The notes under the pieces were generated by a model, which worked only from the letters and a program-made list of their open reading frames with translations, searched no databases and was not told where the DNA came from. Source: Octopus sinensis (taxonomy: Eukaryota). Taken from it: a stretch of 64,000 nucleotides of DNA. The first letter of the stretch is position 1. Each line of letters begins with the position of its first letter. Location of the stretch: contig NC_043012.1 of NCBI RefSeq assembly GCF_006345805.1, forward strand, positions 7,502,001 to 7,566,000, in the 5' to 3' direction. This document shows positions 1-64,000 of the stretch, piece after piece. Position numbers and translations under genes: made by a program.

Positions 1-584
1 ATATTTATACTAATATATAGATAGATAAAGAGAGAGGGAGAGAGAGAGAGGGATAGATGGATAGATGGAAAGTTTGATAGAAAGATTGAAAGATACTTAG
101 GTGTTTGTGTATGTGTATGTGCGTGTGTGTGTGTATATATGTGTGTTCGCTCGCACGTGACTATCGACCATCTTTCTTGGTTCCTCTCTGTTGTAGCGGG
201 AACAAGGAAGACGTGTTCTTGTTTGCCTCCTGTCCACGCTTGATTTACGCGTTCGCCACTTCAACCTCGTTTAGGCTTAGCAGCCATTCCTGTTCGTTTT
301 CACTGTCCTGTTTATGCTACCTATTTTGCTCCCCCGAAAAATCCCAAATTTTAATTAATTTGCTGTGCGGGAGCAATTGTTTTATCTAAGGTGTATATTG
401 TTGTTAAATGCTCGAAATACGAGACTAGAAAAACAGCCAGCAACTGATGAAGGGTTGTTCTTTATGTTTGTTTTGTTTTCCATTTGTGTCTTTCGTTGTT
501 CGAACGGATAGTTCATGTTCCATGTACTTGTACTTCGTACTTTTTTGTTGTGCACGTTTCATGACGTCCTGTGCCCACATATGC

Positions 585-622
<38 letters not shown>

Positions 623-686
623 GTATATGTTACATATACGTATGTATGTATGCATATATATATATTATTTATATTACATTATATAT

Positions 687-731
<45 letters not shown>

Positions 732-1990
732 TATTATATATATATATATATATTATATATTATATTATATATATATATATATATTATTTATATATTATAT
801 AATATTATTATTATATATATGTTATTTATGTTATTATATATATATATATATATATATGCATGTGCATTAGTACAACAATAGTAACAAAAATACCAACAAC
901 AATAGCCCACGTATGTATACATATATATACATACAGAAGTGTATTCATTCTGCTCTAATTGTATAAGAGCTCTATCAGTTAAGCTTATTGACGAAAACCC
1001 GAGATGCTCTGCTCTTTATAAGACAAGTTTCTTTTGTTAGTTGCAGACAACCGTAGATAATTGCAGACCACATGCAAGATATTTGCATAGTTCAACCACC
1101 TCAGTATTCTTAGAGTGAATTTGAAAAATTCGGTTGAGCGATATCTCTTCTTCTATCTGTGTTAAAAAGCCACTAATCCTTGACCTTTGTCAAGGTCACT
1201 GCATGAGTGTTTACTTACGTAACCAAGTGTCTTTATGATTCTGCGATTCTGTGTTTAAACTGAAACGTCAAACGTTTTCTCAATACAGAAGCTTGTGTAT
1301 CGCTTGGAATATAAACTGGTGGTGGTGGTGGTGGTGTGGAGGTGGTGGTGTGGTGGTGGTGGTGGTGGTGGTGGTGGTAGCGGTGTTGCCGATTATTGTT
1401 CTCAAAGACAATGTCAGCACCACCCAAAAGTGTTAAGGAATTTTGGTCTCCTCCCCTTTATCGATGCTAAGATAACACAGAATTTTAATTCAGATAGTTC
1501 TTCCTTCTTCGCCATATAGCTGGATAAGTTTCCATCTCTAGCCATTTCTCTTGAATTGGGCTTAGTAACATGTGTAGTCGCAAGCTGATATATATATCTC
1601 CTCCTGATCCTCACATTCTGAGCCAAGTAAACCATTAAGGATATGACAGATTAAAGAACAGAGAGAAAGAGTACTGGGTTCGAACTCCTCTTCAGTTGAA
1701 TAGCCACGAGTAACGTGAAATATGGTGCCTTGCTGAAAGACAGAACGCGCTGCCTGACGCCAGAATTGAACCTATGATCCTCTTATCGAGTCACCATGTA
1801 CACCTAAGAGTATACATACATACATGCATACATATATACATACATACATACATGTGTCTATATTGAACCCGCGATCCTGCATGCAAACACACACACACAT
1901 ACACATATATATATACATATGTGTGTGTGTGTATGTATATATATATGTGTGTGTGTATGTATGTATGTGTGTATGCATGTATGTATATAT

Positions 1991-2175
1991 GAGGGGGATG
2001 CTGAAAATTAGCTGACTTTAAGAGTATCGTGAAAGTCTTGCCTGGAACCCCAAACGTCTGAGTTCTTTAGAAAAACTGAAGGAACGCTGCAATAAGTGTG
2101 TGAATCTGAGAAGAGAATACGTTGAATAAAATCATTTTCTTTTACCCAGAGCCAGGACTTTTCATCAATCCCTTG
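1991..2175 (+). mobile_element. Short mariner-derived MITE
   Basis: Degenerate TIRs (gagggggatgctgaaaa / gccaggacttttcatcaatccc); the interior resembles a mariner transposase C-terminus (EKLKERCNKCVNLRREYVE*). Confidence 0.55.
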
Positions 2176-2422
2176 TGTGTGTGTGTGTGTATATATATAT
2201 AGTTCAAGATTGCAAAAAAAAAAAAGAAGAAAAAGAAAAAAGACAGATGGGTGAGGGAACAATAAACAGTTTGTGTTAGTTTGATAGTGAGGAAAACTAG
2301 AAGTCTTTGACGTTTCGAACGCACGCTCTCTTACAGAAGCGAAGGAGTAGAGAAAACAAGAGAAAGGGAAAATGGAGAAGAAAATATATGTATGAATGCA
2401 TATATGTATGTTATACATACAT

Positions 2423-2551
<129 letters not shown>

Positions 2552-2627
2552 TATGTATATGTATATGGGTATATGTACGATTATACGTATATATATGTGC
2601 GTGTGTGTTTGTGTGAGTATATGTATA

Positions 2628-2658
<31 letters not shown>

Positions 2659-3726
2659 AAGAGTATATGTATGTACGTGTGTGTAAGGTTTTATAATAGG
2701 TAGCTGGTATTACACTTGATCATTCCGCTAATGAAGTGCGACATGGTGCACAAAGCCTTGCATGAGGCGTGTAACTGACTGTAACCAAACTATTCTCCTG
2801 TCCTTTGTATCTCAATCAAACATGACCGCCCAGTCGGCTCGTCAGAGCACGTAAGATTATTGGTTTTGTGTCATTAAGGACATTTTTACATATGGTTAAT
2901 GTCCCACTTCATTTTAAGTCCTTCAATTAAAGGAATTTAAAAGGGACCCACCCAGTATTATAGCAACAGCAATAATAACATCAAAAGCGACAGTATTTAT
3001 AGAAACAAGGAGGAAGCCTCTAGCCTAGTGGTTCTTAACTTTTTAATATCCGGGTCAAATCCAAAATCTGGATTTTTTTAAGGGTCACACCCAAAAAGTA
3101 AAAGACAAATCAATTAAAGAAAAATTTATATTTATCGCGATAAGACCGTCGAGGGCCGCCGGAAGGATGCGTTAGGGCTGCATACGACCCTGGAAGCCGC
3201 GGCTGAGAACGGCCATTCTAGCTGGTGATTTCTTGCTAGAAATACTTAGCAAGTCTCCTTCATATGGTGAAGGCGCTTGGCCTAGGTGTTATGGTGATGC
3301 ACACGTGATGGTATGATTGTGGTTCCGATTCCTCGATCGAGCAGTATGTTGAGTTCTTGAGCAAAACATTTCATTTCATGTTATTCTATCCTATTCTATC
3401 TGTAATTAAACAACCCTGCGCCGGACTGGCGTCCCGTCCGTGAAGGGGGATATTGTGACCTTGGTCACTTACACGCCATGGAACCCAGGTATACGGCCAT
3501 ATGAATCCTGGGGCTTAAAGCTGTAGTGTCCGGAAAACTTGCTTCATATCACTCATAGATTTACGTGCGACCATTTACATGGAGATACAGAACGCTTTAG
3601 GTACGACCAGGTATGATAGAACCCGGGTCGTAATGGTTGGAACATCTTTCATGTTGGTCTGTTCTATAAAGTGCTGCCCTGACTTTTAAACAACAACAAA
3701 AATAGTAAAAACAGTAAAAAACATAG

Positions 3727-3960
3727 TAAGGCGGCGAGCTGGCAGAAACGTTAGCACGCCGGTCGAAATGCTTAGCGGTATTTCGTCTGCTATTACGTTC
3801 TGAGTTCAAATTCCGCCGAGGTCGACTTTGCCTTTCATCCTTTCGGAGTCGATAAATTAAGTACCAGTTACGCACTGGGGTCGATGTAATCGACTTAATC
3901 CGTTTGTCTGTCCCTGCTTGTCCCCTCTGTGTTTAGCCCCTTGTGGACAATAAAGAAATA
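3727..3960 (+). mobile_element. tRNA-derived SINE, family 1
   Basis: A-box-like GGCGAGCTGG, B-box GTTCAAATTCC, central GCCTTTCATCCTTTCGG, tail AATAAAGAAATA; flanked by a repeated AAAATAGTAAAAACA. Confidence 0.85.
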
Positions 3961-4935
3961 AAAAATAGTAAAAACAATAGCAACAACAATAATAACAGCA
4001 AGAACAACAATAGCAACGACAGCAAAAGCAATGATAACAACAGCACCAACAACAATAGCTACAACAACAACATTTGCAATATCAACGAAAACAATAATAG
4101 CCACAACAGCAACGGCATTACTAACAGGAACAACAATAGCAACGACAATAGCAACAGAAAAAACAGCAACAACAACAAAAATGATAAAACAATAGCGACA
4201 ACAATAAAAGTAATAATAACAACAACAGTAACAAAACCAACAACAACAGTAGGCACAGCAGCGGCAACAACAACATTTGCAACATCAGCGAAACCAATGA
4301 TAGCAACAGCAACGGCAACGACAATAGCAACAGGAACAATAACAGCAGTAGCTACAACGACAGGAGCAACAACAATCCTAGCAACAGCAAAAACAGTAAC
4401 AGCAACAACACCAACAACAGTAGCAACAGAAAGAACGACAATTGTGATGATAGCAACAGAAATAGCAACAATAACAACCAACAATAATCCTAGCAACAAC
4501 AACAAAAACAACAATAGCAACAACACCAACAACAGTAGCAACAGAAAGAACGACAAACTATGGCGATAGCAGCAGAAATAGCAACAATAACAACCAACAA
4601 CAATCATAACAACAATAGCAACAACAACAACAATAATAGCAACAACACCAACAAGAGTAGCAACAAAAAGAACGACAACTGTGATGATAGCAACAGAAAT
4701 AGCAACAGAAACAACCAACAACAATCCTAGCAACAACAGCAACAACAACAAAAACAACAATAATAGCAACAACAGTAGTAACAGAAAGAACGACAACTAT
4801 GACGATAGCAACAGAAATAGCAACAAGAACAACACAAACAATCATAACAACAACAATAGCAACAACAGCAACAACACAGGCGACAATAACAACGGAGCAC
4901 CAAAGGCAAACGTAACAACAAAATATGCGAAACTA
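3961..4935. repeat. Degenerate (AAC)n minisatellite with a ~120-bp higher-order unit
   Basis: AAAGAACGACAA anchor recurs about every 116-122 bp in the distal half. Confidence 0.8.
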
Positions 4936-5325
4936 TAATCTACTTCGAGAGAGTAATTAGATTTAAAGCATTTTCTAAACTAAAGCAACCGACATGTTTA
5001 AAAGACGAAAGGAAGAGGGTATTGTGTGGCGGGGGGGGGACAGGGAGTGCAGTATTTTGCTTTATTTATTTATTTACTTATTTATTTATGTATTTCCAAA
5101 AACCTTTTTATTTAATATTATTCGGGGAGCGGAGAGGTGTGGGAGGGGGGGTAGTGTGTAGCTTGACTGATATCACGTGACTCGCAGCTTCGACAAACTT
5201 TGCCATGCATCATTAAGAAACATGTACAACAGTTGCATTCTAGCTTTGAACTTGTTTGCAAAAAAACACCAATTCATCATATATGCATACATGTGTATAA
5301 ATATATATGCATATATATACATACA

Positions 5326-5361
<36 letters not shown>

Positions 5362-5369
5362 ATATATAT

Positions 5370-5426
<57 letters not shown>

Positions 5427-5471
5427 CTATATATATATATATATATGTATACCTATATATATATATATATA

Positions 5472-5521
<50 letters not shown>

Positions 5522-5532
5522 ATATAATATAT

Positions 5533-5565
<33 letters not shown>

Positions 5566-5660
5566 CACATATATACATACATATAGGTATATATATTATA
5601 TATATATATACACACATATATACATATATATATGTATATATATATATGTATATATAAATA

Positions 5661-5966
5661 TATTAGAGACAAAACCACTATTTTGCAAAACAAACAAGGA
5701 AAGACTTAATCAATACATAAAATTTTAATAAATAGTCAAAAAAACCGCCACTACAATCGTTTCTTGTCTTGATCGACAATCTTCAGGTGGACTTCCAATA
5801 ATTCAGTGTCAAATTTGACACTGAATTATTGGAAGTCCACCTGAAGATTGTCGATCAAGACAAGAAACGATTGTAGTGGCGGTTTTTTTGACTATTTATT
5901 AAAATTTTATGTATTGATTAAGTCTTTCCTTGTTTGTTTTGCAAAATAGTGGTTTTGTCTCTAATA
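5661..5966. repeat. Perfect 306-bp palindrome (153-bp arms, no spacer), probably an inverted Penelope-like pseudo-LTR
   Basis: Centre AAA|TTT at 5813/5814; position p pairs with 11627-p at the ends and at the interior positions checked. Confidence 0.9.
5837..5879 (+). ncRNA. Minimal type I hammerhead ribozyme (mirror copy at 5748-5790, minus strand)
   Basis: CCAC-CUGAAGA-UUGUC(GAUCAA)GACAA-GAAA-C(GAUU)G-UA-GUGG: stems I, II and III and the catalytic core are all present. Confidence 0.75.
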
Positions 5967-6139
5967 ATATTTTATAATATTTTACTATAAAATCGATTTA
6001 ATCCTAAATCTGATTTTTTCCCTGTAAATTTGGATTTATTCCCTAATATTTATTATTTATATGTATATATATATATGTATATATATATATGTGTGTGTGT
6101 ATATATATATACACTCACACATACATACATCTATATCTA

Positions 6140-6213
<74 letters not shown>

Positions 6214-6314
6214 TTAAACTATTCTTAGTGTGTCTGGACTTCCTTTCGTTTGTTCAGCACATGTGTAAGGGTTGAAATTACTCCAGACGGGGACATAATT
6301 CTACATCACACACA

Positions 6315-6355
<41 letters not shown>

Positions 6356-6479
6356 ACACACATTCAGATTATAAGGTGGTGGTATAAAGAATTCTTAAAG
6401 GAAACAAAACTCTTCAGAGTTTTTACATCGCTTAGCAAATATACAATTTACTCTCCTCGAGATAATCTTCCTGCAGCAC

Positions 6480-6760
6480 AATGCACGACTCCTCTTTCCT
6501 CTCCAATTTCTCAGAACAATAATAACAACAAACCATCGCCTCACCTTTCAAATTTGAAAGCAACATCTCTTCCAGAGATCGCACACTTGACGAAGAGATT
6601 CTAAAGCACCTCAAACAAGCTCCTCAATTCTTTGGAAAGCTTAGGAAATGAGCCCTTGTAAACAAGCCCTCTCAGCTCTATACCAAGGTTCTCGTCTTCA
6701 GAGCTGTCTATTTTACCACTGCCTTGTTTGGGTGCGAGTTGTGGACTACATATTGCTTAC
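6480..6760 (+). mobile_element. Degenerate RTE-clade LINE fragment
   Basis: Translates as SRDRTLDEEILKHLKQAPQFFGKLRK*...TKVLVFRAVYFTTALFGCELWT, typical of the post-RT region of RTE elements. Confidence 0.6.
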
Positions 6761-7029
6761 ATATTGGTTTCAAATTTTAGCACAAGGCCAGCAAGTTCAG
6801 GAATGGAAGTAAGTCGATTACATCGAGCTCAGTGTTCAACTGGTACTGATTTTATCGATCCCGAAAGGATAGAAGGTAAAATTGACCTCAACGGAATTTG
6901 AATTCAGAATGTAACGAAGGGCGAAATGCCGCTAAGCACATTACCCGGCATACTAATGATTCTGCCAGCTCGCCACTTATATACGAGGGGATGTTGAAGA
7001 GTTTCTGGTATTAAGTGTAGTTCATTTAT

Positions 7030-7296
7030 AGAGTCATCTCTTGTGAAGGGTAGGTGAGTCCAGTTTGCTGGACATTGTTGTAGAGCTGGAAACGAGGCAA
7101 TTTCTACTCTTCTCCTCTGGAAGCCATCTACTCGCAATACCAGAGGGCGCACACTCTCCTACCCTGATGTAATCTCCAGGGATACAGGCATCCAGCAACA
7201 GGACCTCCGTAATGCTATGATGGACCGTGAAGTCTGGCGTAGCATGGTAAATACCATTGTCTTGACCACGGTCGAACAATGATGATGATGATGATT
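7030..7296 (+). mobile_element. 3' end of an RTE-like LINE with (TGA)n tail, inside a mariner-like MITE (about 6982-7440)
   Basis: LWKPSTRNTRGRTLSYPDVISRDTGIQQQDLRNAMMDREVWR followed by TGATGATGA; flanked by mariner TIR-like ends. Confidence 0.65.
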
Positions 7297-8465
7297 TATT
7301 GAGTTTAGAATAACTGAAGGACCGCTGCAATATGTGTGTGAATCTGAGAGGATATGTGTGTGAATCGAATAAGATCATAATTAACTGATCCTCATGTATT
7401 TTCTTTTACCCAAAACCAAGAACTTTTCAGTACCCTCTCTACAGCTTACATATTAAACACACGGTGACCTTTAGTGTCCAGTATTGTCAGAAAATCTTCC
7501 CGGTTACCTGGTGCTATAGGGTTACGCATTTAGTAGTTTTAAGCGGAACCAACACCAGCTACAATGAACCTGCATTCTTGGAGCATAAACTAAGATAATT
7601 CAAGCTTGTATTGCGCAGATCTGACTTGCATCCCCGTCGAGTGTAGACGGCTTCCCTGTGTCTCTCCCTCGCCTTTCTCAGAAAGCGTTCGTAATATTTT
7701 CTCTCGTTTGGCTTAACAGCCCTCAATGTCTGTGTTACTGTTATTCTCCTTGTCCTGTCTTTTACTGTGTATATTCTGTACTGTCTTTACTGTCCTGTTT
7801 TTGTTACCATTTTTACCCCTCCGCAAAAAAATCTCAAATTTTATTTAATTTGCCTTTTGCGGGAAGGAATGTTTCAAGAAGTCGTGTCTCGCCTTTACCT
7901 TCGAAAAGCGGAGTAGATGAAACAGAGGCGACGGAAGAAGGGGAAATTTCCTCGTGTTGTATGTCCTGTACTCTATTTTTTCGTTGTTTAAGAAAAATGT
8001 CCATTTCCTTGGTTTTGTGTTTATGTTTTCGTTTCTCATTGTGTTCGACGTTTTTTTGGTGTCCTGTATCCATATATGCATGTATATATACATGTAGATG
8101 TAGATACGTACATATATCTATGTATATGCATATGTTTTATTTATTAATTTGTTATTATATGACGGAACGCACGCATCCATTTCTAAGTAAGTTTGTTCTA
8201 TATATATATATATACATGTGTGTGTGTGTCTGTGTATACAAAAGTATGCATATATGCACGAATTTGTATACATGTGTGTGTTTGAGTGTGTGAGCGCGCG
8301 CTCATATGTATGAGTATAGCATAGACGACGTTGCACGTATGGAGCTGTAAAGTTTGCATTTATATATCTGCAGGTCTACACGTTTATATTTGCACATATC
8401 ACAGGCTACAGCCTAGTCGGGAAACTCGAAATATTTTCTCATAGCTCGTAGCTATAATTTCCTAA

Positions 8466-8760
8466 TTAACCGTGTCTTTTCTCGTTTGTGAAGCCCAGCT
8501 TCTCAACATTGCTACCGAGGCAGTTAATTACAAATCCAAGTGCTTTGATAATTACCAGTCTAAATCTTAAGCTATAATCCGGGTGGAGTGTATACAGATC
8601 TCTCTTTAGCTCGGCAGAGATGTTTTCTTTCATGCTAATCTTTAACATCATGTTAACATCTTCTGGGCAACTGATTTCCACAACTTGTACGCATGTACAT
8701 ACACATGTATACATATATTCGTTCGTGCGTTTTCTGTTCATTTTTCCACGATGACATGGG
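8466..8760 (-). mobile_element. Degenerate restriction-like endonuclease domain of an R4/Dong-type LINE
   Basis: VVEISCPEDVNMMLKISMKENISAELKRDL...VIIKALG resembles the RLE C-terminal pattern. Confidence 0.45.
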
Positions 8761-9126
8761 CTACACGTACATATTAGTAAGGTATGGGTTTTTTCAAGTC
8801 GGATGCCGTTCCTGTCGCTAACTCTAATCTGTTTGCCAAGCAATGGGCCTTTTTTTAAATTTTCTGTGTCTTCGAAGGTGCAAAACGAACGAACGAACGA
8901 TTTGTTCACAGGGGAAGTGATAATGATGACAACGCCCGTAGTAAGCAACTTCCCTGAAGCGTAAAAATTAACAAACAACACACCGACGCACATGCACATA
9001 TACACATTCACACACATAGACACGAACGCACACACATACACACACACACACACCACACACACACACATTCACGTCCATACCTTCATATATATGTTAAGTT
9101 CTAACTGAAGAGAATAATCACAGTAC

Positions 9127-9226
9127 CTGGGAGCTGAAAGATCCAGCTTTGAGATATTTGGTGCCAGACCATATTTGGGTGGACTAGACTCAATATAATC
9201 AGTCAACAATGTCTCTTGAATATCAC
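9127..9226 (-). CDS. Probable next exon of the ADAMTSL-like gene, linker (GDIQETLLTDYIESSPPKYGLAPNISKLDLSAPR)
   Basis: Acceptor ctattaattacag, donor CAG|GTACTG; 100 bp, open in the phase-1 frame required by the preceding exon. ADAMTSL1 has a linker at this position, but sequence similarity is weak. Confidence 0.65.
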
Positions 9227-10320
9227 CTGTAATTAATAGGAATAGAACGTAATTAGCAATGCCTATGAGAGTTAATTATCAATGCTCTAATGTAGTTAAT
9301 TAGCATGCCTACAATAGTTAAAACTATATACTTTAAGCAATATTATTTCAATATAATATTTCTCCTTCGACTAAGACGCTGAGGTCAACAAATTAAGGAC
9401 AAGATTGACTAAACAACAAGGCTGACAGCCTTTGACAAGTTTGATTACTTGTGACAAGCTTGACAATTTTTGACAAGCCTGACTACTTTTGACAAGCGTG
9501 ATTAGTTTTGACATACTTGACTATTTTTGATAAAAATGACTACTTTTTAAAAGGCTGACTACTTTTGACAAGTTTGACTACTTTTGACAAGGCTGATTGA
9601 CGAACAATAAAGGTGTTCGAGACGAATTGGTGACTCTGATTTGAGATTCAGTACTGAAATGAACTTTTCGACATCTTTTTCTGACACTCGTTACAGTACC
9701 CTCGATGTGTCTCACTGTGTAATTGGTACATCCAACCAGTGGATTTAACACATAACACAGCCGTGACACATTACACAGTCGTGAGCATTTTAACGCCGAG
9801 GTGCCAATCAGTGTCAATAGAAGTGGATTCGTTCGACTTTCGGTCTTTTTCTTTTAACATTTTAAAGTCCACTTTTCTATGTTTGCATGCGTTAGACGGA
9901 ATTCATTGAGTCAGATATTCTACAGACGGATACCCTTCCTGTTTAAAAGTAAGGAATATTTTGCAGCAGTTAGACATATTTTCTCGGAAGATTTAAAACG
10001 AGAACTCTGCTTGTATGACGGTGACACTCACAGAACTTTCGCTTGTCACTTTTCTTAACGCAGAAGATGTATATATATGTATAAGGCGAGCTGGCAGAAA
10101 CGTTAGCGAAATGCTTGGCAGTATTTCGTCTGTCTTTACGTTCTGAGTTCAAATTCCACCGAGGTCGACTTTGCCTTTCATCCTTTCGGGGTCGATAAAT
10201 TAAGGCACCATCAGGGTTGTTTTGTTAAGATGGGGCAGCAGAGGGTGCTGCAGTGGCCCCACTACGTTCCAAAAGTTTGAAAGAATCTTCACATAATAAT
10301 GCTTCGTGTGTGGCACTTAC

Positions 10321-10459
10321 CGGACCTTTCGAAGCAAGGTAAATTAGTTGTACACGTCTGACTTGTAGTGGGCTTTTCTTCTTCCTCACACGTGTTGTTA
10401 CCACTATTACGGCAGATAACCACGCGATGTTGAATGCCGAAGCCACACGTAACACTACA
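10321..10459 (-). CDS. Exon of ADAMTSL1/3-like gene, TSP1 repeat (CSVTCGFGIQHRVVIC...KPTTSQTCTTNLPCFERS)
   Basis: Acceptor ttttatttcag, donor GTAAGT; 139 bp, phase 0 in and phase 1 out. Resembles ADAMTSL1 CTVTCGQGLRYRVVLC...KPHIKEECIVPTPCY. Confidence 0.92.
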
Positions 10460-10859
10460 CTGAAATAAAATTACAAAAGAAGAATTAAATAAAGAAGAAA
10501 GAATATGCAGAAAGAACTCCATCTTCACTCACATATGTACGCACACACACAATTCATTATATATCTAAGTTCTCTATACTTCAATGAAGAGGATTAATAA
10601 GAGCGAAACATGCCCAGAGTTGTCTCCTTACAGAATCAATGATCTGACTCACTACGTCATTGAATGACTTGTACTTTTAATTACTTTACAATATAGGGTT
10701 ATATCCCATTATTTTTGTGTGTGTTCAGAATTAATGAGCAAAATAATAACAGGGTTTTCTGATTAAGGATGGAAATTTAACTGATTAAAGTTCCTTGGTT
10801 TCGTACACTAGGATTCATGTCGAGTAGTAATAGTAGTAGTAGTAGTAGTAGTAGTAGTG

Positions 10860-11400
10860 GAGAGGAGGAGGAGAAGGAGAAAGGGAGGGGGGAGAAGGAG
10901 AAAGGGAGGCGGAGGGGTAGTGGGGGAAAAAGAGGATAGTAGAGGTAAGAGAGGGAGAAGATGAAAGGTGAGGAAAAAGAGGAGCAAAGGGGGGGGGGAG
11001 AAGAAAAGAAGTAGGATAGAAACTGAAGAAAAGAAAACAGGGCCAGGGTAGAAGAGAAGGAGAGAAGGTGGGTAGGAAGATTAGAAGTAGGAGGGAGAGA
11101 AGAGGAAGATGAAAGGCGAAGACGATGATGGTGATGATGGTGATGATGGTGATGATGACGAGGAGGGGAGGAGGAAGGGAGGAGGAAAGAAGGCGGAGGA
11201 AGAAAGGAGAAGGAGTAAGGAAAGAAAGAAAGAAGGAAGAGAAGGGAAGGTGGACAAGGAGGAGGGAAAGAAGAGGGTAGTAAGAGGAGGGAAGGAGGAG
11301 GGGAAGAAGAAGGAAGAGGAGGAAGGGGAAGAAGAAGAAGTGGATGATGATGATGATGTTGATGATGATGATGATGATGATAATGATGATGATTGTGGTG
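10860..11400. repeat. Polypurine (GA-rich) and (GAT)n low-complexity tract in an ADAMTSL intron
   Basis: Almost pure A/G with GAT runs. Confidence 0.9.
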
Positions 11401-11417
11401 TTTGTGTTTATACTTAC

Positions 11418-11619
11418 GGGAGACCATTCTCCGGCATACCATCGAGGACAAATATCAGTGTTACAAGATTTGTATTCCGAAGGTTGCAGCTGCTTACAGA
11501 ATTGATCTTCTACCCATCGTGCTTGACCGGAAGGTCCGTATTCCATACAACTTACTTCTCTCAGACTGGTCCCTCCACCACAAGTCATGGTGCAAGGCTG
11601 CCATTCTTGTGCCTCCCAC
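11418..11619 (-). CDS. Exon of ADAMTSL1/3-like gene, TSP1 repeat (RWEAQEWQPCTMTCGGGTSLREVSC...CNTDICPRWYAGEWSP)
   Basis: Acceptor ccaattccag, donor GTAAGT; 202 bp, phase 2 in and phase 0 out. WxxWxxCxxTCGGG motif, close to ADAMTSL1 RWEATPWTACSSSCGGGIQSRAVSC...CPKWLAQEWSP. Confidence 0.93.
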
Positions 11620-11896
11620 CTGGAATTGGATGGAAACTGAAGAATATAACACGATGCCGGGCCGAGAGGCGAACCATGTTCACAGTCTTTTACAGGTTAA
11701 CGAGACTTAAATGTTGCTTTAAAAGGTGTGACATTTTGAATGGCGGAGCGGTGATTCTCAGCCATTTATTTCTTTACCTATGGGCCCCTTCTACTACTAT
11801 GTTATTTTAGGTGATCCCTATAACTACTCAGTGTTTCAAAGCTAGTTTTATAGATACTTCTTTCAAAATTCCTATTTTGTCTTTTACACGTTCACT

Positions 11897-12304
11897 TACT
11901 CTTTTACTCTTTTACTTGGTTCAGTCATTTGACTGCGGCCATGCTGGAGCACCGCCTTTAGTCGAGCAAATCGACCCCGGGACTTATTCTTTGTAATCCC
12001 AGTACTTATTCTATCGGTCTCTTTTGCCGAACCGCTAAGTGACGGGGACGTAAACACACCAGCATCGGTTGTCAAGCAATGCTAGGGGGACAAACACAGA
12101 CACACAAACATATACACACACACTTATATATATATATATATATACGACAGGCTTCTTTCAGCTTCCGTCTACCAAATCCACTCACAAGGCATTGGTCGGC
12201 CCGGGGCTATAGTAGAAGACACTTGCCCAAGATGTCACGCACTGGGACTGAACCCGGAACCATGTGGTTGGTTAGCAAGCTACTTACCACACAGCCACTC
12301 CTGG
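11897..12304 (-). mobile_element. tRNA-derived CORE-like SINE, family 2
   Basis: Reverse complement of the copies at 26550 and 34801; CORE-like TCTTGGGCAAGTG, internal (TA)/(TG) microsatellite, (AAAAGAGT)n tail. Confidence 0.85.
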
Positions 12305-12380
12305 GCCTTGTATGGGTTTGCAATATCACTTTCGGAGAGAAAATGTTTCTGTGGTCAGAAACGTGTTGAACTATGTAAAG

Positions 12381-12683
12381 CAGTGGCTCCCAAACTTATT
12401 CGGGTTGCCGCCCCCTTGGCACCCAGGTCACGTTCCTGGCGCCCCCTACTCACTACCACCGCCACCACCGCAAACATAGACCACACACTGCAACAAATTC
12501 AAAACAACTCTATTTCACAAACAAAACTTAAACCTAATTAACCGAGAATGTTTTCTTTACATCCATTGCCCCTTTTTGGCAACCCCATTATCATCCTACT
12601 TTTCTTCAACGTCCTCCCACCTGGATCTTTCCACCCTCACTCTCCCTGGAGAGGGCAGTACTTGCTTACTTTGGGAATCACTG
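12381..12683. mobile_element. hAT-like MITE
   Basis: TIRs CAGTGGCTCCCAAACT / ACTTTGGGAATCACTG; a related host repeat at about 28720-28870 lacks the insert (empty site). Confidence 0.6.
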
Positions 12684-12869
12684 TTGTAAGGCGTCAGAGA
12701 AAGGGACCTGGCTGTTTCTTGCAATAAATACATCTAAAACAATTTTCTTCATGGACCCTTAAAATAATACTACTGTGGATCCCCTGTTTACTATTTTGCT
12801 TGTGTGGACCCCGGTTGAGAACAACTGATGGAGGAGGAAGTCGATTGCATTAACCCTTGTGCTTAACGT

Positions 12870-13125
12870 AGCGATAGACGAAATACCTATTTCTTTACTA
12901 CCCACAAGAGGCTAAACACAGAGCGGACAAACAAGGACAGACAAACGGATTAAGTCGATTACATCGACCCCAGTGCGTAACTGGTACTTATTTAATCGAC
13001 TCCGAAAAGATGAAAGACAAAGTCGACCTCGGCGGAATTTGAACTCAGAACGTAGAGGCAGATGAAATACCGCTAAGCATTTCGCCCGGCTTGCAAACGA
13101 TTCTGCCAGCTTGCTGCCTTCCAGC
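12870..13125 (-). mobile_element. SINE family 1
   Basis: Reverse complement of the family 1 consensus. Confidence 0.8.
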
Positions 13126-13157
13126 ATGCTAATAATAATAATAATAATAATAATAAT

Positions 13158-13243
<86 letters not shown>

Positions 13244-13259
13244 TAATAACAACAACAAT

Positions 13260-13290
<31 letters not shown>

Positions 13291-13292
13291 AC

Positions 13293-13328
<36 letters not shown>

Positions 13329-13627
13329 TCAAAATACAAAGACCTGGAAATAGAGGTAACTCGAATGTGGAATCTAAAAACAGAAACAATTCCTATCATA
13401 GTGGGCGCATTAAGTATGATAAAAAAATATTCAGACATATACGTAACAAAAACACCAGGACTTATAAATATATATAACATACAGAAATTTGTACTACTGG
13501 GCACTGCACACATCCTACGCAAAACACTTTCAATACAGTAACCATCGCAGCAAACCACAGCACATGCCCAAGGCACACAGAACTGCGCTCGGTAGTGAAG
13601 TGAAAGCACGTTATAAAAATAAAACTA

Positions 13628-13630
<3 letters not shown>
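13329..13630 (+). mobile_element. 5'-truncated R4/Dong-clade LINE 3' end inside an (AAT)n array
   Basis: Open frame SKYKDLEIEVTRMWNLKTETIPIIVGALSM...LGTAHILRKTLSIQ* (stop at 13539-13541); (AAT)n on both sides. Confidence 0.8.
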
Positions 13631-13680
<50 letters not shown>

Positions 13681-13797
13681 TGATGATGATGATGATGATG
13701 AATGATGATGATGATGATGATAATAATAATAATAATAACGATGATGGTGATGATGATGATGATGATAATAATAATAATAATAATAATAACGATGATG

Positions 13798-13846
<49 letters not shown>

Positions 13847-13869
13847 CAACAACAATAATGATAATAACA

Positions 13870-14432
13870 ATAATACCAACAAAAGAAAACAGAAACGGAA
13901 AAATTTTCAAAGATACAAAGATCTGTAAATAAAGATAGCTCGAATGTGGAGCCTAAAAAAAGAAACCAAAAAACATTCAGGCAAATACATAACCAAAACA
14001 CCAGGACTTATGAATGTATAAATGATATACAGAAAATAGCACTACTAAGCACCGTGCACTCCTACGTAAAGCACTTTCAATAGAGTAAAAGTAAGAGCAC
14101 CACAACAAACCATCGCGCATACCCAGGCACACAGAGTTGCGCTCGGTGATGCAGTAAAAGGCGGCGAGCTGACAGAAACGTTAGCACGCCGGGCGAAATG
14201 CTTTGCGGTATTTCGTCTGCCGTTACGTTCTGAGTTCAAATTCCGCCGAGGTCGACTTTGCCTTTCATCCTTTCGGGGTCGATAAATTAAAGTACCAGTT
14301 ACGCACTTGGGTCGATGTAATCGACTTAATACCTATGTCTGTCCTTGTTTGTCCGCTCTATGTTTAGCCCCTTGTGGGTAATAAAGAAATAGGTAATGCA
14401 GTAAAAGCACGTGATAAAAATAAGACTACTGA
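13870..14432 (+). mobile_element. Second, more degenerate Dong-like 3' fragment interrupted by a SINE
   Basis: Colinear with 13329-13630; ends AAGACTACTGAATAAT. Confidence 0.7.
14161..14395 (+). mobile_element. SINE family 1 nested in the Dong fragment
   Basis: 12-bp TSD ATGCAGTAAAAG at 14149-14160 and 14396-14407. Confidence 0.88.
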
Positions 14433-15351
14433 ATAATAAATGATAATCATAGTGATGATAACAAATGGTGATGATTTCTCACATCCGCGCAGGCCATAAA
14501 TTTGAAGGGGTACATTGAATCGAGACTATTCTTGTATATGACTGGTATTTTATTTCATTGTATTTGGAGATGTATTTCTAGAGAATGTCAACCTCGGCAG
14601 AATTTTAACTGAGAATATAGAGAAAGGAAATGTAACGACAACATAACGTAAAGAATCTCGCCCAACGTTCCCACAACGACGATGATGACAACGCTGACAA
14701 TGATGATGACAACAACAACAACAAACAGCGACAACAAAGAAACAAACAGTCTTTCATAAACATATTCACAAGCTCCCGACTCGTTGAACCGCGTAAACGG
14801 AAACGGAAATGCAAGGAGCAGTAGGTCAGTGTGACGTAAATGTACTGCACCTATTGCTAAATTAGTCGTTAGTTTTTTTCCCCTTGATAAACGTGCCAAG
14901 CGAGGCTCACCCTCCTCTTCCTTCTCCTTTTCTTATACAAATCACTCACCCACCATTACCGCCACCACCACGTCTTTCTCGCGTGACTATCCATACGATG
15001 CAAAGAAATCTGGTTTAAAAACAATTATGCCAGGAACGATAACCAACTTGAAGCTGCATTGTAGATTCTGATGCGATTTCACAGTAATATCGAAATACAG
15101 CCCAGCTTTGTCTTGTGTTTAATATAAACGAGAATATAAGGCGGGCATGCTGAGTAGAAATGCTTAACGGCATTTCATCCGTCGTTGCGTTCTGAGTTCA
15201 AATTCCACCGAGATGGACTTTACTTTTTACTCTTTCGCGGTCTATAAAATAAGTTCCAATTGAACAGTCGATGCCGATATAATCGACTTAACCCTCCCCT
15301 AAAATTGGTGGTCCTGAGCCAAAGTTTGAAAGCAGTATAAACAAGAATATA

Positions 15352-15732
15352 GGCACAAGCCCCGAAATTTTGGGGGAGGGAGCCAGTCGATTAGATCGAC
15401 TCCAGTACGCAACTAGTACTTAATTTATCGACCCCAAAAGGATGAAAGGCAAAGTCGACCTCGGCGGAATTTGAATTCGGAACGTAAAAACAGACGAATA
15501 CCTATTTCTTTACTACGCACAAGGGGCTAACACAGAGAGGAAAACAAGGACAGACAAACGGATTAAGTCGATTACATCAACCCCAGTGCGTAACTGGTAC
15601 TTAATTTATCGACCCCAAAATGATGAAAGGCAAAGTCGATCTCAGCGGAATTTGAACTCAGAACGTAACGGCAGACGAAATACGGCTACGCATTTCGCCC
15701 GGCGTGCTAACGATTCTGCCAGCTCGCCGCCT
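15352..15732 (-). mobile_element. SINE family 1 dimer
   Basis: Two body units joined at the tail/GGTATTCGTC-type junction. Confidence 0.8.
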
Positions 15733-16329
15733 TATGTACCTGTCTATATTGAAGGGAAAAAAAGTAAAGATTTCAATCTCTGTAAAGTTTCAACGTTCAT
15801 ATTGATCTTCAATATTTCCCCACGGAGATATATAACAGCACAAGTACACAAATCACGTGGAATGTGTATAGAAAGTATTTTTTCCAAAACAGGTAGTTAG
15901 AATTTATTTGCAGTCTGTCTCTCAAACATTAAGTGGTGTGCATGAAAGAGAGACAAGAAAAAGTAACAAGATTCTGCTCGTATATAAACAAGGAACTTTT
16001 TGTGAAAGCTTGAGATAAAATAATTGCCAAAAATTGCCACTGTAGTAAATAAACAAAGCTGACTGTGTGAAGAACTGCGTCGAGAAATGACTGATAACGA
16101 AATTCAAATTAGATTAAATGTTTTATCAGAGGAGTAAAACCTCTCGACGAACGAAATTACACGAGTATCGATGAAACTGCAAATTCGTATAGAAGCCAAA
16201 TGGAAACTCTTCACGCGGTATCTCGACTGGGTAGAATTAAGAGTCAAATCTTCGTCAAAATCATCACACCTTGAACCCTTGAAAAAAGAACGTTCTATAT
16301 GTGTGTGTGTGTGTGTGAGTGTGTGTGTG

Positions 16330-16630
16330 TCGAGGCGCAATGGCCCAGTGGTTAGGGCAGCGGACTCGCGGTCGCAGGATCGTGGTTTCGATTCTCAGAC
16401 CGAGCGTTGTGTGTGTTTATTGAGCGAAAACACCTAAAAGCTCTACGAAGCTCCGGCTGGGGGTGGTGGCGACTCCTGTTGTACTCTTTCACCCCAACTT
16501 TCTCTCACTCTTTCTTCCTGTTTCTTGAGTAACGCTGCGATGGACTGGCGTCCCGTCCAGCTGGGGGTAACGCATACGCCATAGAAACTGGGCCCATGAA
16601 CCTGGCTAGGCTTGAAAAGGGTGCATAAAT
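16330..16630 (+). mobile_element. tRNA-derived SINE, family 3 variant
   Basis: Head GAGGCGCAATGGCCCAGTGGTTAGGGCAGCGGACTCGCGG shared with the family 3 copies; different tail. Confidence 0.75.
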
Positions 16631-16645
16631 AAATAAATATATACA

Positions 16646-17039
16646 TCTTTATATATAAAAGTGAAGTTGTGTGTCTGTCTCCTACGATTTAGATTCCTAA
16701 CTACTCCCACATTTTGCGATGCAGTTTAACCAAAACCGGGTATCTTATAGTCGTGATTCATATCGAGCCCTTCTGGGTATTAGCGCGCGTCTACGATGAG
16801 TCTACGATTAAAAAAAAAAATTACCATCATTTTTTCCATTTTAATGCATTTTTTCGCTAGTATATAAGGGAAGTAACTCTCTAAAACTGTCTACGATGAG
16901 TCAACGATTTAAAAAAAAATTTACCATAATTTTTTTTCCATTTTTAATGCATTTTTTGCTATTTTTTGGCTATAACTCTAAAAATGCTTATATAGTTATT
17001 TCCCTTACAAACCCGAGCAACGCCGGGCGATACTGCTAG
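16646..17039 (+). mobile_element. Non-autonomous Helitron (~394 bp)
   Basis: Starts A|TC, ends CCCGAGCAACGCCGGG...CTAG|T; AT insertion site, no TSD. Confidence 0.85.
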
Positions 17040-17709
17040 TATATATATATATATAAACTTCGAGAGCTTACACGCATCCCCTTCCTCCCCCTCCCCCCTT
17101 TTTTCATTTTTCTTTTCTTTTGTTCCTTTTCCCTTACTTTTTTTTTCTTTTATTCTTTTTATTTTTTATTCTATTTTTTTTTCATTTTTTATTTTTATTT
17201 TTTTTGTTCTTTTCTTCCCTTTTACGATCCCTCTTGATCGAAAACCTACGCCACCCCCTTTTTTTCATCCCCCAAAAGAAAAGCTCTACCTTGTAACTTG
17301 TCCCATCTGTGTGCAGCCCTGTGTGGCCAATAAAGAAACTTATCTCACAGAAAATAGCACTGTTAGATAAGGCACATATAACGTAGAGTGCTTTTAATGC
17401 ATTTGGACTCTTTTTCAGGCGGCGGCATAGTGGGTCCCACTCACTACGTTCTGGTATCCCTCCGCACTCTCTCTCTCTCTCCGCTCTCTCATAAACAAGC
17501 TTCACTGTGTCGGCTGATGTTTTCTCCATAGAGGGAGAAAAACCAAAAAAATTCATTACAAAGACAAAATGAAATGACGTCCACTAAAAATGAGTAACAA
17601 ACTCACCAGTCGACGGTAAAACACTCATCTTCTACGATGGTATAAATTTCAAAAATAAATGCAACGGTTCTCGTTGATTTATATTTGTTGTGTTTACAAA
17701 AATTGGAAA

Positions 17710-18101
17710 TGGAAGCACTCCGTCGGTTACGACGACGAGGGTTCCGGTTGATCCGAATCAACGGAACAGCCTGCTCGTGAAATTAACGTGTAAGTGGCTG
17801 GGCACTCCACAGACACGTGTACCCTTAACGTAGTTCTCGGGGATATTCAGCGTGACACAGAGAGTGACAAGGCCGGCCTTTGAAATACAGGTACAGAAAC
17901 AGAAACAGGAAGTAGAGTGAGAGAAAGTTGGGGGTGAAGTGAAAAGAGTACAGCAGGGATCACCACCATCCCCTGCCGGAGCCTCGTGGAGCTTTTAGAT
18001 GTTTTCGCTCAATAAACACTCACAACGCCCGGTCTGGGAATCGAAACCGCGATCCTACGACCGCGAGTCCGCTTCCCTAACCACTGGGCCATTGCGCCTC
18101 C
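17710..18101 (-). mobile_element. tRNA-derived SINE, family 3
   Basis: Near-identical to the 28308, 38191 and 41806 copies; TSD-like TTACAAAAATT on both sides. Confidence 0.88.
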
Positions 18102-18438
18102 ACTTACAAAAATTACAGGGCCAGTGTCAAGCTAATAACAATAGTTATCCTTTCTTCTAATAACAGTAACAATCCTTTCGCTAATAACAATAGAAATCCT
18201 TTCTACTAAAGACACAGGGCCTGAAATTTTGTGGAAGGGGACTAGTCAATTGCATCGTCTCCCAGCGTTTCATTAGTACTTGATTTATCGACCCCGAAAA
18301 GATGAAAGGCAAAGTCGAACTCAGCAGAATTTGAACTCAGAATGTAAGGACAAACGAAATGCCGGTAGGCATTTTTGTCCGGCGCGGTAACGATTCTGCC
18401 AGCGAGCCGCCTTAATGATACTACAACTGCTGCTGCTG

Positions 18439-18471
<33 letters not shown>

Positions 18472-18510
18472 ATACTACTACTACTACTACTAATAATATA
18501 ATAATAATAA

Positions 18511-19070
18511 ATGCCCTGATGCAGTATGCCCAGGCGCAGAGGCTCTCATGGCTTCTGATCTTGACTGATTGGAAGTGTTATCATGTACATTGTTTTGTCT
18601 TGTATTAAAGATGGGCTACAGCAAATATTCTGCTCATACCATAGATTTGCTAGTCAGTTGTTTGACCTTAACCATGTGAGCATGTCCCTTAGTGGCTGAC
18701 GCTATGTGCATCTCTGATCACGAGCAGAAGTAGTGGGGGAGCATCATAGTTATGTGTTGAGAGGGATTCTTTGGGGTTTGAATAATTCCCCTCTGGAAAC
18801 ATGGGTGGTTCTTTCAACATCCTTAACAACCCTTATTCAGGGACCGTTTGAGCGGGATGGGCTACTCAACCTGAAGAAAATTCTAACTGGGCCCCACCTG
18901 CAAGGTCATGTGCTGTTTATCTTGATATGAGATCACCATGTCGCGCACATATGGTTGTAATGCATGTGCCTGGTGTACCTTTATCAGACGGGTAGTCATG
19001 ATGGGTATATTGGGCTTCGTATATTTTACCCCAGTGTCACTTTGATGGCATGAACTGCTCTCTCACTCAA
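18511..19070 (+). mobile_element. ~560-bp non-coding interspersed element inserted in (AAT)n
   Basis: Near-identical inverted copy at 39324-39881; both copies are flanked by AAT/TAA repeats. Confidence 0.8.
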
Positions 19071-19159
19071 TATAATAATAATAATAACTCAGAACGTAGC
19101 GACGGCATTTCGTCCGGCGTGCTAACATTTCTACCAGTTCACTACCTGAACCAATAATA

Positions 19160-19245
<86 letters not shown>

Positions 19246-19685
19246 GGCCTGAAATTTTGGGGTAAAGAATAGTCGATTATATCTACCCCATTGCTCGACT
19301 GTTACTCATTTTATCGACTTGAAAGGATGAATTATTCAACTGCGGCGAATGATTTCAACTCAGAACATAATGCCACTAAAACATTTGTCCAGCGAAGTAA
19401 CGATTTTGCCACCTCTCCGACTTAATTCTTATAAGAATGGTCTCAAATTTTAGCACAAGGCCAGCAATTTCGGGGAAGTGGGTACGTCAATTACATCGAC
19501 TCTAGTACTATAATTGGTACTTATTTTATCGACCTAGAATTCGAACTCAGAACGTAGCTACGGGCGAAATGTCGCTAAGCATTTTGCCCGGCGTGCTAAC
19601 AAGTCTACCAACTCACTGCCTGAACAACAACAACAACAACAGCAACAACAAGAACAAGAACAACAACAACAACAACAACAACAAC

Positions 19686-19720
<35 letters not shown>

Positions 19721-19746
19721 TAATAATAATAATAAATAAATAATAC

Positions 19747-19879
19747 CGTGGAGGACATTTCTGCGTGGAGCAATTCTTTGGTTGTGGTAACTGAATGTCA
19801 TCCAGCGACGTACAGTGTTCATTGTCGACCACTGAGCTTGCTTTTGTGTCCAAACACACTTTCTTGGGTTGTCTTACAC
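19747..19879 (-). CDS. Exon of ADAMTSL1/3 (punctin/MADD-4)-like gene, TSP1 repeat (GVRQPKKVCLDTKASSVVDNEHC...KNCSTQKCPPR)
   Basis: Polypyrimidine acceptor ctttctctctccag and GT donor; 133 bp, phase 1 in and phase 2 out; joins the 11418-11619 exon as CG|G TGG (PPR-W). Cys spacing resembles human ADAMTSL1 GYQLTSAECYDLRSNRVVADQYC...CNLDPCPARW (recalled). Confidence 0.85.
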
Positions 19880-19985
19880 CTGGAGAGAGAAAGATTGAGA
19901 GAGATAGAGTGTGTTTGTGATAGACAGAAGATTGATAGATAGAGAGATAGAGAGATTGATAGATAAAAGCGTCAAAGACTTACAG

Positions 19986-20022
<37 letters not shown>

Positions 20023-20282
20023 ATATAATAGAAATATGTTACAAAAAGAAATAGAAACTACACGTGGAAATGTAACGGAAAGTAGGAAGGAAAATAATCG
20101 AAAATGCACATTGGAAATCAAAAAAAGTAAAGGCTTTTTATGAAAAGTAACGATAGATATATACAATTAGATGAACTGAGATAGGAAGAAAAGTAATAAA
20201 AGTCATTATTGTGAATTGTTAAAGATATTTCAAAGCATACCGGTTTCGTGAATTTACTAATCATTACTTTGAATGCACATCG

Positions 20283-20322
<40 letters not shown>

Positions 20323-20579
20323 ATGTATATAGAAAATGGGAGACGGAAGATATAAAGATGCAAGAATTTTTATTAATCACTACAATTGTATATATACACA
20401 CACAAGAAACAATAGGACGCATACATACACACATACATGTATGTAGACAAACAGACAGACTGATGTATAAAAATAGAAGACACTGACAAAGTGTAATCAT
20501 AGATAAAATATATCTGTTGAAGAACATTCAAGGAAAAAAATGTTAAAAATGCATCTATATATCTATCTATCTATCTATA

Positions 20580-20618
<39 letters not shown>

Positions 20619-21001
20619 TCTTATATATATATATATATATCTATCTATCTATCTATCAATCTGTCTGTCTGTCTCTGTCTCTCTCTCTCTCTCTCTCTCT
20701 ATCTATATATATATATACTATATATATATAAATTACAATAATATGTATATACAATATATATATATAAATACAATATATATGTATATACAATATATATATA
20801 TAAATACAATATATATGTATATACAATATATATTATATATATACACTATGTAGATATACATGTATATATATATATTATATATAGATATATAATATATATA
20901 TACATGTATATCTACATATGTATATATATATATTCAAAAACATATCGATAATATATACATAAATATATGCACCTTATATATATTATATATATATATATAA
21001 T

Positions 21002-21053
<52 letters not shown>

Positions 21054-21419
21054 ATACATGTATATATATATATATATATTATATATATATATATCCGAGG
21101 TTTCTATGTGTGGTTGGGATGTATAAAGTATTTTTTGTCCCTTCAAAGTGTGTTTGATATAAGTTTGAGTTCAAATCGAATGAGTTTGAATTGATGCGTT
21201 GCTGTCACTGATTTTATATGCTTCGGTTTAAAATATTTGAATGTATTTAGATATTCCGTGTCGACATGCAAAGGTTCTTTCTAAATGTTTGCTAATGAGG
21301 ATATATTTTGCAAATGTGATTTCATGCTTCCGTTGTATTTTCTTTCTTTTTTTTTTTTTCTTAAAGAAAAAACAACAAAAAAAAAATCAGGATTTTTGAT
21401 AACATTACAGGATTTAGAT

Positions 21420-21870
21420 CGATTAATGAAAGAGGAAATATAACAATATAATGTTCGGAAGCATAATGGCTCGAATTTTGAAGAACGCGTCGAAATGTAC
21501 TGGATTGGCAAAATCGAGGGAGCATCGATGTAGAAAACGACTCCTAGTATTCATTTAACGCATTTTAGATAAACAGTTTAGCAATTTGCTAAATGATGCG
21601 TAATGCGTAATGCGAGTACGAACACGAATACATTTCAGCCGGCTGAAATGGTGTTCATTCGAAGTACTCTGGAATAACGTTACTCGAAGCTCGGAGATCA
21701 AGAAGACAATCCAGGTTGATCTGGTAGCTCTTCGCATTGAGAGGTCACGGCTGGCTCTTGTATTACGGACATGTGATTAGAATATCGCATAAAAGAATCA
21801 CAACATAGATTCTTCAAGCCGGGCCAATCTGCAGGAGAGATAAGGGTTTGACCAAGAACGAGGTGATTGG
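21420..21870 (+). mobile_element. Degenerate RTE-like LINE C-terminal fragment
   Basis: Frameshifted remnants such as LLYYGHVIRISHKRIT resemble RWxGHVxRM...R motifs. Confidence 0.45.
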
Positions 21871-22258
21871 ATAATATGCGTTGTCTCAGTTCGCCACGCT
21901 TGGGGGGAAAAGTGTAATGGGGGTGGCTTCTGATAGAAACCTTATGGAGAAGGTCCCTGAGGATTCACCGCCCGAGGATAGTGGACGGAGAAGATGGTTG
22001 GATGGATAGAAGCTGAACGCCACATAAATATACAGATCACTTTATTTGATTCCAGTCTAACAATGCTACATTCCTACAGTATTTTGCAAAATAACCCCCT
22101 CTCTTTTTCTCTCTCTGTCTTTCTGTCTGTCTATCTCTATTTCTTTATCTGACTCTCAATTTTATGCATCTCTCTTTCTCTCTCTTTCAGTACATACTCA
22201 CAAACACACACACACACGCACACACACCCACACACAACACACACACACACACACACAC

Positions 22259-22358
22259 NNNNNNNNNNNNNNNNNNNNNNNNNNNNNNNNNNNNNNNNNN
22301 NNNNNNNNNNNNNNNNNNNNNNNNNNNNNNNNNNNNNNNNNNNNNNNNNNNNNNNNNN
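22259..22358. other. Assembly gap (100 N)
   Basis: Run of exactly 100 N, typical of a placeholder of unknown size. Confidence 1.
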
Positions 22359-23119
22359 CAGAGAGGGACAAACAAGGACAGACAAAAGTATTAAGTCGAT
22401 TATATCGACCCCAGTGCGTAACTGGTACTTGTTTAATCGACCCCGAAAGGATGAAAGGCCAAGTCGAACTCGGCGAAATTTAAACTGAGAACGTATCGGC
22501 AGACGAGACACTACTGTTTCTTTACCACCCACAAGGGGCTAAACACAGAGAGGACAAACAAGGACAGACAAAAGTATTAAGTCGATTATATCGACCCCAG
22601 TGCGTAACTGGTACTTGTTTAATCGACCCCGAAAGGATGAAAGGCAAAGTCGAACTCGGCGAAATTTAAACTGAGAACGTATCGGCAGACGAAATACCTG
22701 TTTCTTTACCACCCACAAGGGGCTAAACACAGAGAGGACAAACAAGGACAGACCAAAAGTATTAAGTCGATATATCGACCCCATAGTGCGTAACTGGTAC
22801 TTGTTTAATCGACCCCGAAAGGATGAAAGGCCAAGTCGAACTCGGCGAAATTTAAACTGAGAACGTATCGGCAGACGAAATACCTGTTTCTTTACCACCC
22901 ACAAGGGGCTAAACACAGAGAGGACAAACAAGGACAGACAAAAGTATTAAGTCGATTATATCGACCCCAGTGCGTAACTGGTACTTGTTTAATCGACCCC
23001 GAAAGGATGAAAGGCAAAGTCGAACTCGGCGAAATTTAAACTGAGAACGTATCGGCAGACGAAATACCGCTAAGCATTTGGCCCGGCGTGCAAACGATTC
23101 TGCCATCTCGCCGCCTTAC
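22359..23119 (-). repeat. Head-to-tail array of at least four ~185-bp SINE family 1 body units with one head at about 23060-23119
   Basis: Unit AGAGGACAAACAAGGACAGAC...ACCCACAAGGGGCTAAACAC repeated nearly identically; the array runs into the gap. Confidence 0.88.
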
Positions 23120-23460
23120 AAGTATTGCCATCGCCTGATCGAAAGTCCCACACATGCGAAGGCTACGACCAGCCATTTTTGTGATAGGTCTTATTTTTTT
23201 TTCTTCTTCAAGCGATGCCTGTGCATAATGATTTTTCATAGTGGGGAAGGATTTGCACCAATGCATTCCCACTCTCTAAACATGGACAACATAAACTCGA
23301 AAAGAAGAACTAGTCTCATTCATCGAATATTGTCAGTGTCGCAGGTTTTCCCTCAGAGTTTCCGTCCCCTAGAGAGATGGCGTGACAACAGAGGAGCCTT
23401 CCACTTCCAGTGGTCTAACCACGCGCCTGGACACCAACCCAAGTATTTCCACGTCCTTAG

Positions 23461-24113
23461 GGTTTAACTGCTCTTTCTAGTGGAAGCTCGTCAGATATCC
23501 TATTTTTTGGTTATCTCTTATGTGTTTGAATGTACACTCTATTCTTCTCTGAATAATCTATAGTCTATTGACTAAATTTTTTTTTTCTCGCTAGACCACA
23601 GGTAACAAGAATTTTTCGATAAATATTCTTGCTACCCTAAGATTTTTTAATCAATGATAAAATGTTTTTGGCAAATTTTGGAAGAAAATCGGCAATTTAT
23701 TTACTGCCGGTGGATTCGAAAAATTATAACATATAGACACGTGGCTGGTTATTTATCGCCCCGTATCTATGTGTTCGATCCTTGGCATCCTACTGAAGAA
23801 GCAGCGCCAGATATAGATTGGAATTATTTTATTTCAATCTATATTTAAGACTGCAGAAAATATGCATAGTCTAGGACAATAAGGTGAAAGTTTTTATTTT
23901 TCATTCACTTTCAGAATTACAACAATTAGTGGCTTGGAGTTTAACTGCTCTTTCTAGTGAGTCAGATATCCTATTTTTTGGTTATCTGTTATGTGTTTGA
24001 ATGTACACTGTATTGTTCTCTGAATAATCTATAGTCTATTGACTAAATTTTATCCTCGCTAGACCACTGGTAACAAAGAATTTTTCGATAAATATCTTGC
24101 AACCCTAAGATTT

Positions 24114-24118
<5 letters not shown>
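23461..24118. repeat. Local ~190-bp direct duplication (about 23461-23650 and 23939-24118)
   Basis: GTTTAACTGCTCTTTCTAGTG...GTCAGATATCCTATTTTTTGGTTATCT...CCCTAAGATTTTTTAAT occurs twice. Confidence 0.75.
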
Positions 24119-24186
<68 letters not shown>

Positions 24187-25264
24187 TATATATATAGATT
24201 GAATAGAAATACATCACGTGCAGAATTCAGTGCACAATACTGCAATACTTAGCATGTGTAACCACGGAAGTTACCTAGAGACCTTACAGATCTAGGGGAC
24301 CGATTCTGATCTATGTATATGGTGGCTTGCTACCAATAAAAAATTCTACAGGGTCCAGTGCATTGGTTTGTCCGGGGACCTATGAATCTACTAAAACGGC
24401 CCTGTGTGTATCCATTGTAGACACCCGATTTATGAGGTTGGATCCTTCGTAAATGCCAGGTTAGTATTTAAGTCGAGACATTGCGTTGTTGTTTAGCGTT
24501 CCACTTGGTCTTTTTTTTTTGTGACAGTTCATTCCCTCGACAAGTCTTTTCTTCGACGTGTCGTTTCTGTAGAGGTAACCATTGTTAATACATTTGTGAT
24601 GTATTTAATAAATAGACGACGATAAATAGCAGTTTGTATGCTGCATATTCAGTTCACAAAATCATAGTAAATTACGTATAATTCTTCCCTTCTGTTTATT
24701 TAACCAGGAACAAAATTCTTACAGCAGTTGAATAAATAACAGCAACATAAGATGAATCACAGGACATGAACCAATATGACCTGAAACTCTTAACTCGTAT
24801 AAGCTCATTTACAGTCACGGAATCGACCAGTCGCAAGCAATTCAATTCACTTCTGTAAAAGACGCCATTTTGACGAGACGACTTCTTATGTGTTCGGATT
24901 GAATTATTTAGCTTGTTAAAAGACATTTCTATAACGTGAGCCATTTTGAAGTATGAGTTCAAAAATATTACAGTATGTTTTTTACTGAGATTTTATGTTA
25001 ACATTTTATTTCACTGCTTTGTGATTATGTATTGTGATAGTATATTCATTGTATTCCGTGATTATAAACGAAGTTGTTATTTTTTAATTGCGTTGCATTA
25101 TATTGATAGCAGTGTCTGTGATTTGTATCAAATACTAAATACAAGACTCTACCCCCCCCCCACCTTTATTGACGGAAGCGACCCAAGACACTCGCAGCAT
25201 TACCAAAAGCGATAGCAAGGCTGAGACTCTGGAACAGCTAAGCGCATCCTCCGAACGTCTGAAA

Positions 25265-25565
25265 TCTTTATATATAAAAGTGAAGTTGTGTGCTGTCTGT
25301 CTCCTACGATTTAGATTCCTAACTACTCCCACATTTTGCGGTGCAGTGTAACCAAAAGCGGGTATCTTATAGTCGTGATTCATATCGAGCCCTTCTGGGT
25401 ATTAGCGCGCGTCTACGATGAGTCTACGATTTAAAAAAAATTTACCATAATTTTTTCCCATTTTTAATGCAATTTTTTGCTATTATATAAGGGAAGTAAC
25501 TCTCTAAAAATGCTTATATAGTTTTTTCCCTTAAAAACCCGAGCAACGCCGGGCGATACTGCTAG
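25265..25565 (+). mobile_element. Non-autonomous Helitron, shorter variant (301 bp)
   Basis: A|TC...CTAG|T termini; lacks one internal duplicated segment present in the other copies. Confidence 0.85.
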
Positions 25566-25703
25566 TCTCATATAAGTTACCTACAATTGTTAATACTAAC
25601 AATTTATGATTTTAGATTCAGCTGCAATTTTTACATCGATATTAATGTCACGAGATCAAGTTGTTACGTTTACAATGCCGTTATTTATATCCAATTGTTT
25701 TTA

Positions 25704-26269
25704 TTAGGTTGTCTGGAAAGTTCGTGCCGATTTATAGTAGCTTACTTTTCGACTTATTTCAGAACATGGTTGAGTCCATAAAATAGGATTTGACTACACC
25801 TCCAGTTAGGGCACAGTTTAAGCTATCTTTTCGTGGAAGAAAGTTTATGTTCCCATAACCTGTGTTAATTCTGTAACCCTTTAAAATGGAAGATAAGAAA
25901 GTTTATTTTCGGCACTTGATGCTTTGAGAATCAGATAAAAAATACTGCAGCTTGGCTGGAATGTGTTACCCCACCCTCCATATTCACCAGATATTGCTCC
26001 TTCGGATTTCCACTTATTCAGGTCTCTGCAGAATAGTCTTAATGGTAAAATTTCAATTTCTTCGATGACGTAAAAAGATACCTTGATGAATTCTTTGCCA
26101 TGAACCCACCTCAATTCTGGGAAGAGGTATTTCAAGTTGTTAAAGGAAAGATGGAGACGCATTGTGCAACAAAATGGTTCATATTTGGTCGATTAAAAAT
26201 GTAATGGAAGGTATTCATTGACCTTTTTCTTTCCTTTAAAAATCGGCAAGAACTTTCCGGACAACCCAA
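25704..26269 (+). mobile_element. Internally deleted mariner transposon
   Basis: 30-bp TIRs (27/30 match), TA TSDs at 25702-25703 and 26270-26271; internal [21 protein letters not shown]...ERWRRIVQQNGSY transposase C-terminus. Confidence 0.9.
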
Positions 26270-26549
26270 TACAATACTGTAAGTTTGAATGATTATGATC
26301 ATAGTATCGCGAGACCGAGATTATATGTCAAGTTGTTACTTTCCCATTATTTTGCTGGATAATATGGTTTTTTTTTTTTAATTTCTGTTTTCAGAAACGG
26401 ACGTCAGAAAGTTTATGAAAACAGGAAAACTGAATGGGAATAAAATTTCAAATAAGAAAAAAAAAACGGATGAAAGTAAGCTTGAAGAATGACGAAGCAA
26501 CGAGGTTTAACAGCTGACTGTAATTAGCGTGTATGTTCTGGTTTTGTTA

Positions 26550-26960
26550 GGCGCAGGAGTGGCTGTGTGGTAAGTAGCTTGCTAACCAACCACATGGTTC
26601 CGGGTTCAGTCCCACTGCGTGGCATCTTGGGCAAGTGTCTGCTGCTATAGCCCCGGGTCGACCAATGCCTTGTGAGTGGATTTGGTAGACAGAAACTGAA
26701 AGAAGCCTGTCGTATATATGTATATATATATATGTGTGTGTGTGTATATGTTTGTGTGTCTGTGTTTGTCCCCCTAGCATCACTTGACAACCGATGCTGG
26801 TGTGTTTACGTCCCCGTCGCTTAGTGGTTCGGCAAAAGAGGCCGATAGAATAAGTACTGGGCTTACAAAGAATAAGTCCCGGCGTCGATTTGCTCGACTA
26901 AAGGCGGTGCTCCAGCATGGCCGCAGTCAAATGGCTGAAACAAGTAAAAGAGTAAAGAGT
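26550..26960 (+). mobile_element. SINE family 2
   Basis: Full-length copy with head GCGCAGGAGTGGCTGTGTGGTAAG and tail (AAAAGAGT)n. Confidence 0.88.
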
Positions 26961-27985
26961 AAAAAGGGAGTAATGATATCGGATGGCTTGTTAATTCATC
27001 AAATACATTAGCATTTGATCTTAATGTTTTTGTTAAGTGTTACACACTTTCAGTAAATTATGATTTCACAGGGGACGCAAAAGGAGATTCCGTTGTGTGG
27101 ACTATTTTATTGCCAAAGACTCGCCATGGCTTGTCTCTTCTTCATAGATGAAAGAATCATCTGTATGTGCTTATCTTTTTTCAGTCTTTGAACCGTGGCC
27201 TTGCTGGGGCACTGCCTTGAAGGGTTTAGGTCAAAGAAATCGCCCCAAGTTCTTACTTTATTTTTTAAAGTTTAGTACTTATTTTATCGGTCTCTCTTTT
27301 GCTGGGCCGCTAAGTTACACGAGTGTAAACAACCTAACACCGGTTTTCAAGTGGGGGGCGCAGAAATACAGACAGAAAGACATACACACGCACGTATACA
27401 TATGTATATTTATATATACGACATACGAACATATGACGATCTTCCACAAAGCTTCTGTCTACCACATTCACTCATAAAGCACTGGTCGGCCCAGGGCTAT
27501 AATGGTAAATAATTGCCCGAGCTGCTGTGCTACCGGACTGAACACGAAACTATATTTTTCCACAGCCTGGATCTCAACGTGGATCTTTGCGTGTATTTGT
27601 CGTCACACCTTTTAGGAATTCTAATGACTTCCATCACTGTGCAATTAATCATATACCAAGAAAGCCGCAGTGAAATTCCCAAGAGTTTGCGGTACATTTT
27701 CTGGCCATCAGAAACCAACCAGAAAAGAGCGTCGTACGTCAGTTTGACAATTCTGTAAAACGACTTGAGGGGCATCAAAAAGGAATTATTTTCAAAATCT
27801 TATCTATTTGGTGCCCCTGATGTTTTATAATCGGAGCAGGGACAGGGGACAGAAGTATTACAGCTGGAAATGTATAAAGAGTCTGTACAAGTTCCATATT
27901 GAAGAAAAAACAATCATTCACATCAGTAGTTCGCAACCATTTTTTTTATCTATAACCTCTTTGATAACTATTTTATTTCATGTCC

Positions 27986-28209
27986 GGTAAGTTCACTGTC
28001 ATCAATTTACCGCAGGGAAAGTTCACCGTAAGGAATGTTCACTGCGAAGAAAGTTCACTGCAAGGTAAGTTTACGGAGAGGTAAGTTCACAATAAAAGAA
28101 TAAAAAAGAACAACTTATTTTCGAACTGTAAAGTTCATGGTGAACTTACTTCACGGTGGATTAATGGAGGTGAACTCTCCTGCGATGATTTGATAGAGGT
28201 GAACTTACC
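27986..28209. mobile_element. Possible MITE with subterminal AAGTTCAC repeats
   Basis: GGTAAGTTCAC left and GTGAACTTACC right, with multiple internal copies of the motif in mirror orientation. Confidence 0.45.
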
Positions 28210-28307
28210 TGTAGTCATTTTATTCTGGTGGACCCCACCAAAGCCAATCAATGAAAACTTCTTTCAAAATTCCTATTTTGTCGTTCATTCAATAGTGTGG
28301 ATATATA

Positions 28308-28691
28308 TGGAAGCACTCCGTCGGTTACAACGATGAGGGTTCCGGTTGATCCGAATCAACGGAACAGCCTGCTCGTGAAATTAACGTGTAAGTGGCTGAG
28401 CACTCCACAGACACGTGTACCCTTAACGTAGTTCTCGGGGATATTCAGCGTGACACAGAGAGTGACAAGGCCGGCCCCTTGAAATACAGGTACAACAGAA
28501 ACAGGAAGTAAGAGTGAGAGAAAGTTGTGGTGAAAGAGTACAGCAGGGATCACCACCATCCCCTGCCGGAGCCTCGTGGAGCTTTTAGGTGTTTTCGCTC
28601 AATAAACACTCACAACGCCCGGTCTGGGAATCGAAACCGCGATCCTATGACCACGAGTCCGCTGCCCTAACCACTGGGCCATTGCGCCTCC
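28308..28691 (-). mobile_element. SINE family 3
   Basis: Full-length match to the other copies. Confidence 0.88.
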
Positions 28692-28876
28692 ATGATTCAC
28701 TAGTGTAGGTTTACAATGACACGATCTGAGAGAACACATTTCAGTGATCAGAAACATGTTAAACTATGTAAAACATTGCAGAAAGAAACCTCGCTGTTTC
28801 TTGCAATGAATGTCTGAAACAATCTTTTTTTCATGAACTCATCAAATATTATTGTGGATCCTCAGTTTACTATTTT

Positions 28877-29281
28877 ACTAAGTCGGCGAGCTGGCAGAAA
28901 CGTTAGCACGCCCGGCGAAATGCTTAGCGGTATTTCGTCAGCCGCTACGTTCTGAGTTCAAATTCCGCCGAGGTTGACTTTGCCTTTCATCCTTTCGGGG
29001 TCGATTAAATAATTACCAGTTACGCACTGGGGTCGATATAATCGACTTAATCCCTTTGTCTGTCCTTGTTTGTCCTCTCTGTGTTTAGCCCTTTGTGGGT
29101 AGTAAAGAAATAGGTATTTCGTCTGCCGCTACGTTCTGAGTTCAAAATCCGCCGAGGTCGACTTTGCCTTTCATCCTTTCAGGGTCGATAAATTAAGTAT
29201 CAGTTGCGTACTGAGGTCGATCTAATCGACTGCCTCCACCTTCCACAAAATTTCGGGCCTTGTGCCTAGAATAGAAAAGAA
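28877..29281 (+). mobile_element. SINE family 1 dimer with TSD
   Basis: TTTACTATTTT on both sides (28866-28876, 29282-29292); first unit has tail type A, second has tail type B. Confidence 0.85.
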
Positions 29282-30352
29282 TTTACTATTTTGCCTGCGT
29301 AGACCTCGGTTAAGAACAACTCATTTACACAGTTAAGACATTGGTATGTCACACTAACTTTTTTTTATGAATCAGTCAATAATTATGTTTTAGCAGTAGT
29401 GTGCTTTTTTTAATGTATTAGTTTTAATCCAAGGTATCCAAGTTCGAAACCCATTATGCAATTAGTTCATACAGTATTATCACTAATAATCAATGTTTAC
29501 TGATGTGATTAATTCTCAAAGATACAACAATAGATATGCTAACAAAGCGCGTTTATATAAAAAAATAAAACACAATACGAGATTGAAGGTTCAATGCAGT
29601 ATATAGAAAAAAGTCATTTTAGTAACCCTAGGTTAAGCAGCCCTTTTATTGATTGCTCCACCTTGTCATAAAGGGACCTGTCCTCATATTACTATGTTTA
29701 TATTTGTCTCCTTACGTTTAGAAGTAGCAATCCCCTAACAGGTCAAACTGCCCCGAGAGCTAATAGCCACGTTAACAAACACCTTATCACGTGAAAACAC
29801 ACAACAGTATGCAGTCATATCAATTTATAATTGTCATATCTACAATATAGGTGCAGGTGTGGCGGTGTGGTTAACAAGATTGCTTCGCGACCACGTGATC
29901 TTGGTGTAATCGACTTACTCCTTTCCTCGAAATTACTGACCTCCTACTAATTTGGTACTAGTATTTTTTTTCTACTCTAGGCACAAAGCCCGAAACTTAT
30001 GGGCAGTGGGAGGGGGGGGACTGTCGATTATTTCGGCCTCAGTACGCAAGTGGTACTTAATCTGTCGACCCCGAAAGGATGAAAAGCAAAGTCGACCTCG
30101 GTGGAATTTGAACTCAGAACATAAAGACAGGCATAATACCGCTAAGCATTTCGCCCCGCGTGCTAACTTTTCTTATTTCTTTACTGCCCACAAGGGGATG
30201 AACACAGAGGGGACAAACAAGGACAGACAAATGGATTAAGTCGATTATATCGACCCCAGTACGTAACTGGTACTTAATTTATCGACCCCGAAATGATGAA
30301 AGGCAAAGTCGACCTCGGCGGAATTTAAACTCAGAACGTAAAGGCAGGAGTG

Positions 30353-30716
30353 GCGCAGGAGTGGATGTGTGGTAAGTAGCTTGCTAACCAACCACACGGT
30401 TGCGGGTTCAGTCCCACTGCGTGGCATCTTGGGCAAGTGTCTTCTGCTATAGCCCCGGGCCGACCAATGCCTTGTGAGTGGATTTGGTAGACGGAAACTG
30501 AAAGAAGCCTGTCGTATATATATATATATATGTATATGTGTGTGTGTGTCTGTGTTTGTCCCCCTAGTATTGCTTGACAACCGATGCTGGTGTGTTTAGG
30601 TCCCCGTAACTTAGCGGTTCGGCAAAAAGAGACCGATAGAATAAGTACTAAAGGGTGGTGCTCCAGCATGGCCGCAGTCAAATGACTGAAACAAGAAAAA
30701 GAGTAAAAGAGTAAAG
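30353..30716 (+). mobile_element. SINE family 2 inserted among family 1 units
   Basis: Same family as 26550-26960, with an internal deletion near the tail. Confidence 0.8.
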
Positions 30717-31287
30717 AGAGAGAGCAGACGAAATACAGCTACGCATTTCGCCCGGCGTGCTAACATTTCTGCCAGTTAGCCGCCTTAATTTGAAACCAAT
30801 ATTCTTTTCTACTCTAGGCGCAAGGCCCGAAATTTTTTTTGGGGGGGGACCCAATCGATTAGTTCGACACCAGTACATATCGACCCCGAAAGGATGAAAG
30901 GCAAAGTCGACCTCGGCGGAATTTGAGCTCCGAACATGAAAACTGAGTTCAAATTCCGCCGAGGTCGACTTTGCCTTTCATCATTTCGGGGTCGGTTGAA
31001 TAAATACCAGTTGTGCACTGGGGTCGATGTGATCAATTTTCCCCACCCCACAAAAATACTGGCCTTGTACCAAAATATTGTATCACATAGTTCCTAGATT
31101 CATTAATCCTAACTGAACAGAGCTTAACCAGTATTTAACCTAAAATATATATAACGATTGTGTTTGAAATTTTATTAAAGACTAGAAATATAAATTGCAT
31201 TCATAACCATAAGCGTATTATGCAAAGTACCAGGGTTCCAAGTATAAAATTTCGTAACCAAATATTATGTTATTGAGATGTATTTTT

Positions 31288-31333
<46 letters not shown>

Positions 31334-31351
31334 GTTGACTTACTCCCTCAT

Positions 31352-31456
31352 GTTACTTATAGTTTTGTGGACGCGAAAGCACATCAGTTTCTTCGGACGT
31401 TCGGTATGTCCAAAGAGATGGACGCGCTCTCACGTCCACACAAAGCTATAAGTAAC
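31352..31456. repeat. Short imperfect inverted repeat (possible MITE remnant)
   Basis: GTTACTTATAGTTTTGTGGACG ... CGTCCACACAAAGCTATAAGTAAC. Confidence 0.5.
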
Positions 31457-31545
31457 CCGAGGAACTAGGTCAAACGAATACTCAGTGACTACAAACTGTT
31501 GCCTCATGCGTTGAGTGCTACTTCATCATTTATGTACTCACTTTC

Positions 31546-31604
<59 letters not shown>

Positions 31605-31797
31605 AGCGAAAAGAAATAACGGTCTTTTGGCTGCTATTTTAAATTTTCGGTATGTGGTCTAGCACTTTTGCTAAACCCTTAATTATTATTATAATTATAT
31701 ATAAAACTTCTTGTATAAGTTTTTACCGAATACGGTTCTTTTCCATACCGAAACTACTTGGTAAAATTTATTAATTATAAATTAATAATTGTTTACC

Positions 31798-31829
<32 letters not shown>

Positions 31830-31979
31830 ATATATATATATATATATATAGGTACGTACATATATGTTCGTATGTATGCATATATTTTATTTATACACTA
31901 TTGTATGACTGAGCGCTCCCCTCGCGTCGATTCGATCGATTCGTTTCGTTTCGTTTCGTTTTCTCTTCTTCCAAGCTGC

Positions 31980-32074
<95 letters not shown>

Positions 32075-32199
32075 CAGTGCGGGAGATGAGTTACAGGAAG
32101 AGGTTGAAAAAACTACGACTTTATTCCCTAAAGTGAAAACGCGACAAATACGTAATAATCTACATGTGGTAAATTCTGGAAGGGGCTAGTAAATTAATT

Positions 32200-32510
32200 T
32201 CGGCATTGACTGTTATACAGATGCCCGAACTGGACGCCGTTGTATTGTACGAAAGGTACCGTCCACTCCGTCTAAATTCAGGACTAGCTATTGCAATAGC
32301 TTAGGAACCAAAGGCCCACAGCTCATCAATGCTCTGCCACAAAATTTAAGAAAGCCCACACAATGTGGACGTAGATATCTCCAAAAAGTGACTAGACATT
32401 CTCCTTTCCATAATACCGAATGAACCAACGACTCCGCAAGAGGTACAGGTGAGGGCAGCAGTGCCAAACTCCCTTGTTCACCAAATGGGCCAACAATCAG
32501 GACAAAAGCA
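32200..32510 (+). mobile_element. LINE 3' end (I/Nimb-like)
   Basis: GRRCIVRKVPSTPSKFRTSYCNSLGTKGPQLINALPQNLR followed by frameshifted remnants. Confidence 0.55.
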
Positions 32511-32967
32511 CATGCAGGAATTATGGTGTGAAACCCCCACAACCTCAAGAAATCAGCCAAAGAAGAATTGTACGTAAGAGTACAAAATCACGGTAACGCT
32601 CCAGTATGACCGCAACCGCTTGGCAAAAAGGAATAAAAGAAAAGAATATATATGTATACATTCGTACGTACATACATACATACATACATACATACATACA
32701 TACATACATACATACAAACATACATACATACACACATACATACATACATACATACATACATACATACATACATACACACATACATACATACATACATACA
32801 AACATACATACATACATACATACATACATACATACATACTAAGATATATATATATATAATTGGCAGAAATTATGGGTTATATACATTTACTTTTTATTAT
32901 AGGCTTACAGCTGTTTCAGATATGCATTGCTGCATGTATATGTATATATATAATATATGTGTGTGTG

Positions 32968-33043
<76 letters not shown>

Positions 33044-34800
33044 GCAGTCATGTATGTATGTATGTATGTATGTATTTATTATACACCACACACACACACA
33101 CATACATAGATATATGTATATGTATGTGTGTGTATGTGTGTTACAATCTAATGAGTTTGTTTTTTATTAAGAAAAAAAATCTAATAATTGACTATCGCTG
33201 GAGTTCCGCACAGTGAGAGGAACGAAAGTCTTCTGTGCCTTTGGCTGATTTCAGGGCAGAAGCGAAACAAAAGAAGATCCTGGTTCTCCACGTTGACAGT
33301 TGAACATAGTAAAAAAAAAAAAAGGGATGACGTAGAGGTTCCTTCGATGGCCTTGTTCTACTTATTGCTCCTATTGCTGGTGTTGTTCAACCATAGATTG
33401 GCTTTAACCGAGTAGATCAAGCACTAGAGTAGCTAGGAGTGGTCTGAACCTGGTGGCACTTTTAAAGAGGAGGCATTTTTATAGAGGCGGCACTTTCCAT
33501 CCTGTTGTAGGCTATTGCTGTAGGTAGTATGTGTTTTTTGTGGGCTTCGGGCCGACAAATAGAAGGGCCGTCCCGGGCGACACACACTACAGCTACGCTA
33601 GTGAAATCAAGTGTTCCAGCCATTTTTTTTTTCTTAGGCCACATTATTAAGATTTCTCTCTTAAGAAGGCGGCGAGCTGGCAGAAAGGTTAGCATGCCGG
33701 GCGAAATGCTTAGCGGTATTTCGTCTGCCGCTACGTTCTGAGTTCAAATTCCGGCGGAATTTGAACTCCGAACATGAAGACTGAATTCAAATTCCGCTGA
33801 GGTCGACGTTGCCTTTCATCCTTTCGGGGTCGATAAATTAAGTACCTGTTGCGCACTGGGGTCGATGTAATCGACTTAATCCCTTTGTCTGTCCTAGTTT
33901 GTCCCTTCTATGTTTAGCCCCTTGTGGGCAATAAAGAAATACATATTATTAAGATTTCTCTCTTTTTAATATTGTATGGTGTTTGGGAGCAGATTTGGTT
34001 GGTATTTCTAGCATTTCGAAATATATCGTTGGTGGTTAACTTCGCATCACGTTCAAGTTAAAAAGTAAATAGAGAAAAGGGTAACGTGAGGAAAGAAAGG
34101 TCGTCTGCACTGAACCTTAGTACACTGAGAGAGGGGGACGGGGAGAGAGAAACAGAAAGGAGTAAAGACAGGGGGGGAAGAAGAGAAAGGGAGTGCAAAT
34201 CACGTGAGAGTGGCGTCGTCTGCGCAATGTGATAATACTGGCCGACAGACGTTCATGCAAACGCTATTACGCATGTATACACACACACACTCACACACAT
34301 ACACACACACACACACACACATACACACACACACTTTTCTCCCTCTCCCTTTCTCTCTTTCTCCCTCTCCCTCTCTCTCTTTCTCCCCTCTCCCTCTCTC
34401 TTTCTCCCTCTCTATCTCTCTTTCTCCTCTTTCTCTCTATCTCTCTCTTCTCTCTCTCATCTCTCTCTCTTCTCATCTCTCTCCTCTCTCCTCTCTCCTC
34501 TCTCCTCTTTCTCTCTCCCTCTCTCTATCTCTTGCTCTCTCTCTCCCCCTCCTCTCTTTCTCTCCCCTTTCTCAGTGCAGAAAGGACAGCTAGTGCAGTC
34601 CATATCATGTTGTGTTGCACCGGCACTCTGAAACTAATACACTTTCAACAATAACAGCAACAACAACAATTACAATAGCCACGACATCAACACCAGCAAC
34701 TTTATGAGCCATGCGCTATCATGGAAGCCCCGACCTGTCAGAAATAGCAGCCAAATTCCTCTCAAAACACACCTGACTGACTTTGAGAAAAAAAACTTAT

Positions 34801-35218
34801 AGGTGCAGGAGTGGCTGTGTGGTAAGTAGCTTGCTAACCAACCACATGGTTCCGGGTTCAGTCCCACTGCGTGGCATCTTGGGCAAGTGTCTTCTGCTAT
34901 AGCCCCGGGCCGACCAATGCCTTGTGAGTGGATTTGGTAGACGGAAACTGAAAGAAGCCTGTCGTATATATGTATATATATATATATATATATGTATATG
35001 TGTGTGTGTGTGTCTGTGTTTGTCCCCCTAGCATTGCTTGACAACCGATGCTGGTGTGTTTACGTCCCCGTCACTTAGCGGTTCGGCAAAAGAGCCCGAT
35101 AGAATAAGCACTGGGCTTACAAAGAATAAGTCCCGGGGTCGATTTGCTCGACTAAAGGCGGTGCTCCAGCATGGCCGCAGTCAAAATGACTGAAACAAGT
35201 AAAAGAAGAGTAAAAGAG
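34801..35218 (+). mobile_element. SINE family 2
   Basis: Full-length copy. Confidence 0.88.
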
Positions 35219-35447
35219 ATGTTTGATAATATAGTCCAGAATGTGCCCCTCCAGCAAAAAATATTTCAAGGAATGGGATTGCTCATCAGAGACGATTTGA
35301 GGTTTAGCAACAACTACAAACCAATGACTGTGCCTTTATACAATCATTCGATAAGCCGTAAATAACAATCTCTCTCAAGTGAAGCTATACCGTCTTTTGT
35401 TAAGGCAATGAAGTGTGTCATTCTATGGAAGAGTTAGCTGTTATTTC

Positions 35448-35890
35448 GGATCTTTTCGGTTTGAACGGCAGTTTTTTCTAGCGGTGTCATATGAAATTGT
35501 CACCCATAATTATGACCCTAGAATCGATCTATTGCATTTCAATCTCTTTTAGGGTTAGGGTTAGTTAGGGTTAGAGTTAGGGTTGGGGTTAGGGGTGGGG
35601 AAAGGGTATCTTTTTTTCCTCACAAATGTAAATAAACCCAATCTGTTTCTTAAACGAGGGACATATTCATGCGGCACAGAATGCTTTTTAACTCAATAGA
35701 CGTCACTGATTGGTTGAAATTGCAGAAATTGAAGAAAAAATCCACAAATATCTTACAAACTATAGAATTTTCTCAATAAAGCCAAGAGAAAAAGATGCTT
35801 TATAAACACATTCTACCAGTATACGAAGTTTAAAATTTTTTAGTTACCTAGAAATTATGTTAAAAACTGCCGTTCAAACCGAAAAGATCC
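35448..35890. mobile_element. 443-bp MITE with 29-bp TIRs and 8-bp TSD, containing TTAGGG-like repeats
   Basis: TIR GGATCTTTTCGGTTTGAACGGCAGTTTTT is perfect; TSD GTTATTTC at 35440-35447 and 35891-35898. Confidence 0.9.
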
Positions 35891-38190
35891 GTTATTTCGA
35901 ATCAGCTGAATGTCCACATAGACTATCCTTGACTCAAATTCAGAATGGTGTTTGGCCTGGAAAAAAAAAGGACTATTCGAGGTTCTAGTCCAGAATTTTG
36001 GGGAAGAATATGGTGAAAGATGTTATGCTTCACAGTATTTAGCTGACAAGCTATTTAGTTGAGTGGAGTAGAGCCGGTTGTAGTAGCGACTGAAGAAACG
36101 CAAGCAGAAGAAGTAATGTGTCTGTGAACTATTTGTCGTATCATACTGCTAAGTGGAATAATAGACTTCATAAATATATTGTCTATGACGTACATGGATG
36201 TATAAACCTGCAGAACTGCACTATGCTATCCCAGAGCTGCTTTAGATATGGGAGAGACCTTAAGCTTTATAAAAGAAAGCTTGGTGTCTCTTTGTTTAAA
36301 AAAATGTTTCTTAAAAAAGTGGATTCACGAAGACTATTTTACGTCCCCTGCAGATTGAGAGACCTTAAGCTTGTAGATTTGTTAAGTTTATACTTAAATC
36401 CGGCTATGCATAGATACGAGCAATGATTCCGACGTGAGGATTAGCCACCGAATATGACTGAAATAGTTGCTAGACCTGAAAGAAGAAAAAAAAAAGAAAG
36501 ACATTAAGAAAATCTGGTCTTTGCAGTGCAGTTTTTGTGAGGGTACAACGTTATACAATGTTTGAAGTCATTATGGAGGATCGATCGAAACGGAGTATTT
36601 GATTTCGATTCTTCGTTGGAACGGCTTCACGTGAATCTTGGTGTCATTTTAGAGTTTTTAATCGCCAAGCTCCATATTGACGTTTTTGTAGCAGTCGTTT
36701 TTTTGCTGTTGTTATTATTGTTGTCGTTGCTGCTGCTGTAGTTGTCGCTGTTGTTATCGTCTTCTTCTTCTTCTTCTTCTTCTTCTTCTTCTTCTTCTTC
36801 TTCTTCTTCTTCTTCTTCTTCTTCTTCTTCTTTCTTCTTCTTTCTTCTTCTTCTTCCAATCAGGACTCACGCCATTAGCCACAAAACATAATCTCTAATT
36901 CGAGCCTACTCTAAGCTACTAAGAATGCGTGCGGCAACTTGAAGATCCACCCACCACACGCGATAGACTGACGGTTGCACGGGCGCGAAAGCTACGCTGT
37001 TATCCTCATTCCGTAAACGGTGGCTTTTTTTAACGGGTGATGGCTGAACCATCCTGGGGTACAGAGGATTCGCAATCTAGACTAGGGTCTGAAAGTTTAC
37101 CACACCATAGTGGGTCACACCATGATTCCTTTGCTTTGTGTGTGTTTATTGAGCGAAAACACCTAAAGCCCCACGAGGCTCCGTCAGGGGGGGGGCCACT
37201 CCTGTTGTACTCTTTCGTGGGGCTTTAGGTGTTTTCGCTCAATAAACACTCACAACGCCCGGTCTGGGAATCGAAACCGCGAGTCCGCTGCCCTAACCAC
37301 TGGGCCATTGCGCCTCCATTTGCTGCTGTTGTTGCTGCTGTAGTTGTCACTGTTGTTGTTGTCATCGTCGTCGTCACTGCTATCGTTGTTGTCGTTGTTA
37401 TCGTTCCTATTGTCGTTGTACCCCAGGCAAAACGAGATCGAATAGTCAAGGGAGAAAAACCACTCAAGCAGTAAAGCCCTGTCCTTGACGTTGCATTATC
37501 TAATGTCTATCTAATGTCTAATAACGATTAAAGTATGATGACTCGAGGGAGATATTTAGCTGCTATTTTAGCAAATCGAGCTACCATGTTGAATCAAGTT
37601 GTCTCTGTACCACGTGACCAAGATGTCGCAATGGAAACCTGCTGGGCTCACATCGATATCTGCGTTGTTTTAATCAGCTTTAAGCTGTTTACTGTAGTGG
37701 AATGGTCGATGGTAAGTTAATCGACCACACCCTTCATATTGAGATGGAGATTAGAGGAGCCCAGAACAAGTGGAAGCATGCATTGTCTAGCAAAATCGTA
37801 GCCGGTGATTTTGTACACGCAACAGGTTCACAAACGGAGCCAGTGCTTGTGGGAACATTAGATAAATTCAATATCGTAACCAGTGTTTAGTACACGTAAC
37901 AGATTCAGAAGCAAAGCCAGTGCTTGTGGACACATCAGATGGGTTTAGTATCGTAACTAGTGTTTTGTACATGCAACGGGTTCACTGGTAGGGCTAAGGC
38001 AGGGTCGGCCAATCTGAGACCCGCGGGGCATGCTTCTTACTTTCTTGAAATGGGTTTATTTAAACAAACATTTAAAAAAAAATTATCAAAAATTAAAGGT
38101 TTTAATGAAAAGTAAAAAAAGAACGATACTATTGTTTTTGCAATGATAATATTTCATGTTGAATCAACGAGCAATCATTCATTATTGTAA

Positions 38191-38574
38191 TGGAAGCACT
38201 CCGTCGGTTACGACGACGAGGGTTCCGGTTGATCCGAATCAACGGAACAGCCTGCTCGTGAAATTAACGTGTAAGTGGCTGAGCACTCCACAGACACGTG
38301 CACCCTTAACGTAGTTCTCGGGGATATTCAGCGTGACACAGAGAGTGACAAGGCCGGTCCCTTGAAATACAGGTACAACAGAAACAGGAAGTAAGAGTGA
38401 GAGAAAGTTGTGGTGAAAGAGTACAGCAGGGATCACCACCATTCCCTGCCGGAGCCTCGTGGAGCTTTAGGTGTTTTCGCTCAATAAACACTCACAACGC
38501 CCGGTCTGGGAATCGAAACCGCGATCCTACGACCGCGAGTCCGCTGCCCCTAACTACTGGGCCATTGCGCCTCC
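38191..38574 (-). mobile_element. SINE family 3 with TSD
   Basis: ATTATTGTAA at 38181-38190 and 38575-38584. Confidence 0.9.
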
Positions 38575-38880
38575 ATTATTGTAATAATAGCATGAGAAAG
38601 CAAAATGCTTTCAATTCTGTCAGTATACAAGCGGCCCTCAAAAAACTCTCTATGATTAAAGTGGCCCGCAATGTAATTCGAGTTGGCCAGGCCTGGGCTA
38701 GAACTTGTAGACACGTTATCATAGCCAGCGCTTGTTTGTTCAGATTTAATATTGTAGTGCTTGTGTGCTTAATAAGTAGATTCACAATTTCAGTGAGTGT
38801 TTTGTACAAACTTTTGTTTGATGTGCGTAGAGCTTGATTTGTGGTTGTCATATGTAAAGTAAACAATATTTTGTTTAATT

Positions 38881-39270
38881 AAGGTGGCAGCTGGCAGAAA
38901 CGTTAGCACGCCGGACGAAATGCTTTGTGGTATTTCGTCCGACACTCCGTTCAGAGTTCAAATTCCGCCCAGGTTGACTTTGCCTTTCATCCTTTCGGGG
39001 TCGATAAATTAAGTACCAGTTATGCAGTGAGGTCGATATAATCGACTTCATCCGTTTGTCTGTCCTTGTTTGTCTCCTCTATGTTTAGCCCGTTGTGGGC
39101 AATAAAGAAATAAGAAACGTTAGCACGCCGGACGAAATACTTTGTGGTAGTTCGTCCGCCGCTGCGCTCTGAGTTTAAATTCCGCCGAGGTTGACTTTGC
39201 CTTTCATCATTTCGGGGTCGACAAATTAAGTACCAGTTGCGCACTGGGGTTGATGTAATCGACTTAATCC
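38881..39270 (+). mobile_element. SINE family 1 dimer
   Basis: Junction AATAAAGAAATA|AGAAACGTTAGC. Confidence 0.82.
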
Positions 39271-39323
39271 GTTTGTCATGGTTAACTGGTTAAGGTCAAA
39301 CAACTTTATTATTATTATTATTA

Positions 39324-39879
39324 TTGAGTGAGAGAGCAGTTCATGCCATCAAAGTGACACTGGGGTAAAATATACGAAGCCCAATATACCCATCATGACT
39401 ACCCGTCTGATAAAGGTACACCAGGCACATGCATCACAACCATATGTGCGCGACATGGTGATCTCATATCAAGATAAACAGCACATGACCTTGCAGGTGG
39501 GGCCCAGTTAGAATTTTCTTCATGTTGAGTAGCCCATCCCGCTCAAACGGTCCCTGAATAAGGGTTGTTTAAGGATGTTGAAAGAACCACCCATGTTTCC
39601 AGAGGTGAACTATTCAAACCCCAAAGAATCCCTCTCAACACATGGCTATGATGCTCCCCCACTACTTCTGCTCGTGATCAGAGATGCACATATCGTCAGC
39701 CACTTAGGGACATGCTCAACTGGTTAAGGTCAAACAACTGACAAGCAAATCTGTGGTATTGAGCAGAATATTTGCTGTAGCCCATCTTTTATACCAAGAC
39801 AAAACAATGTACATGATAACACTTCCAATCAGTTAAGATCAGAAGCCATGAGAGCCACTGCCTGGTACTGCATCAGGGC

Positions 39880-39881
<2 letters not shown>
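39324..39881 (-). mobile_element. Second copy of the (AAT)n-inserted ~560-bp element
   Basis: Reverse complement of 18511-19070, flanked by (TTA)n. Confidence 0.8.
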
Positions 39882-39930
<49 letters not shown>

Positions 39931-40365
39931 CATTGTTATTGTGGTGATGGTAATTCAATACATTTGGAACATGTGGTGTTCTTCGATTGTCGTTGACAGG
40001 ATGCACTTTAGAGAGTCTTAGAGACATTCAAAAGTCGCCTCTGCATTCTTCTATCTATGGGAGGTGTGTATTCGCGCGTGCATATATAAATACATATATA
40101 TACACAAGCAGACAAGCAGTGTGTGTTTGTGAACTCAATGCGTAAGTGAAGAGTGTTCGTTAACACATAATTACTAAAAGGTTCATAATTCCAATCAGTA
40201 TACAAGGGAGTTTATTATTCATACATACATACATACATGTACATACATACATACAAACATACATACATACATACATACATACATACATACATACATACAT
40301 ACATACATGTACATACATACATACATACATAAATACATACATACATACATACATACATACATAAA

Positions 40366-40399
<34 letters not shown>

Positions 40400-40883
40400 C
40401 GTATTTAATATATATATATATATATGTGTGTGTGGGGGGGTGTCTGAGTATTTGTGTCTGTGATTGTCTATGTGTGTGTGTTTCTTCTTCTTCTTCTTCT
40501 TCTTCTTCTTCTTCTTCTTCTTCTTCTGCCTCTCTCGTTCATTCATTCATTCGATGTGTTTTTTTTCTTCATTTCGTTGCATATCATCATTCACCCTCCT
40601 CCTACACCCTCTAACTCAAGCACATCGCACAATCATAAACACCATCCGCATCACACTCATCATCATCATCATCATCATAAACACCATCCGCATCACACTT
40701 ATCATCATCATCATCATCATCATCATGTTCATCATCCTCATCCTCATCATGTTCATCATCATCATCATCCTCTCCTCCTCCTCCTCCTTCTCATCATCAT
40801 CATCATCATCATCATCTTCATCATCATTATCATTGTCATTACATCACGGTTTCCTCTCGTTGCGACCTGATATACATACATTT

Positions 40884-40942
<59 letters not shown>

Positions 40943-41298
40943 GGTAAACTCCCAAGATATATAAACCAACCGACCAACCGACCAGCAAGCTAGTCACCAA
41001 ACAAACCAACCAGCCTGACGACCAGCCTGAGGTAATACAAACATTCAACTGTTGTCATGGTTTGACAACTACAAAACATTAAGCTTTGGTTTGTCATTCT
41101 CATTCTGCTACTCTTACTACATATGTGTGCGTGTATGTGTGTGCGTGTCTGTGTATACACACATACATATATGTGTGCATGCATGTATGTATATATGTAC
41201 GTAAGTTTATATATATATATATATATTGGTAAAAACGGTAAGATAACAAAAGAAAGAGACCTCAATATTATGTAAATATATATATGTATGTATGTGTG

Positions 41299-41364
<66 letters not shown>

Positions 41365-41499
41365 TAGCGTTTTGGGGGAATAATTATTTTAATGATAATC
41401 CATCAAAAACACATCTCTACTCATTTTTTCAAATATACAATACTGTACCAAGAACTTTCTTTTTATTATTTAATTACATACATATAAGTATATATATAT

Positions 41500-41533
<34 letters not shown>

Positions 41534-41633
41534 GCATACATACATAATACACACAAGCGCAGGTGTGTACATGTCTGGAAATGGATTTGTGTGTGTGTGT
41601 TCATAAATATGTGTTCACATTTATGCATATGTG

Positions 41634-41672
<39 letters not shown>

Positions 41673-41805
41673 GCACACATACTCACAAGCACATTCATAT
41701 ATTGATGCATACATATGCATGCCTGCATAGACACATGCACAAACACACGCGTAAACCTAACAAAAACGACATATGGTAATGTACCTGTTCATTTCTGTAG
41801 TGGGA

Positions 41806-42189
41806 TGGAAGCACTCCGTCGGTTACGACGACGAGGGTTCCGGTTGATCCGAATCAACGGAACAGCCTGCTCGTGAAATTAACGTGTAAGTGGCTGAGCA
41901 CTCCACAGACACGTGTACCCTTAACGTAGTTCTCGGGGATATTCAGCGTGACACAGAGAGTGACAAGGCCGGCCCTTTGAAATACAGGTACAACAGAAAC
42001 AGGAAGTAAGAGTGAGAGAAAGTTGTGGTGAAAGAGTACAGCAGGGATCACCACCATCCCCTGCCGGAGCCTCGTGGAGCGTTAGGTGTTTTCGCTCAAT
42101 AAACACTCACAACGCCCGGTCTGGGAATCGAAACCGCGATACTATGACCGCGAGTCCGCTGCCCTAACCACTGGGCCATTGCGCCTCCA
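41806..42189 (-). mobile_element. SINE family 3 with TSD
   Basis: CATTTCTGTAGT at 41790-41801 and 42190-42201. Confidence 0.9.
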
Positions 42190-42719
42190 CATTTCTGTAG
42201 TATGCGCCAGTGGGTATGTGTGTATGTACATGTGTGCATCTGTGTATGTATGTATGTATGTATATATATGTGTATGTATGTATATATATATGTGTGTGTG
42301 TATGTGTGTGTATGCATATTTATATATACACGCACGCGCATAGATACATATATTAATATATATCCCAAATCGTAAGATCTTTAGATCTTATATATATATA
42401 TATTGGGTGTGCGTGTGTGTATGTATGTTTGTATACACACACACGCATACCTGTCTACATACATCTATATACATACAGGACTAGCCTCTCTGATGTTTTG
42501 TTCTTTTTTTTTTGTTTAGTCTTTCTTTTTTTTTTTTTTTTTCTTTTACTGCTTATATCTCAAGTGCTTTGGCCATGCGTATACATTTCAATGAAAGAAT
42601 TTTGTTTCTAGGCTAGAAATATACTTTCTCTCCATTGATGAAATTTTCGAAAAATAAAATCCGGGAAGTTGCTTAGAAACATGGCGTTTGTGGACTCGTT
42701 CATGAATTTGACTATTTAG

Positions 42720-43512
42720 AAGGCTGCGAGCTGGCAGAAACTTTAGCACGCCAGGCGAAATGCTTAGCGGTATTTCGTCTGCCAATACGTTCTGAGTTCA
42801 AATTCCGCCGAGGTCGACTTTGCTTTTCATCCTTTCGGGATCGATAAATTAAGTACCACTTACGCACTGGAGTCGATGTAATTGACTTAATCAGTTTGTC
42901 TGTCCTCGTTTGTCCTCTCTATGTTTAGCCCCTTGTGGACAATAAAGAAATAAGAAACGTTAGCACGCTGCGCGAAATGCTTAGCGGTATTTCGTCTGCC
43001 GTTACGTTCTGAGTTCAAATTCCGCCGAGGTCGACTTTGCCTTTCATCCTTTCGGGGTCGATTAAATAAGTACCAGTTACGTACTGGGGTCGATGTAATC
43101 GACTTTAGCCGTTTGTCTATCCTTGTTTGTTCTCTCTGTGTTTAGCTCTTTGTGGGTAGTAAAGAAATAGGTATTTCGTCTGCCGCTACGTTCTGAGTTC
43201 AAATTCCGCCGAGGTCGACTTTGTCTTTCATCCTTTCGGGGTCGATGAATTAAGTACCAGTTGCATACTGTGGTCGATCTAACCGACTGGCCCCTTCCCC
43301 AAAAATTTCGGACGTTGTGCCCGAAGTAGAAAAGAAGCATTAGCACGCCAGGTTAAATGCTTAGCGGCATTTCGTCTGTCTTTACGTTCTGAGTTCAGAT
43401 TCCGTGGAGGTCAACTTTACCTTTTATCCTTCCGGATGCGTACTGGGGTCGATCTAATCGACTGGCTCCCTCCCCAACAATTTCGGGCCTTGTACCTAGA
43501 GTAGAAAAGAAT
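42720..43512 (+). mobile_element. SINE family 1 tetramer
   Basis: Four head-truncated units with tails A, A, B, B. Confidence 0.85.
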
Positions 43513-43968
43513 ATGACTATTTGGCGCAGAAGAGGCACTAAAAACACTCACTAATATGAAAAATCTGAATCTTCTTCCTGGACTTTCTAGTCACCGAAGG
43601 ATGAAGGTCGCCTGGAGAATCATGAAATTAAATCCCTATCACTTATATTACGCTAATCTCCCTCACGGGTTAAAAATATACAGGAGTGGCAGGTTTTTGA
43701 TAGGCGCAGACCCATCTGATGCTCCAACCACTGCCACGAAGATCCACAGCTTATTTGTCGTTCGAAGAAGTCAATGTATTGCTGTGCGTTTGTGGACGGA
43801 CTAAAATTCAATGCATATAAACGTATGAACGTCGTAAATTTTTATAGAGAGAAACGATTGTGTGACATGGGTATGTATATATTCCCTTCTGGTCATTCCG
43901 AAATGTAACCACATGTGAATCGTTGGTGATTTTCTTCCTCCGTCTTCCCTTCTATTGGACCTTTCTCT

Positions 43969-44004
43969 GTTTCTGAAGAAGAGCGTTTGCTCGAAACGTT
44001 AAAC
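43969..44004 (+). ncRNA. Hammerhead-like motif in a Penelope-like relic (one extra A in the core)
   Basis: GUUU-CUGAAGA-A-GAGC(GUUU)GCUC-GAAA-CG-UU-AAAC. Confidence 0.45.
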
Positions 44005-44043
44005 CATCTTTCTTTCCTTCCCTGAGCATCTGCTAATACTTTA

Positions 44044-44480
44044 CAGTGATCCCTCGTTTATCGCGGTAGATTGGTTCCGAGACCGGCCGCAATAACTGAA
44101 TTTCCGCGAAGTAGGGACACCATATTTACAGTATTTATTTAACATATATTTGGACTAATAAAACCCTCTCTGTACTGATAACAACCCACCCATTACAGTA
44201 GTCTATTAATAACGAGGACAACTGTTAAGCAATAACACTTTAGATTTTTAAAAAATAAAGATTGTTACTGTTACACAGGCCAGATTACAAAATAGAAAGC
44301 TGTGATTCGTCGTCTCTCTCCGTTGCACCAATCACAGCCCGTCTTAAGTTCAAATACCCCTGTATAAGCTTTTTTGCTATTTTACGCTTGTTTTGTTGTT
44401 CCTAGACAAGGAAATAATATTTATTATTAATTATTAATATTTTAATGGATTTAATGAAAAATTTTAGGCGTTCATATATA
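44044..44480. mobile_element. Truncated pogo/Tigger-like MITE
   Basis: TA|CAGTGATCCCTCG terminus; the interior is the reverse complement of about 49660-49880. Confidence 0.7.
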
Positions 44481-46187
44481 TATATATATATATTTAAAAT
44501 CCGGACTTCATGGTTAGCTTCTAAACCATTCGTCCAGGCGGCATCCACGTATATAAGCAATTACCAAATAAAATATATGTCAATTTGTTCGTGGTTGTAT
44601 GGCAGCTACTAAAGTTGTTACTGTTGTTGTTGATGATGATGATGGGGTGATGGTGGTGGTGGTGGAAATGATGATGATGGTGTTGTGTTGGTGGTGACGA
44701 TGGTGATGATGATGATCATGGTGACGATGATGATGTTGATAATGATGATGATGAAGACGCCGACAACGAGGATGATAATGGTGGTTATGATGGTGGTGAT
44801 GGTGGTGATGATAGTGATACTGATGGTGGTGGTGTTAGTGGAGTGATGATGACGATGATGGTGAGATGATGGTGGCGGTGGTAGCGTTGGTGGTGATGTT
44901 CAAGATGATGACAACTGTAAGAACGAAGAACCATCACCACCACTACCACCACCACCACCACCACTACCACCACTACCACTACTACCATCACCACCACCAC
45001 CACCACCACCACCACCACTACCACTACTACCACCACCATGACGGACATAAGCAACAAGCTGCAGCTATCCTTCACGTTTGTTTCATAAACAGACGGTTTG
45101 TATCGATGTATCGATCAATCGATCGACCGACCCACCCACCCACCGACCACCCACCCACCGACCCACCCACCCACCGGCGACCGACAAACAAACAGTCCAC
45201 CAGCCACCACCACCACCACCACCACCACACTCCAACAATTTACCCGACACACCCGTCCACCCCGTCCGGTCGGTCTATTCCCCCCCCCCCGTTTTATATA
45301 CCCGTGCTGTTCTCGTGTCCATATAGACAGACACCCACCGGACGGACGGACGTAGAGGCCGCGACACCTAAATTTGGCTTCAGCGGGGTAGGAGTGAGAC
45401 GGAGAGAGAGAGGAAAGAGCGACAGGTAAAGAGGCCATGTGTCCATTATTAGCAGCGATGCGTATCGGGAAAAAGAGTTCATCTAAGCATGAATTATCTC
45501 CGCATGGGTGCACAGAGGGAGCTGCGAGAGGATCGAATATACAAAAGCATGATATAACAAATGGACACACGTTTTTGGTGCCCGTTGTTTGTTTGTTTGT
45601 ATGTTTGTTTGTTCGTTATTGTTATTATTTTTGTAAAGGGTAAAACATTGATTTCCCTTAAACATACATACATACATGCTTACATAAATACATACATACA
45701 TACATACATACATACATACGTACATACTTACATACATACGTGCACACATACATACATACATACCTACATACATACATACATACATACATACGTACACATA
45801 CTTACTACATACATACATGCATACATACATACAACATACATACATACTTACCATACATGCATACATACATAATGCATACATGCTACATCATGCATACATA
45901 CATGCATACATACATACATACATGCATACCATAATCATACATACATACATACACATGCATACATACATGCATCATGCATACATACATGCATACATACATA
46001 CATACAATACATACATACATACATACATGCATACATACATACATACGTACGTACATACGTACGTACATACATACATACATACATACATACATACATACAT
46101 ACATACATACATACATACGTACTTACATACATACACATACGTGCACACATGCACACACACAAATAGATGTAGAGAAAGAGAGAAAGG

Positions 46188-46218
<31 letters not shown>

Positions 46219-46314
46219 AGAGAGACAGTCCGACAGACATATAGGCAGACACACGGACATATAGATAGACAAACAGACATACAGACAGGCAGGCAGACAG
46301 AGAGCAAGAGGTGA

Positions 46315-47590
46315 TGAAGTCACGAAATGCTGTTTTTGCATCTTCGTCAGATTTTAAGTTTTTTCCATGCAAAATGTTGTCTAATACCTGGAAAACGTGA
46401 TGGTCAGTTGGTGCAAGGTCTGGTGAATTTGGTGGACGATAAAGTACTTGTAAGTTCAGTTCCTGTAACTTGAATAACGTTCTTTCAGCAACATATGGTC
46501 GAACATTGTCTTACAAGAAGATTGGCCTGTCTCTATTTCGATTATTTAACTGAAAGTTAACTCATCATTTCATCCAATTGGTTGATGTATACATCCGTTG
46601 TATTTGACTTACCAGGTCTCATAAAGTTGTAGTGCAGTGGTTCCCAACCTTTGTTATGCCCCTTACCCCTTAAGGTAATAATTTATATAAGAATAAAGGT
46701 GCCCGGGGCAATTGCCTTCTTTGACCCCTATAAATCCAGCCCTGCTTGCACCCTCTGGAATGCTATCTCGCACCCCCTGGGGGTGCGAATACCCCTGGTT
46801 GGGGAAACCCTGCTGTAGTAGATGACACTAGCGCTGGACCCCTAAGCAGGCACCCTCAGCCTGTTTAGGTGACTATTCTTTTTTTGGATTGTGTTTTGGC
46901 ACTTCGTCTCTATCCAACCACCGTGCAGAACGATTGCTATTGTTGAAAAGAATCCATTTTTCATCACACGTGACAATACGATGCAAAAATGCTTTTATGC
47001 CGTGACAGCAAAGAACAGCAAGTTTCAAGACGACATGTCATTTGATGCTCGTTCAGTTGATGTGGTACCCACTTGTCCAGCTTCTTTGCCTTGCCGATTT
47101 GTTTCAGATGGTCCAGTACAGTTAGAATCGAGACATCAAACCTTGCTGCTAAATCACGCGTAGTTTGAGATGTATCTGCTTCCACTACAGTTTCCAACTC
47201 ATCATTATCCACCCTGGTCTCAGGTCTACCACGGGACTGATCTTCAAGAGTAAAGTCACCAGACCGGAACTTCTCAAACCATCGATGTAGTGTGCTCATT
47301 CGCCACATCTTCACCAAACACTTCATTGATATTTCGAGCTATCTGGGATGCATTGGTTCCACAACGGAACTCATATTCATAAACAACACAAATTTTTTAT
47401 CTATCTATGGCTTCACAAAAATTGTTTTACAAGAGAAAACTCACAATATAATCAGACACCATGAATTGCATTTCGGAAAGTGATGATGTAACTCTTCAAT
47501 GTTGTAAAACAAAGAATTGTCAGGATAAAACATTAGAGTTAACGACTGTCAAACTTGGTGCATAAGAAAATCGGACATTTTATTCTTAAT
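46315..47590 (-). pseudogene. Decayed mariner transposase with a nested MITE
   Basis: RWFEKFRSGDFTLEDQSRGRP...WVPHQL (HTH and WVPHEL-like motif) and frameshifted SPDLAPTD...KNLKSDEDAKTAFRDF. Confidence 0.88.
46635..46812. mobile_element. hAT-like MITE inside the mariner relic
   Basis: TIRs CAGTGGTTCCCAACC / GGTTGGGGAAACCCTG; flanks share TGTAGT. Confidence 0.6.
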
Positions 47591-47831
47591 GACTTGGTAT
47601 ATATATGTAGTCCGGCCTACACTAAGTTTACTCAACAAAAGTTCACTTCGGCAGTATTGGAATCAGATGAAGAGGGACCCCAAGGCCGGTCCACAGCACG
47701 CTGGCAGGCGCCCGCAAAAAGATCGACTGCTTGGAACTGGCCAGGAGCTTGGGTCCACTGGGATGGTCGGCGACCCAGGTCGGTGACAAACACATATAAA
47801 GTGGGAATTTGTATATATATATTTGTGTGTG

Positions 47832-47888
<57 letters not shown>

Positions 47889-47994
47889 TACACACACACA
47901 CACACACATATATATATACACTCACGTATAACATATATACGTATGTACATATATTTATACGCACACACACACACATATATATATATATACATAC

Positions 47995-48031
<37 letters not shown>

Positions 48032-48162
48032 CATATACATATACATATACACACATATATATATATATACATATAAATATGCATATATATATATATGTAT
48101 ATATGTGTTCGTGTGTGTGTGTGTGTGTGGTATGTGTGTGTGGTGTGTGTGTGTGTGTGTGT

Positions 48163-48197
<35 letters not shown>

Positions 48198-48662
48198 GTA
48201 TATGCGTGCGTGTACTGACGTTTGCTGGTTCTAAAGTGGCAACAATTAAAAACATCTCATCCACCCATTGAAAAGAGATGCGTTCGTTCACTCACACTCA
48301 CACCAACACCCACCTTCCACTCACAACATCCACCTTCCACTCACCCACCTACACTCATGCATTCATCTTTAGCCATTAGCCATATACGACAAGTCTTTAC
48401 ATGAACCTTGCACCGACCCACACCCCCGCTACACCAATCAAGCCTGTTTTACTGAAATAGTACGGGTACATTTCAGATATACGACGTTTCATGGGTGGGA
48501 GTAAAGGTGTGGCGGGTAGGTGTGTGTGTGTGCACGTATTTTGTTCGAGTATACAATTGCACGTGAAGGCGTTTATTGAAAGGCCTGCTTTGAGATGATA
48601 CATATTCATCACGCGCATTCGAACACACACACGCACTAACACGAATATATACACGCATGATA

Positions 48663-48694
<32 letters not shown>

Positions 48695-49140
48695 TACACA
48701 CACACACACACATACACACACACACACACCACACCCACACACACACACCACACACACACACTCGCACACACATACACACACACACACACATAAGTATGTA
48801 TGTATATTATACATAAACGCACAATTATTCATCTGCATGTATACGTATGTATATATTATACGTGTGTACACACATACACACAAACACACACAAATGTATA
48901 CAAAATGTATTTCATATATGTCTATATATATGTATATTTATGTGCGCGTGTGTATATGCATGTATGTATATATATATATATTATATAATATATATATATA
49001 TATATAATATATTATGATATATATATATAATATACATATATATCATATATATATTATATATATGCATGTACACACATTCACATATTTTGCGTGTATGTAT
49101 ATACTGTATTGCTGTTGTGTATATATATAATATAATAATC

Positions 49141-49171
<31 letters not shown>

Positions 49172-49592
49172 GAGATAATTAATATATATATATTATACAT
49201 TGTATGTTTGCATGTTTGTGTACCCATATACATGCATGTATGCATGTGTGTGTGTGTGTGTGTTGTGTGTGTGTGTGTGTGAGTATACTTACACATGTGA
49301 GTGTGATTGTGCGAGGTCAGAGATCTGATAAGCAGAGCCCTATTACTAAGTAACCCTGTAAACCAATACAACCTGTGCACGTTCGAGCGCCAGTGGCGAC
49401 CCAACTCCGTATGGGGTGGGGATGACATTTTAAACACCCAGCTGGATGAAAACTGCGAAACTAGTCAAAGGACAGATGATATCAAGTCAATAAACCGTCA
49501 TCCAATATTTTGACATAACTGTATGAGCGTGATTATACGTGTAATAAGTAAATGCACGCGAAAAAGGATCCTTTTGTTTGAAATCCGCAATA

Positions 49593-50221
49593 CAGTGATC
49601 CCTCGCTACTTTCGCGGATCAACTATCGCGGATTCATGTCTTCGCGGATTTTTTAAATATGTATATGAACGCCTAAAATTTTTCATTAAATCCATTAAAA
49701 TATTAATAATTAATAATAAATATTATTTCCTAGTCTAGGAACGACAAAACAAGCGTAAAATAGCAAACAGCATATACAGGGATATTTGAACTTAAGACGG
49801 GCTGTGATTGGTGCAATGGAGAGAGGCGACGAATCTCGGCTTTCTATTTTGTAATCTGGCCTGTGTAACAGTAACAATCTTTATTTTTTTTAAATCTTAA
49901 TTTATCGACCCCGAAGGATGAAGGCAAAGTCGACCTCGGCGGATTTGAACCCACAACGTAACGACGAGGAAATACCTATTTCTTTATTACCCACAACGTA
50001 AACACAGAGGGGACAAACAAGACTACAGGTATTAAGTCGATTACATCGACCCCAGTGCGAACTGGTACTTAATTTATCGCCCACGAAAGGATTAAAGGCA
50101 GTCGACCTCGGCGGAATTTGAACTCATTTCGCGACCGAAATACTTGCATTTCGCCCGACGTGCTAACGTTTCTTCATCTCGCCTCGGAACCAATCTACCA
50201 CGTATAATCGAGGGATCACTG
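49593..50221. mobile_element. pogo/Tigger-like MITE with a nested family 1 SINE (about 49895-50185)
   Basis: TIRs CAGTGATCCCTCG / CGAGGGATCACTG, TA TSDs at 49591-49592 and 50222-50223. Confidence 0.82.
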
Positions 50222-50852
50222 TATTTCGTGGTCTCTGGTCATTTTGTACTCTTTGCATCATTTTTGTTTAAAGACTGTTGAATAGCTTCAGATATGTTGT
50301 GAGAGGTTCGCATGAGGCATAATCTCGTTTGTTACCTTCAAATTTGATTAAATTGTTGTTGTTTTTTTCTTTTTTTACTTCTTTGATTTTGACTTGTTTC
50401 GATCTTGGATTGAGGCCATACTGGAGGAACACCGACCTGAAACGTCAATCCGAACAAATCGACCACTAGTACTTGTTAGAAATTAAAGTCTGGTGCTTAG
50501 GTGCTTATTTTATCGGGGTTTTTGTTTTTGGCGGGGGGTGTTTTTGCTTTTACTGAACCGCTAGATTACGAGGACGAAAACAAACATTTACCGATCGTCA
50601 AGCAGTTGTGGAGTACAAACACAATCACGAAGAGACGCACACACACATACGTATATATGTATATTTGCATAGATGTGTAAATGTGTGTGTGTGTGTGTGC
50701 GTGTGTGTGTGTGTGTGTGTATGTGTGTTGTGTGTGTGTGTGTGTGTGTGATATTTTAATATAATCTGTGTAAAGATCTTATAGCGTGCGTTTCAAAGCT
50801 CCTTTCTAGTATCGGCCACCAAGTGCTGTCATTCTCTGGGACTTCTATCACT

Positions 50853-50989
50853 GGATAAAATGCATGCCGGATAAAATGCACGCCGGATAAAATGCATGCC
50901 GGATAAAATGCATGCCGGATAAAATGCATGCCGATAAAATGCATGCCGAATAAAATGCATGCCGGATAAAATGCATGCCGGATAAAATG
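50853..50989. repeat. 16-bp tandem repeat GGATAAAATGCATGCC, about 8.5 copies
   Basis: Directly visible array with minor variants. Confidence 0.95.
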
Positions 50990-51482
50990 GTGAGCGCCTT
51001 ATGATTCGAATTCAAATACCCGCAGGTTCGACTTTCGTCTTTCAGAGTCGATGAAATAAGTATTAGTTTAGCACTAAGGACCAAGGTCGATATAATCGAC
51101 TCTTCCCTACCCCGAAAAACCTCAGGTCCTCTGCATATAATAGAAAGTATGTGTGTGTGTGTGTATTCTTTTATACGTTTCAGCTCTAGAGCTGTAGCTA
51201 TGCTAGGGTACGGTCAGCGAAAATATACGACAAAATATCAGTGCCTCGGGTAAAGTTCGAACTCACAACCTCCGCATTCTTCATCCGTAACTCACACAGC
51301 GAAGGTACTGTGTATAAGTGCGGAATGCTAACTGATTGTGCCACTGGGACACATTATTTAAAATAGTTCGATTCGGCTCCTTGCGACTTAAAGTTTCGCG
51401 GGTCTCTGACATAAGATATGGAAGCCAAAGCAAACTTTTTAAATAATACATGTGTTGAATGACTTTTTCTTTCATTTTTCCA

Positions 51483-51546
<64 letters not shown>

Positions 51547-51571
51547 TACACACACATATATAGATACATAC

Positions 51572-51619
<48 letters not shown>

Positions 51620-51826
51620 ATATATGTATATATACATACACATATACATACGTATATATGTATATATATATGCATATATATATGCATATATAATGTACAT
51701 ATATATGTATATATATTTATGTATGTATATACATATATATGTGTGTATATATATGTATATATATATTGTGTGTATATATATGTATGTATGTATATATATA
51801 TATGCATATATGTATATTATACATAT

Positions 51827-51894
<68 letters not shown>

Positions 51895-52607
51895 TATATA
51901 ATATATATATATACATACTATATACATATACTCAATATAAATACCGTTAATAAGATAGGCTGTTTATAGCCATGACACATTTTTAGTCAAATTTCGAAAT
52001 TTTTCAAAAATTTAAAACCTATATTAACGGGTAGGACCAATTTGACGAAAGAATGAGCAGGAGTCCGGTAGCGAACCCGTGTCGTCGTCATTTTTGCGCA
52101 TGTGCGTAAATTGGCGAAATTTTACACTTTGGGGCAGATATCGTCAAATTGATGTCATGATAGCTTGTGCGAAAAAATGCCTAAATTTTGCTTGAGAAAT
52201 AAAATGCTCTCTCTTACCTAATCAAAATGTCGGGGATTTAAAACAACGAATTGAATTAGTAAGTTTTAGCAAATCGAAACAATTCGCATTGGAATGAAGA
52301 ATTAGCAAACGCTAAATAGATTACCGTTAATAAGCTCTGTCTGTGTATATCCATGAAACATTTCTCGTCAAATTTCGGCATTTTTTTGTCCAAATTGATG
52401 TCACGATGGCGAGCGCGAAAAATGCCGGAAATTTACGATTTTTGAAAAATCGATGTTGATTAAAAATCGATACTGATCAAATACCAATTTTTTACAAAAT
52501 TCCAAGTGCGAAAGTGACCGCATGGGCATAAGCCACGCACGTGGGTCAAGTTTCATCAAGGTTTCGGAAGAGTTAAAGTAACAAATTCACAAAGACACAA
52601 ACTTGCC

Positions 52608-52656
<49 letters not shown>

Positions 52657-52679
52657 TTAGTATTATATATATATATATC

Positions 52680-52986
52680 ACCGTGACCGACCAGGCTATC
52701 AGATGTTGCTACACATCGCTGGTCACAATGCGCTTAGCATTGGTTTGGTAGCCTTCGAATGACGTCACCCCGCGCTGGCTACGCGAGCAGGCCAACAGAA
52801 ACAAGAGTGAGAAAAAGTTGTGGCGAAAGAGTTCAGCAGGAATCGCCACCACCCTTTGCCAGAGCCTCGTGGAGCTTTTAGGTGTTTTCGCTCAATAAAC
52901 ACGCACAACGCCGCCCGGTCTGGGAATCGAAAGCGCGATCCTACGACCGCGAGTCCGCTGCCCTAACCTTGGGCTATTGCGCCTCC
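52680..52986 (-). mobile_element. SINE family 3 variant
   Basis: Family 3 head at about 52860-52986 with a different tail. Confidence 0.7.
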
Positions 52987-53101
52987 ACACACACACACAC
53001 ACACACAACACACCCACACCACACAATATATATATTATATATATATATATTGTGTGTGTGTATATATATATATATGGATATATATATATGATATATATAT
53101 G

Positions 53102-53160
<59 letters not shown>

Positions 53161-53176
53161 TATATATATGTATAAA

Positions 53177-53255
<79 letters not shown>

Positions 53256-53614
53256 GGGCAAATAAGAAAATGGAGAGGGTACGAAAACGACATACATCAA
53301 CCGGTAGACATTCTAGTATGTCTATTTATTCCAAAGTATTAGAAGTATTAGAGGAATACATACACATGTAATAACTGTGTCTTACACACACGTGTACTAA
53401 TATTATAGAAAAGAGCAAAGAGCAGATGACAGCAGGTGCTAGTTCCTACGCCGTTTCTGCGAAGACGTAACGAAATCCTCCATGCCATCTCCATCTCCTC
53501 AGTGTTCTGTAGGGATGGGCAGGTAAAGCTTGGATGACGAATGTGCCTCTAGGCTTCTTCAGAGGGTCTAAGTTGTTGGGAGGGTAATACATATAAGAAT
53601 ATAACAATATATAT

Positions 53615-53661
<47 letters not shown>

Positions 53662-53849
53662 TGTGTGTGTGTGTGTGTGTGTGTGTATTTATGTATGTAT
53701 ATATATATGTATGTATATATATCTAAAATATATATATATATATATATATATATTCACACACACACACATATATATAGATACATAGATATATATAGTGTAT
53801 GTATATATATATATATGTATATATGTGTATTATATATGTATATATATGT

Positions 53850-53905
<56 letters not shown>

Positions 53906-53938
53906 TAATATATATAGATAGATAGATAGATGATAGAT

Positions 53939-53973
<35 letters not shown>

Positions 53974-54207
53974 TGATAGATAGATATATACATACATACA
54001 TATAAATGACGCAGCACAGTTATTTAGAAAGCAAGTCTGGACACGCTTCTTTTATAGCAATAACGGTCCATCAGCGATCGGGTATAGGATGGCGAATATT
54101 TGATTCTGCCTGAGTGCCTGTCGGTAGAGACATAGAATCATAGGCGCACGCGCTCACACATACACGCATACATACATACATATGTGTGTGTATGTGTGTA
54201 TGTATAT

Positions 54208-54263
<56 letters not shown>

Positions 54264-54471
54264 TTGTAAAAAATGAAGTTCGAAAATGCTGCTGTATTAT
54301 ATAATTTTTAATTTTTATATATACATTATAACATGTTTCAGTTCCTGAAATGAACCTTATCAAAAAAAGTTATATATAAAAAAAGATAGCTCATGCCGTC
54401 AAACACAAGAAATTCATTTATAATACACAACGGAGTCAGACATCTTAGAGTTCATGTATAGTTGATATATA

Positions 54472-54620
54472 GACGTCATCAACTTGTTGACCAATCAGAA
54501 TCGGGTCTGACCCTTAGCTGTATCGTATGTATCAGGGTCAGATTTGCACGAAAGAATTTTTTTCCTTTTTTACTAAGGCATATTTCCGTCAGAGTGAGTG
54601 TCTGTTTGAAGCAGCGGCCG
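54472..54620 (+). promoter_or_regulatory. Possible promoter (CRE-like, CCAAT box, short inverted repeat) upstream of the SAMHD1-like cluster
   Basis: GACGTCA at 54472-54478, CCAAT at 54491-54495, TCTGACCCT/AGGGTCAGA inverted pair at 54506-54542, then a CpG-richer stretch. Motif evidence only. Confidence 0.25.
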
Positions 54621-54730
54621 TGGTGGAACCCCGCTTCTCCCTTTCGGAGGACTTATCTTTTGTTTTAGTATTCCTGGCCAGGGTGTTTAAACTTGGTCTA
54701 AATATATATATATATATATATATATCTATC

Positions 54731-54761
<31 letters not shown>

Positions 54762-54769
54762 TATATATA

Positions 54770-54806
<37 letters not shown>

Positions 54807-54828
54807 TATATATATATATATATATATA

Positions 54829-55228
54829 CTAGCAGTATCGCCCGGCGTTGCTCGGATTTGTAAGGGAAATAACTATAAAGCATTTTTAGAGAGTTATAGC
54901 CAAAAAATAGCAAAAAATGCATTAAAAATGGAAAAAAAAATTAAGGTAAATTTTTTATTAAATCGTTGACTCATCGTAGATATTTTTAGAGAGTTACTTC
55001 CCTCTATATTAAAAAAATATGCGTTAAAATGGAAAAAAATGATGTTAAATTATTTTTAAAATCGTAGACTCATCGTAAACGCGCGCTAATACCCAGAAGG
55101 GCTCGATATGAATCCCGACTATAAGATACCCGGTTTTGGTTAAACTGCATCGCAAAATGTGGGAGGAGTTAAGAATCTAAATCGTAGGAGACAGCCACTC
55201 ACACAACTTCACTTTTATATATATAACA
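54829..55228 (-). mobile_element. Non-autonomous Helitron H1
   Basis: Minus-strand 3' end is a GC-rich palindromic motif followed by CTAG|T. The 5' terminus reads TG instead of TC. Same family as 16646-17039. Confidence 0.85.
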
Positions 55229-55414
55229 TTACGCGCATACATTTACATACATCTATTCATTCACACAACACACCACACACACACAACACGCGCGCGCGCA
55301 TACATACACATGCACACACACACACACACATACATACACATGCACACGCGTATACATGTGTGAAACAACGGACTTTTCTGCGCAGAAGTTAAATCCGAAT
55401 GTGATACTTGTACG

Positions 55415-55463
<49 letters not shown>

Positions 55464-55464
55464 A

Positions 55465-55561
<97 letters not shown>

Positions 55562-55922
55562 GATATTATTAAATGTTATTGCTAGTGATGTTGAAGATGT
55601 AAAGTGAAAGTTGTGTTATAAGGAAGTGGGTTTAGTCGTCAGCTGATTGTTCATAGAGCAACGTAGTTCATTTCGTGTTCTTTCTACCAACCACGCAGAC
55701 ACTTTCTGATCGCTTATATTATTTGTAACACCAGATATTTCATGCCAATGCGACTGAGATCATTTCAAATCAAGTATTAGAAATATTCAACTGGACATAT
55801 CTGGATAATTTATATTTCTACTCCACATTACAAAACTAACAAAAACAACAGCAACGAAACGACCGCCAGCAACATAAACGACAAAGTAAATGTAAGTTAG
55901 ATATATTCTTAACAATTTTATA

Positions 55923-57947
55923 ATGTCTGAAACAGAAGGTAAACTTCCAAAGGATGAACCTCCAAAGGATAAATCTCCGGATAAATCTCCGGATAAATCT
56001 CCGGATAAATCTCCGGATAAATCTCCGGATAGGGTTTTTCACGACGCTATTCATGGATCCATGCAATTTTCACCAATCTGTGTTGATATTATTAATACAG
56101 TACAATTTCAGAGATTACGTAATATCAAACAACTAGGTTTGTGTTATTACGTTTATCCATCAGCTTCACATAATAGATTTGAGCATTGTCTGGGAACATG
56201 TCATCTAGCTGGGAAAATGATTCGCCATCTTAAACAGCAAAATCCCGATCTGGAAATATCTGATGAAGATATACTGTGTGTTGAAATCGCTGGTTTGTGT
56301 CATGATTTAGGACATGCGCCTTTTTCTCATGTCTTTCAAGAAATTATCAACGAGTGTCGCAATGGAGATGAAAAGTGGGAACATGAAGTTGCATCATGTG
56401 AAATGTTGGAGCATCTTTTTAAAAAGAACCCACATATAAAAGTTAAGCGTGATGAAATTGAATTCATAAAAGGTCTCATTACTGGTAAACCAATAAAAAC
56501 TGAGGAACAAAAATTTGAAAAAGAAAAAAATGTTCTCATTACTGGTGAATCAAAAAAAACTGAGAAAAAAAATTTAAGAAGAAAAAAACAATTTTTTTAC
56601 CAAATCGTCAACAATGCAGACTATAACATCGACGTTGATAAATGGGATTACCTGGCCAGAGATTCCCATTTGCTTGGCATTGGAACATCCTTTGATCACG
56701 AAAGAATGCTGAAAATGTCCAAAGTAATAGATGGTAAAATATGCTACAGAGACAAAACGCTTAAAAATTTCTATGATATGTTTTATTCACGATATCGACT
56801 ACATAACACGGTTTACCAACACAAAACTGTTCTCCTGCTTAATAAACTACTTGGCAAGGCTTTGAAATCCGCAGATGAACACCTGAAAATTTTCAAAAGA
56901 GTCGAAAATATGGAGGAATTTACTTATTTTACAGATAGTATTTTGGAGGAGATATTAAAGAATAAGGGCAATCAATCTCTCAAAGACTCGGAGAAATTTA
57001 CTTCTTTTATAGAGAGTATTTTGGAGGAGATATTAAAGAATAAGGACAATCAATCTCTCAAAGACTCGGAGAAATATACTTCTTTTATAGAGAGTATTTT
57101 GGGGGAGATATTAAAGAATAAGAGCAATCAATCTCTCAAAGACTCGGAGAAATTTACTTCTTTTATAGAGAGTATGTTGGAGGAGATATCAAAGGAGAAG
57201 GGCAATCAACCTCGCAAAAACTTGGAGACTATAATCAACCGGTCTTTTGAATACAAAGGGACCGTCACAGACACAATCACGGGCACAGTCACGGATATAT
57301 TCGAACTCGGAGATACGGAGGGAAATATCTTGTACCCAGCTGAGGGTACAAGAGATGACGTTGCAGCCCTGGAAAACATGGAGGACATTATCAATGGTAA
57401 AACCTTGGACACACCGGAGAGCAAAATGTGGAGAAATATCAAGGGTGAAATCAAGGCTAAAATCTCGGACACCCCGGGGAGCGAAATGCAGGGCAATATC
57501 CAGCGCAGAATCAATGGTACAATCTCGGAGACATCGGGAGAAAAAAAGATCGAGGGCACAATCGATGTTGAAATAGTGAGAAAATCGGAGAGCATAATGC
57601 AGTGGGATATCAAGGGCAAAATCAATGGTAAAATATCGGGCACATCGGAGAGCAAAATGCAGAGCAATATCAAGGGCGAAATCGAGGGTACCATCCAAAC
57701 AATAATAAACAGCAGAGACGAAGAATCAGAGCCGGTTATAGCCAATGAGACAGACGAGATCTGCATAGCCCGTTTTGACTATGGAGCTAAAGAAAAGAAC
57801 CCACTATTGAACATACCATTCTATAGAAGAATGGGAACTAAGTCAATGTACTTTAAACAGGAAGAACTGGAAGATATGCTTTTTCTGCCAAAGAAATTTA
57901 AAATGGAAACCGGACATTGTTTTGAATTTAAAAAAAAAAAACAATGA
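55923..57947 (+). CDS. SAMHD1: SAMHD1-like HD-domain dNTP triphosphohydrolase, copy 1 (674 aa, no SAM domain, internal repeat expansions)
   Basis: Uninterrupted ORF with motifs HDAIHG, FQRLRNIKQLG, SHNRFEH, CHDLGHAPFSH, WEHE, IDVDKWDYLARD, RYRLHNTVYQHK and DYGAKEKNP. The true start is uncertain because of an in-frame splice acceptor at 55934-55935. Confidence 0.95.
   Translation: MSETEGKLPKDEPPKDKSPDKSPDKSPDKSPDKSPDRVFHDAIHGSMQFSPICVDIINTVQFQRLRNIKQLGLCYYVYPSASHNRFEHCLGTCHLAGKMIRHLKQQNPDLEISDEDILCVEIAGLCHDLGHAPFSHVFQEIINECRNGDEKWEHEVASCEMLEHLFKKNPHIKVKRDEIEFIKGLITGKPIKTEEQKFEKEKNVLITGESKKTEKKNLRRKKQFFYQIVNNADYNIDVDKWDYLARDSHLLGIGTSFDHERMLKMSKVIDGKICYRDKTLKNFYDMFYSRYRLHNTVYQHKTVLLLNKLLGKALKSADEHLKIFKRVENMEEFTYFTDSILEEILKNKGNQSLKDSEKFTSFIESILEEILKNKDNQSLKDSEKYTSFIESILGEILKNKSNQSLKDSEKFTSFIESMLEEISKEKGNQPRKNLETIINRSFEYKGTVTDTITGTVTDIFELGDTEGNILYPAEGTRDDVAALENMEDIINGKTLDTPESKMWRNIKGEIKAKISDTPGSEMQGNIQRRINGTISETSGEKKIEGTIDVEIVRKSESIMQWDIKGKINGKISGTSESKMQSNIKGEIEGTIQTIINSRDEESEPVIANETDEICIARFDYGAKEKNPLLNIPFYRRMGTKSMYFKQEELEDMLFLPKKFKMETGHCFEFKKKKQ
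55968..56027 (+). repeat. Coding 12-bp repeat (GATAAATCTCCG)x5 encoding (DKSP)5
   Basis: Directly visible; absent from copy 2. Confidence 0.95.
56917..57213 (+). repeat. Coding 78-bp (26-aa) tandem repeat, about 3.8 copies, in copy 1
   Basis: Unit starts at 56917, 56995, 57073 and 57151; copy 2 has a single unit. Confidence 0.93.
57408..57698 (+). repeat. Coding ~60-bp (20-aa) degenerate repeat, 5 units (copy 2 has 4 units at 61645-61875)
   Basis: Units 60/60/51/60/60 bp with consensus DT(P/S)ESKMxxNIKGxIxGxIS. Confidence 0.85.
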
Positions 57948-58496
57948 AGACAACATTCAAGAGAAAAATCAATAACAAAAAATCAGATTGATTATAACCA
58001 ATGAAAGAAAACAAAACCATGGACGCAGATTGAGATAAGTAATGAAACTTGATAAAACTTTAATATTATAAAAATACATTGAAACTATTGAAAGATTGAT
58101 AGGTCAAAAATACTAAATGGACAATATTCTCTATCTAAATTAAAAGAACTTTTTGATGGGAAATTTTTACTTTTAAGAAACTCTCAAAATTAAAAAAAAA
58201 AAAAAAACATATATTTCCTTACTTCTAAATTGAATCCTCCCATTGAGTCACGTTCGAAACATATGAGAAACATTTATTCTTTACTTAAAATTTGGTAAGA
58301 ATTAATTTTTTTTTTAAATATATTGAAACTATTTCAAAATTCAAAGACTAAAAATAATATGCGAACAACAATTTTTTCCTAAATTAACTTTTTTTTTACT
58401 TTTCTATTAGAAATATTCTTTGTTTACCAAATAATGTATTTCTTACATTCAAAAATTATAACCTCTCACTGAGTCATGTGTGTATGTGTATGTATG

Positions 58497-58539
<43 letters not shown>

Positions 58540-58545
<6 letters not shown>

Positions 58546-58770
58546 TTTGCGAGATTTTTTATGTGAAATCGTGTGTTGAAACATATATTGTTGTATTTAG
58601 GAATGGTCATTTTGCTAGTTTAGCCAATAAAAACACACGCACTATATATTTGGTTTTACTTTGCTTCATCGTTATTTATTTTTTACATTAATCTTAATCT
58701 TATTTCGGCCAGAGTTCTTTCGTCACACTCCTGTGACCGCATCACTGGTCCTTTGCTTTCTTCTTTCTTA
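58540..58770 (-). mobile_element. Penelope-like relic with a decayed hammerhead-like motif (duplicated at about 62720-62950)
   Basis: Minus strand CCA-GTGATGC-G-GTCAC(AGGAGT)GTGAC-GAAA-GAACTC-TGG; the core is mutated. Confidence 0.4.
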
Positions 58771-59016
58771 TTTGTGTGTCTCTCCTTACTAACCGTCAAC
58801 CATTTTGTATTTCTATTGTATGTGTCTTCATTTGCGCATGCGTATATCTCTATGTGCGTCTATGCTTAGTTAGTGTGTGTGTGTGTATATGTATGGGGGG
58901 GGAAACGCCTGTAATATTTGTATCTCCTGTTTATATACGTTCGTGTAATTTGTTTTTGTTTTTGTTTATTCTTATTTTGTTCATGTGTTTATACCCACTT
59001 ATTATTATTATTATTA

Positions 59017-59071
<55 letters not shown>

Positions 59072-59336
59072 CATTATTATTATTATTATGCATGTATGTA
59101 TATATGTATAACAATAATAATAGTAATAATAGTAATAAATATAAATAAAATTTTTAAAAAATAAAAATAAAAATAAATGAAATAAAAAATATATGTATAT
59201 AGTTATTTACTTCCATTTGTTTATTAGAAGGTTTGGAGATGATGTACAGGTATTTTATATTAGAAGAAATGAGGTACTCAGAATTCGGATGGTTTTATAT
59301 TTACAGATATTTATTTGTATATTACATGTTTTTATA

Positions 59337-59740
59337 CTAGCAGTATCGCCCGGCGTTGCTCGGGTTTGTAAGGGAAATAACTATATAAGCATTTTTAGAG
59401 TGTTATAGCCAGAAAAAAAAAAAAAAAAATGCATTAAAAATGGAAAAAAAATTAAGGTAAATTTTTTTTTTAAATCGTTGACACATCGTAGATATTTTTA
59501 GAGAGTTACTTCCCTCTATATTAAAAAAATATGCGTTAAAATGGAAAAAAATGATGTTAAATTATTTTTAAAATCGTAGACTCATCGTAGACGCGCGCTA
59601 ATACCCAGAAGGGCTCGATATGAATCCCGACTATAAGATACCCGGTTTTGGTTAAACTGCATCGCAAAATGTGGGAGGAGTTAAGAATCTAAATCGTAGG
59701 AGACAGCCACTCACACAACTTCACTTTTATATATATAACA
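59337..59740 (-). mobile_element. Non-autonomous Helitron H2 (chimera of H3-left and H1-right)
   Basis: Same family; diagnostic bases switch from H3-type to H1-type between about 59484 and 59516. Confidence 0.88.
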
Positions 59741-59769
59741 TTACGCGCATACATTTACATACATCTATT

Positions 59770-59814
<45 letters not shown>

Positions 59815-59934
59815 GCATACATACACATGCACACACACACACACACATATACATACACATGCACACGCGTATACATGTGTGAAAACAACGGACTTTTCTG
59901 CGCAGAAGTTAAATCCGAATGTGATACTTGTACG

Positions 59935-60024
<90 letters not shown>

Positions 60025-60025
60025 A

Positions 60026-60057
<32 letters not shown>

Positions 60058-60058
60058 A

Positions 60059-60115
<57 letters not shown>

Positions 60116-60525
60116 ACTACTACTACTACTACTACTACTACTCGATATTATTAAATGTTATTGATAGTGATGTTGAAGATGTAAAGTGAAAGTTGTGTTA
60201 TAAGGAAGTGGGTTTAGTCGTTAGCTGATTTTTCATAGAGCAACGTAGTTCATTTCGTGTTCTTTCTACCAACCACGCAGACACTTTCTGATCGCTTATA
60301 TTATTTGTAACACCAGATATTTCATGCCAATGCGACTGAGATCATTTCAAATCAAGTATTAGAAATATTCAACTGGACATATCTGGATAATTTATATTTC
60401 TACTCCACATTACAAAACTAACAAACACAACAGCAACGAAACGACCACCGGGAACATAAACGACAAAGTGAATGTAAGTTAGATATATTCTTAACAATTT
60501 TATAATTGCTGACGCAGAGGTTATA

Positions 60526-62124
60526 ATGGCTATGGCAAACAAAACACGTTCGGTTCGGGTTTTTCACGACGCTATTCATGGATCCATGCAATTTTCACCA
60601 ATCTGTGTTGATATTATTAATACAGTACAATTTCAGAGATTACGTAATATCAAACAACTAGGTTTGTGTTATTACGTTTATCCATCAGCTTCACATAATA
60701 GATTTGAGCATTGTCTGGGAACATGTCATCTAGCTGGGAAAATGATTCGCCATCTTAAGCAGCAAGATTCCGATCTGAAAATATCTGATGAAGATACACG
60801 TTGTGTTGAAATCGCTGGTTTGTGTCATGATTTAGGACATGCGCCTTTTTCTCATGTCTTTCAAGAAATTATCAATGAGTATCGCAAGGAAAAAAACCTT
60901 AAAAAGTGGGAACATGAAGAGGCATCATGTAAAATGTTGCAGCAGATTATTGACAAGAACTCATGTATTAAAGACAAACTTGGTGACAAGTCTGATGAAA
61001 ATATTTGTTTCATAAAAAGTCTCATTACTGGTAAACCAGGAGATCTTAAGAAACCAAATTTTTTTTACCAAATCGTCAACAATGCAGACTATAACATCGA
61101 CGTTGATAAATGGGATTACCTGGCCAGAGATTCCCATTTGCTTGGCATTGGAACATCCTTTGATCACGAAAGAATGCTGAAAATGTCCAAAGTAATAGAT
61201 GGTAAAATATGCTACAGAGACAAAACGCTTAAAAATTTCTATGATATGTTTTATTCACGATATCGACTACATAACACGGTTTACCAACACAAAACTGTTC
61301 TCCTGCTTAATAAACTACTTGGCAAGGCTTTGAAATCCGCAGATAAACACCTGAAAATTTTCAAAAGAGTCGAAAATATGGAGGAATTTACTTATTTTAC
61401 AGATAGTATTTTGGAGGAGATGTTAAAGAAGGGCAATGAACCTCTCGAACACTTGGAGACTATAATCAACCGGTCTTTTCACTACAAAGGGACCGTCACA
61501 GACATAATCAAGGGCACATTCACGAGCCCAGTCACGGACATATTCGAACTCGGAGATACGGAGGGAAAAATCTTGGACCCAATTGAGGGTACAAGAGAAG
61601 ACGATGCAGTCCAGGAAAAAATAAATATATATGGTGAAAGCTTGGACACACCGGAGAGCGACATGCAGGACAATATCCAGCGCAGAATCAGTGGTACAAT
61701 CACGAAGAAATCGGAAAAAAAAAAGATCGAGGGCACAATCGATGTTAAAAAATTTGACCAAGGGGATGGCAAAATGCGGTGGGATATCGATGGCACAATC
61801 AATGGTAAAATATTGGGCACATCGGAGAGCAAAAGGCAGAGAAATATCGATGGCAAAATCAATGGTACCATCGAAACAATAATAAACAGCAGAGACGAAG
61901 AATCAGAGCCGGTTATAGCCAATAAGACAGACGAGATCTGCATAGCCCGTTTTGACTATGGAGCTAAAGAAAAGAACCCACTATTGAACATACCATTCTA
62001 TAGAATAATGGGAAATAAGCCAATGTACTTTAAACAGGAAGAACTGGAAGATATGCTTTTTCTGCCAAAGAAATTTAAAATGGAAACCGGACATTGTTTT
62101 GAATTAAAAAAAAAAAAACAATGA
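60526..62124 (+). CDS. SAMHD1: SAMHD1-like HD-domain dNTP triphosphohydrolase, copy 2 (532 aa, no SAM domain)
   Basis: Same catalytic motifs as copy 1 with long nucleotide-identical blocks; different N-terminus and fewer internal repeats. Confidence 0.95.
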   Translation: MAMANKTRSVRVFHDAIHGSMQFSPICVDIINTVQFQRLRNIKQLGLCYYVYPSASHNRFEHCLGTCHLAGKMIRHLKQQDSDLKISDEDTRCVEIAGLCHDLGHAPFSHVFQEIINEYRKEKNLKKWEHEEASCKMLQQIIDKNSCIKDKLGDKSDENICFIKSLITGKPGDLKKPNFFYQIVNNADYNIDVDKWDYLARDSHLLGIGTSFDHERMLKMSKVIDGKICYRDKTLKNFYDMFYSRYRLHNTVYQHKTVLLLNKLLGKALKSADKHLKIFKRVENMEEFTYFTDSILEEMLKKGNEPLEHLETIINRSFHYKGTVTDIIKGTFTSPVTDIFELGDTEGKILDPIEGTREDDAVQEKINIYGESLDTPESDMQDNIQRRISGTITKKSEKKKIEGTIDVKKFDQGDGKMRWDIDGTINGKILGTSESKRQRNIDGKINGTIETIINSRDEESEPVIANKTDEICIARFDYGAKEKNPLLNIPFYRIMGNKPMYFKQEELEDMLFLPKKFKMETGHCFELKKKKQ

Positions 62125-62675
62125 AGACAACATTCAAGAGAAAAATCAATAACAAAAAATCAGATTGATTATAACCAATGAAAGAAAACAAAACCATGGA
62201 CGCAGATTGAGATAAGTAATGAAACTTGATAAAACTTTAATATTATAAAAATACATTGAAACTATTGAAAGATTGATAGGTCAAAAATACTAAATGGACA
62301 ATATTCTCTATCTAAATTAAAAGAACTTTTTGATGGGAAATTTTTACTTTTAAGAAACTCTCAAAATTAAAAAAAAAAAAAAACATATATTTCCTTACTT
62401 CTAAATTGAATCCTCCCATTGAGTCACGTTCGAAACATATGAGAAACATTTATTCTTTACTTAAAATTTGGTAAGAATTAAATTTTTTTAAAATATATTG
62501 AAACTATTTCAAAATTCAAAGACTAAAAATAATATGCGAACAACAATTTTTTTCCTAAATTAACTTTTTTTTTTTACTTTTCTATTAGAAATATTCTTTG
62601 TTTACCAAATAAATGTATTTCTTACATTCAAAAATTATAACCTCTCACTGAGTCATGTGTGTATGTGTATGTATG

Positions 62676-62722
<47 letters not shown>

Positions 62723-63195
62723 TTTGCGAGATTTTTTATGTGAAATCGTGTGTTGAAACATATATTGTTGTATTTAGGAATGGTCATTTTGCTAGTTTAG
62801 CCAATAAAAACACACGCACTATATATTTGGTGTTACTTTGCTTCAGCGTTATTTATTTTTTACATTAATCTTAATCTTATTTCGGCCAGAGTTCATTCGT
62901 CACACTCCTGTGACCGCATCACTGGTCCTTTGCTTTCTTCTTTCTTATTTGTGTGTCTCTCCTTACTAACCGTCAACCATTTTGTATTTCTATTGTATGT
63001 GTCTTCATTTGCGCATGCGTATATCTCTATGTGCGTCTATGTTTAGTTAGTGTGTGTGTGTGTATATGTATGGGGGGGGGAAAACGCCTGTAATATTTGT
63101 ATCTCCTGTTTATATACGTTCGTGTAATTTGTTTTTGTTTTTGTTTATTCTTATTTTGTTCATGTGTTTATACCCACTTATTATTATTATTATTA

Positions 63196-63259
<64 letters not shown>

Positions 63260-63528
63260 CATTATTATTATTATTATTATGCATGTATGTATATATGTAT
63301 AACAATAATAATAGTAATAATAGTAATAAATATAAATAAAATTTTTAAAAAATAAAAATAAAAATAAATGAAATAAAAAATATATGTATATAGTTATTTA
63401 CTTCCATTTGTTTATTAGAAGGTTTGGAGATGATGTACAGGTATTTTATATTAGAAGAAATGAGGTACTCAGAAATTCGGATGGTTTTATATTTACAGAT
63501 ATTTATTTGTATATTACATGTTTTTATA

Positions 63529-63926
63529 CTAGCAGTATCGCCCGGCGTTGCTCGGGTTTGTAAGGGAAATAACTATATAAGCATTTTTAGAGTGTTATAG
63601 CCAGAAAATAGCAAAAAAATGCATTAAAAATGGAAAAAAAATTAAGGTAAATTTTTTTTTTAAATCGTTGACACATCGTAGATATTTTTATAGAGTTACT
63701 TCCCTTATATAATAGCGAAAAAATGCATTAAAATGGAAAAATATGATGGTAAATTTTTTTTAAATCGTGGACTCATCGTAGACGCGCGCTAATACCCAGA
63801 AGGGCTCGATATGAATCACGACTATAAGATACCCGGTTTTGGTTAAACTGCATCGCAAAATGTGGGAGCAGTTAGGAATCTAAATCGTAGGAGACAGACA
63901 CACAACTTCACTTTTATATATAAAGA
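63529..63926 (-). mobile_element. Non-autonomous Helitron H3
   Basis: Intact A|TCTTTATATATAAAAG 5' end and CTAG|T 3' end on the minus strand; the right flank is unique sequence. Confidence 0.88.
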
Positions 63927-64000
63927 TATAAGCCACGTAGTTATATACACATACTTTGTTATATACACATTCTTAAAAGAAAATGTTATTTTGAACACAA

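What the first reader, a model, noticed from the sequence alone, without database searches (positions are those of the whole stretch)
54829..63926. SAMHD1-like gene duplicated by unequal crossover between two Helitrons, with the breakpoint visible in a chimeric middle element
Seen: the arrangement is H1-X1-H2-X2-H3, with unique sequence left of H1 and right of H3. The left part of H2 matches H3 (ctcggGttt, aactatAtaag, agTgttatagccaG, gacAcatcg at 59483). The right part of H2 matches H1 (ccctctatattaaaaaaatatgcg, gaatcCcg, gggagGagttaAg, acagccactcac, TG terminus). The free copy at 16646 shows that shared bases on both sides include derived states. The switch maps to about 59484-59516. Inference: non-allelic homologous recombination between flanking Helitrons amplified a candidate restriction-factor gene and could keep generating copy-number variation.
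Basis: partly seen in the sequence, partly recalled or inferred. Interest (0 to 1): 0.85.

Follow-up and report, generated by a model that had tools for sequence, protein, structure and literature searches.

The report
Helitron-flanked tandem duplication of octopus SAMHD1-like gene
Two copies of an octopus SAMHD1-like (dNTP-degrading, possibly antiviral) gene sit in tandem between three copies of a small Helitron transposon, and the middle Helitron is a clean hybrid of the outer two, as recombination between transposon copies would leave; this is a tidy example of a known mechanism, not yet checked against raw reads.

Summary
The layout is H1 (54829-55224), X1, H2 (59337-59736), X2, H3 (63529-63926). 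H2 matches H3 on its left and H1 on its right. There is one switch, which I narrow to 59484-59500.

The ~395-bp repeat has Helitron hallmarks: A|TC...CTAG|T ends, a weak subterminal hairpin, no target-site duplication and no inverted ends. Both ORFs (674 and 532 aa) are intact, intron-less SAMHD1-type HD proteins without a SAM domain.

New evidence: the public Octopus vulgaris reference (OX597828.1, 48.33 Mb) carries the same locus as one unit, Ha-X-Hb. Ha is H1-type throughout and Hb is H3-type throughout, so both parents of the hybrid are visible.

Complications:
- The reference copy equals X2, while X1 is a mosaic: 0-1% divergence in places and 10-28% in coding patches. Non-synonymous changes are in strong excess.
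- This fits old alleles joined by unequal crossover, or an old duplication with gene conversion. It equally fits two alleles falsely joined by an assembler, which only reads can settle.
- The gene belongs to a Helitron-associated tandem array on another chromosome, and homology to that array stops exactly at Helitron ends.

This is a known kind of event and of moderate interest.

The parts
54829..55224 (-). H1: non-autonomous Helitron copy (Ha type). Its CTAG 3' end is at 54829; its 5' end is truncated.
55225..59336 (+). X1: first duplicated unit. It comprises a 5' region with CA and CTA microsatellites, the ORF, and a 1.4-kb 3' non-coding part.
55923..57947 (+). ORF p1, 674 aa: a SAMHD1-type HD protein with no SAM domain, carrying in-frame repeat expansions.
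56912..57228 (+). In-frame 78-bp minisatellite, 4.1 copies in X1 and one copy in X2. Other in-frame arrays lie at 55967-56031 (12 bp x5.4), 56474-56588 (60 bp x2) and 57390-57690 (60 bp x5.2).
55860..56600 (+). Hypervariable patch A of X1 (X2 equivalent about 60440-61060). Divergence is 10-28%, with both synonymous and non-synonymous differences.
57200..57830 (+). Hypervariable patch C of X1 (X2 equivalent about 61430-62000), in the repeat-rich insert of the C-terminal lobe. Per-60-codon dN is 0.09-0.25 against dS 0.02-0.05.
59337..59736 (-). H2: chimeric Helitron. The left part (59337-59483) is Hb/H3-type and the right part (59501-59736) is Ha/H1-type.
59484..59500 (.). Switch interval: a 17-bp tract identical in Ha and Hb, inside which the recombination junction lies.
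59737..63528 (+). X2: second duplicated unit. It differs from the single copy in the O. vulgaris reference by about 0.4%.
60526..62124 (+). ORF p2, 532 aa: a SAMHD1-type HD protein. It has 2 amino-acid differences from O. vulgaris protein P0001.
63529..63926 (-). H3: complete Helitron copy (Hb type). CTAG is at 63529 and TC at 63926, flanked by A and T.
16646..17039 (+). Independent complete copy of the same Helitron family, used as outgroup.
25265..25565 (+). Independent copy of the family with only one of the two internal ~100-bp units.

Best explanation
**The event.** A module of one SAMHD1-like gene (X) lay between two directly oriented copies of a ~395-bp non-autonomous Helitron. Ha is an old copy upstream of the gene and Hb a younger copy downstream. 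The module was duplicated in tandem by recombination between Hb of one chromatid or homologue and Ha of the other.

**The junction.** It lies in a 17-bp identical tract (59484-59500). It left a single hybrid element, H2, that is Hb-type on its left and Ha-type on its right.

**What is shown.**
- The structure and the hybrid element.
- The existence of the un-duplicated Ha-X-Hb arrangement in another assembly.
- Both ORFs are intact and carry all the aligned HD catalytic motifs.

**What is inferred.**
- That the join happened in the animal and not in the assembler.
- That the event joined two already divergent versions of the gene. This could be unequal crossover between homologues carrying old alleles, or an older duplication kept partly uniform by gene conversion with the reference haplotype having lost X1.
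- That the proteins are dNTP triphosphohydrolases whose variable surface patches evolve under diversifying selection, as expected of a factor in conflict with viruses or retroelements.

**Consequence.** With H1/H2 and H2/H3 now sharing identical stretches, further gain and loss of units is expected.
For: **Structure.**
- The informative sites split perfectly.
- The public O. vulgaris reference locus L002 has one gene and two Helitrons. ref_Ha is H1-type and ref_Hb is H3-type over their full lengths.
- Flanks of the window and of L002 differ by 0.5-1.2% substitutions, so the two loci are allelic or sister-taxon versions of each other.
- H1 and H2 share a derived A (55172/59684) where ref_Ha has G.
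- The region sits in a gap-free stretch of at least 41 kb; the only N run is at 22259-22358.
- No other duplication of this kind occurs in the window.

**Protein.**
- Pfam HD scores 1e-12 and 1e-11, and HD_assoc_2 also matches.
- Human SAMHD1 is hit at E 6.6e-75, with the HD...D motif stretches identical.

**Selection.**
- dN/dS between the copies is 1.9, with synonymous differences in deficit (binomial p = 0.008).
- The C-terminal patch has 3 synonymous changes out of 58 (p = 0.001).
- Polarised with the array gene, N:S is about 15:1 on both branches.

**Precedent.** Transposable elements of the DNAREP1 family sit at the breakpoints of new Drosophila gene duplicates (PMC2211543).
Against: - **No read-level evidence.** An assembler that chained two alleles through the Helitron would produce the same chimeric H2.
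- **Allele-like divergence.** In the 3' non-coding 1.4 kb, X1, X2 and the reference copy are about equally distant (11, 10 and 9 differences), like three alleles. In the 5' half of the gene the tree is (X1,(X2,ref)), not ((X1,X2),ref) as a simple recent intrachromosomal duplication would give.
- **Mosaic ancestry.** Synonymous divergence is 13/107 sites in codons 1-240 against 3/202 in the rest (p = 1e-4). Extra events are therefore needed.
- **Short, imperfect homology.** Ha and Hb are only 90.5% identical, and the junction tract is 17 bp while longer tracts (48 and 34 bp) were not used. This is short for classical NAHR.
- **No independent trace of p1.** The p1-type protein is absent from the protein collection and from the exact-product look-ups.
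Confidence: 0.65

Rival explanations
1. Assembly artefact. The animal carries one Ha-X-Hb unit per chromosome but two very different alleles, a p1-type and a p2-type. The assembler placed both in tandem by joining Hb of one haplotype to Ha of the other through their similarity.
For: - X1 and X2 differ in neutral parts by about as much as either differs from the reference haplotype.
- The reference has a single copy of the X2 type.
- The assembly is scaffolded (100-N gap) and comes from a heterozygous marine invertebrate.
- The chimeric H2 is equally expected from an overlap join.
Against: - The join would rest on about 400 bp at about 90% identity, inside a contig of at least 41 kb with long microsatellites resolved. 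Long reads spanning H into the true flanks would contradict such an overlap (inference; reads not seen).
- No gap or other haplotype-type duplication lies nearby.
- It still requires alleles that differ by 142 residues and by 10-28% in patches.
Confidence: 0.25
2. The duplication is real but was made by a replication-based template switch (microhomology or homeology-mediated, as in many Alu-Alu rearrangements) and not by a meiotic crossover.
For: The junction tract is only 17 bp, the repeats are 90.5% identical, and longer identical tracts were not used.
Against: - The junction is in perfect register, with no inserted or deleted bases.
- Crossover followed by mismatch repair can also leave a short apparent tract.
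- Sequence alone cannot separate the two mechanisms.
Confidence: 0.25
3. Helitron rolling-circle replication itself produced the tandem, as a concatemer of a composite element Hb-X-Ha.
For: - Helitron ends bound the module: homology to the paralogous array stops exactly at Helitron termini.
- Helitrons are known to form head-to-tail arrays (own knowledge).
Against: A concatemer would place a complete Ha next to a complete Hb at the junction. H2 is a single element-length hybrid with one in-register switch.
Confidence: 0.03

Closest known systems
Repeat-mediated unequal recombination (NAHR / Alu-Alu-mediated rearrangement) causing tandem gene duplication and copy-number variation
   Same: Directly oriented dispersed repeats flank the duplicated segment. 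The junction repeat is a hybrid with a single in-register switch. A single-copy arrangement with both parental repeats exists.
   Different: The repeats are Helitrons in a cephalopod, only 90.5% identical, with a 17-bp junction tract. The two copies carry a mosaic of deep and shallow divergence.
DNAREP1 (DINE-1, Helitron-related by own knowledge) elements at the breakpoints of new gene duplicates in Drosophila (PMC2211543)
   Same: A short, abundant non-autonomous element family flanks new gene copies. Either NAHR or mobilisation by the element was proposed as the mechanism.
   Different: Those were mostly dispersed, often chimeric duplicates without a preserved hybrid element. Here the tandem product and its hybrid junction are intact.
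Human SAMHD1 (dNTP triphosphohydrolase, retroviral restriction factor)
   Same: The HD catalytic domain and the HD-associated region align at E 6.6e-75, and the metal-binding and catalytic motif stretches are conserved. Like primate SAMHD1 (own knowledge), the octopus copies show an excess of amino-acid change.
   Different: - There is no SAM domain and the gene is intron-less.
- A 100-240 residue repeat-rich insert sits in the C-terminal lobe.
- The residue aligned with human D137 (numbering from own knowledge) is Asn.
- The gene belongs to a lineage-specific family of at least 10 members.
- Activity and any antiviral role are untested.
Helitron gene capture by read-through of the 3' terminator (maize, bats)
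   Same: The gene lies between a Helitron 5' end (Hb) and a downstream Helitron 3' terminator (Ha) on the same strand. Homology to the paralogues on another chromosome stops exactly at Helitron termini.
   Different: Captures described so far are mostly gene fragments. Here the gene would be whole and selected. No donor unit with Hb and no empty site has been seen.

Membership tests
Helitron (non-autonomous) | 5' end TC and 3' end CTRR | tested here: met
   H3, the 16646 copy and the 25265 copy start with TC. The array and O. sinensis Ha copies keep an ATCTC end. All 5 window copies end in CTAG. H1 and H2 have lost the TC end.
Helitron (non-autonomous) | Insertion between host A and T, without target-site duplication or terminal inverted repeats | tested here: met
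   A precedes TC in 3 of 3 independent complete copies, and T follows CTAG in every copy. The flanks of the 25265 copy (CTGAAA / TCTCAT) show no duplication, and the ends are not inverted repeats.
Helitron (non-autonomous) | GC-rich hairpin 10-12 nt upstream of the 3' end | tested here: inconclusive
   CCCGAGCAACGCCGGG folds 12 nt before CTAG at -4.5 kcal/mol. This is no better than shuffles (z = -0.75).
Helitron (non-autonomous) | Empty site, or an autonomous Rep/helicase partner sharing the termini | not testable with these tools
   No nucleotide search of octopus genomes is available. Array units lack Hb, but the flank beyond it is not homologous. A second family with the same 3' terminus lies at L002 13590.
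SINE (rival classification of the repeat) | tRNA-, 5S- or 7SL-derived head, and target-site duplications | tested here: not met
   ARAGORN finds nothing. Rfam finds only microsatellite artefacts below threshold. There are no target-site duplications.
SAMHD1-type dNTP triphosphohydrolase | HD domain with the H...HD...D metal-binding motifs and the HD-associated region | tested here: met
   Pfam HD and HD_assoc_2 score above cut-off in both ORFs. The stretches SHNRFEH, CHDLGHAPFSH and DVDKWDYLARD align with the human motifs and are identical in p1 and p2.
SAMHD1-type dNTP triphosphohydrolase | N-terminal SAM domain | tested here: not met
   There is no SAM hit in Pfam, and the alignment to the human protein starts at the beginning of the HD domain. 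Many invertebrate 'SAMHD1-like' proteins also lack it.
SAMHD1-type dNTP triphosphohydrolase | dNTPase activity and antiviral restriction | not testable with these tools
   Needs enzyme and infection assays.
Repeat-mediated (NAHR-type) tandem duplication | Direct repeats at both ends, one hybrid repeat at the junction, and a parental single-copy arrangement | tested here: met
   hybrid; single-copy Ha-X-Hb in OX597828.1.
Repeat-mediated (NAHR-type) tandem duplication | Both copies present on one DNA molecule in the animal | not testable with these tools
   No reads are available, and exact-product look-ups for p1 and p2 found no other assembly.
Helitron-captured gene (composite Hb-X-Ha) | Copies at unrelated loci share boundaries that coincide with Helitron termini | tested here: inconclusive
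   The left boundary is exactly the Ha CTAG end, and the right boundary is exactly where the Hb CTAG end abuts. Only one dispersed copy is known, and the 6 array-type units examined (5 in O. vulgaris, 1 in O. sinensis) lack Hb.

The most novel reading that the evidence does not exclude
The whole module Hb-X-Ha may be a composite Helitron. On this reading, replication starting at the TC end of Hb read through Hb's own terminator, crossed an intact SAMHD1-like gene, and stopped at the terminator of the older Ha. This carried a complete, positively selected immune-type gene from the array on OX597824.1 to a new chromosome. The same Helitron ends then served as substrates for local amplification. 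Helitrons would thus both disperse and amplify a functional defence gene family in octopus.
Probability: 0.2. Interest if true: 0.7.

Novelty: new member of a known kind. Interest (0 to 1): 0.4.

Why it matters
If the duplication is real, it gives an unusually legible example in a cephalopod: both parental repeats, the hybrid junction and the un-duplicated arrangement are all visible. It shows abundant Helitrons acting as recombination substrates that change the copy number of a fast-evolving SAMHD1-like gene.

It also points to an unreported expansion of intron-less SAMHD1-like genes in Octopus, with at least 10 members, tandem arrays, and more amino-acid than silent change. That pattern is expected of genes in conflict with viruses or retroelements, and no antiviral function has yet been assigned to these genes in cephalopods.

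The mechanism itself is textbook, so the value is as a case study and a lead, not as a new principle.

Tried and rejected
1. **O. sinensis contig as orthologous single-copy locus: rejected.** Contig VCDQ01001856.1 (L001) looked at first like the orthologue. Its unit is about 1% from units of an O. vulgaris array on another chromosome and 6-7% from the window locus, so it is a paralogue.
2. **Clean empty site for H3: not found.** Array units lack Hb, but the sequence beyond it is unrelated to the window's right flank.
3. **Ectopic gene conversion as the source of X1's divergent patches: no donor found.** No sampled array unit matches closely; the best are 10-16% divergent in the patches.
4. **SINE classification of the repeat: rejected.** There is no tRNA or Rfam match.
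5. **Rfam miRNA/snoRNA hits: dismissed.** They lie in CA/TA microsatellites far below gathering scores.
6. **Exact-product look-ups for p1 and p2: nothing on record**. p2 differs from the reference protein by two residues.
7. **Rolling-circle concatemer origin: rejected** on the structure of H2.
8. **Ha upstream of more distant paralogues: absent.** Paralogues at 25.05 and 25.19 Mb on OX597824.1 lack Ha, so the association is limited to the long-type subfamily.
9. **Hairpin significance by shuffling: not significant**.


Full report
**1. What is there**

The last 9 kb of the window contain a tandem duplication.
- A repeat search, BLAST and global alignment show two collinear units, X1 (55225-59336) and X2 (59737-63528).
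- Each unit is preceded by a copy of a ~395-bp element, and a third copy closes the second unit: H1 54829-55224, H2 59337-59736, H3 63529-63926.
- The same element occurs twice more in the window on the other strand, at 16646-17039 and ~25265-25565.
- Left of H1 is a long TA-rich tract. Right of H3 is unrelated sequence.
- No other duplication of this scale exists in the 64 kb.
- The only run of N is 32 kb away, at 22259-22358.

**2. The repeat is best read as a non-autonomous Helitron on the minus strand**
- Independent complete copies (H3, the 16646 copy, the 25265 copy) begin with TC preceded by host A.
- All five copies end in CTAG followed by host T.
- The flanks carry no target-site duplication and the ends are not inverted repeats.
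- The 27-base 3' terminal motif occurs five times, against none expected from shuffles.
- A short GC-rich hairpin lies 12 nt before CTAG, but it is not stronger than shuffled sequence.
- There is no tRNA-like or other Rfam-type head that would suggest a SINE.
- A second family with the same terminal 30 bases but a different interior lies 220 bp right of Hb in the reference locus. This is typical of Helitron families (own knowledge).
- Helitrons are annotated in O. vulgaris, with an expansion dated to about 25 Myr (PMC13282606).
- I could test neither an empty site nor an autonomous partner.
Paralogous copies of the same insertion keep the TC end plus about 375 bp that are missing at the window locus.

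**3. The hybrid middle element**
- I tabulated every column where H1 and H3 differ and added the reference Ha and Hb, the array Ha and the 16646 copy as outgroups.
- All of about 8 independent events left of 59483 are H3-type in H2. All of at least 14 events from 59501 rightwards are H1-type.
- The exceptions are private changes: one in H1 at 55078 and a poly-A change in H2.
- A perfect split has a chance of about 3e-6.
- The shared states are derived on both sides.
- H3 and the reference Hb both carry T at the position where H2 and H1 carry G (59501). The junction therefore lies in a 17-bp tract, 59484-59500, that is identical in the two parents.
- Ha and Hb are 90.5% identical, and longer identical tracts (48 and 34 bp) were not used.

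**4. The genes**
- Both units hold one intact ORF: p1 of 674 aa (55923-57947) and p2 of 532 aa (60526-62124).
- Both match Pfam HD and HD_assoc_2 above threshold.
- p2 aligns to human SAMHD1 at E 6.6e-75; p1 was not searched against the solved structures.
- The motif stretches (SHNRFEH, CHDLGHAPFSH, DVDKWDYLARD) are preserved and are identical in both copies.
- There is no SAM domain, and the ORFs are single exons.
- A repeat-rich insert of 100-240 residues sits in the C-terminal lobe.
- X1 has expanded several in-frame minisatellites: 12 bp x5.4, 60 bp x2, 78 bp x4.1 and 60 bp x5.2.

**5. Where the window comes from, and the single-copy arrangement**
- The best protein hit, P0001 from Octopus vulgaris, differs from p2 by two residues.
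- Its locus (L002; GCA_951406725.2, OX597828.1, 48.33 Mb) is collinear with the window from 48313 to 64000. Substitution divergence is 0.5-1.2% in the flanks. The window is therefore another haplotype of O. vulgaris or of a very close relative.
- L002 has one gene and two Helitrons. Its left copy is H1-type over its whole length and its right copy is H3-type over its whole length.
- H1 and H2 also share a derived A (55172/59684) where the reference Ha keeps G.

**6. The two copies are not simple young duplicates**

A three-way comparison shows the reference copy is X2-type. It has 18 mismatches in about 4240 bp outside the Helitron left part, and 0-3 in the gene. X1 differs from both by about 200.

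The X1/X2 differences form a mosaic:

| X1 region | X1/X2 divergence |
|---|---|
| 3' non-coding, 1.4 kb | about 0.7% |
| 56590-56890 | about 0-1% |
| 5' non-coding | about 2% |
| patch A (55860-56600) | 10-28% |
| patch C (57200-57830) | 10-28% |

- In patch A both synonymous and non-synonymous sites differ (dS about 0.15).
- In patch C almost only non-synonymous sites differ. Per-60-codon dN is 0.09-0.25 against dS 0.02-0.05, and in the most extreme window (codon columns 541-600) there are 30 non-synonymous changes against 0.7 synonymous.
- Synonymous divergence is heterogeneous along the gene: 13/107 sites in codons 1-240 against 3/202 in the rest (p = 1e-4).
- Overall dN/dS is 1.9, and the synonymous deficit is significant (p = 0.008).
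- Polarised with the array gene, N:S is about 15:1 on both branches. That suggests diversifying selection on both versions.
- In the patches, X1, X2 and the array are about equally distant. No sampled array unit is a near-identical donor.

**7. Family context**
- O. vulgaris has many SAMHD1-like paralogues on OX597824.1 between 25.05 and 25.48 Mb.
- The long-type members form a tandem array with a period of about 7.3 kb.
- In that array every unit carries the same Helitron Ha, starting 1.2-1.5 kb upstream of the gene-homologous region.
- The O. sinensis contig I first took for the orthologue belongs to this array, at about 1% from its units.
- More distant short-type paralogues lack Ha.
- The window locus is 6-7% divergent from the array.
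- Its homology to the array begins exactly at the CTAG end of Ha and ends exactly at TTTTTATA, where the CTAG end of Hb abuts. The array spacer has no counterpart at the window locus.
- Ha is therefore an old part of the gene module. The module may have reached this chromosome as a composite Helitron (Hb, gene, Ha) by read-through capture. I rate this at about 0.2, because no donor with Hb and no empty site was seen.

**8. Explanation and rivals**

Best explanation (0.65): a real tandem duplication made by recombination between Hb and Ha.
- It either joined two old, divergent versions of the gene by unequal crossover between homologues, or it is older and has been partly homogenised by gene conversion. 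In the second case the reference haplotype has lost X1, or its assembly has collapsed it.
- The short junction tract means a template switch is as plausible as a crossover.

Main rival (0.25): a false tandem join of two alleles by the assembler.
- It predicts the same hybrid element and the allele-like divergence.
- Against it are the short, imperfect overlap it would need inside a long gap-free contig, and the absence of similar artefacts nearby.
- Only reads can decide.

A rolling-circle concatemer is excluded, because H2 is one element long and not Ha abutting Hb.

**9. Comparison with what is known**
- Repeat-mediated unequal recombination producing gene duplication and copy-number variation is well established.
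- DNAREP1-family elements, which I count as Helitron-related from own knowledge, flank new gene duplicates in Drosophila (PMC2211543).
- I found no paper on SAMHD1 expansion in cephalopods. SAMHD1 proteins are reported in O. vulgaris skin mucus (PMC11431876).

**10. Verdict**

The finding is a new, unusually clear member of a known kind. The leads most worth following are the rapidly evolving, Helitron-associated SAMHD1-like family and the possible Helitron-mediated transfer between chromosomes.

Noticed in passing
L002 5728-8296 (reference) versus window ~54224-54269: A 2.57-kb element with perfect ~42-bp terminal inverted repeats and a reverse-transcriptase-like interior. It is present about 0.6 kb left of Ha in the O. 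vulgaris reference and absent from the window, so it is a transposon insertion difference between the two haplotypes.
   Followed up: partly
L003 and L004 (OX597824.1, 25.40-25.48 Mb): A tandem array of SAMHD1-like genes with a period of about 7.3 kb. Each unit carries the same Helitron Ha upstream. Units differ by about 1% from each other and from an O. sinensis contig. Several reference copies appear frame-shifted in the repeat region.
   Followed up: partly
L005 and L006 (OX597824.1, 25.05 and 25.19 Mb): More distant, shorter SAMHD1-like paralogues without the C-terminal repeat insert and without Ha. The family spans at least 430 kb of one chromosome.
   Followed up: partly
L002 13590-13630: A second Helitron-like 3' terminus (CTAGCAGAATTGCCCGGCGTTGCTCGGGG) with a different interior, 220 bp right of Hb in the same orientation. 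The locus is a nest of Helitron insertions.
   Followed up: no
window 22259-23068: A 100-N scaffold gap (22259-22358) is followed directly by a short tandem repeat (22359-22884 matches 22546-23068 at 97%). This is possibly a gap-edge artefact.
   Followed up: no
window 54882-55080, 59414-59592, 63605-63782: The Helitron itself contains an internal tandem duplication of about 100 bp. The copy at ~25265-25565 has only one unit.
   Followed up: partly
window 55415-55560 and 59935-60142: A (CTA)n microsatellite in the 5' region of the gene has 49 repeats in X1 and 70 in X2. A (TTA)n array at 58999-59089 and 63178-63280 also differs by 12 bp.
   Followed up: no
window 11896-12308, 26549-26962, 34806-35218; 18470-19087 versus 39306-39923: Other dispersed repeat families of about 410 and 620 bp at about 95% identity. 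They were not classified.
   Followed up: no
p1 residue ~57, p2 residue ~31 (IINTVQFQRLR): The residue aligned with human SAMHD1 D137, the guanine-specific contact of allosteric site 1 (numbering from own knowledge), is Asn in both octopus copies and in the paralogues. This may mean a different activator specificity.
   Followed up: no

What the first reader, a model, noticed from the sequence alone, without database searches (positions are those of the whole stretch)
55923..62124. Paralogs differ almost only by amino-acid changes while flanks are near-identical: signature of diversifying selection
Seen: the ~200 nt from RVFHD and the ~280-nt DVDKWDY-YQHK block are nucleotide-identical. Differences cluster in the N-terminus, inter-motif loops and the insert. 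In the last ~245 coding nt I count five substitutions, all non-synonymous (E>K, R>I, T>N, S>P, F>L). In the QQNPDLEISDEDIL region N>D, P>S, E>K, I>T and L>R outnumber one silent change. The 3' non-coding flanks differ mainly in homopolymer length. Known: vertebrate SAMHD1 is an antiviral and anti-retroelement dNTPase under virus-driven positive selection. Inference: a cephalopod innate-immunity arms race, or two old balanced alleles placed in tandem.
Basis: partly seen in the sequence, partly recalled or inferred. Interest (0 to 1): 0.8.

Follow-up and report, generated by a model that had tools for sequence, protein, structure and literature searches.

The report
Hypervariable octopus SAMHD1-like gene pair
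Two side-by-side copies of an octopus relative of the antiviral enzyme SAMHD1 share almost identical surrounding DNA yet differ by about 120 amino-acid-changing mutations and several in-frame repeat gains, a pattern that selection for protein diversity explains and decay or error does not.

Summary
The window (Octopus vulgaris-like) carries two intronless SAMHD1-like ORFs, A (55923-57947, 674 aa) and B (60526-62124, 532 aa), in a ~4.5-kb tandem duplication.

- **Divergence:** non-repetitive flanks differ by 0.55%, the coding sequence by 9.3%.
- **Selection:** dN/dS is 1.9-2.6 by counting and 2.4 by likelihood (p=0.003). It is about 11 (p=6e-5) in a repeat-built insert in the C-terminal lobe.
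- **Not decay:** all coding indels are multiples of 3 and no stop codon arose.
- **Family-wide:** every pair in a wider Octopus family has dN/dS of 2 or more. Relatives are detected as protein in skin mucus, including a peptide from the insert.

A simple "diverged after duplication" model does not fit. The backbone is young, but the variable segments are as diverged as the split from a paralogous array on another chromosome. The repeat at the A/B junction is a clean chimera of the right and left flanking repeats, as unequal crossover would leave. The public O. vulgaris assembly has only B at this site.

Best reading: two pre-existing divergent variants of a gene under diversifying selection were stacked in tandem. 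The immune role is inferred, not shown.

The parts
55923..57947 (+). Copy A: intronless SAMHD1-like ORF, 674 aa, no SAM domain
   Evidence: Not present in the protein database.
60526..62124 (+). Copy B: intronless SAMHD1-like ORF, 532 aa
   Evidence: It differs by 2 nt (both non-synonymous) from O. vulgaris CAI9733954.1. AlphaFold2 model pLDDT 80.7; SAMHD1 fold TM 0.66-0.78.
54828..55223 (+). Left flanking copy (TE1) of a dispersed ~400-bp repeat
   Evidence: Further copies at 17013-17040(-) and 25539-25566(-).
59336..59735 (+). Junction repeat (TE2): 5' part of right-repeat type (59330-59483), 3' part of left-repeat type (from 59501); crossover interval 59484-59500
63528..63922 (+). Right flanking copy (TE3) of the dispersed repeat
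56032..56233 (+). Identical block 1 (= B 60557-60758), RVFHD to the HD helix; includes the R164/H167 equivalents
56592..56876 (+). Identical block 2 (= B 61060-61344), DVDKWDY to YQHK; includes the D311, R366 and H370 equivalents
55967..56031 (+). A-only N-terminal 12-nt repeat, 5.4 copies at 100% identity, encoding (DKSP)n
56474..56588 (+). A-only 60-nt tandem duplication inside the surface loop equivalent to human SAMHD1 ~273-292
56912..57228 (+). A-only 78-nt repeat, 4.1 copies (26-aa SILEEILKNK... units)
57198..57698 (+). Hypervariable insert of A; 60-nt (20-aa) repeats, 5.2 copies, at 57390-57690
   Evidence: It replaces human SAMHD1 ~447-500.
61429..61875 (+). Hypervariable insert of B; 60-nt repeats, 2.4 copies, at 61722-61867, one unit fewer than A. 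Predicted as long beta strands
57948..59317 (+). 3' flank of unit 1 (homologous to 62125-63510): 6/1161 masked substitutions against unit 2
55224..55922 (+). 5' flank of unit 1 (homologous to 59736-60525): 0.7% masked divergence, rising to 5.9% in the last 85 bp before the ATG

Best explanation
A and B are two pre-existing, strongly diverged variants of one fast-evolving, intronless SAMHD1-like gene. The gene belongs to a family so far seen only in Octopus.

How they came to be adjacent: an unequal crossover between the dispersed repeat copies on either side of an originally single gene placed them in tandem. This locus therefore varies in copy number between haplotypes.

What the protein is: it keeps the full catalytic set of a dNTP triphosphohydrolase. 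By inference it hydrolyses dNTPs as SAMHD1 does.

Where it varies: in three surface modules.
- The N-terminal tail.
- The loop equivalent to human residues ~273-292.
- A beta-strand repeat arm that replaces human residues ~447-500.

These modules change by amino-acid-altering substitutions and by in-frame gain and loss of 12-, 60- and 78-nt units, while the reading frame is preserved. This is positive, diversifying selection on interaction surfaces. Recombination or gene conversion keeps the catalytic backbone and the flanks young.

Shown: the anatomy, dN/dS above 1, frame preservation, the mosaic of segment ages, the chimeric junction, the single-copy public haplotype, the fold, and translation of the insert in close paralogs.

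Inferred: the enzymatic activity, and that the variable surfaces are contact sites in a conflict with viruses or retroelements.
For: **Selection**
- Counting-method dN/dS is 1.9-2.6 overall and about 6 in the insert.
- By likelihood, omega is 2.4 (p=0.003) overall and about 11 (p=6e-5) in the insert plus C-terminus.
- dN of 0.10 compares with flank divergence of 0.0055.
- All 8 coding indels are multiples of 3, against 1 of 13 in the flanks. No stop codon arose in 133 changes (p about 0.001-0.003).
- Every family pair has omega of 2.0-4.0. The family-wide minimum is 256 non-synonymous against 21 synonymous changes.

**Mosaic ages**
- The ratio of A-B divergence to the divergence between the two arrays is about 0.2-0.3 in the flanks, conserved blocks and C-terminus. 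It is about 1 in var1, the loops and the insert.
- Branch-specific versus shared changes run 0.36 in the flanks and 3.1 in the variable segments.

**Tandem join**
- The junction repeat is right-type up to 59483 and left-type from 59501.
- The public assembly has left repeat, B, right repeat, with no second copy within 10 kb.
- In the 3' flank A, B and public B are equidistant (0.43-0.52%). In the CDS, A-B is 9.3% and B versus public B is 0.12%.

**Enzyme**
- The equivalents of H167, H206, D207, H210, H215, H233, D311, R366 and H370 are conserved.
- The fold matches SAMHD1.

**Expression**
- Insert-bearing paralogs are found in the O. vulgaris skin-mucus proteome, including the insert peptide GTIQTIINSR (PMC11431876).
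Against: - Only three haplotype sequences of this locus exist (A, B, public B), and there are no reads. The tandem arrangement cannot be verified here, and no allele frequencies are known.
- Synonymous counts are small (2.7 in the insert, 12-15 overall), so omega has wide limits. The insert was singled out after looking at the data.
- The insert is built of 20-aa repeats, and some changes recur at equivalent repeat positions (K,K / D,D / E,E). Substitutions are therefore not fully independent, and p-values are somewhat optimistic.
- Neither A nor B has direct expression evidence. B was not found in the stored proteome text.
- Several copies of the other array are truncated in the insert in the public assembly.
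- An old tandem pair homogenised by gene conversion gives much the same mosaic.
Confidence: 0.6

Rival explanations
1. Young paralogs in an arms race. One gene was duplicated recently as two identical copies, and positive selection on new point mutations then drove them apart.
For: - dN/dS exceeds 1.
- Flank divergence of 0.55% sets a recent date.
- With the other array as outgroup, the B branch carries 51.7 non-synonymous against 3.3 synonymous changes, and A carries 22.5 against 1.5.
Against: - It needs about 120 replacements plus 8 in-frame indels in the time that gave 0.55% neutral change, an effective omega near 18 overall and 30 in the insert.
- The equally fast C-terminus shows the expected small A-B share: 4 branch-specific against 27 shared changes. 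The insert and loops show 87 against 28.
- B and public B differ by only 2 nt in the CDS, although their flanks are as far apart as the A and B flanks. B would have to have stopped changing.
- Synonymous divergence in the variable segments (about 6-8%) is higher than in the flanks.
Confidence: 0.12
2. Assembly artefact. A and B are the two alleles of one heterozygous single-copy locus, and the assembler stacked them in tandem through the flanking repeats.
For: - The public O. vulgaris assembly is single-copy here.
- Protein A is in no database.
- A-B flank divergence equals allelic divergence.
Against: - The join is seamless, with no N run. The only gap in the window is at 22259-22358.
- The join runs through a repeat whose two parents differ at about 40 positions, with a single clean switch. 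That is what unequal crossover gives.
- Falsely duplicated haplotypes usually sit at contig ends next to gaps (general knowledge, not tested here).
- Even if true, the excess of amino-acid change would stand, as a difference between alleles.
Confidence: 0.18
3. Relaxed constraint. One or both copies are decaying, and the differences reflect repeat instability and mutation bias in AT-rich low-complexity DNA rather than selection.
For: - The insert is repetitive and no Pfam domain matches it.
- Differences in the insert are spread almost evenly over codon positions, 22:20:16.
- Copies of the other array are truncated in the insert.
Against: - Omega is significantly above 1, not merely equal to 1.
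- Both ORFs are intact over 532 and 674 codons, all coding indels are in frame, and no stop arose.
- Third-position changes are nearly all the amino-acid-changing kind.
- Divergence is 17 times that of the flanks.
- The insert is translated in paralogs.
Confidence: 0.05
4. Old tandem paralogs, or ectopic donors, with concerted evolution. The duplication is ancient, or variable cassettes were copied in from other family members. Gene conversion repeatedly homogenised everything except the segments where selection keeps differences.
For: - The mosaic of young and old segments.
- A large family exists, with an array on OX597824.1 and short-type clusters.
- A's loops are closer to the other array (10-12%) than to B (20%).
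Against: - No sampled paralog is a near-identical donor for any A or B cassette.
- The star-like 3' flank among A, B and public B is expected for alleles and would be a coincidence under conversion.
- The single-copy haplotype would have to be a secondary deletion.
- This rival changes the history, not the conclusion that amino-acid change is favoured.
Confidence: 0.15

Closest known systems
Vertebrate SAMHD1 (dNTP triphosphohydrolase; restriction factor targeted by lentiviral Vpx/Vpr)
   Same: - HD domain, the same metal-binding and catalytic residues, and the same fold.
- In primates, positive selection is concentrated in terminal regions bound by the viral antagonist while the catalytic core is conserved (my knowledge of Lim et al. 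2012 and Laguette et al. 2012; not checked here). The layout here is analogous.
   Different: - No SAM domain, and intronless.
- About 40% identity over the core only.
- An N at the D137 position of allosteric site 1.
- A 150-300-residue repeat-built insert replaces human ~447-500.
- It is multi-copy in tandem arrays, and omega exceeds 1 over most of the protein rather than at a few sites.
Copy-number-variable, positively selected immune gene clusters (primate TRIM5/APOBEC3, MHC, plant NLR clusters)
   Same: - Tandem arrays and unequal crossover at flanking repeats.
- A conserved scaffold with hypervariable specificity segments.
- Divergent variants kept side by side.
   Different: - The scaffold here is an enzyme of nucleotide metabolism.
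- The variable module is a novel repeat arm.
- No ligand or pathogen is known.
- Evidence comes from three haplotypes only.
Conotoxin-type focal hypervariability in molluscs
   Same: Very high dN/dS confined to one segment, with near-identical neighbouring coding and non-coding sequence (my knowledge; not tested here).
   Different: Conotoxins are short, secreted, multi-exon peptides. Here the hypervariable part is an insert in a large intracellular-type enzyme and changes partly by in-frame repeat gain and loss.
Other Octopus SAMHD1-like paralogs (array on OX597824.1; O. sinensis XP_029657943.1; short-type clusters)
   Same: - The same gene family.
- The array members share the insert and the 5' and 3' unit flanks, at 2-8% flank divergence.
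- Omega is 2-4 against A and B.
   Different: - A and B sit on another chromosome as a 1- or 2-copy locus.
- Their N-termini, loops and insert are as different from each other as from the array.
- Short-type members lack the insert, and several read CHNLGHGPFSY at the HD motif.

Membership tests
SAMHD1-type HD-domain dNTP triphosphohydrolase | HD domain recognised by a curated profile | tested here: met
   PF01966 at E=1e-12 (A) and 1e-11 (B). PF19276 scores just above its cut-off.
SAMHD1-type HD-domain dNTP triphosphohydrolase | Metal-binding and catalytic residues (human H167, H206, D207, D311; H210, H215, H233, R164, R366, H370) | tested here: met
   All are present in A and B when aligned to human SAMHD1 chains and to 40 family members.
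SAMHD1-type HD-domain dNTP triphosphohydrolase | SAMHD1 catalytic-core fold | tested here: met
   The AlphaFold2 model of B has core pLDDT above 90. Foldseek top hits are all SAMHD1: E about 1e-28, TM 0.63-0.67 (query) and 0.71-0.78 (target).
SAMHD1-type HD-domain dNTP triphosphohydrolase | N-terminal SAM domain | tested here: not met
   No SAM domain hit. The ORFs start 10-36 residues before the core. Many invertebrate 'SAMHD1-like' entries also lack it.
SAMHD1-type HD-domain dNTP triphosphohydrolase | Allosteric nucleotide sites (human K116, V117, N119, D137, Q142, R145; R333, R352, K354, N358, K523) | tested here: inconclusive
   - The Q142, R145, V117, R333, R352, K354, N358 and K523 equivalents are kept.
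- K116>R, N119>H and D137>N are changed.
- R451 is not alignable.
SAMHD1-type HD-domain dNTP triphosphohydrolase | dNTP hydrolysis and tetramerisation | not testable with these tools
   Needs recombinant protein.
Gene under positive (diversifying) selection | dN/dS significantly above 1 | tested here: met
   Likelihood omega 2.4, p=0.003. For the insert, omega is about 11, p=6e-5. Counting-method values for all family pairs are 2.0-4.0.
Gene under positive (diversifying) selection | Replacement rate above the local neutral rate, with the reading frame maintained | tested here: met
   - Non-synonymous 121/1253 against flanks 10/1810.
- Coding indels are all in frame.
- No stop codons arose.
Gene under positive (diversifying) selection | Population or multi-species tests (McDonald-Kreitman, site models on orthologs) | not tested
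   Only a tree-free family count was done: 256 non-synonymous against 21 synonymous. No population sample or true orthologs were available.
Tandem duplication by unequal crossover between flanking repeats (copy-number variant) | Direct repeats at both ends and a chimeric repeat at the junction | tested here: met
   The junction repeat carries right-type states at 13 of 15 informative sites up to 59483, then left-type states throughout.
Tandem duplication by unequal crossover between flanking repeats (copy-number variant) | A single-copy haplotype with the parental structure | tested here: met
   GCA_951406725.2 OX597828.1 has left repeat, B, right repeat, with no second copy within 10 kb.
Tandem duplication by unequal crossover between flanking repeats (copy-number variant) | Read-level support for the junction | not testable with these tools
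   No reads are available.
Long-lived balanced (possibly trans-species) polymorphism | Deep coalescence at silent sites next to the selected sites | tested here: inconclusive
   - Synonymous divergence is about 6-8% in the variable segments, against 0.55% in the flanks, but it rests on 8-11 changes.
- Four-fold sites in unchanged codons differ at 1/140.
Long-lived balanced (possibly trans-species) polymorphism | Both variant classes present in a sister species or at intermediate frequency | not tested
   The O. sinensis proteins found belong to the other array or to the short type, not to this locus.

The most novel reading that the evidence does not exclude
Octopuses carry a lineage-specific family of SAMHD1-type enzymes in which a novel beta-strand repeat arm works as a hypervariable recognition or decoy surface. 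The arm is diversified by replacement substitutions and repeat-unit shuffling, and different versions are stacked by unequal crossover. This would make it an invertebrate restriction-factor system with MHC- or TRIM5-like allelic and copy-number diversity. A more remote possibility is that a locally targeted mutational mechanism feeds it.
Probability: 0.25. Interest if true: 0.8.

Novelty: new variant of a known kind. Interest (0 to 1): 0.6.

Why it matters
SAMHD1 is a textbook example of a host enzyme caught in conflict with viruses, but the evidence comes almost entirely from vertebrates. Here an invertebrate has multiplied the enzyme, dropped the SAM domain and grafted a repeat-built, rapidly changing arm onto an intact catalytic core. 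Copy number also differs between haplotypes.

If the selective agent is a virus or retroelement, this gives a defined, testable locus for antiviral or anti-retroelement defence in cephalopods, whose innate immunity is poorly known and whose genomes are rich in retroelements.

It is also a practical warning for annotation. One of the two variants is absent from the public reference and from all protein databases searched.

Tried and rejected
- **O. sinensis XP_029657943.1 (L001) as ortholog.** I first treated it as the ortholog and outgroup. Its flanks are 0.2-1.1% from the O. vulgaris array on OX597824.1 and 2-8% from A and B, so it is a paralog. I kept it only as a family outgroup.
- **O. sinensis P0003 locus (L005).** I checked it as a possible ortholog because its chromosome is of similar size. 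It is a separate cluster of short-type copies with no synteny.
- **Copy A elsewhere.** A protein search with A gave no hit better than B at 62%.
- **Gene conversion as the cause of the identical blocks.** It is not needed. At 0.55% background divergence, runs of 202 and 285 identical nt are unremarkable (expected 1.1 and 1.6 differences). The excess in the variable segments is what is unusual.
- **Frame error or compensated frameshifts.** I looked for these as a source of false replacements. Apart from one 2+43-nt gap pair in the loop region that together make 45 nt, all coding gaps in the DNA-level alignment are multiples of 3. The insert frame is confirmed by a peptide in paralogs.
- **Known domains and RNAs.** Pfam finds no domain in the insert; bactofilin and CoxG score below threshold. 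Rfam finds nothing in 54000-64000.
- **Literature.** Searches for SAMHD1 with octopus, cephalopod, mollusc or OsHV-1 found no evolutionary study of these genes.
- **Last 85 codons.**

Full report
**1. What is there**

The 3' end of the window holds two long open reading frames on the + strand: A (55923-57947, 674 aa) and B (60526-62124, 532 aa). The surrounding DNA otherwise yields only low-complexity ORFs. Both match the Pfam HD domain and the HD-associated region.

B aligns to human SAMHD1 residues 114-446 and about 501-548. An AlphaFold2 model of B (mean pLDDT 80.7, core above 90) finds only SAMHD1 structures as top fold matches.

The catalytic residues of SAMHD1 are all present in both copies: the equivalents of R164, H167, H206, D207, H210, H215, H233, D311, R366 and H370. 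There is no SAM domain and no intron.

B differs at 2 of 1599 nt from the O. vulgaris protein CAI9733954.1 on chromosome OX597828.1. The DNA is therefore O. vulgaris or something extremely close, but not that assembly.

**2. The observation**

- identical runs of 202 and 285 nt;
- five differences in the last 248 coding nt, all non-synonymous;
- the N>D, P>S, E>K, I>T and L>R cluster.

The two genes lie in a tandem duplication of about 4.5 kb. BLAST identity of the flanks is only 95-96%, but that reflects microsatellite length. With microsatellites masked, the flanks differ at 10 of 1810 sites (0.55%). The aligned coding sequence differs at 148 of 1589 sites (9.3%).

**3. Is it selection?**

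Over 521 alignable codons the counting method gives dN 0.098-0.104 and dS 0.039-0.052, a ratio of 1.9-2.6. A pairwise likelihood codon model gives omega 2.4, with omega=1 rejected at p=0.003.

The signal is concentrated in an insert in the C-terminal lobe:
- 55-61 non-synonymous against 2.7 synonymous changes;
- omega about 6 by counting and 11-14 by likelihood (p below 1e-4).

The core as a whole sits at omega near 1, because it mixes invariant blocks with hypervariable loops.

Relaxed constraint does not explain this:
- Under neutrality 74-79% of changes would be non-synonymous, against 88% observed overall and 95% in the insert.
- All eight coding indels are multiples of three, counting the adjacent 2-nt and 43-nt gaps in the loop region as one 45-nt event, against 1 of 13 in the flanks.
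- None of 133 changes made a stop codon (p about 0.001-0.003).

The reading frame of the insert is independently supported. A tryptic peptide from it, GTIQTIINSR, and many other peptides of close paralogs were identified in O. vulgaris skin mucus (PMC11431876).

Caveats:
- Synonymous counts are small.
- The insert was singled out after inspection.
- It is made of 20-aa repeats in which some changes recur at equivalent positions, so events are not fully independent.

**4. Anatomy of the differences**

A is longer because of three in-frame tandem repeats that B lacks:
- a perfect 12-nt repeat, 5.4 copies, at the N-terminus;
- a 60-nt duplication in the loop equivalent to human ~273-292;
- a 78-nt repeat, 4.1 copies.

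The insert itself is an array of diverged 60-nt units, 5.2 copies in A and fewer in B. B has lost exactly one unit, and the remaining units align in register.

The insert replaces human residues ~447-500. It is predicted, at modest confidence (pLDDT 55-76), as long beta strands, with a disordered stretch at residues 336-383. No Pfam domain matches it.

**5. The family**

The closest proteins are Octopus-only. Insert-bearing copies form a tandem array on another O. vulgaris chromosome (OX597824.1, about 25.40-25.48 Mb, period about 7.3 kb). The O. sinensis protein XP_029657943.1 belongs to that array family and is not orthologous to A or B. Short-type copies without the insert form further clusters.

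Every pairwise comparison among A, B and the array copies has whole-gene omega of 2.0-4.0. A tree-free count over seven copies gives at least 256 non-synonymous against 21 synonymous changes. Rapid protein evolution is thus a property of the family, not only of this pair.

**6. History of the pair**

Three results argue against simple divergence after a recent duplication.

(a) *Mosaic ages.*
- Relative to the divergence between the two arrays, A-B divergence is about 0.2-0.3 in the flanks, the conserved blocks and the fast-evolving C-terminus. It is about 1 or more in var1, the loops and the insert.
- Branch-specific versus shared changes run 16:45 in the flanks and 4:27 in the C-terminus, but 87:28 in the variable segments.

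(b) *Haplotype comparison.*
- In the 3' flank, A, B and the public B are equidistant (0.43-0.52%).
- In the CDS, B and public B differ at 2 sites, while A and B differ at 148.

(c) *Junction.*
- The units are bounded by a dispersed ~400-bp repeat with five copies in the window.
- The copy between A and B is a chimera. It carries right-repeat states up to 59483 and left-repeat states from 59501. This is the product expected from unequal crossover between the repeats flanking a single gene.
- The public O. vulgaris assembly has exactly that single-gene structure, carrying B, with no second copy within 10 kb.

The simplest account is that two already divergent variants were brought into tandem by an unequal exchange. 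The alternatives are:
- an old pair homogenised by gene conversion;
- cassettes imported from unsampled paralogs;
- an assembler stacking two alleles.

The last cannot be excluded without reads. It is made less likely by the seamless, single-switch junction and by the absence of any gap nearby. Under every one of these histories the excess of amino-acid change remains.

**7. How it probably works**

*Shown:* an intact SAMHD1-type catalytic core with three hypervariable surface modules, frame-preserving length changes, copy-number variation, and protein-level expression of close paralogs in skin mucus.

*Inferred:*
- The protein hydrolyses dNTPs.
- The variable N-terminus, loop and repeat arm are contact surfaces in a conflict with viruses or retroelements. 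The analogy is primate SAMHD1, where the antagonist-binding termini are the selected parts (my knowledge, not tested here).
- Stacking variants in tandem fixes a broader repertoire on one chromosome.

**8. Novelty**

I found no paper on the evolution of cephalopod SAMHD1-like genes in the searchable library. Positive selection and copy-number variation in restriction-factor-like families are well known. A SAMHD1 core carrying a repeat-built hypervariable arm, in tandem arrays, in a mollusc, is a new variant of that theme.

I score it 0.6. The case is well supported and testable, but it rests on three haplotypes and there is no functional evidence for an immune role.

Noticed in passing
L002 6089-7657 (public O. 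vulgaris haplotype); corresponds to window ~54250: A ~2.6-kb insertion with a 523-aa reverse-transcriptase ORF (Pfam RVT_1, E=8e-31). It is present upstream of B in the public assembly and absent from the window, so it is a retroelement insertion difference between the haplotypes.
   Followed up: partly
L003 2521-3828, 9785-11137, 17155-18675; L004 9785-11092, 17176-18696: Copies of the insert-bearing array on OX597824.1 are truncated inside the insert (435, 450 and 506 aa) in the public assembly. The O. sinensis relative is intact at 555 aa, and array peptides are seen in mucus. The truncations are either real pseudogenes or indel errors in repeats.
   Followed up: partly
P0003, P0004, P0008, P0016 (short-type Octopus paralogs; L005 cluster): Several short-type paralogs read CHNLGHGPFSY where A and B read CHDLGHAPFSH. 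These are the D207N and H215Y equivalents, so the proteins are probably catalytically inactive relatives.
   Followed up: no
window 60619-60621 (B residue N32) and the same position in A and the array copies: All insert-bearing copies have N at the position of human D137 in allosteric site 1. The D137N mutant in PDB 6tx0 and 6txa was crystallised with XTP, whereas the wild-type entries 6txc and 6txe carry GTP. The octopus enzymes may use a different activator.
   Followed up: no
window 60559 and 61345 (B CDS positions 34 and 820): The only two differences between the window's B and the public B are both non-synonymous. One is V12I, at the human V117 position. The other is K274E, where public B agrees with A.
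   Followed up: partly
window 57609-57690 and 61780-61867: Equivalent positions of two neighbouring 20-aa repeat units carry K,K in A, D,D in B and E,E in the other array. This suggests changes spread between repeat units within a gene.
   Followed up: no
window 11415-11588 (-): An ORF start matching a thrombospondin type-1 (TSP1_ADAMTS) domain (E=8e-8). It is probably an exon of an unrelated multi-exon gene.
   Followed up: partly
window 17013-17040 (-), 25539-25566 (-): Two further copies of the dispersed ~400-bp repeat that bounds the duplicated units. The element is unclassified and has no Rfam match.
   Followed up: partly
L002 18651-21362 vs window 49026-51930: Sequence about 7 kb downstream of B in the public assembly is 83-89% identical to sequence about 4 kb upstream of A in the window. 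This hints at an older, larger duplication around the locus.
   Followed up: no
window 22259-22358: The only assembly gap in the window (100 N), far from the finding.
   Followed up: yes
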